A stretch of DNA of 32,000 bases from Bacteroidota bacterium (GCA_947479755.1 CANKAM010000009.1:36464-68463); one strand, 5' to 3'. Numbered from the stretch's first letter, positions 1 to 32,000 are shown. The notes: generated from the sequence alone by a model not told the origin. Numbers and translations are program-made.

Positions 1-397
1 TGTAAAGCGCTATTTCTATTTCTCCTTCAAGTGTTTTGTTTTGGCCTTCAGGAGTAATATTGGGAATACGTGAATTGTTAGGCTGCGCAAGAACTACTTC
101 AACAAAGTTTCCGTTTTGCTTCTCAAAATATTTCACATAAAAATTATAGTAATACAAACTTCCTTCATCAAAAGGCGGGAAAGTATCCTGTTGGTCAAGC
201 CCTATATCACCATCTCCATCCGTAAATTTGAATTTTAAAACACCGATTGAATCTTTACCTTGCGTATTCTGATATTTTAGAAAATCAAGGTATTCAATCT
301 GCGGCTCATCAGGAAAATCGTTTCGCTTCAGGCAGGAAGAGAAACCAATAACCAAGAGAAACAAGACAAATAAACTTACTTTTGAATTCTTATTCAT
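1..397 (-). CDS. Putative lipoprotein, hypothetical; C-terminal part lies outside the window
   Basis: My reverse-complement translation from the ATG at 395-397 gives MNKNSKVSLFVLFLLVIGFSSCLKRNDFPDEPQIEYLDF... This is a signal peptide with a lipobox-like GFSSC. The frame stays open to the window edge. It is not in the ORF track because it is truncated. Confidence 0.6.
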   Translation of the reverse strand, partial: MNKNSKVSLFVLFLLVIGFSSCLKRNDFPDEPQIEYLDFLKYQNTQGKDSIGVLKFKFTDGDGDIGLDQQDTFPPFDEGSLYYYNFYVKYFEKQNGNFVEVVLAQPNNSRIPNITPEGQNKTLEGEIEIALY

Positions 398-431
398 AGA
401 ACAAAAATAAGGATTTTAACGCTAAACAGAT

Positions 432-1427
432 TTGAGCACGCTAACAGAGAAAATATTCGCAATAAAAACCGGGCGAGATTTTGAAAAAACTGCTTTAGAA
501 ATTTTTCAATTACAACATAAACATTGTCTTGTTTACAAACAATTCTGTGATGTTCTGAAAATCAATCCTGCCGAAATAAAATCAGTAAACGATATTCCGT
601 TTTTACCAGTTGAATTTTTCAAAACACACGAAGTAGTTACTTCGGGCGTAGTTGAGAATCTTCCATCAAAAATCTTCACCAGCAGCGGCACAACAGGAAC
701 TGTTCAGAGTAAACACTATGTTTCCGATGTTTCGGTTTATGAAGAAAGTTTCAGAAAAGGTTTTGATTTTTTTTATGGTAATATTGAAGAGTATTGTCTG
801 TTGGCATTACTCCCCTCCTATCTGGAACGTGAAGGCTCATCATTGGTTTACATGGTTGATGATTTAATAAAGAGGAGTAAAAATCATGACAGTGGATTTT
901 ATCTCCATAACTTAAATGAGCTTTCAGAAAAACTAAAATCGCTTCTTGCAAAAGGACAAAAAGTAATTCTGCTTGGTGTTACGTATGCTTTACTTGACTT
1001 AGCAGAACTATTATCTAATCATCTTTCCGGAGAACTTATTATTATGGAAACAGGCGGCATGAAAGGAAAACGCAAAGAACTGCTGCGCGAAGAATTACAT
1101 CAAATCCTTTGCGAAAAGTTTGGAGTTACTGCTATTCATTCCGAATACGGAATGACCGAGTTGTTTTCACAAGCCTACTCAAAAGGAGATGGAATTTTTC
1201 AATGCCCTCCCTGGATGAAAGTGTTGATTAGAGATGTGAACGACCCATTAAAAATTCTTAAACAAGGAAAAAGCGGAGGCATTAATGTGATTGACTTAGC
1301 CAACATCAATTCCTGTTCGTTTATTGCAACACAGGATTTAGGTATACTTCACAACAATGATAGTTTTGAAGTAAGCGGAAGATTTGACAATTCTGATTTG
1401 CGCGGATGTAATTTATTGGTGCAGTAA
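432..1427 (+). CDS. LuxE/PaaK-like acyl-protein synthetase, usually annotated 'acyl transferase' in Bacteroidota
   Basis: 331-aa ORF with a TTG start. Motifs IPFLPVEFFK, TSSGTTG, YEESFRKGF and LALLPSYLEREGSSLVYM are typical of the LuxE-like adenylate-forming family. Confidence 0.75.
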   Translation: MSTLTEKIFAIKTGRDFEKTALEIFQLQHKHCLVYKQFCDVLKINPAEIKSVNDIPFLPVEFFKTHEVVTSGVVENLPSKIFTSSGTTGTVQSKHYVSDVSVYEESFRKGFDFFYGNIEEYCLLALLPSYLEREGSSLVYMVDDLIKRSKNHDSGFYLHNLNELSEKLKSLLAKGQKVILLGVTYALLDLAELLSNHLSGELIIMETGGMKGKRKELLREELHQILCEKFGVTAIHSEYGMTELFSQAYSKGDGIFQCPPWMKVLIRDVNDPLKILKQGKSGGINVIDLANINSCSFIATQDLGILHNNDSFEVSGRFDNSDLRGCNLLVQ

Positions 1428-2699
1428 TTATACTGCCTTCACCAAAAAATAATTCTTCTTTCCTTTCTGCACTAACAGGTATTTGTTGTAGAGCAAATCA
1501 GCGGAAGTAATCTTTTTCTCTAACGAAATTTTCTCTTTGTTTATGCTGGCTCCATTGCCTTGTATGGTTTTCCGTGCATCTCCTTTTGAAGGGAACACCG
1601 CAGCTTTTTCTCCAAGCAGACTCACTACATCAATTCCTTCTGCAAACATATTTGCATCAACTGAAAATGTAACATCCACATCAAAAGCATCTTCTATTTC
1701 TTCACCTGAAAGTTTTTTAAAATCTTCAAATGAACTTCCGAAAAGTATATCCGTAGTTTCTTTAGCACGTTGTAAAGCCTCCGCAGAATGCACACGCGTG
1801 GTAATTTCATCCGCCAATGCTTTCTGCAATTTGCGCAAATGTGGTTCTGCTTTGTGTTCTGCTTCTAATGCTTCCACTTCTTCTCTTGTTTTCAAAGAAA
1901 AAATACGGATGTACGTAGCAACATCTGAATCGCTGGCATTAAGCCAGAACTGGTAAAATTTATAAGCAGAAGTTTTCTTCGCATCCAGCCAGACATTACC
2001 GCTTTCTGTTTTACCAAATTTGGTTCCGTCTGCTTTTTTAATCAATGGAGTAGTAAGCGCAAATGCTTCTCCCGCGTCTTTTCTGCGTATTAATTCAGTT
2101 CCGGTAACTATGTTTCCCCACTGGTCGCTGCCGCCCATTTGCAATTTGATTCCTTTATTTTTCCAGAGCCAGTAGAAATCATAACCCTGCACCAACTGGT
2201 ATGAAAACTCAGTGAATGACATTCCCGTTTCCAAACGGTTCTGCACCGAATCCTTTGCCATCATGTAATTCACCGAAATGTGTTTTCCCACATCACGGAT
2301 AAAATCAAGGAAAGTGAAATTTTTAAACCAATCGTAATTATTTACAATCTCTGCTGAGTTTTTCCCGCAATTGAAATCAAGAAATTTCTCCAGTTGTTTT
2401 TTCTGCGAAGAAAGATTGTGATGCAACGTTTCTTCGTTAAGTAGATTTCTTTCCTGTGATTTTCCGCTTGGGTCTCCTACCATTCCTGTTGCACCGCCAA
2501 CCAATGCAATCGGCTTATGCCCGCAACGTTGAAAATGCAGCAAAGTCATTATCTGCACAAGATTTCCAACGCCAAGAGAATCAGAAGTAGGGTCGAAGCC
2601 GATATAGCCGCTCACCATATCCTTATTCAGTAATTCTTCTGTTCCGGGCATGATGTCCTGCAACATACCGCGCCATTTCAGTTCTTCAACAAAGTTCAT
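1428..2699 (-). CDS. tyrS: Tyrosine--tRNA ligase
   Basis: 423 aa. N-terminus [13 protein letters not shown]...GFDPT, KMSKS-type loop KFGKTESG, and a C-terminal S4-like domain. The HIGH position reads GVGN (see findings). Confidence 0.93.
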
Positions 2700-2708
2700 A
2701 CGTATATC

Positions 2709-4856
2709 TTAAGCTACTGCCTTTTCTGTTTTCTCTTCGTAAAATTTCTTGCCTGTTTTTGCCATCTCTTCCAACAATGCAGGAGGATTAAAACGCGCTC
2801 CGTAAGCAGTTGCCAATGTTTTACAATCTTCTACAAACTGACGCACACCTATCATATCAATGTATGAGAAGATACCGCCAGTGTAAGGAGGGAAACCCCA
2901 GCCGAGGATAGAACCGATATCACCATCACGCGGTGATGTCAATACATTTTCTTCCAGACATTTCACGGCATTCAATGCCTGATAATGCAGCAAACGCTTT
3001 TTCAAAAGCTCAACATCAGGTTGCTCTTTTGCTAAAGGAAAGTATTCTGCCAATCCCGACCAAAGATGTTTTTTACCTCCGTCTGTAGGGTATTCATAAA
3101 AACCTTTTCTTGCTTTTTTGCCGGGGCGATTAAGTGTTTCCATAAACAAACGACCCACTTTTGCCTCAGCTCCTTCATTTACTTTTCCTAAATCTTTCTC
3201 TGTTTGTTTATTGATTTTATACATCAATTCAATGCTCACCTCATCCGCAACAGCAAGCGGACCAACCGGCATGCCTGCTGCTTTTCCTGCGTTTTCAATT
3301 AAAGCAGGAGCAATTCCTTCCTGCAACATATTCAGACCTTCTGCAATGTAGGTAGAGAAAATACGTGAAGTATAAAATGCTCTTCCGTCATTCACCACAA
3401 TAGGTGTTTTCTTAATTCGTTTCACATAATCAATTGCCATCGCAATCGCGTATGGTGAAGTTTTCTTTCCAAGAATAATTTCAACCAGTTGCATTTTATC
3501 AACAGGTGAAAAGAAATGGATACCGATAAAATTTTCCGGACGAACAGATGCTTCTGCCAATCCTGTGATAGGCAATGTAGAAGTATTGGAAGCATACACT
3601 GCAGTTGGCGAAAGCACCGCTTCTGTTTCTTTGGTTACACTTGCTTTCAGTGCACGGTCTTCAAAAACAGCTTCAATGATCAGCTCGCTGCCTTCAACTG
3701 CTTTAGGGTCTGCGGTTGTTACAATCCGTGCCAGAATTTCATCCGCTTTTTCTTTGCTCATGTGACCTTTGCTGACTTTTTCATTCAACAACTTCAACGA
3801 ATAGGCTTTTCCTTTTTCAGCATCTTCAATAGAACGATCCTTCAGAACAACATTCAATCCTGCAACTGCTGAAACATAAGCTATGCCTGCTCCCATCATT
3901 CCCGCGCCTAATACTCCCACTTTAGTAAGTGTATTTGCAGGAACATCTTTTGGTCGTGCTGCACCGCTGTTGGCTGCATTCATGGTAAAGAACAAGGTGC
4001 GTATCATATTCTTCGCCACCTGCGACATTGCACATTGCGTAAAATAACGCATCTCTACTTTCAATGCTCTGTCAAAATCCAGTTGCAAGCCTTCGTAAAC
4101 CGAATTCATAATGGCTGTAGGAGCCGGATAATTACCGAATGTTTTCTTTTGTAACAGTGCGCTTCCTGCCATAAATACACGCACTCCTGTTGGTGTCTGC
4201 ACACCGCCACCGGGAATTTTAAATCCTTTATCATCCCATGGTTGAACTTTTTTCCCAACTGTTCTTATCCACTCAACAGCAGCGGGAATTAATTCTTCTT
4301 TTGTAGCAACTAATTTATTCACCAGACCTTTTTCAAGCGCCTGTTCAGGACGTAATTTTTTTCCTTCCAGCAAAAGCGGCAAAGCATTTTCAATACCAAT
4401 CAGGCGGGGCAAACGCTGCGTTCCTCCTGCACCGGGAAGCAATCCTAATAATACTTCGGGTAATCCGATTTGTATTTTTGCATCATTAACCGCAATACGG
4501 AAATGAGAAGCCAGACAAAGCTCAAAACCACCACCTAATGCAGTTCCGTTGATAGCTGCAACTACAGGCTTTCCGCAGGTTTCCATTTTGCGGTAGAGCT
4601 TATGAAGCACCCCGGATTTCTCCATTACCTGTTCCGGTGTTTTCACAGCAGCAATCATTTTTAGATCTGCACCGGCAATAAATTCTTTTTTATCGGATGT
4701 AACAATGATACCTTTCACGTTCGCATCTTTCACGGCCTTATCAAACGCTTCATCAAAAGCAGCAATTGATTCCTGATTAAGCACATTCATCGTTGAGTTT
4801 TTCATGTCAAAGCTGATGAGGGCAATGCTGTCTTCGAGTAGGGTATAGTTTATCAT
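2709..4856 (-). CDS. Bifunctional enoyl-CoA hydratase / 3-hydroxyacyl-CoA dehydrogenase (FadB/FadJ-like)
   Basis: N-terminal crotonase fold (FIAGADL, AAINGTALGGGFEL). Central NAD-binding loop VGVLGAGMMGAGIA and 3HCDH domains. The ORF track starts at a GTG at 4877; the ATG at 4856 (MINYTLLEDSIALISFDM) looks more plausible. Confidence 0.9.
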   Translation of the reverse strand: MINYTLLEDSIALISFDMKNSTMNVLNQESIAAFDEAFDKAVKDANVKGIIVTSDKKEFIAGADLKMIAAVKTPEQVMEKSGVLHKLYRKMETCGKPVVAAINGTALGGGFELCLASHFRIAVNDAKIQIGLPEVLLGLLPGAGGTQRLPRLIGIENALPLLLEGKKLRPEQALEKGLVNKLVATKEELIPAAVEWIRTVGKKVQPWDDKGFKIPGGGVQTPTGVRVFMAGSALLQKKTFGNYPAPTAIMNSVYEGLQLDFDRALKVEMRYFTQCAMSQVAKNMIRTLFFTMNAANSGAARPKDVPANTLTKVGVLGAGMMGAGIAYVSAVAGLNVVLKDRSIEDAEKGKAYSLKLLNEKVSKGHMSKEKADEILARIVTTADPKAVEGSELIIEAVFEDRALKASVTKETEAVLSPTAVYASNTSTLPITGLAEASVRPENFIGIHFFSPVDKMQLVEIILGKKTSPYAIAMAIDYVKRIKKTPIVVNDGRAFYTSRIFSTYIAEGLNMLQEGIAPALIENAGKAAGMPVGPLAVADEVSIELMYKINKQTEKDLGKVNEGAEAKVGRLFMETLNRPGKKARKGFYEYPTDGGKKHLWSGLAEYFPLAKEQPDVELLKKRLLHYQALNAVKCLEENVLTSPRDGDIGSILGWGFPPYTGGIFSYIDMIGVRQFVEDCKTLATAYGARFNPPALLEEMAKTGKKFYEEKTEKAVA

Positions 4857-4913
4857 GGTATTTGTTTTTCCTTCCACCTCTCCTTTGGAAGGAGATGAGT
4901 CAGATATGAGGTT

Positions 4914-6038
4914 TTAATAGTTGATTACTTGTTGTTCCATTACTTTAGGCAAGTCACGGTATTCATATTGTTGTGTGCGCAGTTGTGGCTCAAATCCTGC
5001 TTCGCGGATTGCACGCTGAATTCCCTCAGAAGTATAACGATGCTGTGCGCCTGCCACCGAAACCACATTCTCTTCAATCATAATGGAACCAAAATCATTG
5101 GCGCCTGCATGCAGACAAATCTGCGCTGTCTTTTCTCCCACTGTTAACCATGATGCCTGAATGTTTATCACATTCGGCAGCATAATCCTGCTCATGGCAA
5201 TCATCCGGATGTATTCTTCCGCGCTTACATTATTCGAAACTCCTTTCACACGTTTCAACAACGTACCGTCATCCTGAAAAGGCCAAGGGATGAAAGCAAG
5301 AAATCCTTTTGCATCTTTTGGTTTTTCGCTTTGCACTTCTCGCAGCCAAACCAAATGTTCAAAGCGTTCATACAATGTTTCAATATGTCCGAACATCATG
5401 GTTGCGGATGTGGTAATGTTCAGTTGATGCGCTGCACGCATCACATTCAGCCATTCCTGTCCTCCGCATTTTCCTTTGGATATCATGCGCCTTACACGGT
5501 CGTTCAATATTTCTGCTCCTGCACCGGGCAATGAATCCAAACCTGATTCTTTCAGGGCTTTCAATGTTTCGGTGTGCGAAATTCCTTCCAGCTTGCTGAT
5601 GTGCGCCACTTCGGGCGGACCAAGTGAATGCAGCTTTAAATTCGGGTAAAGACTTTTTAGCTGACGGAATAAATCGGTGTAAAATTTTAAACCCAACTCA
5701 GGATGATGACCGCCTTGCAGCAAAAGTTGTTCGCCACCATAGCGAAAGGTTTCTTCAATTTTTTGCTTGTATTGTTCTATGGTGGTAATGTAACTTTCGG
5801 GGTGACCGGGAATGCGGTAGAAATTGCAGAACTTGCAATTGGCAATGCACACATTGGTGGTGTTTACATTGCGGTCTATTATCCAGGTTACTTTATTATC
5901 GGGTTTTTGTTTTTTGCGCAGTTCGTTGCCTGCAAATATCAGTTCGCTCAGGGCTGCATGCTGAAAAAGGAACATCCCTTCTTCAATGCTGAGGAACTCA
6001 AAATTAAGGGCGCGGTCAAGAAGTGTTTCTGTATTCAT
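4914..6038 (-). CDS. Radical SAM enzyme of the MqnC/MqnE/CofH family (futalosine-route menaquinone biosynthesis)
   Basis: 374 aa with the CxxxCxxC cluster CIANCKFCNFYR and a TIM-barrel-like remainder typical of MqnC/MqnE. I cannot distinguish C from E without profile searches. Confidence 0.75.
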   Translation of the reverse strand: MNTETLLDRALNFEFLSIEEGMFLFQHAALSELIFAGNELRKKQKPDNKVTWIIDRNVNTTNVCIANCKFCNFYRIPGHPESYITTIEQYKQKIEETFRYGGEQLLLQGGHHPELGLKFYTDLFRQLKSLYPNLKLHSLGPPEVAHISKLEGISHTETLKALKESGLDSLPGAGAEILNDRVRRMISKGKCGGQEWLNVMRAAHQLNITTSATMMFGHIETLYERFEHLVWLREVQSEKPKDAKGFLAFIPWPFQDDGTLLKRVKGVSNNVSAEEYIRMIAMSRIMLPNVINIQASWLTVGEKTAQICLHAGANDFGSIMIEENVVSVAGAQHRYTSEGIQRAIREAGFEPQLRTQQYEYRDLPKVMEQQVINY

Positions 6039-6068
6039 TTTCTAAGGGCTTGCAAAGATAAGATTTAT

Positions 6069-6087
6069 GGCATATAGTTTATATGCC
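6069..6087 (-). terminator. AT-rich hairpin downstream of the three-gene operon; possible weak terminator
   Basis: GGCATATA-gtt-TATATGCC is an 8-bp perfect stem with a 3-nt loop, about 50 nt past the stop at 6138. On the minus strand it is followed by a T-containing AT-rich tract (ATAAATCTTATCTTT). Confidence 0.3.
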
Positions 6088-6137
6088 TAAAACACAAGAT
6101 TCAAAGAAGGAAACAGAGGACTAAAGGAAAAATTTAT

Positions 6138-6656
6138 CTACACCGCCTCCGCTTCCTTCAACTTCGCATTGGCAACATTCACTGCAAAGTCAAAGAATAT
6201 CTTCACCGCTTTGGTAAATTTAAATTGTCCTTCGGCACGGAACAATACATTCTTACGATGCCATGTGCTGATGAAATCTTCAAAATTAGCTACCGAGGTT
6301 TTTTCCAATACTTCACATTTAGATGATTGTCTCAGCATCTGTTCTGTTTCGGCCATGTCAAAAACACCCACTTCAATGGCATCACGGAAATTCTTTCCGC
6401 TGTAGTCCAGCTCGCGGCAAAGCAAGGCAAGAAACAACACAAAATCGCGGGTACGTTTTTCCGTTCCTTCGGTGGAAGTGAGGTAAGCAATTTCGGAATC
6501 AATCACCAACTCATAACCGTAGCTCTGGGTAAAGAATTCGCGATATTCCTCTTCCTGCAACTTCAGCGAAACGAAGGTGGGGTTAGGATAGATTACAAAA
6601 CGCCCGTCAACAAGAGCGCTTACAATTTCACGGTGTTCACTTGGATAGCTTTGCAT
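6138..6656 (-). CDS. Small acidic third subunit of the SMC-like operon; possible MukE/MksE/JetB-type (kite-like) protein, function unproven
   Basis: 172-aa ORF whose ATG overlaps the upstream gene by 20 nt. It is acidic and has no catalytic motifs. Size and position fit the small accessory subunit of condensin-like or ABC-three-component systems. Confidence 0.55.
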   Translation of the reverse strand: MQSYPSEHREIVSALVDGRFVIYPNPTFVSLKLQEEEYREFFTQSYGYELVIDSEIAYLTSTEGTEKRTRDFVLFLALLCRELDYSGKNFRDAIEVGVFDMAETEQMLRQSSKCEVLEKTSVANFEDFISTWHRKNVLFRAEGQFKFTKAVKIFFDFAVNVANAKLKEAEAV

Positions 6657-7869
6657 AAACTTTAATTTTTGGCATTAATAAGGTGGCATCGGCCAGTTTT
6701 ATTTCGTAACGCTTTTCGTCTTTATATTCTATTACCAGGTCTTCGTCCAGCAACATGTTAGAGAGCGTAAAAAATTTAGACAGGGTAATATTTTCGGTCT
6801 GTTCTTCCAGCGAAGTCAGGCACCATTTGTAAAAATCTTTTACGCCATCGTCTTTCAGCAATTGCTCTTTAAAGAAAGCGGCATCGGGCAGCCACTCTAT
6901 ATCTTCATCACTTTCATTGAAAAGAATTTCGGGCGTGAGGTAACTAAACTGGTCAATATAAAATTCAGCTTCAGCAGCAAATGCCTTGGAGGTAACGCTT
7001 GATTTTGTTCTGCGCACTATGTGCGGAAGTGCAGCAACGTATGCTTTAGGATCATCAATGTTCTCCACGAAATGATAAAAGCCGTTGAGAATAATAGAAT
7101 CACTTTTGATACGCTCCAGCAGCGGCAATAATTCACGAGTAAGTTTGCTCAGCGTTTTATCTAATTCCGATTTTGCATTTACCGCGCAGGCATACAGTTT
7201 TTCGAACTCCAGTTTCAACTCGTAGTTATCCGAAAGCAAACGTCTTTCATTGGAATACTGCTGCAATTGAATAATCACATTCACAATGGAATCAGCACGT
7301 TCTTTATCCAAAATCCCATTGAGCGGAATAATGTATTCGTCAATCCAGAAGTTAGCACGTTGTATGCGTGTGGAGAAGGCAGAATGATTTCCAACATTAA
7401 CTTTCAATGCTTCGGTATCGCGCAGCAGGCGTTGCGTTTGTCCTTCAATATCACTCAGGAAATCTTCAATTACATTAATAATTTCCTGAGCAAGTAATAC
7501 AACACGAAAACCGGTTGTCTCCGTTTTCAATGCCGTGAAATGATTGAAAACTGCCTGATACCTGTTTTTTAATGTTTCGGGTAAATTCAAAACAAAATCG
7601 TTGAACAGATATTCCAGAAAAGGAATGTAGTTCCGGTTGAGTTTGTATTCGCCCGTTGAAAGTTGTCGGCAGAATTTTACTTCTGAGGTAAGGCGGTAAA
7701 GGGAAATCTTGCTTTCGTTCTTTGCATTGTAGTCATGAAGCAGACGCATGAACTTGTCTGCATCAATCATGAAATGCGGCTTGCCCGCAGCGAATGCGCT
7801 GTGCACAAACTCATAATGCGTATTCAAAAAACGCAGAATTTCTTTACCGGATAGATTTAAGTTGCTCAT
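6637..7869 (-). CDS. All-helical middle subunit of the SMC-like operon; possible kleisin/MukF/JetA-like or ABC-3C middle component, function unproven
   Basis: 410-aa ORF starting 3 nt after the ATPase stop. It looks helix-rich, and I recognise no nuclease, ATPase or transmembrane motif. Confidence 0.55.
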   Translation of the reverse strand: MSNLNLSGKEILRFLNTHYEFVHSAFAAGKPHFMIDADKFMRLLHDYNAKNESKISLYRLTSEVKFCRQLSTGEYKLNRNYIPFLEYLFNDFVLNLPETLKNRYQAVFNHFTALKTETTGFRVVLLAQEIINVIEDFLSDIEGQTQRLLRDTEALKVNVGNHSAFSTRIQRANFWIDEYIIPLNGILDKERADSIVNVIIQLQQYSNERRLLSDNYELKLEFEKLYACAVNAKSELDKTLSKLTRELLPLLERIKSDSIILNGFYHFVENIDDPKAYVAALPHIVRRTKSSVTSKAFAAEAEFYIDQFSYLTPEILFNESDEDIEWLPDAAFFKEQLLKDDGVKDFYKWCLTSLEEQTENITLSKFFTLSNMLLDEDLVIEYKDEKRYEIKLADATLLMPKIKVYAKLSK

Positions 7870-7872
7870 GGT

Positions 7873-10602
7873 TTAGTTCGCGTTCCTGTAAGTAACGGGG
7901 AATGATTGCAACTCGCCAAAAGTAATTTTAGGTTTACGGGCTCCTTTATCTTTTGCCTGTGCCAGCGGCTCTTTCACCAGATAATACTTCTGAATGCCTT
8001 CTACTTTACGTGGTGCAGCAAAGATCGGAACAAAGTTGTGGTCGATGCAAAAACGCACCAGTTGCTTCACGTTCTTTTGTCCGATTGCATCCAGCTCATC
8101 TACATAAATCACAATTTTGTTTTCAGGATCACTGTGAACTAAATCTTTCAGAATGTTCAGGAAGAGATACAATTTCAGAACAATGTTAGTTCCGCGCGAT
8201 TGCACCTGTTTAGACAAATCAATTTCTTCGCTTTCGCCTGTAACCTTTGTGATCTCAACTTTAATGGTAAACAAATCGGTGATGTCAACAGGCTTGCCTT
8301 TGCTGTCGGTTAATTGTTTTTCCAAAGCTGCTTTGCTTTCGCTGTAACCGTTGTCAAAATCAATTCCTCCCGTAAATTTCAAACGGGAGATTTTTTCAAG
8401 GTCTTGAATCATTTCTTCGTTCTCTACAATTTTCACACGCACACTCTGAATATTCGATACCGGATATTCAGCAAGCTTTGCGTTGTAGCTTTTATAGATA
8501 AACGTTTTAAAATCGTTGAACTGCGTAAGGAATGAATGGGTAGGGTTTCCAATCTCGTAAGAAAGCGTATCCAGCAGATTGCTGATAACCTTGTCCATCT
8601 GCGGAATATTGCTGATCTCCTCTTCTACCTCCGTAACAAACTCTCGTATATCCTGAATGTCTTTGTCCAGCTTTTTATTGATAGCATCTTTCAACTCTTT
8701 GCGTTGCTCGCGTGTTGCCCTGAAACTATCATACACACGATAGAAGCGGTCGTAGATTTTATCAAACGGCTCGTTTACTGTTTCGTCTGTTTGCAGAATA
8801 TCGTTCTTGGCAACAATGTGTTCGTATTGCTCGCGGTATTTTGAAAGATTGGCATGCAGCCTGTTCAGTTCAAGTTTACGTGAAGCCAATGTATCTTTCT
8901 CTTTTGTTATCTCCGCATCTTTCGCATCAATCTTGCGCTGAATATCACTCAGTGTTTTTCTCAGTTTGCTGTTTACCAATGCTTCGTTTTCTTTTTTAGC
9001 TGCAACCAACGAAGGTTTATCGTTAATCTTCTTAATCAGCTTTGCTGTATCAGAGATTGACTGAGCAAGTTTTTCAACCTGTTGCTGCAAGGTGCTGCGG
9101 TTTTTTATGGCCTCTAACTGAATGCTTTTTTCAGCAAGCTCTTTCTTCTTTGTTTTTACTTCATCCTGTAGTTGCTTAACCGTAGGAGGATGCTTCAGTT
9201 CAATTCCCTTCACATCAATTTTTCCATCAAAGAACGAAAGCGGTAAATCTGCTTTGGTAATTTTTTTCTTGATGTGTGACTTACTCAGAAAAGCAACATC
9301 ACTGCTCAGGTAAGTATAAACTTTGCTGATTACATCAGGCTTTGAGGAGATATTCTGATAAAGCAGGTTATCAAAATCCTTGATATTTTTTTGTTGCTGT
9401 TCAATTTCGTCATTCAGTTTTTTGATAGCGCCTTCTACTTCCTGCAACGTAAATTTACTACGGTCGAGTTGCATGATCTGTGCTTCAATATTAATGCGCT
9501 GACGGTTTTCTTCTTCATACTTCGCCATGATTCCCTGAAACATCAGGTTGTCTTCCGTAGGCTCAAAGTCTGCCACTTCAACTAACTGTTTATTTATTTC
9601 TTCAATGGCGTTGGTGGCGTTTGAAATCTGATTGTTCAGATTTGCTTTTTCGGTAATCAAATGGTCGCGCTGGTGTTTCAGCGTGTATTCAATTTTATTT
9701 TCCAGTTCACGGATAGACAATGAAAGCGGACTTTCAGAACCTGTCTTTTCCCACAGTTCCTTTTCAATGGCGTTAAAATGCAACACAAAGGTGTGCTTCA
9801 GTTTTGCCAAAATATGTTCTTCGGTTGAAAATTTATCGTTCAGCAATTTCAGCTTTTCAAAATCCTGTTTTACTGCCGAAAGATTATCCAGGTGATGTTT
9901 CTTTTTCTCGAACTCATTAATTTTCTCAAAGCTTGAACTGGTAAAAACATTCAGTGAAAGATCTTGTTTGTTATCAGCAATCAAAAGTGCATTCTTAAAA
10001 GACTTCTCGCTGATATCGCTGGTTTTAATAAGGTGGCGATAAATCTCTGTAAAGCTGTTAGAGAACGAACGGCCTTTGCGTTTAACTTCGCGCTTAATCC
10101 AAACCACAGGATTTTTTGTGCGGTCTGAGTTGTAAACCGTGTTGTAAAGGTCTTCTCCTTTCAGCAATACAGGCGGGTCAAGCGGATTTTGTTTGGTAAG
10201 TTCTTCCAGAATTTTGTCCCAACGTTTTACCTTGGACGAGTCAGCCGATTTCTGAATAAAGTTTTCTTCTTTAAATGCTCCGGGCAAACGGTAATACTCA
10301 ATTGTGTTTTCAGGAGTTGCCTTTGCCAGTATGCAATAATATTCGGTTTTAAAGATTTCAAAAATGATGAAACTGTGCAGACTTGTTCCGTCAAAATAGT
10401 GTTTCATGGAGTCCGCTAACTTTCGGTTATCCTCAAAACGCATCTGGTCTTTATCGGTGATATAAAGAAAATTGAGCGTGTTCAGGAACGAGCTTTTACC
10501 CACGTTGTTTTCCGCAGTCATCTGAATGCTGTGGTTCTGACCAATTTGAATTGCTGCCTTGGCATACAATTCTGAGTTTATAACTATGATTCTGTTTAGC
10601 AT
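7873..10602 (-). CDS. SMC/MukB/Rad50-like ABC ATPase with a long coiled-coil insertion
   Basis: 909 aa. Walker A-like AENNVGKSS is at aa 30-38 (nt 10489-10515). Walker B IVIYVDELD is at aa 830-838 (nt 8089-8115). A signature-like QSRGT lies about 30 aa upstream of Walker B. About 450-500 aa of K/E/Q/L-rich heptad-like sequence separates the two half-heads. Confidence 0.8.
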   Translation of the reverse strand: MLNRIIVINSELYAKAAIQIGQNHSIQMTAENNVGKSSFLNTLNFLYITDKDQMRFEDNRKLADSMKHYFDGTSLHSFIIFEIFKTEYYCILAKATPENTIEYYRLPGAFKEENFIQKSADSSKVKRWDKILEELTKQNPLDPPVLLKGEDLYNTVYNSDRTKNPVVWIKREVKRKGRSFSNSFTEIYRHLIKTSDISEKSFKNALLIADNKQDLSLNVFTSSSFEKINEFEKKKHHLDNLSAVKQDFEKLKLLNDKFSTEEHILAKLKHTFVLHFNAIEKELWEKTGSESPLSLSIRELENKIEYTLKHQRDHLITEKANLNNQISNATNAIEEINKQLVEVADFEPTEDNLMFQGIMAKYEEENRQRINIEAQIMQLDRSKFTLQEVEGAIKKLNDEIEQQQKNIKDFDNLLYQNISSKPDVISKVYTYLSSDVAFLSKSHIKKKITKADLPLSFFDGKIDVKGIELKHPPTVKQLQDEVKTKKKELAEKSIQLEAIKNRSTLQQQVEKLAQSISDTAKLIKKINDKPSLVAAKKENEALVNSKLRKTLSDIQRKIDAKDAEITKEKDTLASRKLELNRLHANLSKYREQYEHIVAKNDILQTDETVNEPFDKIYDRFYRVYDSFRATREQRKELKDAINKKLDKDIQDIREFVTEVEEEISNIPQMDKVISNLLDTLSYEIGNPTHSFLTQFNDFKTFIYKSYNAKLAEYPVSNIQSVRVKIVENEEMIQDLEKISRLKFTGGIDFDNGYSESKAALEKQLTDSKGKPVDITDLFTIKVEITKVTGESEEIDLSKQVQSRGTNIVLKLYLFLNILKDLVHSDPENKIVIYVDELDAIGQKNVKQLVRFCIDHNFVPIFAAPRKVEGIQKYYLVKEPLAQAKDKGARKPKITFGELQSFPVTYRNAN

Positions 10603-10661
10603 GGTACGTAGTATCTATAAAATGCAAAAAAATGATTTTTGAGTATAACTTGCAATTATGT

Positions 10662-10681
10662 TTATCAACCAATGTTGATAA
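10662..10681. promoter_or_regulatory. Candidate operator palindrome in the divergent intergenic region
   Basis: TTATCAAC-caat-GTTGATAA has perfect 8-bp inverted arms. It lies 60-80 bp upstream of the ATPase ATG (10602) and about 85 bp upstream of the epimerase start (10764). Confidence 0.3.
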
Positions 10682-10763
10682 CATTTTTGGGATAATTTGT
10701 TTTTCCGTTACTGCGGAACTATGTCAAGATGAATTCTGAATACTTTAGCACAAATTTTATTCG

Positions 10764-11777
10764 TTGAAACTCAGCTTCCGCCCTTATACACTGCAACTCA
10801 AAAATCCTTTCGGGTTGGCACATGGCACACGCAATACAACAGCCATTGTTTTAACACAACTGGAACATACAGGAATTATCGGTTGCGGTGAAGCCTCGCT
10901 CCCGCCCTATCATGGCGAAACGCAGGAAAGTGTGAAAGCATTTCTTTCTAAACTGGAGTTGGAACAATTTGAAGATCCGCTGCAAACCGGAAAGATATTA
11001 TCCTACGTTGATAAAATTGAAAAGGGAAACAATGCCGCCAAAGCATCCATAGATATTGCACTGCACGATTTAGTCGGGAAGATTTTAAGAAAACCCTGCT
11101 ATGAACTTTTCGGAATAAAAAACCCGGAGAAAAAATTATCAAGTTATACCATTGCCATTGATGAGTTGAAAAATCTGCCGAGGAAAATAAAAGAGGCAAA
11201 AGATTTTAAAATCCTGAAAATAAAACTGGGAACAACCGATGATGAAAAGATTGTTCACATTGTAAAAAACGAATGCAACAAACCCTTGTATGCCGATGCC
11301 AATCAGGGCTGGAAGGATAAAATCATGGCATTGGAAATGTTGCACATGCTTAAAGAAAATGGTTTTGAAGTAGTAGAACAACCCATGCCTGTTAATTGCG
11401 CAGACGATGATATGATGTGGCTGAAAGAAAAAAGTCCATTACCACTTTTGGCTGATGAATCGGTTAAGCGTTTTTATGATATAGAAAAAGCCAAAGACCT
11501 TTTTCATGGTATCAACATCAAACTGATGAAATCAACAGGAATGGCGGAAGCACATAAAATGATTTTTCGTGCACGGGAACTGAACATGAAAATAATGCTG
11601 GGCTGCATGACCGAAACATCGTGTGCAATTCTGGCGGCTTCACATCTTTCTTCTTTTGCTGATTATGTTGACCTTGACGGATCATTTCTTATCAGCAACA
11701 ATCCTTTTAAAAATCCTGAGTTAATTGATGGTTGCATTATTCCTTCAGAAAAACCGGGAATTGGTTTGGAGTCTTAA
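10764..11777 (+). CDS. Dipeptide epimerase (L-Ala-D/L-Glu epimerase-like), enolase superfamily
   Basis: 337 aa with a TTG start. It has enolase-superfamily capping and barrel pattern: IKLG, ADANQGW, EQP, LADES and the KLMK catalytic-lysine context. Confidence 0.8.
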   Translation: MKLSFRPYTLQLKNPFGLAHGTRNTTAIVLTQLEHTGIIGCGEASLPPYHGETQESVKAFLSKLELEQFEDPLQTGKILSYVDKIEKGNNAAKASIDIALHDLVGKILRKPCYELFGIKNPEKKLSSYTIAIDELKNLPRKIKEAKDFKILKIKLGTTDDEKIVHIVKNECNKPLYADANQGWKDKIMALEMLHMLKENGFEVVEQPMPVNCADDDMMWLKEKSPLPLLADESVKRFYDIEKAKDLFHGINIKLMKSTGMAEAHKMIFRARELNMKIMLGCMTETSCAILAASHLSSFADYVDLDGSFLISNNPFKNPELIDGCIIPSEKPGIGLES

Positions 11778-11817
11778 ATAAATCTTATTTTTGATTCTGA
11801 AACCAAATCCAAATCAC

Positions 11818-12123
11818 ATGAAAAAACGAATACTTACTATTCTGCTGATTTTTTCAGCCGGTTTTCTTTTTGCACAAAAAGAAGAGTGGAAACAACACTT
11901 TGATAAATTAAAAGAAGTTGACCCGCTTGAAGATGCTTTTTATGAAAGTCCCGATGCGTCTAAGATTCCTGATATAAAGGCAAAATACCAGGAGGCTATC
12001 AGTCTGATTGAACAGGTTGAATCAAAATCATCGGATTATAAAGATGCTGCTACTTACCAAAAAGCCTCGATTCTTACCAGCATAAGTTATTTATATAAGG
12101 AACTAAAGGATTTTGAAAAATAG
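11818..12123 (+). CDS. Signal-peptide-bearing N-terminal fragment of an interrupted gene; ends at an in-frame TAG
   Basis: MKKRILTILLIFSAGFLFAQ is a signal peptide starting at the ATG at 11818 (the ORF track begins at a TTG at 11791). The frame is the same as the following ORF. Confidence 0.6.
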   Translation: MKKRILTILLIFSAGFLFAQKEEWKQHFDKLKEVDPLEDAFYESPDASKIPDIKAKYQEAISLIEQVESKSSDYKDAATYQKASILTSISYLYKELKDFEK

Positions 12124-12222
12124 GAAGAATATGTTACAAAGTCTATTAATCTTTGGCCTTACTTCAGTTCACTTAGCCTTACTTCAATTGAAAAACATCT
12201 GGAATTCAGCGACTCTAATCCT

Positions 12223-13587
12223 TTGGATGAAGAATATACATCTATGATTTACCTTGGTGTTTTTTCAGCATATGAAAATAAAAACTACAGCCTTATTTAT
12301 GAACTGGAAAAACTTTATGAACCGGTTAAAAAGAATTTAGACGGGCTCAATGAATGGCTGATTATTTATGACATCGCACGAACCTACGACATTGATAAAA
12401 GCAATCAGGAGAAAGCAGAACATTGGGTTAAAGCATTAGAAAAATGGCCTGCTGTAGATAGTGACGGCAAAAAACGAAATGAGGGTCCGTTTAATTATAT
12501 GGTAAAAAAAATAAACGGAATGAGCACAACTGACAATAGCTTAATGCTGCGCGCTGCTTACGCCTTATATGCTGTTGAAAAATATGCGGAGGCTGATAAA
12601 TGGTTTGGCAATTATGCAAAGTCAGCAAGTTCACCAACACTTGTTGCAGGCTGGGATTATTCAGAATCAGCTATGAAAGAACCCGACAAAACCGATGCAA
12701 GAAATGCGGTGAATATTATTGAACAACATACTTCAGGTTTTTCGGAATATGAATGGGAACGATTACAAAAAGTTTATGAGTTTATTGGCGATATCGCCAA
12801 AGTTCAGGAAATAAAAAACAAAATTGCCGAAGCCCGAAGAAAAGCAGAAGAAGACCGCAGATTGCAGGCAAAGCGTGATGAAGAAGAACGCAAACGCAGA
12901 GAAAGGGCTGAACGGAAAGCAAACGCACGCGAAAATTTTTCAGTTGCTGTTGCCACCAATCCGTTCATGTACATTTGGAATGATTATCCGGTAAGTCTTG
13001 ATATCCGTTTCGGAAGAATTGTAAATGAATTCAGAGTGAACTTTTCAAACACCACTGATAAAGGAGACAAATATCGTTTCGGGCAATATAAATTAGGTAG
13101 CGGTTCAAATAATGCTTCTAATCCATATAAATATAAAGGGATGGAATATTCTTATACGCTGAAAATTCTTGCAAGAAAAATGCAAACAAAAAGTGTTGGC
13201 AGAAGAAAACAAATAATGGCTGGTTATGTAGGATTTCAGCCGCGCTATGCAAAATATAATTTCGCATCAGAGCCATATACATTTACAAACTCTACCACCA
13301 TGATTCCTGAGACATTTAATACTATCAGTGCTTCTGCAACACGCTACGAATTTTGTATTCTTGGAGGATTCTTAGGTGATAATCTTGGAGGATTTTTTCA
13401 TATTGATTATTACTTTGGTGTGGGTGTAGGATACCGCAAACTGGATATTTCATCAACAGATGCCACATTCAATTACAGCAATTACAGCTTTGACGATAAT
13501 GGCGACAAGCGATTTGACCCCGACAGATGGAACAAAATATATGTGCCTGTTAGGTTTGGTTTCAGGATTGGGATAAATCTTTTGTGA
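12223..13587 (+). CDS. TPR-like / charged-helix / C-terminal beta-barrel-like protein; continuation of the preceding ORF
   Basis: The frame is open from 12124, immediately after the TAG at 12121-12123. The protein has a helical repeat region, a KRE-rich segment (EARRKAEEDRRLQAKRDEEERKRRERAERK) and a C-terminal alternating-hydrophobic region ending VPVRFGFRIGINLL. Confidence 0.6.
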   Translation: MDEEYTSMIYLGVFSAYENKNYSLIYELEKLYEPVKKNLDGLNEWLIIYDIARTYDIDKSNQEKAEHWVKALEKWPAVDSDGKKRNEGPFNYMVKKINGMSTTDNSLMLRAAYALYAVEKYAEADKWFGNYAKSASSPTLVAGWDYSESAMKEPDKTDARNAVNIIEQHTSGFSEYEWERLQKVYEFIGDIAKVQEIKNKIAEARRKAEEDRRLQAKRDEEERKRRERAERKANARENFSVAVATNPFMYIWNDYPVSLDIRFGRIVNEFRVNFSNTTDKGDKYRFGQYKLGSGSNNASNPYKYKGMEYSYTLKILARKMQTKSVGRRKQIMAGYVGFQPRYAKYNFASEPYTFTNSTTMIPETFNTISASATRYEFCILGGFLGDNLGGFFHIDYYFGVGVGYRKLDISSTDATFNYSNYSFDDNGDKRFDPDRWNKIYVPVRFGFRIGINLL

Positions 13588-13650
13588 TTTTCGTAATTGC
13601 CTGAAAATTGTATATTTGATACATTATTAATCCCCTAAAAAACCAAAACC

Positions 13651-13908
13651 ATGTTTTTCGCAGTTAAACACACCATCAGCAATCCGGGAGAATTCTGGAC
13701 ACGCGCACAGGCAGCATTGCCAAATCTTCCTGAAGGAATAAAAATTCACAGCGTATTACCTAATGCAGCAGGAGATGATGCCGTTTGTGTATGGGAAGCT
13801 AATGATCTTGAACATATAACTTCTTTTCTGGAAACTAACACAGGCGATGTTTCACACAACCACTATATTGTGGTGAATGATGCAACCGCAATGGGCTTAC
13901 CTAAGTAA
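13651..13908 (+). CDS. Small hypothetical protein
   Basis: 85-aa ORF with an ATG start in an otherwise empty intergenic slot. Its 3' end overlaps the convergent ABC-F gene by 8 nt. No motif recognised. Confidence 0.5.
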   Translation: MFFAVKHTISNPGEFWTRAQAALPNLPEGIKIHSVLPNAAGDDAVCVWEANDLEHITSFLETNTGDVSHNHYIVVNDATAMGLPK

Positions 13909-15868
13909 GGTTTCCGACACTTAGTTGCAGTTTTTCGAGCGCGTTTTGGTGTCTGTCCCAGACTTCCATTTCGCGCTCTAAATTTTTCTTGAGTTCGTTG
14001 TAACGTTCAAAAACAGTAGCATCTTTCAGTGCTTCGCTATAAAATTCAGGGTCAAGCAGATTGTCGTCCATTTCTTTTATAAGTTGCTCCAAACGCTCAA
14101 TTTCTTTTTCGTTTTTCTGAACTGCTGCTTGCGCATGCTTCAGTTCTTTTTCCAGCTTTTTCTTTTCCTCCTGTTCGTGCTTTGATTCAAACTTTTCCTT
14201 CTCTTTTTCTTTCTTATCAGCACCATTGGCAGCGGCTTTTACTTCCAACTGTGCAAGGTTCTGAATTTTGCGAGAAGCAAGGAATGCCTGCAGATCACCA
14301 ATATGTGTTTTGATATTTCCGTTGCGGAATTCATACACTTTATCGGTTAGTCCCTGTAAAAAATCACGGTCGTGCGAAACAACAATGAGCGTTCCGTCAT
14401 ACTTCATCAGTGCACTCTTCAGCATTTCTTTCGAGCGCATATCCAAGTGGTTGGTGGGCTCGTCCATAATAAGCAGGTTGTAAGGCTGCAACAACAATTT
14501 ACAAAGCGCAAGACGGTTTTTTTCTCCACCCGAAAGCACTTTTACTTTTTTGTCAACCGCATCGCCTCCAAACAAAAACGAACCTAACAAACTGCGCACG
14601 TTTTTGCGTACATCACCTTCTGCCACATCGTCAATGGTTTGAAAAACTGTTTTTTCTCCATCCAGAATTTCAGCCTGATTTTGTGCGAAATAACCAATCT
14701 TCACATTGTAGCCTATGGTCATCTTACCTTCATACGTTTCAACACCTGCAATAATTTTTGAAAGGGTTGACTTTCCTTCACCGTTTTTACCTACAAAAGC
14801 AATGCGCTCTTCGCGCTCAATCATAAAATCCACTTTGCTGAAAATGGTTTTTTCTCCATACCGCTTGGCAATGTTCTCGGCTTCCACCAAAACTTTTCCT
14901 GAACGGGGTGCAGGCGGAAATTTGAATCGCAGCGTAGCATTATCTTCTTCGTCCACTTCAATGCGGTCTATCTTATCCAGCTTCTTAATTAAGCTCTGCG
15001 CCATGGAAGCCTTGCTGGCTTTTGCTCGGAATTTATTGATGAGCATCTCGGTGTGCTCAATATATTTTTCCTGATTGGCAAAGGCAGCCTGCTGCTGCTC
15101 CCTGCGTTCTGCGCGCAATTGCACGTATTTTGAATAGTTGGCTTTGTAATCGTAAATCTTTCCAAGCGAAATTTCAATTGTACGTGTGGTAATATTATCA
15201 AGGAAAGCCCTGTCGTGCGATACCAGCACCACTGCTCCGTAGTAGTTTTTCAAAAAATCCTCAAGCCATTGAATGGACTCAATATCCAAGTGATTGGTAG
15301 GCTCATCCAGCAACATAACGCTTGGTTTCTGCAACAGAATTTTTGCCAGTTCAATACGCATGCGCCATCCACCGCTGAACTCATCAGTAAGGCGGGTTAA
15401 ATCGCTGCGCTCAAATCCCAAACCGAACAATACCAGTTCAATATCACTCTGCATGGTGTAGCCACCAATCAGGTTATAGCGCTCGTTGGCATCGTTCATC
15501 TTCACAATAAGGTCGGAATAGGAATCGCTTTCGTAATCGGTGCGAATGCCCAACTGCTCATTATAATGCTCAATTTTTTTCTCCAGATCTTTGGCTTCAA
15601 CGAAGGCCGTTTCGGTTTCATCGAAAACGGTCTTGCCCAATCTCAGGTGCATTTCCTGAGGAAGATAACCCAAGGTGCAATCGTTCTGAATAGCCACTTC
15701 TCCCTCGGTGGGATTCTGCTCCTTGGCCAGTATTTTCAACATGGTTGATTTTCCTGCACCGTTCTTCCCAGTAAGCCCAATGCGGTCGCGGGAGTTTACA
15801 AGAAAAGAAACATCATCGAAAAGGTCGCTGCCACCAAATTGAACCGAAAGCCTGTTAACTGAAATCAT
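13901..15868 (-). CDS. ABC-F family ATPase with two ABC domains and no transmembrane domain
   Basis: Two Walker A loops (GKNGAGKST, GKNGEGKST), two signatures (FSGGWRMR, LSGGEKNR) and two Walker B motifs (MLLDEPTNHLD, LIMDEPTNHLD). There is a K/E-rich C-terminal coiled coil. The ATG at 15868 (MISVNRLSVQFGG) is preferred over the TTG at 15889. Confidence 0.92.
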   Translation of the reverse strand: MISVNRLSVQFGGSDLFDDVSFLVNSRDRIGLTGKNGAGKSTMLKILAKEQNPTEGEVAIQNDCTLGYLPQEMHLRLGKTVFDETETAFVEAKDLEKKIEHYNEQLGIRTDYESDSYSDLIVKMNDANERYNLIGGYTMQSDIELVLFGLGFERSDLTRLTDEFSGGWRMRIELAKILLQKPSVMLLDEPTNHLDIESIQWLEDFLKNYYGAVVLVSHDRAFLDNITTRTIEISLGKIYDYKANYSKYVQLRAERREQQQAAFANQEKYIEHTEMLINKFRAKASKASMAQSLIKKLDKIDRIEVDEEDNATLRFKFPPAPRSGKVLVEAENIAKRYGEKTIFSKVDFMIEREERIAFVGKNGEGKSTLSKIIAGVETYEGKMTIGYNVKIGYFAQNQAEILDGEKTVFQTIDDVAEGDVRKNVRSLLGSFLFGGDAVDKKVKVLSGGEKNRLALCKLLLQPYNLLIMDEPTNHLDMRSKEMLKSALMKYDGTLIVVSHDRDFLQGLTDKVYEFRNGNIKTHIGDLQAFLASRKIQNLAQLEVKAAANGADKKEKEKEKFESKHEQEEKKKLEKELKHAQAAVQKNEKEIERLEQLIKEMDDNLLDPEFYSEALKDATVFERYNELKKNLEREMEVWDRHQNALEKLQLSVGNLT

Positions 15869-15970
15869 TTTTTTTACGAAAGGGCGCAAAAGTAATCATT
15901 TGACCTATCCACAGAGCTATTATTCATCGCCAAAAATTTATACTTTATCTATTAAATAATCTTGCTTGTA

Positions 15971-15978
15971 TAATTTTG
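15971..15978 (+). promoter_or_regulatory. Possible Bacteroidota -7 promoter box (TAnnTTTG) for the arsR-like gene
   Basis: TAATTTTG matches TAnnTTTG. It sits in a very AT-rich 170-bp divergent intergenic region, about 80 bp upstream of the ATG at 16059. I could not identify a clear -33 TTTG partner. Confidence 0.25.
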
Positions 15979-16058
15979 TAACATATTAACTTTATATTTA
16001 TAGTATTGTATTGAAAATTTAATTATTAATAATTTACACTAACTTAACACCACACACC

Positions 16059-16343
16059 ATGCAAATCAATGAAAAAACCATCGCAGCAGTGCTGCGTGCA
16101 GGAGGTCATCCCATCCGCGTGCAGATTCTGGAATTATTAAACTTAGAAGGCGAAGTATCTGTAAATGATGTTGTCAAAAAAATCGATTCAGAACAATCGC
16201 TTACCTCACACCACCTTATGCTGCTTACTAAAGCAGGATATATTAAAGGGAAAAGAAGCGGGAAATTTATTTATTACTCTATTGCCTCAAGGGAGCTTTA
16301 TGGTTTACTTGGGGTTGTAAAGAAGTATTTAAAAGATCAATAA
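16059..16343 (+). CDS. ArsR/SmtB-family winged-helix transcriptional regulator
   Basis: 94 aa. HPIRVQILELL...VSVNDVVKKIDSEQSLTSHHLMLLTKAGYI is the typical ArsR HTH pattern. Confidence 0.8.
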   Translation: MQINEKTIAAVLRAGGHPIRVQILELLNLEGEVSVNDVVKKIDSEQSLTSHHLMLLTKAGYIKGKRSGKFIYYSIASRELYGLLGVVKKYLKDQ

Positions 16344-16382
16344 AATTAATCCGGAAAATACTTAGCAGTATAATCCGGAAAA

Positions 16383-16838
16383 ATGATGAAAAGACTGAAT
16401 AAAATAGTCTTCATTGATGATGATATTCCTACCAATGAGTATCATAAGTTTATTGTCAAAAAGGCAAATGTAGCCCGTGATTCGCTTTTCTTCACAACTG
16501 CAGAAGACGCACTGGTTTACCTTTCTGACATAAAAACAAAATACGATTTTCCCAACCTTATTTTTATTGACATAAACATGCCCGGCATGAGCGGGCATGA
16601 ATTTATTGATGCGGTACGCTCACTTCCCAACTATAATGAAAGCCGCACGGAGCTGGCATATTTAGCAACAACCATGACCAATCAGGATGTTTCTGCTTAT
16701 GCAGCCAATGGCATGAAATATTATTATTTCAAAACCATAACGGCCGTTAATCTTTGCAAAATAGTTACCGAAATTTTCAACATTGAAACGGTTAACGAAC
16801 CAATTGCTGTTACTGACCAGCGCGCACGTAGAATATGA
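16383..16838 (+). CDS. Single-domain response regulator (receiver only)
   Basis: 151 aa. Acidic pocket FIDDD, phospho-acceptor context LIFIDINMPGMSG. No output domain. Confidence 0.8.
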   Translation: MMKRLNKIVFIDDDIPTNEYHKFIVKKANVARDSLFFTTAEDALVYLSDIKTKYDFPNLIFIDINMPGMSGHEFIDAVRSLPNYNESRTELAYLATTMTNQDVSAYAANGMKYYYFKTITAVNLCKIVTEIFNIETVNEPIAVTDQRARRI

Positions 16839-17251
16839 AGCAAAAGCTGAAACTGATTTTATTAGTTGATGATTTTGAAGGTGCTAATTTTCTTCATGAG
16901 AAAGTAATACGTGAATCAGGATGTGCAGAAAAGGTGCATATAGAAACAAGTGGCGATAAAGCACTACAGTTTTTAAGAACAGAAGAGAAAGGCAGCTATC
17001 CCCATCCCGATATTATTTTTCTTGATCTGAATATGCCCGGCATGAGTGGCTGGGAATTTTTAGAAGAATATAAAACCCTGACTCGCGAACAGCGTTGGGG
17101 AACACTGATTGTTATACTTACCACATCGCGCAACCCCGATGATGAGGCAAGAGCAAGAACAAAACACCCAAAGACTGTTTTTATGAATAAACCGCTCTTG
17201 CGCAAACCGCTGGAAGAAATTCTGCGCGAATATTTTTCAGACAATTACTGA
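16835..17251 (+). CDS. Single-domain response regulator (receiver only)
   Basis: 138 aa with LLVDD, IIFLDLNMPGMSGWEF, LTTS and NKP. ATGA start/stop overlap with the preceding receiver gene. Confidence 0.85.
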   Translation: MKQKLKLILLVDDFEGANFLHEKVIRESGCAEKVHIETSGDKALQFLRTEEKGSYPHPDIIFLDLNMPGMSGWEFLEEYKTLTREQRWGTLIVILTTSRNPDDEARARTKHPKTVFMNKPLLRKPLEEILREYFSDNY

Positions 17252-17276
17252 TTTTATTTCCGATGTTTGGTGTCGG

Positions 17277-19619
17277 ATGCAAACCACACAAAATAAAATA
17301 GCAGGTTTTTTAGGTTTAGCTATTACCGCAGTCGGTTTTCTTGTACTCCTGGGTTGGCAATTTGATATTGAATTTCTGAAACGCCCCATTCCGGGGCTTG
17401 TTGCTATGAACCCGGTAACGGCACTCGGATTTTTTTTATCAGGAGTTGCTATTTTTCTTGTTACAAAGAATAGTACAGAAAAGCATACATTTAAATGGCT
17501 AAGTATAGTTTTAGCAGCAACTGTTATCCTTATTGGTGTTTTAAAACTTTCTGATATTATTTTTTCTACAACTATTGGAGAAGATGAATGGTTCTTTAAT
17601 ACTAAAAATTTTAAAGAAAAATTACGCGGCATTTCAAGCCGCATTGCACAAACTACAGCGCTGAATTTTATTTTGCTTGGCAGTTCAATTATTTTAAGTG
17701 GAAGCAAAAAAGCAATTTTAAACTCAATTGCAAATTACCTGGCACTGGGAACTTTTCTCATAGCACTTTTTTCTACTCTGGGCTACGTTTATTTTATTCC
17801 CGAATTTATAGAACTACTTACAAAAAATCCTATGGCTGTGCATACGGCAATATGCTTTCTGATTGCTGCCTTGGCTGTAATGTTCTACAATCACAACCAG
17901 GGATTTATGCTCACCTTTTCGGGTTCTGACCCGGGTGGGCTCCTAGCCCGTGTATTGGTTCCGGGAATTGTACTCTTCCCGTTTTTTCTTGGAATAGGAC
18001 TTCTTTACATTGTCCACCATTACAATGTAAGTACTGAATTGCTGGTGGGCTTTGGGGTAATTAATGTTACGCTTGTGTTCTTTTTTATTACCTGGTATGT
18101 AGCTGCTCAGTTGAATAAGGTCAATGCCAAACGCAATGAGGTTGAAAAAGAATTATCACTCTCGCACGAACGGTTTTTTACGTTTTTCGAATCAAGTCCG
18201 GTTCCAACCAATATTATCAGGGTAAAAGACGGGCACTACCTTCATGCAAATACTGCGTTTTTAAAATTATTTTCTCTTACCCGAGAACAGGTAATCGGAA
18301 AAACTTCTGCAGAGTTTAATATTATAGACGCTAAAAAACGAGGGGCCCTTCTTGAATATGTAAAAGAAAAAAATTACAACATGCAGGATGTAGAAGCTAA
18401 GCTGATAAGCTCAACCGGTAAAAAAATTGACATACTTACCTCAACACTACTAATTGAACTAGATGGTGAGCCTCACATGCTCACTACACTTATTGATATA
18501 ACCGAACGAAAATCCATTGAAGAAGAGATCCGCAAAAGCAGAAAGAGTCTTAACGATGCGCAAAAATTATCAAAAACAGGCAGTTGGGAGTTTAACCTCA
18601 AAACCGGTGCGTTGTTTTGGTCTGATGAGCTCTATCACATTTTTGAGGTAGAGGAAACACCTGCTGAAAAACTTTTTGAAGTTTGCCGGAAAAAAATTCA
18701 TCCCGATGATATTGCAAATCTTGATGATGCAATAAACCTGGCAAACGAAGCGGGGGTAGCAGCTGTTTATGAACACAGAGTGATTATGGGTGACGGCAGT
18801 ATCAAGCATCTGTTTGGACTTGGCGAAATAATAAAGGACGAAGATGGAAAACCTCTTTGGTTAAGAGGAACAACTCAGGATATTACTGAGCGAAAAGAAT
18901 TTGAAGAAAAGCTGCGGCAAAATAACATACAATTAGACCTCAAAAATAAAGAACTGGAACAATTTGCATTTGTGGCCTCGCATGATTTGCAGGAACCTCT
19001 GCGCACTATAAGCAGTTTTACCGAACTACTTACTGATGAATATGCAGCAAAGTTTGACAACAACGCAAATACCTATGTCCGCTTTATTTCTCAATCGGCA
19101 ATGCGCATGCGCGATTTAATAACTGCCTTACTCGACTACTCACGACTGGGCAATAAAATTATTTTACAACAAAGCGATTGCAATGATATTCTGAAACATG
19201 CAATGGAAAATTTACACGTTTCCATAAAAGAAAGCGAGGCAGTTATAATAGCTGAAAATCTTCCTGTGCTGAAAGCGTACCCGATTGAGATGGAACTGTT
19301 ATTTCAGAATTTGATTGGCAATGCTATTAAATTCAGGAAAAAAGAAGTGATACCTGAAATTAATATTAAAGCCAAAAAACGCGAGCATGAATGGGAATTT
19401 TCATTTGCAGATAATGGAATTGGAATAGACCAGAAACATTTTGAAAAAATATTTCTTCTTTTCCAGCGTCTGCATTCGAGCGATAATTATAAAGGTTCGG
19501 GCATTGGCTTATCGCACTGCAAAAAAATTGTGGAACTGCACAACGGGAGAATCTGGGTTGAATCAAAAGCAGGTGAAGGAAGTGTTTTTTATTTTACAAT
19601 AGCAGTGCAGGCTGAGTAG
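17277..19619 (+). CDS. Membrane sensor histidine kinase: multi-TM N-terminal domain, two PAS domains, HisKA, HATPase_c
   Basis: 780 aa. About 8 hydrophobic segments in the first 290 aa. PAS-like regions, H-box FVASHDLQEPLRT, and N/G boxes (NLIGNAIKF, DNGIGI, GSGIGLS). Confidence 0.9.
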   Translation: MQTTQNKIAGFLGLAITAVGFLVLLGWQFDIEFLKRPIPGLVAMNPVTALGFFLSGVAIFLVTKNSTEKHTFKWLSIVLAATVILIGVLKLSDIIFSTTIGEDEWFFNTKNFKEKLRGISSRIAQTTALNFILLGSSIILSGSKKAILNSIANYLALGTFLIALFSTLGYVYFIPEFIELLTKNPMAVHTAICFLIAALAVMFYNHNQGFMLTFSGSDPGGLLARVLVPGIVLFPFFLGIGLLYIVHHYNVSTELLVGFGVINVTLVFFFITWYVAAQLNKVNAKRNEVEKELSLSHERFFTFFESSPVPTNIIRVKDGHYLHANTAFLKLFSLTREQVIGKTSAEFNIIDAKKRGALLEYVKEKNYNMQDVEAKLISSTGKKIDILTSTLLIELDGEPHMLTTLIDITERKSIEEEIRKSRKSLNDAQKLSKTGSWEFNLKTGALFWSDELYHIFEVEETPAEKLFEVCRKKIHPDDIANLDDAINLANEAGVAAVYEHRVIMGDGSIKHLFGLGEIIKDEDGKPLWLRGTTQDITERKEFEEKLRQNNIQLDLKNKELEQFAFVASHDLQEPLRTISSFTELLTDEYAAKFDNNANTYVRFISQSAMRMRDLITALLDYSRLGNKIILQQSDCNDILKHAMENLHVSIKESEAVIIAENLPVLKAYPIEMELLFQNLIGNAIKFRKKEVIPEINIKAKKREHEWEFSFADNGIGIDQKHFEKIFLLFQRLHSSDNYKGSGIGLSHCKKIVELHNGRIWVESKAGEGSVFYFTIAVQAE

Positions 19620-19650
19620 CTATTCATTATTGACGAAACATAAAACAAAA

Positions 19651-19672
19651 AGTCCCGCAACAATGCGGGACT
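19651..19672. terminator. Bidirectional rho-independent terminator between convergent genes
   Basis: AGTCCCGCA-acaa-TGCGGGACT is a 9-bp GC-rich stem. It is flanked by an A-tract upstream and a T-tract downstream. Confidence 0.8.
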
Positions 19673-19700
19673 TTTATATTTTACACGTTATACGTTTTAT

Positions 19701-20654
19701 TTACAAGGGTGTCAACACTGCATTAAGGGTTATGGTTTGCGCTTCGGCTATTTCAATTTCCACTTCATAGTCTGCATACCCATCGGCAGTAACTTTTATT
19801 TTAGTTGTGCCTACAAATTTTGTTTTTAAAGTATAATCACCGTTTGCATCGCTAAGTGTAAGGTCATCACTTTCAAGAACAAGAATGGTTGCGTTGGCAA
19901 CAGCCACAGGTAATCCCGGGCCGGGAGGAGGAACGGTGCCTGTTATTTTTCCGCTGATGGTTGATTCTGCACCCACGGTAATATAAATAACACCCCACTC
20001 ACGTGCATTGTTGCGCATGCTGTCGGCTTCTTCTTCGTTGTAAAATGTTTCTACTTCGTCCCACACTTTTCTTATCACTTTGTCGGTTTCGTCAAACAAG
20101 GCTTCCAGTGTTTCTTCGGCTGTATCTAAGGTATCTTTCAAATTACTTTGCGAAGTAAATAAACCTACAAAAGCAGATACCTCGGTTTGCACCTCCGGAG
20201 CTGTGGGGTTAGTCATAGGTGCGCCTCCTACAGTGATGCGCTGCGCATCACCGGTTACAATTTTATTTCCCCAGCTTATTATATCTTCTTCGGTTAACAT
20301 TTCGGGTAAGGCATCTGAGCCCACCTCTAATTTATAAAGTGCGCGGTGGGCAGCATTGTAAATGCCGCGTGCCACACCCAGATTAAACACTTGAATAAAA
20401 TGCGAGGTAAACATTTTGCTGCGCCCTTTAGCTACATTTTTCAGTGGGGTATTGCCACTGTAAGTTGATTGCTTTAAACCTAAATCATTATAGGCAGTTT
20501 CATAGTTTGCCACCATGTTATCAAGGCGGGTGGTGGTGGCAACTGACAGTATGTTGCCTGCAGGCGGAAGACTGTCTTTTTTGTTTTTGGCAAAACGAAT
20601 AGCCTTGTAACGCGATTCGATAGTACGGGGTAATTTACGGGTAATGCTTGTCAT
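19701..20654 (-). CDS. Hypothetical protein with a C-terminal carboxypeptidase-regulatory-like beta-sandwich; N-terminal ~230 aa unrecognised
   Basis: The ORF track starts at a TTG at 20717; the ATG at 20654 (MTSITRKLPRT...) is more plausible. C-terminal pattern: ISGKITG...ATILVLESDDLTLSDANGDYTLKT...KIKVTADGYADYEVEIEI...TLNAVL. No signal peptide. Confidence 0.6.
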   Translation of the reverse strand: MTSITRKLPRTIESRYKAIRFAKNKKDSLPPAGNILSVATTTRLDNMVANYETAYNDLGLKQSTYSGNTPLKNVAKGRSKMFTSHFIQVFNLGVARGIYNAAHRALYKLEVGSDALPEMLTEEDIISWGNKIVTGDAQRITVGGAPMTNPTAPEVQTEVSAFVGLFTSQSNLKDTLDTAEETLEALFDETDKVIRKVWDEVETFYNEEEADSMRNNAREWGVIYITVGAESTISGKITGTVPPPGPGLPVAVANATILVLESDDLTLSDANGDYTLKTKFVGTTKIKVTADGYADYEVEIEIAEAQTITLNAVLTPL

Positions 20655-20754
20655 GGTTTTTTTTGGTTTTAAAAATTTGTGGGGCAAAGTAAAACCCGGC
20701 AAGGGGGTATGAGTCAATAAACGGTTTCAAAACTTTTTAACAACAGCAGGCTTT

Positions 20755-21105
20755 TCAGCACAACGGATTTTCCTCTATTTTTCTGAGTTGCGTATAAACC
20801 TGTTGCACTTCTTTTTCTTTCATGTTGATTAATAAATCGCTTGTGTTTTCAAGATACTGGCGCGACAAATCGGGAAGTTGAGCCTTGCGTAGCAACGTAT
20901 TAATACGTCCCATAATATTTGCGCGAAACAGCGGCAAAAAATGTTGATAACTAAGGCTGCGCAAAGCACCCAAAATAGCAAGCAATTGAATGGAGGCTTT
21001 AGTAAAATCCTGTTCTTCAACTATTATTTTTTCAATGGCAATAAGCTGCTTTTGCGCTTTGTGTAAGGGAGGCAAAAGGTTGCGGATACGCTCGTCCTGT
21101 TCCAT
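20755..21105 (-). CDS. Small helical hypothetical protein with weak resemblance to CsoR/FrmR-type helix bundles, without metal ligands
   Basis: 116 aa. LHKAQKQLIAIEKIIVEEQDFTKASIQLLAILGALRSL resembles the RIEGQ...ED.YC.D...Q..A...AL pattern of DUF156 proteins, but the Cys/His ligands are absent. Its stop lies about 100 nt upstream of the start of the 19701-20654 gene on the same strand. Confidence 0.5.
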   Translation of the reverse strand: MEQDERIRNLLPPLHKAQKQLIAIEKIIVEEQDFTKASIQLLAILGALRSLSYQHFLPLFRANIMGRINTLLRKAQLPDLSRQYLENTSDLLINMKEKEVQQVYTQLRKIEENPLC

Positions 21106-21240
21106 GGTTATTGGGTTAGGGGGGTATAGGGAAACTTAAGTTGATTAATACGAAGATAAAAAAGGATTGAAGTCAAACAGAAAAAATTACTTTTGACTTT
21201 TCAGCCCATTTTTATCTAAATCATTGATTTTCAACAATGC

Positions 21241-21576
21241 CACTGCGTGTTTTCTAAGCAAAACACACGCTGTCATATATTGCAGCGTCTGTTTTCTTTA
21301 CAAAACTCGGTCTGGCATATATGCCGGAGCGTGTTTTTAGTTCAAAACAACCAATGGCATATATGACATTGGGTATTTTGTAAGCAAAAGATAGAATGGC
21401 ATGTGTAACAGCGGGTGTTTTGTTTACAAAACACAGGATGTCATATATAACTGTGCGTATTTTTTTAACAAAACACCTGATGGCATATATGCCAACTCAT
21501 GTTTCCTTTACAAAAGGCACAATGCAATACAGGACAGCGCGTGTTTTGAAAACAAAAACAGGGGTCTTTTTAAGAG
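21241..21576. repeat. Tandem array of 8 phased 42-bp degenerate repeats, each carrying two palindromic motifs
   Basis: Units start at 21241, 21283, 21325, 21367, 21409, 21451, 21493 and 21535. Consensus is approximately cAGCGcGTGTTTTnTTtACAAAACAcnnnaTGGCATATATGc. A ninth, very degenerate unit may lie at about 21200-21240. Confidence 0.85.
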
Positions 21577-21585
21577 CAACCGAAA

Positions 21586-22248
21586 TTATTTCGCGTAATG
21601 TGCAATCACATCACTCTCAAAAATCAGTTTTCCGGATTCGGGATTTTTGGCAAGCTGCACCATGCAGCGGGCTACGGTTTGGGCTTCTATGGCTTTGTAT
21701 TTTTTTAGCGGACCCGCAAACAAAAAACCGGTAGCCTGCATAAAAACTTTGCCTATGCTCTCTCCTATTCGTGTTTCTTTTCTGTCGCCCAGCAACATGG
21801 AAGGGCGCAGGATACAAAAACTATCAAAATTTAAAGCAGCAATGGCGTTTTCAATATCACCCTTGGTGCGCAGATAAAAATTACCCGAGTGTGCATCGGC
21901 TCCTAATGACGATACCAGCATAAATTGTTTTGCTCCCTGCGCCTTGGCGGCTTTGGCCAATTCAAGGCAATAGGTATAATCTACTTTACGGAAATTCTCC
22001 TGCGAGCCTGCAGTTTTTATGGTAGTGCCTAAACAACAAAATACCACATCAGCAGTAAGCCGTTGCGAAAACTGGTTCAGCTCATCAAAGTCAACAACAA
22101 TTTCCGAAACTTTTTCGCGGTTTATGGCAAGTGGTTTACGGGTAATTAATTTTACTCTGCTGAAATCGTTGTCATCTGCCAGCAACTGAAGAACATGACT
22201 GCCGATTAATCCGCTGGCACCTGCAATAAGAGCAGTTTTTCCGCTCAT
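21586..22248 (-). CDS. NAD(P)H-binding Rossmann-fold oxidoreductase (atypical SDR / HTATIP2-like)
   Basis: 220 aa with N-terminal ALIAGASGLIGSHVLQLL (GxxGxxG). ATGA start/stop overlap with the upstream protease gene. Confidence 0.75.
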   Translation of the reverse strand: MSGKTALIAGASGLIGSHVLQLLADDNDFSRVKLITRKPLAINREKVSEIVVDFDELNQFSQRLTADVVFCCLGTTIKTAGSQENFRKVDYTYCLELAKAAKAQGAKQFMLVSSLGADAHSGNFYLRTKGDIENAIAALNFDSFCILRPSMLLGDRKETRIGESIGKVFMQATGFLFAGPLKKYKAIEAQTVARCMVQLAKNPESGKLIFESDVIAHYAK

Positions 22249-23891
22249 TGAATACTGAGTTTTCGGGTGATGATTTTTTCTTCACTCTGCAATTCAATAA
22301 AGTACATGCCCGCTGCAAGCGGCAGATTGAACGATGCTGAATTTTGGTTGGTGAAGGTGCGCGATAAAACCAATGCGCCAATTTGATTGTGAATGTTTAC
22401 CTGAACCACACCTTTTGTAAAATCATTCCAGTTAAGTGTAAAGTTTCCCTGCGAAGGATTAGGAAAAACAGTAACACTGTTTTCTGCGTTTTGCTCCTTA
22501 TCATCAATACCAACCAGACTGCAATTACCACCATTTAATGGAACAATGTTCTCAAAACTATTGCAACTATATCCGGGGTTGATACTGTTCTGCATCACCT
22601 CAATTCCACCGTCAAGTCCGCTGTCATTAAACAGATTGCGTTTGGTTTCGCCTGAATTTGTCATATAATACATAACCGATGATGCATTGTTATTATGCTG
22701 CTCAAGATGTAAGTGCCCCAGTTCATGCAGCGCAACTGATTCAAAATCATAATAATTAGTAAAGGGTTGTCCACTTCCTGTATTCCACAAAGCCGAAGAA
22801 CTGAAAATCATATCCACTTCACTCAGCTGCCAGTTCACTATACCTTCATTGTTGCAGGCCGAAACTGAAATAACGGTAGTGGCTAACGCACCTGCGGGCA
22901 GCAAACCTTGTTCATCAAATGAAATGGAACTGTATCCGTCATTATAAGCAGTAATGCCATGAAGATAGTTTACCGTGTCTAGTGAAATATTCATTCCGGT
23001 ATTGCAACGCCAGGTGGTCATTGCTCTTTTCAGGGCATACATTGCCTGTGTATTTTGCGAAAACAGTGAACTCATTTTCATAGTATATCCTCCGCTGATA
23101 TCAGCAGCTGCAAGTGCTATTTTGCCTATCTGACTATTGTAAACCAACTCACTCAAGGCATAATGTATATTCACCTGCTGGGCGCTTTGCACGCTTGCGC
23201 CTGATGAAGTTGTTACCTTTATATTTCCTGAACCCGCCACTGTAACTCCGTTTTCTGTGTAGGTAGGAATGAGCATTTTTATCATCGTGTTAGTCCACAA
23301 GATGTAATGTGGTCCCGCAGGAATAGTTACCCAACCTGCACCACCATTGTCTGCATTACGAAATGAAACAGCTCCGTTACCCTGACTGTTGCCAAAATCA
23401 GTACCGGTAATTGTTATCTCATCCTGAGTTCCTGCGGTAATGTTTAAAGGTGTGATGGTAGAAATTTCCGCAACAGTTGATTTTTCTTCCGTTAGTTCAT
23501 ACGGAACAAAGCCTTGTGAAAGTGCAACCGGAAAATACTTGTCGTTTTTTTCGGTGCAGTAAAAGGTTCCCACATCACCCACCTGTAAATTAAATCCCGG
23601 AAAATGAATTTGCGCTTTATCTTCCATCACACCACCGGGAGTAATAATCTCAATCAAAAGAGGAATTTCATTTCCTGATTTTTGAGAAGCAACTTGAATG
23701 GTGTTGGAAGTTGAGATATTTCCAAACGCATCGTAAAAACATTTTTTTGCTAAAACCTTTCCATCAAAAATAACATCGGCTTGTGCAGATTTTTCTTCAA
23801 TGCTCAAGACAACCATTGAGCATTGTGCAAGAACATTATTCGCAAATGCGCTCAGAAAAAAGAAAAATAGAATAGAGTATATTTGCCGCAC
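22245..23891 (-). CDS. Secreted metzincin-like zinc metalloprotease with an IPT/TIG-like domain and a T9SS C-terminal sorting domain
   Basis: 548 aa with a GTG start. Signal peptide ILFFFFLSAFANNVLAQ. ITPLNITAGTQDEITITGTDFG is IPT/TIG-like. HELGHLHLEQH fits HExxHxxxxxH. C-terminal VTVFPNPSQGNFTLNW...GMYFIELQSEEKIITRKLSIQ is a Por/T9SS CTD. Confidence 0.8.
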   Translation of the reverse strand: MRQIYSILFFFFLSAFANNVLAQCSMVVLSIEEKSAQADVIFDGKVLAKKCFYDAFGNISTSNTIQVASQKSGNEIPLLIEIITPGGVMEDKAQIHFPGFNLQVGDVGTFYCTEKNDKYFPVALSQGFVPYELTEEKSTVAEISTITPLNITAGTQDEITITGTDFGNSQGNGAVSFRNADNGGAGWVTIPAGPHYILWTNTMIKMLIPTYTENGVTVAGSGNIKVTTSSGASVQSAQQVNIHYALSELVYNSQIGKIALAAADISGGYTMKMSSLFSQNTQAMYALKRAMTTWRCNTGMNISLDTVNYLHGITAYNDGYSSISFDEQGLLPAGALATTVISVSACNNEGIVNWQLSEVDMIFSSSALWNTGSGQPFTNYYDFESVALHELGHLHLEQHNNNASSVMYYMTNSGETKRNLFNDSGLDGGIEVMQNSINPGYSCNSFENIVPLNGGNCSLVGIDDKEQNAENSVTVFPNPSQGNFTLNWNDFTKGVVQVNIHNQIGALVLSRTFTNQNSASFNLPLAAGMYFIELQSEEKIITRKLSIQ

Positions 23892-24010
23892 TGAATAAAT
23901 TCTGATTGTGATGGTTGAAGTTAGTTATTGACATTACTTATTTGAAAACTTTCGCTTAACACTGTTTTTCTGTCGACCAATCAGGATTTGTTTCGATATG
24001 ATTTAAAAAA

Positions 24011-24676
24011 ATGACACAACATACCATTACCGTAAGTAAGACAGGACGTTATTACACTTCAGGAAATATAGATGCAAACACCGAAACTATTTGGCTGGTT
24101 TGTCATGGCTACGGACAACTGGCTGAATATTTTATCAAACACTTTCAACTGGTGGAAAACGATAAGACTTTTGTAGTTGCTCCGGAAGGTCTTTCAAAAT
24201 TTTATTTAGATGGCGTTTCCGGAAGAATGGGTGCAGCATGGATGACCAAAGAAGACCGCGAAAATGAAGTCAGGGATTACCTCAACTTTCTGAATTTGTT
24301 ATTCGACAAACTTTTTTCGGAGGTTGATTTCAATAAAGTAAAACTGAACGTTCTTGGTTTTTCGCAAGGCACAGCAACGGTTTGTCGTTGGCTGGGACAA
24401 AGCAATGTTAAAGTAAACCGGTTAATTATGTGGGCAGGCACATTTCCGGTAGATGTGGATTTAGCTATTCACGGAAACCGCTTCAGTTCTATTCCTGTTA
24501 CCCTTGTTTATGGCCATCAGGACGAATATTTAGAATACCTAAAACCGGAGGACTACAAGAAATTTCTTGATAGCGCAGGCTTTAAATACAACATAGTTAC
24601 CTTTGATGGCAAACACGAAATGAATGCGGAAGTGTTGAGGGAAGTAGCGAATGAGTTCACAGTCAATAGTCGATAG
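24011..24676 (+). CDS. Alpha/beta hydrolase (phospholipase/carboxylesterase-like)
   Basis: 221 aa. The WLVCHGYGQ oxyanion region, nucleophile elbow GFSQGT, and a late D/H fit a serine hydrolase. Confidence 0.7.
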   Translation: MTQHTITVSKTGRYYTSGNIDANTETIWLVCHGYGQLAEYFIKHFQLVENDKTFVVAPEGLSKFYLDGVSGRMGAAWMTKEDRENEVRDYLNFLNLLFDKLFSEVDFNKVKLNVLGFSQGTATVCRWLGQSNVKVNRLIMWAGTFPVDVDLAIHGNRFSSIPVTLVYGHQDEYLEYLKPEDYKKFLDSAGFKYNIVTFDGKHEMNAEVLREVANEFTVNSR

Positions 24677-24732
24677 TCCACCGTTTAGCGAGATTATTAA
24701 CAAAATCATTAATTCACAAAATCACAAATAGT

Positions 24733-25176
24733 ATGAACCTAACCGACCAAATCAACACCGACATTAAAAATGCAATGCTGGCAAAAGATGCTTCAAAACT
24801 TGAAGCTTTACGTGCTATTAAATCTGCATTACTGCTTTTAAAAACTTCACCAGAAGGGCAAAGCGAAGCAACAGAACTGAAAGCACTTCAAAAAATGGTG
24901 AAGCAACGTAAAGAAACAGCCGAGGTTTATGTTGGACAAGGAAGGCAAGAATTAGCCGATGTGGAAATTTCGCAAGCTGCCGTTATTGAAAACTATCTTC
25001 CTAAACAAATGAGTGAAGATGATTTGAAAGCAATACTTCAGAATATTATTACAACTGTTGGCGCATCTTCACCTGCCGACATGGGCAAAGTGATGGGCGC
25101 TGCCACTAAAGAACTAAGTGGAAAGGCAGACGGAAGTGTGATTTCTAAGATTGTAAGAGAATTACTTTCTAAGTAG
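24733..25176 (+). CDS. yqeY: GatB/YqeY domain protein
   Basis: 147 aa. DIKNAMLAKD...LEALRAIKSALL...QRKETAEVY...E.EISQAAVIENYLPKQMSEDDL is the classic YqeY pattern. Confidence 0.85.
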   Translation: MNLTDQINTDIKNAMLAKDASKLEALRAIKSALLLLKTSPEGQSEATELKALQKMVKQRKETAEVYVGQGRQELADVEISQAAVIENYLPKQMSEDDLKAILQNIITTVGASSPADMGKVMGAATKELSGKADGSVISKIVRELLSK

Positions 25177-25182
25177 TATTTC

Positions 25183-25241
25183 GTCATTCCGAACTTGTTT
25201 CAGAATCTTAAATACAGATGCTGAAACAAGTTCAGCATGAC
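25183..25241. repeat. Intergenic palindromic element, likely a bidirectional terminator between convergent genes
   Basis: GTCATtccGAACTTGTTTCAG...17 nt...CTGAAACAAGTTCagcATGAC. It has a 13-bp perfect stem plus a 5-bp outer stem. The motif resembles a GTCAT..GAACTTGTTTC.. type palindrome that I recall seeing dispersed in Bacteroidota genomes. Confidence 0.6.
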
Positions 25242-25243
25242 AT

Positions 25244-26218
25244 TTATTTCTTTCTTCTGGTTGCAAATTGAACCAACTCAATAAGTGAAGTTTTGTAAGT
25301 GCTTTCGCTAAAATCATTCAGCATTTTCAATGCGTTATTCTGATACTCGAGCATTTTTTGTTCTGCATAAGTGATACCGCCTTTCTGCTTAACAAATTCA
25401 ATTACCTCAGCCACTTTTTTCATATCGGTATTGTGATTTTTAACAATGTTGATGATGTGGCGTTTTTCACTTTTAGTTGATTTATTCAAACTATAAATCA
25501 AAGGAAGTGTCATCTTTTTTTCTTTGATGTCAATGCCGCTGGGTTTGCCGGTTTCATTGGCAAGCTCATAATCAAACAAATCATCTTTTATCTGGAAAGA
25601 AATTCCAACATATTCGCCAAAGAGTCGCATTTTTTCGGCTAATGCATCATCATCTGAAACAGATGCTGCGCCACTACTGCAACAGGATGCAATCAATGAC
25701 GCTGTTTTCTGGCGGATGATTTCAAAATAAACAGTCTCGTCAATATCCAGTTTGCGTGCCTTTTCAATCTGAAGCAATTCACCTTCACTCATTTCACGAA
25801 CTGAATTGGTTACAATTCCCAGCAAACGGTGTTCTTTATTTTCAACAGAAAGCAACAGTCCGCGCGAAAGCAAATAATCACCCACCAGCACTGCAATTTT
25901 ATTTTTCCAAAGTGCATTTACAGAAAAAAAACCTCTGCGCTCGTTGGAATCATCCACAACATCATCGTGAACCAATGTAGCGGTATGTAAAAGTTCAATT
26001 AATGTTGCCGCACGAAAAGTAGAATCATTAATTCCGCCACACATTCCTGCAGAAAGAAAAACAAACATGGGCCGCATTTGCTTGCCCTTGCGTTTAACAA
26101 TGTAATGTGTGATTTTGTCTAGCAGCGCAACCTTGCTTTTCATTGAATCGCGAAAGTGCGATTCAAATGAATCCATTTCAGCAGCAATAGGGGCTTTTAT
26201 CTGGTCGAGCTTGAGCAA
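25244..26218 (-). CDS. Long-chain polyprenyl diphosphate synthase (IspB-like)
   Basis: 324 aa. First DDxxD-type motif LVHDDVVDDS and second motif FQIKDDLFDY. Confidence 0.88.
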   Translation of the reverse strand: MLKLDQIKAPIAAEMDSFESHFRDSMKSKVALLDKITHYIVKRKGKQMRPMFVFLSAGMCGGINDSTFRAATLIELLHTATLVHDDVVDDSNERRGFFSVNALWKNKIAVLVGDYLLSRGLLLSVENKEHRLLGIVTNSVREMSEGELLQIEKARKLDIDETVYFEIIRQKTASLIASCCSSGAASVSDDDALAEKMRLFGEYVGISFQIKDDLFDYELANETGKPSGIDIKEKKMTLPLIYSLNKSTKSEKRHIINIVKNHNTDMKKVAEVIEFVKQKGGITYAEQKMLEYQNNALKMLNDFSESTYKTSLIELVQFATRRKK

Positions 26219-26266
26219 ATCAAAATTTTAGCTTGCCGAAAGTAGAGATTATTTCACCACTAAGAA

Positions 26267-26311
26267 CACTAAGTTCACAAGAAAAAACTTCGTGTTCTTG
26301 TGAACTTAGTG
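26267..26311 (-). terminator. Long hairpin downstream of acs; probable terminator
   Basis: CACTAAGTTCACAAGAA-11 nt-TTCTTGTGAACTTAGTG is a 17-bp perfect stem. It starts 8 nt after the acs stop. Confidence 0.55.
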
Positions 26312-26318
26312 GCAAAAC

Positions 26319-28214
26319 TTAAATGGCTCCCAATTTAATTTCATCCACAACCGCAGGGTCAAGCAGCGTTGATGTATCACCAAGGTTGGCAACATCCCCT
26401 TCGGCAATTTTGCGCAATATTCTGCGCATTATTTTTCCACTACGGGTTTTGGGCAAACCTTTTACCACTTGTATTTTATCGGGTTTGGCAATGGCACCCA
26501 TGAATTTATTTACGGTAGCAATAATTTCTTTTTTCAGTTCATCGGTATCAGTTCTTCCGTGTTCGTCAATTACAAAGGCATAAATACCCCAACCTTTGAT
26601 GTCGTGCTGGAAACCAACTACAGCGCTTTCCACAATATCGGGATGCTCATTAATAGCATTTTCAATTTCTGCTGTTCCTAATAAGTGGCCTGAAACTTTT
26701 ATTACATCATCTACTCGACCGGTAATTCTGTAATAGCCATTTTCATCACGTTTACAGCCATCACCTGTAAAATAATAGCCTTTGAATTGTGAGAAATAAG
26801 CATCATGACAACGCTCATGGTTTCCATAGGTGGTGCGGATAATAGAAGGCCAGGGAAATTTCATACACAAGCGGCCTTCTACATTATTTCCTTCCAATAC
26901 ATTGCCTTTCTCATCTAATAAAACAGGTTGAATTCCGGGAAGCGGAAGTGTTGCAAACGATGGTTTTGTTTTGGTAATTCCGGCTAATGGTGAAATCATT
27001 ATTCCTCCCGTTTCTGTCTGCCACCAGGTATCTACAATCGGGCAATTTTTCTTGCCAATATTCTCTTCATACCAATGCCATGCTTCTTCGTTAATAGGTT
27101 CTCCAACACTTCCCAAAACTCTTAATGAATCCAATTTATAGGGTTTTACAAAATCCAATCCCATTGCTTCGAGCGAGCGGATTGCAGTTGGTGCGGTGTA
27201 AAATATATTCACCTTATGTTTATCAATCACGCTCCAGAATCTACCGGCATCGGGAAAGGTTGGAATGCCTTCAAACATCAAGGTTGTAGCACCGCTTAAT
27301 AAAGGACCATATATAAGGTATGAGTGCCCTGTTACCCAACCCACATCAGCAGTACACCAGAAAACCTCAGCCTCTTTATACTGAAATACATTCTGAAAAG
27401 TATAGGCTGTATAAACCATATAGCCACCTATAGTGTGCACCACACCTTTTGGTTTTCCTGTTGAGCCGGAAGTGTAGAGAATAAACAGCTTGTCTTCTGA
27501 ATCCATTTCTTCGGCAACAAATTCTGTGGTTGCTTTCTTAACTTCATCGTGCCACCAAACATCTCTTCCGCTTTGCATATTCACTGCAATTCCGGTGCGC
27601 TTCAGCGTAACTACCTTTTTCACCGAAGGACATATTTGCAAAGCCTCATCCACTATTACTTTCAGCGGAATATCTTTTGCTCCACGGTAACCGCCATCGG
27701 CAGTTACAACCAGGTTGCACTCGGCATCATTTATTCTGTCGGCAAGGGAACTGAATGAGAAGCCACCAAACACTACGGAATGAATAGCGCCAATTCTCGC
27801 ACAAGCCAGAACAGCAATTGCTAGTTCGGGAACCATTGGCATATAAATACAGATACGGTCGCCTTTTTTTGCTCCGTTGTTTTTAAGAACGTTGGCAAAG
27901 CGACAAACCTCTTCATGAAGTTCTTTGTAAGTGAGCTTTCTTACTTCCTCGTTTGGGCTATTGGGTTCCCAGATTATGGCAGTCTGGTCGCCTCTTTCAG
28001 CTAAATGGCGATCGAGGCAATTTTCGGTGATGTTGAGTCTGCCGCCAATAAACCATTTTACATCTGGCTTTTCAAAATTCCATTCCAGTACTTTGTCCCA
28101 CTTTTTGCGCCACTGAAAGTGTCCTGCTTTGTCTGCCCAGAATTGCTCAGGGTTTTCAACACTTTTGGTGTATTCGTTTTGGTATTCTTCAAAACTATTG
28201 ATGCGAAAACTCAT
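26319..28214 (-). CDS. acs: Acetyl-CoA synthetase (AMP-forming)
   Basis: 631 aa. The N-terminus (EEYQ...NPEQFW), YTSGSTGKPKGV, WWQTETGG and the C-terminal SGKIMRRILRKIA are diagnostic of Acs. Confidence 0.93.
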   Translation of the reverse strand: MSFRINSFEEYQNEYTKSVENPEQFWADKAGHFQWRKKWDKVLEWNFEKPDVKWFIGGRLNITENCLDRHLAERGDQTAIIWEPNSPNEEVRKLTYKELHEEVCRFANVLKNNGAKKGDRICIYMPMVPELAIAVLACARIGAIHSVVFGGFSFSSLADRINDAECNLVVTADGGYRGAKDIPLKVIVDEALQICPSVKKVVTLKRTGIAVNMQSGRDVWWHDEVKKATTEFVAEEMDSEDKLFILYTSGSTGKPKGVVHTIGGYMVYTAYTFQNVFQYKEAEVFWCTADVGWVTGHSYLIYGPLLSGATTLMFEGIPTFPDAGRFWSVIDKHKVNIFYTAPTAIRSLEAMGLDFVKPYKLDSLRVLGSVGEPINEEAWHWYEENIGKKNCPIVDTWWQTETGGIMISPLAGITKTKPSFATLPLPGIQPVLLDEKGNVLEGNNVEGRLCMKFPWPSIIRTTYGNHERCHDAYFSQFKGYYFTGDGCKRDENGYYRITGRVDDVIKVSGHLLGTAEIENAINEHPDIVESAVVGFQHDIKGWGIYAFVIDEHGRTDTDELKKEIIATVNKFMGAIAKPDKIQVVKGLPKTRSGKIMRRILRKIAEGDVANLGDTSTLLDPAVVDEIKLGAI

Positions 28215-28228
28215 GTGCGATTGGCTAT

Positions 28229-28852
28229 TTATTCAACAACTTTCATTTTCACTGAAATAATTTCCAGCGGAGTTTCGCCATTTACAGGGGCTGCAGCAAT
28301 TTTATCTACTACATCCATACCTTCAATTACTTCACCAAAAACGGTATAGCCGCCATCTAAATGAGGTGCGCCTCCGGTTGTTGAATATTCTTTCTTCTGT
28401 TCTTGATTGAATTTATACCCCATGCGATCGCCAATGCGGTCCATCATATCGTACTCATAAACTTTGCCTACCACAATATAAAATTCAGAAGGTGATGACT
28501 CTTTTTCAGGATTAACCAAATCATCTTCGCGCGCTGCGGCTAAGGCTCCGCGTTTGTGATATTTTCCGGGAACAATTTCTGCAGGAAGTGTTTTCATCTT
28601 TCCTCCGCCTTTCACCTCACCGCCCTGTATCATAAAGGTATTGATGACACGGTAAAAATCGGTTCCCTCGTATTTGCCTTCTTTTACCAGTTTCAGAAAG
28701 TTATCGCGGTGAACAGGGGTTTCGTTATAGAGCTTTACCTTAATAATGCCGTAATTAGTAGAAATCTGTACCACAGGTTCTTTCCCGTTTTGTGCAGTAA
28801 CAGCAAAAAAGGCGAAAAGACTTAACGCAAACGAAATAAAAGATTTTAGCAT
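28229..28852 (-). CDS. Cyclophilin-type peptidyl-prolyl cis-trans isomerase, secreted
   Basis: 207 aa. Signal peptide LSLFAFFAVTAQ, then FYRVINTFMIQGG and HLDGGYTVFGEVIEGMDVVDKI. Confidence 0.88.
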   Translation of the reverse strand: MLKSFISFALSLFAFFAVTAQNGKEPVVQISTNYGIIKVKLYNETPVHRDNFLKLVKEGKYEGTDFYRVINTFMIQGGEVKGGGKMKTLPAEIVPGKYHKRGALAAAREDDLVNPEKESSPSEFYIVVGKVYEYDMMDRIGDRMGYKFNQEQKKEYSTTGGAPHLDGGYTVFGEVIEGMDVVDKIAAAPVNGETPLEIISVKMKVVE

Positions 28853-28928
28853 GGTGTTTTATTTTTATTAATTTTGTTTCCCGCAAAAAGGAAACGCACA
28901 CAATATTAATTATTAAACAAAGATACTA

Positions 28929-29264
28929 ATGAAATTCAGAGCAATTTTAAGCCTTATTTTAGTAACCGGAGTAATTGGTTTTGGTATTACTTCCTGCAAA
29001 AAAAGCAAAGCCTGCAAAGTATTAGTGATTGTTCAGGATTCGCTGGAAGAGCCAATTGTTGGAGCTGATGTGAGGTTATGGTGTGATGATATAGAAAATC
29101 CTCTTTGTATTATTGACACAATGGCTACAACACTTACAGACGGAACGGCACATTTCCAATTTACAAACCCCGGAATTTTGAAAGTATTTGTAGATGGCGA
29201 CCCTGAAGGTTATGTTGAACTGGAAGCCGGAGAAGAAGTAGAGAAAATTATTGTAAGACCTTAA
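28929..29264 (+). CDS. Small lipoprotein, hypothetical (beta-sandwich-like)
   Basis: 111 aa with signal peptide and lipobox GFGITSC. The remainder has beta-strand-like periodicity. Confidence 0.6.
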   Translation: MKFRAILSLILVTGVIGFGITSCKKSKACKVLVIVQDSLEEPIVGADVRLWCDDIENPLCIIDTMATTLTDGTAHFQFTNPGILKVFVDGDPEGYVELEAGEEVEKIIVRP

Positions 29265-29291
29265 ACAAGTTCTTTCTTATCCTATAAAAAA

Positions 29292-29316
29292 AGCTCCTCG
29301 CCTAAGGCGAGGAGCT
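29292..29316. terminator. Bidirectional rho-independent terminator
   Basis: AGCTCCTCGCC-taa-GGCGAGGAGCT is an 11-bp GC-rich stem flanked by A6 and T7 runs. It lies between convergent genes. Confidence 0.85.
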
Positions 29317-29320
29317 TTTT

Positions 29321-29659
29321 TTATGCTTCTTCTTCTTTAAAATACTCTATCAGCGCCTCTTTCATCAGGCGCATTTGCTGACCGGGTTTAAGAGAGGGTA
29401 ACTTATCGGTAGCTTTCCAATGGGGCCAGCCTTCCTCATCGTTGCCTTCAAACTCATAGTAGCCGTAGTTGCTTAAAAGTGTGCAAATGGCAACGTGCAT
29501 CACGTTCAATTTTTCGTCTTTGCTGAACTTGCGGAAACCTTGTCCCAGTTCCTGAACACCTACGAGAAACAATATTCCCTGCAGGTCAATGTCTTCACCA
29601 AACTGTTGTTCAATGCGGGCTACAACTGTTTTCCATTCTGCTTCAAATACTTCATCCAT
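29321..29659 (-). CDS. Hypothetical cytoplasmic protein
   Basis: 112-aa ORF with an ATG start that ends at the terminator. No motif recognised. Confidence 0.55.
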   Translation of the reverse strand: MDEVFEAEWKTVVARIEQQFGEDIDLQGILFLVGVQELGQGFRKFSKDEKLNVMHVAICTLLSNYGYYEFEGNDEEGWPHWKATDKLPSLKPGQQMRLMKEALIEYFKEEEA

Positions 29660-29741
29660 GTTGCAAAGTTAGTTATCTGCTTCATTCAGAGAATTCGTTA
29701 TTTTTGCAATTCAATTGCATAGCACGGCAGGACATTAGTAT

Positions 29742-30872
29742 ATGGTAAGATTTTTCAGCAGCATTTTAGCAGTCCTGTTTTTTACCGGCTCGTGTTTTTC
29801 GCAGGAAACAAAATCACCGCCTTTAGATATTGTATTTATTGTTGACATCAGTTCCAGCACCACGGGCTTGCTTTCATCGGTGCGCAATAATTTCTGGGAA
29901 ATCAATAATGATATTTCGCGCCTGAAGCCTGAGCCTGATTACCGCATAGGCCTTATGTTATTGGGCCGTCCAAGTTTCAAGGAGGAAAATGCCTACATCA
30001 AAATGGCATCGGATCTTACTACAGACATTGACTATGTGGCTAACGAAATGTTTACCATTAAAGACAATGCTACCAAGGGAAAAGTGTATTTCGGTAATGC
30101 GCTGAGGGAAGCGGTGGATGAATTCAGCTGGAGTAAAGATGACAATGCTATTAAACTGATTTTTCTGGTGGGTAATGGTCCGCTGAGCAATGGCTATGAT
30201 TACCGCAAAGCAGCCGAGAGCGCAGTAAAAAAGGGGGTAAAAATCTTTTCGCTGTACTTCCCAAATATTACCAGCGGCAGGGATGAGGCGGAGTGGAAAG
30301 ACCTTGCCGAAGTGGGCAACGGAGCCTATGCCAACATTCTGCTGAATGCAGGAAACAACATTGTTTTTGAAAAAAGTTATCACAACGATTTGCTGGTGGA
30401 AGCCAACAGCGCCATTAACAACACCTATATTTATTATGGCGAATTTGGGAAAGACCGTTTTGAAACGCAGGAGCGCTTAGATGTGCTTACAAACACCGTT
30501 AGCGACTGGGAAACGGAAGCACGCAGCTTTTTAAAAGGCACAAAACTTTATCAGGGTAAAAATGCGGGGTGGGATTTGGTTGATCTTTCTAATAAACAAA
30601 CCATCAACTACTCAAAAGTTGACCGCAAATTTCTTCCGCCTAAAATGGAACAGATAAGTGATGAAGACCTGAAAACACTTGTAGAGGATAAGATAAGCGA
30701 GCGCCAGGAATATATCTCCATCATAAAAATGCTAAGCCAAAAGCGCGAAGAGTTTTTAAAGCGGAAGAAAGATAAATTGGAACTTTTTCGGTACAACAAC
30801 ACCTTTTTGGGTGTGGTGAAAAAGACGATTATCCAACAGGCGGTGGAGAAGGGATATAGTTCGGAGTTTTAG
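29742..30872 (+). CDS. Secreted von Willebrand factor A (vWA) domain protein
   Basis: 376 aa. Signal peptide ILAVLFFTGSCFSQ and MIDAS-like DIVFIVDISSST. vWA-like alternation is followed by a helical C-terminal half. Confidence 0.7.
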   Translation: MVRFFSSILAVLFFTGSCFSQETKSPPLDIVFIVDISSSTTGLLSSVRNNFWEINNDISRLKPEPDYRIGLMLLGRPSFKEENAYIKMASDLTTDIDYVANEMFTIKDNATKGKVYFGNALREAVDEFSWSKDDNAIKLIFLVGNGPLSNGYDYRKAAESAVKKGVKIFSLYFPNITSGRDEAEWKDLAEVGNGAYANILLNAGNNIVFEKSYHNDLLVEANSAINNTYIYYGEFGKDRFETQERLDVLTNTVSDWETEARSFLKGTKLYQGKNAGWDLVDLSNKQTINYSKVDRKFLPPKMEQISDEDLKTLVEDKISERQEYISIIKMLSQKREEFLKRKKDKLELFRYNNTFLGVVKKTIIQQAVEKGYSSEF

Positions 30873-30874
30873 CT

Positions 30875-32000
30875 CTACCCAAACAAAGCAGAAAACACAT
30901 CTTCCACTTTTTTCACTTTCACAATCTCGATGTTGTGTTTTTTGGTGTCGATACCTTTGCTGTAGGCCGAGATAAATATTTTTTCGAGACCCAGTTTTTC
31001 AGCTTCGGCAATGCGGGCATCTATTCTTGTAACAGGGCGAATTTCGCCTGAAAGGCCCACCTCAGCAGCAAAACAAACATTGCCGGGAATGGCAATATCT
31101 TCGTTGGAAGAAAGCACCGCGCAGATAACGGCTAAGTCGGTTGCGGGGTCGTCCACCTTTATTCCGCCTGTAACGTTGAGGAAAACATCTTTTGTTCCCA
31201 ACCTGAAACCGCAGCGTTTTTCCAAAACTGCCAAAAGCATATTCAGTCTGCGGCTGTCGAAACCGGTGGTGGAACGTTGAGGAGTTCCGTAAGCGGCCGT
31301 GCTTACCAGGGCTTGTATTTCTATCAGTAATGAGCGCAAACCTTCCATAGTAGCGGCAATACTGATGCCGCTTAAATTATCATCGCGCTGCGAAAGCAGA
31401 ATTTCAGAAGGGTTGCTTACCTCACGCAAACCGTTTGCCTGCATTTCGTAAATGCCTAATTCGGGTGTAGAACCAAAACGATTTTTAACGGCACGCACAA
31501 TGCGGTAAACATGGTTGCGGTCGCCCTCAAACTGCAAAACGGTGTCAACCATGTGTTCCAACACTTTTGGTCCGGCAATGTTTCCGTCTTTGGTAATGTG
31601 ACCAATAAGAAAAACCGGAGTAGATGTTTCTTTTGCAAAACGCAAAAACTCTGATGCACATTCGCGAATTTGAGAGATGCTTCCGGGTGAGGAATCAATC
31701 ATATCTGTTGAAAGCGTCTGGATTGAATCCACAATCACCAACTCAGGTTGCAACGCTCCTATTTGCGAAAAAATTTTGGAAGTATTTGTTTCGGTAAGGA
31801 TGTAACACGAAGTATTGTTTTCATTGATTCGTGTAGCGCGCATTTTCAGTTGCTGCTCGCTTTCTTCACCGGAGATGTAAAGTGTTTTCAGCTTTCCGGG
31901 GGCTACGGCTAATTGCAGTAAAAGAGTTGATTTTCCTATGCCCGGCTCACCGCCCAATAAAATCAGGGAGCCTTTTACAATTCCTCCGCCAAGAACACGA
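30875..32000 (-). CDS. radA: DNA repair protein RadA/Sms; N-terminus lies outside the window
   Basis: The frame stays open to the window edge (..RVLGGGIVKGSLILLGGEPGIGKSTLLLQL). It has a Walker A, the KNRFG motif (AVKNRFGS) and a Lon-protease-like C-terminal domain. Confidence 0.92.
   Translation of the reverse strand, partial: RVLGGGIVKGSLILLGGEPGIGKSTLLLQLAVAPGKLKTLYISGEESEQQLKMRATRINENNTSCYILTETNTSKIFSQIGALQPELVIVDSIQTLSTDMIDSSPGSISQIRECASEFLRFAKETSTPVFLIGHITKDGNIAGPKVLEHMVDTVLQFEGDRNHVYRIVRAVKNRFGSTPELGIYEMQANGLREVSNPSEILLSQRDDNLSGISIAATMEGLRSLLIEIQALVSTAAYGTPQRSTTGFDSRRLNMLLAVLEKRCGFRLGTKDVFLNVTGGIKVDDPATDLAVICAVLSSNEDIAIPGNVCFAAEVGLSGEIRPVTRIDARIAEAEKLGLEKIFISAYSKGIDTKKHNIEIVKVKKVEDVFSALFG

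Follow-up and report, generated by a model that had tools for sequence, protein, structure and literature searches.

We found that a three-gene operon on the minus strand of the window, a 32,000-nucleotide stretch from a Bacteroidota bacterium, codes for an SMC-like ATPase together with a kleisin and a KITE subunit, and that it appears to be a nuclease-less derivative of a Bacteroidota branch within the Wadjet group, seemingly unclassified, whose gene order is B-G-F-E. The standard operon of this branch, which is restricted to Bacteroidota, runs SMC, nuclease, kleisin, KITE, which is the canonical F-E-B-G with two gene pairs swapped. We consider it likely that the window operon descends from the Wadjet group, lost its nuclease precisely, and now encodes a non-cleaving DNA-loop complex that is probably MksBEF-like. 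The sequence-only reading of this DNA had already likened the three proteins to the MukBEF/MksBEF/Wadjet class, in which a Pfam MksE match and MukF/JetA and MukB/JetC fold matches now place them; it could not see the central fact, which is that the family's Toprim or HNH gene normally sits at the 3-nt junction between the ATPase and kleisin genes.

The ORF map reproduced the three minus-strand genes with the ATPase first, as had been described: an MksB/JetC-class SMC-like ABC ATPase of 909 aa (7873..10602), a MukF/JetA/MksF-type kleisin of 410 aa (6637..7869) and an MksE-type KITE subunit of 172 aa (6138..6656), with a 3-nt gap between ATPase and kleisin (7870-7872) and a 20-nt overlap between kleisin and KITE (6637-6656). 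The intergenic region at 10603..10763, common to the operon and a divergently transcribed MR_MLE epimerase-type gene, is presumed by inference only to hold the operon promoter; a sigma-70 scan, a tool whose coverage leaves Bacteroidota promoters outside, gave a site count not above chance expectation. The neighbours are of housekeeping type, with a CofH/MqnC-type radical SAM gene and the epimerase-type gene adjoining the operon, and the 32-kb window holds no tRNA, so that the absence of a tRNA boundary was read correctly. The impression by eye of an AT-rich operon was mistaken: GC is 0.402 in the operon, 0.401 in the 32-kb window and 0.401 in the rest of the window, and a foreign composition of the operon is thus rejected.

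The ATPase carries a Walker A motif (AENNVGKSS, aa 30-38), a signature-like motif (QVQSRGTN, aa 799-806) and a Walker B motif (KIVIYVDELD, aa 829-838), all three noticed earlier, conserved across the family and retained in every clade of the family alignment. The coiled coil expected between the head halves was modelled by AF2 as two helical arms of ~190 aa (~223-412 and ~475-664) with a short middle between them, at modest confidence (pLDDT 65.7). Foldseek searches with this model gave MukB as the best matches (9gm6_A and 9gm9_A; E 3e-10) and JetC next (9qxu, 9qxx and 8q72; E ~1e-7), with both ranking above Rad50; TM-scores were low throughout, the proteins being elongated and flexible. At the sequence level support was weak, with a PADLOC JetC2 match (E 2e-6) chiefly in the coiled-coil region, PF12128/DUF3584 on some homologues, and coiled-coil noise alone when the ATPase profile was searched against PDB sequences. 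On its predicted fold, then, the protein is an SMC ATPase of the MukB/JetC class, its ABC head split and its long coiled coil antiparallel. Its shortness, which had been called atypical, is not so, since MksB-type proteins are described with shorter coiled coils and the relatives measure 879-942 aa.

The AF2 model of the kleisin (pLDDT 75.7; pI 5.4) opens with a winged helix at the N-terminus, continues with a long helical bundle and, past a disordered linker (~aa 284-324), closes with a C-terminal winged-helix domain. MukF or JetA made up six of the eight top Foldseek matches, namely MukF 9gm7_C (E 5e-6), 9gm7_D, 3euh, 3rpu and 1t98 and JetA 9qe1_E; JetA 8dk2_A was also among the matches, at a probability of 0.23. 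The kleisin profile found the kleisin-position protein of a canonical-order operon, P0444 (E 2.8e-12; hhalign 96.7%), and the kleisin itself had no match in Pfam, PADLOC or NCBIfam. The fold comparison thus predicts a kleisin of the MukF/JetA type. The 172-aa protein is small and acidic as had been noted (pI 5.0), and matches Pfam PF21980 MksE at 69.4 bits (cutoff 27; E 5.9e-19) over model positions 2-162 of 163, as do 120 of 120 KITE homologues among the matches listed; PADLOC JetB models reached E 0.014 at best. On this profile evidence it is classed as a KITE (MukE/JetB/MksE) subunit, so that both partner relationships whose absence would have told against the earlier reading hold. When profiles of the kleisin, KITE and effector were run against PDB sequences, they hit nothing, or hit YajQ or a CAP repeat spuriously; the ATPase search being equally uninformative, the tie between these proteins and MukBEF/Wadjet comes from comparing folds only. 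A literature search on DUF7281, PF21980 and PF28010 found nothing.

These subunits also decide whether the operon could be a Lamassu/ABC-3C- or Rad50/SbcC/RecN-type system rather than a member of the Wadjet group. Weak PADLOC LmuB matches (E 0.013-0.16), NCBIfam Rad50 and SMC matches over the coiled coil (E 1e-4 to 1e-6) and the name 'SbcCD ATPase subunit' given by one source to one homologue lean that way, and Lamassu (LmuABC, DdmABC) resembles the family in pairing an SMC-like ATPase with a swappable in-operon nuclease effector. However, a kleisin or KITE is absent from Lamassu, whose LmuA is a separate large protein; the MukF/JetA-fold kleisin and MksE KITE found here are missing from Lamassu and Rad50 systems alike, no LmuA or SbcD/Mre11 partner was found in the window, the NCBIfam Rad50 and SMC scores lie far under their cutoffs, and Foldseek places MukB and JetC over Rad50. 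The operon is therefore not of the Lamassu/ABC-3C or SbcC/Rad50/RecN type as these are defined, an origin there is hardly conceivable, and the kinship with ABC-3C once suggested falls away, ABC-3C being the Lamassu family and the LmuB matches noise-level. Nor is the ATPase a RecN/RecF/SbcC protein, which the sequence-only reading had allowed for. PADLOC and NCBIfam runs gave no usable assignment, and the PADLOC Wadjet models left the kleisin and effector undetected and the remaining subunits barely detected.

The presence of a fourth gene in the relatives shows what the window operon lacks. Among relatives at 49-70% identity (~55 loci), every scorable locus had a fourth gene, placed between those for the ATPase and the kleisin. 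In the genome scan, which recovered 22 loci in 185,579 species genomes (a lower bound, as exact peptide patterns were used), this 268-aa gene was found in 15 of the 22 loci and additionally in Pedobacter L001; of the other seven, six form the three-gene clade and L017 is too short to score. In the metagenome scan, 40 loci belonged to the close clade but not to the window's own; 39 of them had the gene, and the 40th, L056, begins within the kleisin gene and is unscorable. Within the close branch (49-70% identity), the genome scan, whose sample leaves a deep clade outside, found the three-gene form only in the window's lineage. All loci of the family share the order B-(G)-F-E. Where the effector gene is present, its ATG overlaps the stop codon of the ATPase gene (AATGCAGAATAA) and its TGA overlaps the kleisin ATG (AAATGAGC).

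The effector is built of an ~85-aa N-terminal domain followed by a JetD-like Toprim, with E144 and D187-x-D189 (E...DxD) invariant among relatives. Its JetD-like assignment comes from these motifs and from sub-threshold Pfam matches: DUF7281 matched all 16 members and JetD_C matched 15 of them, each match under the gathering threshold, and a sequence search against solved structures gave no match. In a sister clade an HNH domain (31 bits, cutoff 21.4) replaces the Toprim after the same N-terminal domain. This exchange behind a common N-terminal domain suggests a portable module by which SMC-activated nucleases dock. Four-gene members are sporadic, lie at times in defence islands or mobile contexts and show decay, with L033 disrupted and the L051 ATPase split; we found no relatives on viral contigs, and plasmid relatives were limited to four distant matches (<=26% identity). 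Operons carrying MksE and DUF7281 on the Pseudomonas megaplasmids pBASL58 and pMPPla107 and on Salinibacter ruber pSR76 likewise have four genes, which code for a short homologous SMC (21% identical across 92% of the query), a kleisin-position protein, an MksE-type KITE and a Toprim that matches DUF7281 above threshold. They differ in being plasmid-borne and of canonical F-E-B-G order, at ~20% identity and with all genes annotated hypothetical. The Toprim genes of the canonical-order outgroups exceed the DUF7281 threshold (36.7 and 29.4 bits vs 27).

The four-gene form has the same subunit set as Wadjet (JetABCD, also MksBEFG or EptABCD, types I-III), its genes similarly form one translationally coupled operon, and its Toprim nuclease is related to JetD_C. 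It differs in its order, B-G-F-E against the A-B-C-D/F-E-B-G that defines types I-III, in its short SMC (~905-925 aa), its 172-aa KITE, its 268-aa effector (census MksG/JetD measure ~290-450 aa, from gene coordinates) and the HNH that stands for Toprim in one clade; the window operon differs further in having no nuclease at all. A Toprim JetD/MksG is thus encoded in the operons of all scorable relatives at 49-70% identity and absent at the window locus, and the order jetA-jetB-jetC-jetD (mksF-E-B-G) is not found. The ATPase-first order had been held to be atypical, and this stands in part: ATPase-first operons are known elsewhere, with 11 BEFG entries in the census of Buermann et al. 2025, but that census lists the orders FEBG, GFEB, FEB, BEFG and BEF and neither BFE nor BGFE. 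In lacking MksG/JetD while keeping SMC, kleisin and KITE, the window operon is of the same type as nuclease-free MksBEF of Pseudomonas aeruginosa, MukBEF and the census 'FEB' operons, and MukBEF and further Wadjet-group members are known without MksG/JetD. It is like MksBEF also in its short coiled coils, in being chromosomal and vertically inherited within its lineage, and, by family name, in a KITE from the Pfam family called MksE. It differs in the order B-F-E rather than F-E-B, and in a loss that is phylogenetically recent, with nuclease-bearing sisters at 63-70% identity and a relic at the junction.

That junction, compared between three-gene and four-gene loci, bears a deletion scar of the effector gene at 7867..7886 on the minus strand. 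In the close relatives L005 and L007 it reads ATG-CGA-ATT-AAA-CCA-TGA, a five-codon relic of the effector ORF, and in the window, where the ATPase stop and kleisin ATG lie 3 nt apart, the ATG of the relic has mutated to ACG. In neighbour-joining trees, the only kind built and including a rooted one, bootstrap values were 100% for the window clade and 100% for the window clade with four-gene group 1, and four-gene loci were monophyletic without the window clade in 0 of 200 replicates. The window clade is nested inside the four-gene clade, so the effector was lost, not gained; the direction of change follows from this nested position, from the canonical-order outgroups with a DUF7281 Toprim and from the junction relic. 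The best explanation, likely when taken together with a non-cleaving role, is that an ancestor of the window's lineage excised the effector gene precisely and kept the other three genes coupled. The 160 nt inserted in L014 do not resemble the effector. The deep, mostly freshwater clade is likewise without a nuclease, and a search of its spacers for an effector relic found none.

We detected no effector homologue by tblastn and HMM in the 32-kb window, in agreement with the earlier remark that no nuclease was visible there, and none in eight related three-gene loci up to ~10 kb from the operon; the effector HMM employed was sensitive enough to pick out the N-terminal domain, 80 residues long, in the HNH clade. 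These searches bear on whether nucleolytic defence persists through a nuclease encoded in trans that docks via the same N-terminal domain. Such an arrangement would suit the modular effector, whose Toprim and HNH versions share that domain, and the N-terminal part of JetD connects to JetABC in Wadjet-I; almost all family-invariant positions were also kept after the loss, and selection on the sensor is strong. It is nonetheless unlikely, given the empty searches, downstream cargo that varies between genomes without bearing the N-terminal effector domain, and an effector that lies within the operon and overlaps its neighbours in every nuclease-bearing relative.

The operon is vertically inherited within the lineage under very strong purifying selection, with its ATPase motifs intact. 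The three genes had dN/dS of 0.013-0.072 at dS 0.28-0.94, and against the 80%-identity clade (L027, dS ~2) the kleisin and KITE genes gave 0.045-0.062, the ATPase being saturated; a kleisin value of 1.77 (L018-L020), a coordinate artefact, was left out. The operon's values are as low as those of tyrS and fadB, which together with mqn gave 0.025-0.046, and the epimerase gene gave 0.10-0.16. Recent horizontal replacement, considered because operon nucleotide identity (87-91%) exceeds that of the flanks (70-78%), was rejected because operon dS follows that of the adjacent genes, so that the difference in identity stems from lower dN. Intact copies of the three ORFs occur in at least six species representatives from the genome scan (L005-L009 and L014), in the metagenome contigs L034 and L035, and in L027 and L028 of the 80%-identity clade; adjacency to the epimerase gene is kept in all three-gene loci, that clade included. 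In this lineage, then, the locus is stable, chromosomal and vertically inherited, though the family is sporadic across Bacteroidota. A universal core locus of the phylum, which the earlier reading had left open, is rejected with 22 loci, a lower bound, among 185,579 species genomes.

This constraint makes it very improbable that the operon is a decaying, non-functional remnant of a defence system. The deletion of the nuclease gene and the other decay seen in relatives would fit such a remnant, but the loci listed above have intact ORFs, dN/dS stays within 0.013-0.07 even where dS reaches ~2, the ATPase motifs do not vary and the genes remain translationally coupled. Of 391 positions invariant in four-gene loci, nine have changed in the three-gene clade, all conservatively. 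The near-complete retention of invariant surface positions would be compatible, too, with a complex on which an effector still docks.

In sister genomes the KITE gene's downstream flank forms a variable hotspot carrying toxins (ParE and Zeta toxin), reverse transcriptase and a PIF1-type helicase, cargo that varies by genome and is without the effector N-terminal domain, so the locus still lies in a defence-like neighbourhood. This adjoining hotspot and the Wadjet-like ancestor would accord with defence or silencing without a nuclease, in which foreign or small circular DNA might be loop-extruded and compacted, silenced or mis-segregated uncut, by analogy with Smc5/6, which restricts extrachromosomal DNA without cleavage. 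We regard this as distinctly improbable, since vertical inheritance, housekeeping-level constraint and native composition are more typical of a core function, and decay and mobility were seen in four-gene relatives (L033 and L051) and not in the three-gene clade.

Under the preferred explanation, precise nuclease loss in a Wadjet-group operon, the complex would, like MukBEF and JetABC, still load on DNA and entrap or extrude loops of it at the expense of ATP, and DNA cleavage would be gone. Its role would then probably be that of an accessory MksBEF-like chromosome-organising complex or a non-cutting DNA-surveillance complex. The plasmid-cutting defence function is probably no longer served. 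Counting against this explanation, a review reports for characterised Wadjet no known phenotype of JetABC minus JetD.

A review has proposed that MukBEF and MksBEF arose from plasmid-cutting Wadjet via nuclease loss, and another study judged common ancestry of MksBEF and MksBEFG unlikely. The family supplies close pairs with and without the nuclease, 63-70% identical and separated by a clean deletion, and thus allows a direct test of this origin of condensins. We tentatively suggest, at somewhat less than an even chance, that the branch makes up a fourth kind of Wadjet-group system, so far unrecognised (B-G-F-E, restricted to Bacteroidota, with a Toprim-or-HNH docking-domain effector), and that it captures the transition from defence to condensin, the nuclease having been lost at least twice, in the window's clade and in the deep freshwater clade, and the core fixed with a nuclease-independent function such as chromosome organisation. 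In this fourth-kind reading, fixation of the core under housekeeping-level constraint after the loss would imply that a nuclease-independent cellular function was acquired or already present. The whole branch appears to escape standard defence-system finders as well as a large census, so the prevalence of the Wadjet group in Bacteroidota is probably underestimated. The four-gene form occurs in cultured hosts as well, namely Zhouia amylolytica, Tamlana fucoidanivorans, Kordia aestuariivivens and Pedobacter lithocola.

The operon on the minus strand of the window comprises three closely packed genes, encoding a 909-aa ATPase (7873-10602), a 410-aa kleisin (6637-7869), and a 172-aa KITE protein (6138-6656), with a 3-nt gap between the first two (7870-7872) and a 20-nt overlap between the last two (6637-6656). 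ORF mapping bore out these gene limits, the gap, and the overlap as first read from the sequence, and the ATPase motifs lay at the positions proposed in that reading: Walker A AENNVGKSS at aa 30-38, the signature-like QVQSRGTN at 799-806, and Walker B KIVIYVDELD at 829-838. All three are kept family-wide, and the ATPase is intact. The small protein, described as acidic, has a pI of 5.0, and the window contains no tRNA gene, in line with the proposed lack of a tRNA boundary. Only the impression of AT-richness was mistaken among these observations: the GC content of the operon is 0.402 versus 0.401 for the window, with GC3 inside the range of the neighboring genes.

The 172-aa protein matched Pfam MksE (PF21980) at 69.4 bits (cutoff 27) over model positions 2-162 of 163. 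Searches of Pfam, PADLOC, NCBIfam, and PDB sequences returned zero matches to the 410-aa protein; its AF2 model (pLDDT 75.7) is laid out like a kleisin, with an N-terminal winged helix, a long helical bundle, a disordered linker, and a C-terminal winged-helix domain. In Foldseek searches with this model, six of the eight top places went to MukF (9gm7_C, E 5e-6; 9gm7_D, 3euh, 3rpu, and 1t98) or JetA (9qe1_E), and JetA 8dk2_A was also present with a probability of 0.23. The ATPase model (pLDDT 65.7 overall, 85-90 in the coiled coils) has two helical arms of ~190 residues each (~223-412 and ~475-664), whose breaks near 343-352 and 599-612 match each other, and MukB (9gm6_A and 9gm9_A, E 3e-10) and JetC (9qxu, 9qxx, 8q72, 9qe0, and 8dk2) ranked above Smc5/6 and Rad50. 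Both searches gave the low TM-scores to be expected of long, flexible proteins, so the fold assignment depends on agreement among the top matches. The operon thus encodes a complex of SMC, kleisin, and KITE subunits that belongs to the MukBEF/MksBEF/Wadjet class. The MksE match and the MukF/JetA and MukB/JetC fold matches vindicate the condensin-like interpretation of the sequence-only reading, which nonetheless missed the main point, the loss of a nuclease. The kinship it drew with ABC-3C systems did not hold: ABC-3C is another name for Lamassu, which according to a review carries neither kleisin nor KITE, and LmuB models matched only at noise level, ruling out a Lamassu identity.

Homologues of the three proteins, 56-70% identical, were scattered across Bacteroidota, including Pedobacter, Mariniphaga, Flavisolibacter, Kordia, Zhouia, and Tamlana as well as MAGs of Cyclobacteriaceae, Saprospiraceae, and Chitinophagaceae. 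The spacing of NCBI locus tags gave the first hint of an extra gene, and in the Pedobacter lithocola locus the ATPase and kleisin genes are separated by a 268-aa ORF that overlaps both. Scoring each fetched locus by tblastn and HMMs, we detected this fourth gene, the effector, in 15 of 22 genome-scan loci, in the related locus L001, and in 39 of 40 close-clade metagenome loci outside the window clade, the remaining one (L056) starting inside the kleisin and being unscorable. Among scorable close-clade loci it was missing only in the window clade, whose other members are L005-L009, L014, L034, and L035 at 92-99% identity and L027 and L028 at 80%. Exactly where the window has its 3-nt gap, the normal form of this branch encodes a small effector of Toprim or HNH type.

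In the 268-aa effector, VENLDS (E144) and FPDYD (D187-x-D189) are invariant and together form a predicted Toprim E...DxD signature. Every one of the 16 members matched Pfam DUF7281 (best E 2.4e-6), and 15 of the 16 matched JetD_C (best E 4e-5), in each case below the gathering threshold. Distant relatives at ~20% identity were found on Pseudomonas megaplasmids of ~0.9-1 Mb (L114 on pBASL58 and L116 on pMPPla107) and on the 76-kb Salinibacter plasmid pSR76 (L115); these have the canonical kleisin-KITE-SMC-Toprim order, a short SMC of 879-942 aa, an MksE KITE, and a fourth protein above the DUF7281 threshold (36.7 and 29.4 bits, cutoff 27). All of their genes are annotated as hypothetical, and each Pseudomonas operon is followed by one extra gene of ~390-400 aa without assigned function. 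In two further loci, the kleisin-position proteins P0444 (L029:295-1533) and P0476 (L031:115-1422) bear the precomputed Pfam label PF28010 'MksB'; as they occupy the MksF position, upstream of MksE and the SMC gene, that name seems at odds with the usual nomenclature. With B for the ATPase, G for the nuclease, F for the kleisin, and E for the KITE, the Bacteroidota order B-G-F-E is the canonical F-E-B-G with its gene pairs swapped, because the B-to-G and F-to-E adjacencies are both retained.

In a sister clade at ~35% identity, the second gene encodes a different effector of 155-165 aa (L073:219-686, L074:962-1459, and the contig start of L076). Over its first ~85 residues it shares the Toprim effector's N-terminal domain (HMM positions 1-83, 58-64 bits), and its C-terminus is an HNH nuclease, matching PF01844 at 31.1 bits (cutoff 21.4) and PADLOC ZorE-type HNH models at 1e-8. 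Since the N-terminal part of JetD links the nuclease to JetABC in Wadjet-I, the domain common to both effectors is, by analogy, probably a docking module. We met no description of an HNH effector in a Wadjet-group system, within incomplete literature coverage.

A separate, deep clade at ~30% identity comprises 35 loci, mostly from freshwater-lake metagenomes (L079-L113, with L002-L004), always with three genes in the order B-F-E and a B-F spacer of 0-330 nt. These loci lie among housekeeping genes, with yajC in 14 of them, and no conserved extra neighbor gene was found in their neighborhoods. Some carry a conserved micro-ORF of ~33 aa (...LEEVR[VM][KR]Y[NH]LIEE) in the ATPase-kleisin spacer, the position of the effector gene elsewhere (L004:4726-4830, L002 ~8109-8213, L095 ~1400-1500, and L099 ~4070-4170), which could represent a small subunit or a relic, or have arisen by chance.

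A neighbor-joining tree of concatenated ATPase, kleisin, and KITE (1,442 columns) gave 100% bootstrap support both to the window clade and to its grouping with four-gene group 1, and in none of 200 replicates were the four-gene loci monophyletic without the window clade. A kleisin-KITE tree rooted with the canonical-order, Toprim-bearing operons had the topology ((Toprim clade including the window clade, HNH clade), deep three-gene clade), with 100% at each node. By parsimony, this implies an effector-bearing ancestor, one replacement of Toprim by HNH, and two independent nuclease losses, the deep clade probably being the second, older one. The junctions record the more recent loss: in four-gene loci the effector gene overlaps both neighbors, its ATG sharing bases with the ATPase stop (AATGCAGAATAA) and its TGA with the kleisin ATG (AAATGAGC), and in the window clade the two ends of the effector gene are fused (AATGCGAATTAAACCATGAGC in L005), leaving a 5-codon relic, mutated further in the window, between intact ATPase and kleisin genes. 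One member, L014 (ATPase 99% identical), has a 160-nt AT-rich non-coding insertion at this junction (1846-2004) with zero similarity to the effector gene.

The four-gene relatives act like defense genes, with a sporadic distribution, mobile or defense contexts, and decay. One lies in a defense-island context with DarT, BrxC/D-type, TerB_C, and helicase genes. In L033 (13522-15339), which lies amid transposases (Y2 type among them), integrases, and a group II intron reverse transcriptase, a phage-type integrase truncates the kleisin and the KITE is missing. The ATPase of L051 (460-3191) is split into two ORFs.

Pairwise Nei-Gojobori estimates revealed that the three-gene operon is under strong constraint at housekeeping level. 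Within its clade dN/dS was 0.013-0.072 (dS 0.28-0.94), and against the 80% clade (L027, dS ~2) it was 0.045-0.062 for kleisin and KITE, the ATPase being saturated there. Four-gene systems gave 0.03-0.23, tyrS, fadB, and mqn in the same genome pairs 0.025-0.046, the adjacent epimerase 0.10-0.16, and a histidine kinase 0.10-0.22. These selection data rule out a decaying remnant. The window-clade branch is 1.23-1.33 times longer than those of its four-gene sisters for each subunit, yet only nine of 391 four-gene-invariant positions are altered, each conservatively, with the ATPase motifs unaltered. The dS of the operon equals that of the adjacent epimerase, and this adjacency is retained in all three-gene loci of the window clade; the operon was therefore inherited vertically at this site.

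By comparison with MukBEF and JetABC, a kleisin-bridged SMC dimer carrying KITE dimers would load on DNA and spend ATP to entrap it and extrude loops. In four-gene ancestors, extrusion on a small circle presumably activated the docked Toprim or HNH nuclease; minus the nuclease, the complex would not cleave. Its retained role is most likely that of an accessory condensin like the MksBEF of P. aeruginosa, a complex that makes long-range cis contacts and helps segregation. A less likely alternative is that a nuclease acts in trans, but we found no effector homologue in the 32-kb window nor, in eight related loci, within ~10 kb of the operon. The other less likely reading is a non-cutting defense or silencing role for the complex. 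In sister genomes, variable cargo occupies a hotspot immediately downstream of the KITE gene: a Peptidase_S74 tail-fiber-like gene and a ParE toxin (L007:14460-18899), a reverse transcriptase and a PIF1/AAA_30 helicase (L008:14455-19200), or a Zeta toxin and a 1,597-aa protein without assigned function (L009:14460-21700); the window version is 'empty' (~6039-6137), with the mqn gene adjoining directly. None of this cargo carries the effector docking domain, which also speaks against a nuclease in trans.

This operon has lost its nuclease and become vertically fixed, and it derives from a Bacteroidota branch of the Wadjet group that is apparently unclassified. All three recognized Wadjet types (I-III) have the jetABCD/mksFEBG order, and this branch instead has B-G-F-E. 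MukBEF and "several other Wadjet group members" likewise lack MksG/JetD, so nuclease-free complexes are already known, as are ATPase-first operons. In the available copy of a Wadjet-group census of >250,000 genomes, the operon orders are FEBG (609 entries), GFEB (155), FEB (93), BEFG (11), and BEF (1), with 0 entries for BFE or BGFE. The ATPase-first order flagged in the sequence-only reading is real here, but these BEFG and BEF entries remove its novelty. The census operon rule requires B, F, and E to be consecutive and would therefore exclude B-G-F-E; Kordia, Zhouia, Tamlana, and Pedobacter do not appear in that copy. PADLOC Wadjet models detected neither kleisin nor effector, and the kleisin family is small, with 150 representatives, many of them fragments, after 50% clustering of 1.84 billion proteins. 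We found no paper describing the Bacteroidota B-G-F-E branch, within incomplete literature coverage. Three features appear to be new: the B-G-F-E architecture, the exchange of Toprim for HNH behind a shared N-terminal domain, and a recent, well-resolved loss of the nuclease with constraint at housekeeping level thereafter.

Elsewhere in the window, the stretch 12223-19619 has diverged from L005, its closest relative, in a mosaic pattern: dS was 0.03 for an ABC-F gene (13901-15889), 0.09 for the histidine kinase (17277-19619), and 1.25 for a Pfam-less ORF (12223-13587) with an amino-acid identity of just 75%, versus 0.26-0.72 for most other genes. Such a pattern points to tracts of recent recombination and a single gene that evolves fast. 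Two of the encoded proteins fit a Bacteroidota host: one (22245-23891) has a C-terminal sorting domain for Por secretion (T9SS), and the other (19701-20717) a CarboxypepD_reg domain. The closest genomes are MAGs sampled from lakes and microbial mats and labeled Bacteroidia or 'Chitinophaga pinensis'.

Follow-up and report, generated by a model that had tools for sequence, protein, structure and literature searches.

We confirmed that an intergenic region in the genome of an uncultured Bacteroidota bacterium contains a real, nonrandom tandem array of eight 42-bp units, U1 to U8, at positions 21241 to 21576 (no strand assigned) of the window, by which we mean the whole 32-kb stretch of DNA analyzed here. 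The core columns of this array are under purifying selection, its helical phasing has been kept through considerable divergence, and it is low in copy number and independent of its neighboring genes. With respect to function, we tentatively read the array as a helically phased, double-stranded-DNA platform for protein binding or DNA architecture, a reading to which we give somewhat less than an even chance; that proteins bind it, and what its biological role may be, is what we infer from the properties described below.

The periodicity of the array sets it apart from the rest of the window. Within positions 21241 to 21576, sequence identity is 0.62 at a lag of 42 bp, 0.61 at 84 bp, and 0.66 at 126 bp, compared to a maximum of 0.378 at the best lag between 10 and 100 bp in 368 other 336-bp tiles of the window. 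A repeat search returned a spacing of 42 bp along the whole array, and TRF reported 3.3 copies only, because the units are just 65% alike. The 26 distinct units that we collected align without gaps, and the unit consensus is CAGCGCGTGTTTTnTTWACAAAACACnnnATGGCATATATGn, in which the conserved columns are C1, TTTT (columns 10 to 13), CAAAA (19 to 23), TG (31 to 32), and CATATAT (34 to 40). The eight unit starts, as well as the sequences of U2, U5, and U6, that had been given in the original prediction, a note made from the sequence alone, proved to be exact.

Two dyads alternate along the array. Dyad A, found at unit offsets 7 to 26 in U1 to U6, has invariant TTTT and CAAAA tracts placed 10 bp apart, while dyad B recurs at offsets 28 to 47 and consists of the core TG-n-CATATAT and of outer arms that covary between units. 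The best copy of dyad A, GTGTTTTG-TTTA-CAAAACAC (21415 to 21434, no strand assigned), is predicted to form a hairpin of -6.3 kcal/mol as single-stranded DNA. The best copy of dyad B, TGGCATATATGCCA (21481 to 21494, likewise without strand), was supported by the palindrome, hairpin, and dyad-center analyses, and other good copies of dyad B lie at 21267 to 21288, 21309 to 21330, and 21351 to 21372. The perfect dyads quoted in the earlier note were all located, namely, those at 21415 to 21434, 21313 to 21324 (12 bp), and 21481 to 21494 (14 bp). A search allowing up to three mismatches to GTGTTTT-N5-CAAAACAC (i.e., GTGTTTTN5CAAAACAC) returned 17 matches against 3.2 expected, and 14 of these fall inside the array, representing seven sites read on both strands. 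The dyad centers fall at unit offsets 16.5 and 37.5, so that the dyads alternate A-B-A-B every 21 bp, as had been proposed. The proposal that this arrangement provides up to 16 sites holds for the number of centers expected, but just about 10 of the 16 are clearly symmetric (six or more of nine pairs complementary, for which the background P is 0.013 at each center). The poor centers are B4, B5, A7, B7, A8, and B8, and U8 is half degenerate.

The element as a whole is a self-contained intergenic module of about 350 bp that consists of a leader, the units, and a tail. The leader is a degenerate leading unit, U0 (21199 to 21240, no strand assigned), which was recognized by alignment with a paralogous array, where the stretch ending in AATCATTGATTTTCAACAATGC is kept from about position 21218 on (19 of 24 positions are the same in L041, the paralogous locus). 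The distances to the flanking genes agree with those originally given: 9 to 10 bp separate the array from the stop codon of the gene for a 220-aa NAD(P)-binding protein (NAD_binding_10/HIM1-like; 21586 to 22248, minus strand), the constant neighbor of this array copy, and 136 bp separate it from the ATG of a gene for a 116-aa orphan protein (20755 to 21105, minus strand). The array is noncoding, as had been claimed, with no open frame across it and with stop codons in all six frames of every copy. A six-frame pseudo-protein query, in a search that may have been blunted by X-linkers or by the HMMER bias filter, found no homologs. The six-frame stops and the lack of protein homologs led us to reject a protein-coding repeat of 14 residues.

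The second array, in L041, is found on a separate contig of the metagenome-assembled genome (MAG) that also contributed L002, with an identical copy in L132, and its neighbors are a DUF6934 gene on one side and, on the other, a PorV gene with its terminator. Over the leader and U1 to U6, the window array and its paralog are identical at 214 of 276 positions (77.5%) with zero gaps, so the strict 21/42-bp phasing pointed out in the original prediction withstands even this degree of divergence. The two arrays are collinear unit for unit, with an identity of 0.77 in register and of 0.58 to 0.60 when shifted by one unit. This collinearity of diverged units indicates that the whole array was duplicated after its units had diverged and that the register has been kept since. 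No DNA-binding gene common to both array loci was found. The DUF6934 protein (about 147 aa; L041, 2665 to 3108) is 70 to 80% identical across Bacteroidota, and a conserved open reading frame of 53 to 57 aa follows its gene in every locus examined (L041, 2665 to 3108 and downstream, L119, L120, and L123); a PDB sequence search, NCBIfam, PHROGs, and PADLOC gave no match for it. A link between DUF6934 and the array was rejected, as the family has 4,235 matches, yet loci L119, L120, and L123 are without an array.

The distribution of substitutions directly reveals constraint on the dyad cores. Between the window array and its paralog, 13 of 132 positions in core columns and 44 of 120 in other columns are substituted (Fisher p = 2.7e-7), an approximately 4-fold deficit in the core. 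With the core columns defined from the paralog only, the window array was then compared to the orthologous array in L037, from which it differs at 3 of 168 core positions and 13 of 168 other positions (p = 0.009). The exact 42-bp register is kept in five genome lineages as well as in the paralog. Conservation had been said to be concentrated in the palindromes, and in these comparisons, which draw on a pair of paralogous loci and on a few closely related strains, it is indeed the dyad cores that hold it, under purifying selection.

The region surrounding the array diverges in a mosaic fashion. When positions 19507 to 27506 of the window are compared to L037, differences at third codon positions range from 5% in the gene for a 317-aa protein to 21 to 23% in those for the 220-aa, 324-aa, and 631-aa proteins, which suggests recombination between lineages. 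Because strains diverge in this mosaic way, a divergence of only 4.8% in the array is not decisive evidence when taken alone.

In several relatives (L128 to L131, L002, and L134), the 116-aa gene is separated from the array by a type IIG restriction-modification (RM) gene (PADLOC REase_MTase_IIG, E = 1e-244); this gene spans at least 964 aa in the stretch read and is called as 1,036 aa, and the loci compared were window positions 21190 to 21199, L130 2893 to 3000, L002 217 to 1037, and L134 1 to 1500. In these relatives, the RM gene is transcribed toward the array and ends in its own terminator, which places the array between two convergent 3' ends. The window lineage is without the RM gene, and the presence/absence junction (21190 to 21199, no strand assigned) carries the imperfect direct repeat CTTTTKACTTT, which flanks the gene in relatives. 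The apparent breakpoint at about 21190 was considered as a sign of a mobile array and rejected, as it corresponds to the presence or absence of the RM gene at this microhomology. A promoter-like element of the Bacteroidota type, TTG-N18-TACTTTTG (21167 to 21195, plus strand, with TANNTTTG at 21188 to 21195), sits 17 nt upstream of the RM gene ATG in relatives; with the RM gene missing from the window, it remains there as an orphan directed into the array. In a 757-bp ENA contig (L125, 1 to 103), GC-rich unrelated sequence abuts the hairpin located upstream of the 116-aa gene, with the joint at the junction of the RM indel; this contig represents a third variant of the junction or a chimera created in assembly.

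These comparisons also separate the array from the 116-aa gene, which adjoins it only where the RM gene is missing and is not part of the element. In L128 to L131, the 108 bp upstream of the 116-aa gene reach the RM start codon with no array inside, while in L002, L134, and L041 the array is present with no 116-aa gene alongside. Array and gene are thus not one unit, and because the two do not co-occur across genomes, an operator of the 116-aa gene was rejected. The original prediction had proposed a nucleoprotein platform in connection with the 116-aa gene or with an ArsR-like gene. The general idea of such a platform leads among the readings that we considered, but the tie to flanking regulator genes is refuted, as the RM gene intervenes in relatives and the neighbors of the paralogous array are unrelated. 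In one genome or more, the module occupies at least two loci, and it does so independently of the genes adjacent to it.

The 116-aa protein forms just two clusters (91% identity) among 5.8 billion proteins and, with only near-identical relatives, is a lineage-restricted orphan. Its match to the CsoR family in Pfam, 18.1 bits, is below the cutoff of 22.8 bits; no match was found in PDB, and NCBIfam, PHROGs, and PADLOC searches were empty. Upstream of its open reading frame by 11 to 24 bp, at 21116 to 21129, is the sequence TTAGGGGGGTATAG, with a G6 tract and TA-rich half-sites, which we presume to resemble operators of the RcnR/FrmR/CsoR type. The 317-aa protein encoded next to it (window 19701 to 21105 for both genes) has a C-terminal CarboxypepD_reg domain, falls in a 90%-identity cluster of 10 sequences only, and had no match in NCBIfam, PHROGs, or PADLOC. 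Farther away, at 6138 to 10602 on the minus strand, is a three-gene operon for proteins of 909 aa (weak matches to JetC/SMC/Rad50 coiled coils), 410 aa (no match), and 172 aa (an MksE domain). This operon looks like a divergent MksBEF/Wadjet-like condensin system without a JetD gene.

With respect to DNA shape, one helical turn separates the T4 tract from the A4 tract, and this pair of tracts is repeated every four turns. The power of AA/TT dinucleotides at 10.5 bp is 2.74 in the array, against a background mean of 0.2. Under three wedge models, the ratio of end-to-end distance to contour length is 0.26 to 0.32 for the array, compared to a window mean of 0.89 and a minimum of 0.56 outside the array; these curvature values derive from model parameters and are qualitative. 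By this modeling, the array is predicted to be the most curved DNA of the 32-kb window, and the paralog, with a ratio of 0.41 to 0.55, is the most curved segment of its own locus in all three models. The predicted curvature is gone when the period is set to 40, 45, or 47 bp (ratio, 0.80 to 0.96). Noncoding sequence, conservation of the cores, phasing, selection, and the period on which the predicted curvature depends all fit a cooperative DNA-protein platform.

Direct readout of the DNA is also suggested by the dyad cores themselves. The TTTT and AAAA arms show no covariation, and at each of their positions 24 to 26 of the 26 distinct units agree, an invariance that argues for readout of sequence or shape and not for mere pairing. 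The core of dyad B is contained in CGCATATATGCG, which as a duplex is a high-affinity site for the minor-groove silencer MvaT, and both H-NS and MvaT prefer runs of TpA steps (PMC4466236).

Considering these data, we propose a model for the double-stranded-DNA platform. Each unit corresponds to four helical turns and carries two elements spaced 21 bp, or two turns, from center to center, and this two-turn spacing brings all dyad elements onto one face of the helix. The first element is a rigid A-tract dyad, TGTTTT-N5/6-AAAACA, with its T4 and A4 one turn apart, and the second is a TpA dyad, TG-n-CATATATG-n-CA, which is flexible. Strong planar curvature over about 340 bp is predicted to result from the sum of the phased A-tracts. 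As the most likely function, one or two dimeric or minor-groove-binding proteins, encoded elsewhere, would assemble cooperatively on this DNA to form a wrapped or bent complex.

A fixed protein site does not predict every change that we observed. U1 reads GTG..CAC in the window and GCC..GGC in L037, with a mismatched intermediate in the paralog; at pair 8-25 of U4, T-A of the window corresponds to C-G of the paralog; and the outer arms of dyad B are unit specific yet complementary. Computed from the 26 distinct units, whose rows are related so that the comparison is indicative only, the covariation score is 0.177, against 0.114 for shuffled alignments (0 of 500) and 0.03 to 0.10 for slid partners. 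Such compensatory changes point to base pairing or to hairpin-templated mutation. They are most simply explained by occasional extrusion of hairpins followed by template-switch correction, or by an additional role of the single strand.

This leads to another hypothesis, also raised in the original prediction, in which the array is a string of hairpins in transcribed RNA or single-stranded form, either within the 3' untranslated region of the 220-aa gene or downstream of the orphan RM promoter. We regard this hypothesis as unlikely, and no better can be said for the roles that such a string might play, which are to stabilize, terminate, or insulate convergent transcripts or to act as a sponge for an RNA-binding protein in a REP/BIME-like manner. 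No terminator separates the array from the stop codon of the 220-aa gene, 10 nt away, and convergent genes flank it in relatives, but hairpins require neither an indel-free 42-nt register nor 10.5-nt phasing of A-tracts. Covariation above both the shuffled and the slid controls and the re-pairing of U1 in two different ways in two lineages support pairing, whereas AU stems never become GC, and the lack of covariation in the TTTT and AAAA arms weakens the case further. The B hairpins with their T-runs are terminator-like (8 found against 2.5 expected in the region), but only about 8 of the 16 hairpins beat shuffled sequences, at -1 to -6.3 kcal/mol, so that about half are marginal. G·U and A·C mismatches are equally frequent; thus, neither strand is favored, and no transcribed strand is indicated. 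While the Bacteroidota-type promoter is directed into the array in the window, it is missing in L002 and L041. Furthermore, Rfam 15 gave 0 matches at the gathering threshold, its E-value mode returning only miRNA precursor models far below threshold. Folds of the whole array as RNA were set aside as uninformative, since any array of palindromes collapses into one trivial giant hairpin.

The array has a narrow distribution. An exact-pattern scan of one genome per species, covering 185,579 species, found true arrays at 3 loci in two close MAGs only, and its other 68 matches were without 42-bp periodicity; the T9SS and PorV genes indicate Bacteroidota. In JGI metagenomes, the A-B-A pattern had 0 matches, while the A-N25-A pattern returned 34 loci with unrelated 21- or 42-bp repeats that had been chosen by the pattern itself. 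Viral contigs yielded just one unrelated phage repeat. The window strain was found in many ENA, Logan, and NCBI assemblies; the intergenic region is identical in the five contigs of this strain that were checked, and the gene context is also the same in the remaining contigs with the same 220-aa protein. A covariance model built from the array units (R1) found no stray units outside the arrays in about 58 kb of nonredundant DNA of the lineage, which makes the element low-copy and not REP- or MITE-like. Dispersal as a REP or MITE family was the outcome that the original prediction had named as speaking against it; a second locus was indeed found, but no high-copy dispersal was seen in the species scan or in these 58 kb. 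Eight units are present in the window, L002, L037, L124, and L127, and seven are present in L134, where U3 and U4 recombined through their AATGGCAT motifs, so that exactly one 42-bp unit was lost and the phase was kept; this is the sole length change seen. In the same L134 locus (1823 to 2484), gene calling splits the NAD(P)-binding gene of 220 aa into two open reading frames (153 aa and 56 aa), which may reflect a frameshift or a pseudogene.

It is doubtful, in our estimation, that the array is instead a low-copy selfish or relict satellite of the form leader-(42 bp)n-tail, akin to pneumococcal BOX elements or BIME clusters, that has reached a second locus, with palindromes kept by quasi-palindrome correction and with no host function. 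The discrete ends and the occurrence at two unrelated intergenic sites in one MAG would suit such a satellite, but no terminal inverted repeats were found between leader and tail, no target duplication is visible, and the window contains neither a transposase nor a RAYT gene. Likewise, the strain that lost one unit by recombination shows how a satellite could change, while 8 units are kept in all lineages examined but this one. Simultaneous two-base changes that perfect a palindrome are a signature of template switching, and the array is confined to one narrow lineage. However, the units are old and unhomogenized, yet orthologous and paralogous units are collinear, the core columns are under purifying selection, and no stray units occur in the roughly 58 kb of the lineage.

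Returning to the proposed protein-binding platform, one specific form of it can be spelled out, although we think it rather improbable. In this form, the array is a so far undescribed chromosomal element of Bacteroidota, an ancient, selected, and intrinsically curved platform of alternating A-tract and TpA palindromes. At a small number of defined chromosomal sites, it would nucleate or load a silencer, a condensin, or a nucleoid-associated protein. The MksBEF-like system located 11 to 15 kb away, or some minor-groove binder, would then be a candidate for what is loaded.

It is very improbable that the array is an operator or iteron array of the 116-aa or ArsR-like gene, or a relic of an integrated plasmid or phage origin or centromere, since, even though its architecture resembles those of iterons and sopC and 136 bp separate it from the downstream 116-aa gene in the window, gene and array each occur without the other alongside, Pfam scans of the window open reading frames found no rep, par, integrase, transposase, or cas genes, blastn gave no match to the array among 72,556 plasmids and 50,697 phages, and no GC-skew switch was found.

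Several known classes of element were also rejected. The lack of a GC-skew switch and of plasmid or phage matches speaks against oriC or a plasmid origin, and the lack of adjacent rep or parAB genes, together with that of plasmid or phage matches, speaks against residence in an iteron origin or plasmid centromere. An integron, a riboswitch, or a small-RNA family was dismissed for want of integrase genes and of an Rfam match. A CRISPR array would be expected to have a period of roughly 55 to 75 bp instead of 42 bp; moreover, no Cas domains were found in the window open reading frames, the "spacer" half includes CATATAT, a conserved core, and the units align collinearly between orthologs and between paralogs.

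This array is informative in that divergence among its units has not erased the register, the dyad cores, or the predicted curvature, all of which are kept in orthologs and in the paralog. Retention of these features in old, diverged units makes it possible to demonstrate selection directly and to name what is constrained. A cloned 340-bp fragment offers a route to the partners of such arrays, in a phylum whose nucleoid proteins are poorly known.

The metagenome searches also returned other repeats with similar motifs. Termite gut metagenomes (L085, L088, L099, L100, L110, L115, and L117) contain arrays of about 0.5 to 1.3 kb with 21-bp units, TTGTTTTCCTTTCAAAACACG, which have the TGTTTT-N5-CAAAAC hairpin motif in common with dyad A and are otherwise unrelated. 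A 58-kb metagenome contig (L106, about 2880 to 3250) carries about 19 diverged 21-bp units with TTTTG-N4-CA, upstream of a gene without a Pfam match; these units are old and unhomogenized, and they match model R1 weakly (21.5 bits). Finally, 42-bp repeats with near-identical units and a TGTTTT...AAAACA palindrome, for which the search pattern itself selects, occur in L091, L093, and L116, in L095 and L097, in L098, and in L112, and those of L095 and L097 have a second dyad, CCGGAAACCGG.

Among known repeat families, the REP/BIME elements of Enterobacteria are GC rich, number hundreds per genome, and are associated with RAYT transposases; they are bound by gyrase and IHF and stabilize mRNA. The array resembles them in being extragenic, in lying at the 3' ends of convergent genes, and in consisting of alternating imperfect palindromes in tandem, but its dyads are AT rich, stray copies are absent from about 58 kb of the lineage, and no RAYT gene is present in the window. 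The pneumococcal BOX element (boxA-boxBn-boxC) is present in more than 100 copies and has ends that resemble terminal inverted repeats. Like the array, it is intergenic and forms hairpins, and its distinct end modules enclose tandem units of about 45 bp whose number varies; unlike BOX, the array has two known loci and no detectable inverted ends.

Centromere arrays also resemble the array in architecture. In the sopC site of the F plasmid, a 43-bp unit is repeated 12 times, and each copy contains an inverted repeat of 16 bp to which the dimeric protein SopB binds (PMC3177203). This site shares with the array tandem units of about four turns, each holding a short inverted repeat, that are phased onto one face of the helix (PMC3177203). 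However, sopC has one dyad per unit and near-identical units, and it lies beside sopAB on a plasmid, whereas the array has two different dyads per unit, has units that are 65% alike, and is chromosomal, with two or more loci, no par or rep genes nearby, and no similarity to plasmid sequences. The phased tandem architecture is common to iteron and centromere arrays and to the array described here, to which proteins may bind.

Noncoding tandem repeats with helical phasing occur widely among bacteria, with a function that still awaits explanation (PMC8161180). Subirana and Messeguer described constant-length noncoding tandem repeats in classes of 20 to 21 nt and of 52 nt, for which nucleoid-protein polymerization or small RNAs have been proposed as a function (PMC8161180). 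These repeats are abundant in each genome, and their length is seldom conserved between strains (PMC8161180), whereas the array is low-copy and near-invariant in copy number, has a 42-bp unit made of 2 x 21 bp with two alternating dyads, and belongs to Bacteroidota. Nevertheless, both are noncoding and species specific, span whole helical turns, and contain a motif with its reverse complement in each unit (PMC8161180), and the constant-length noncoding tandem repeats are the closest described class to the array.
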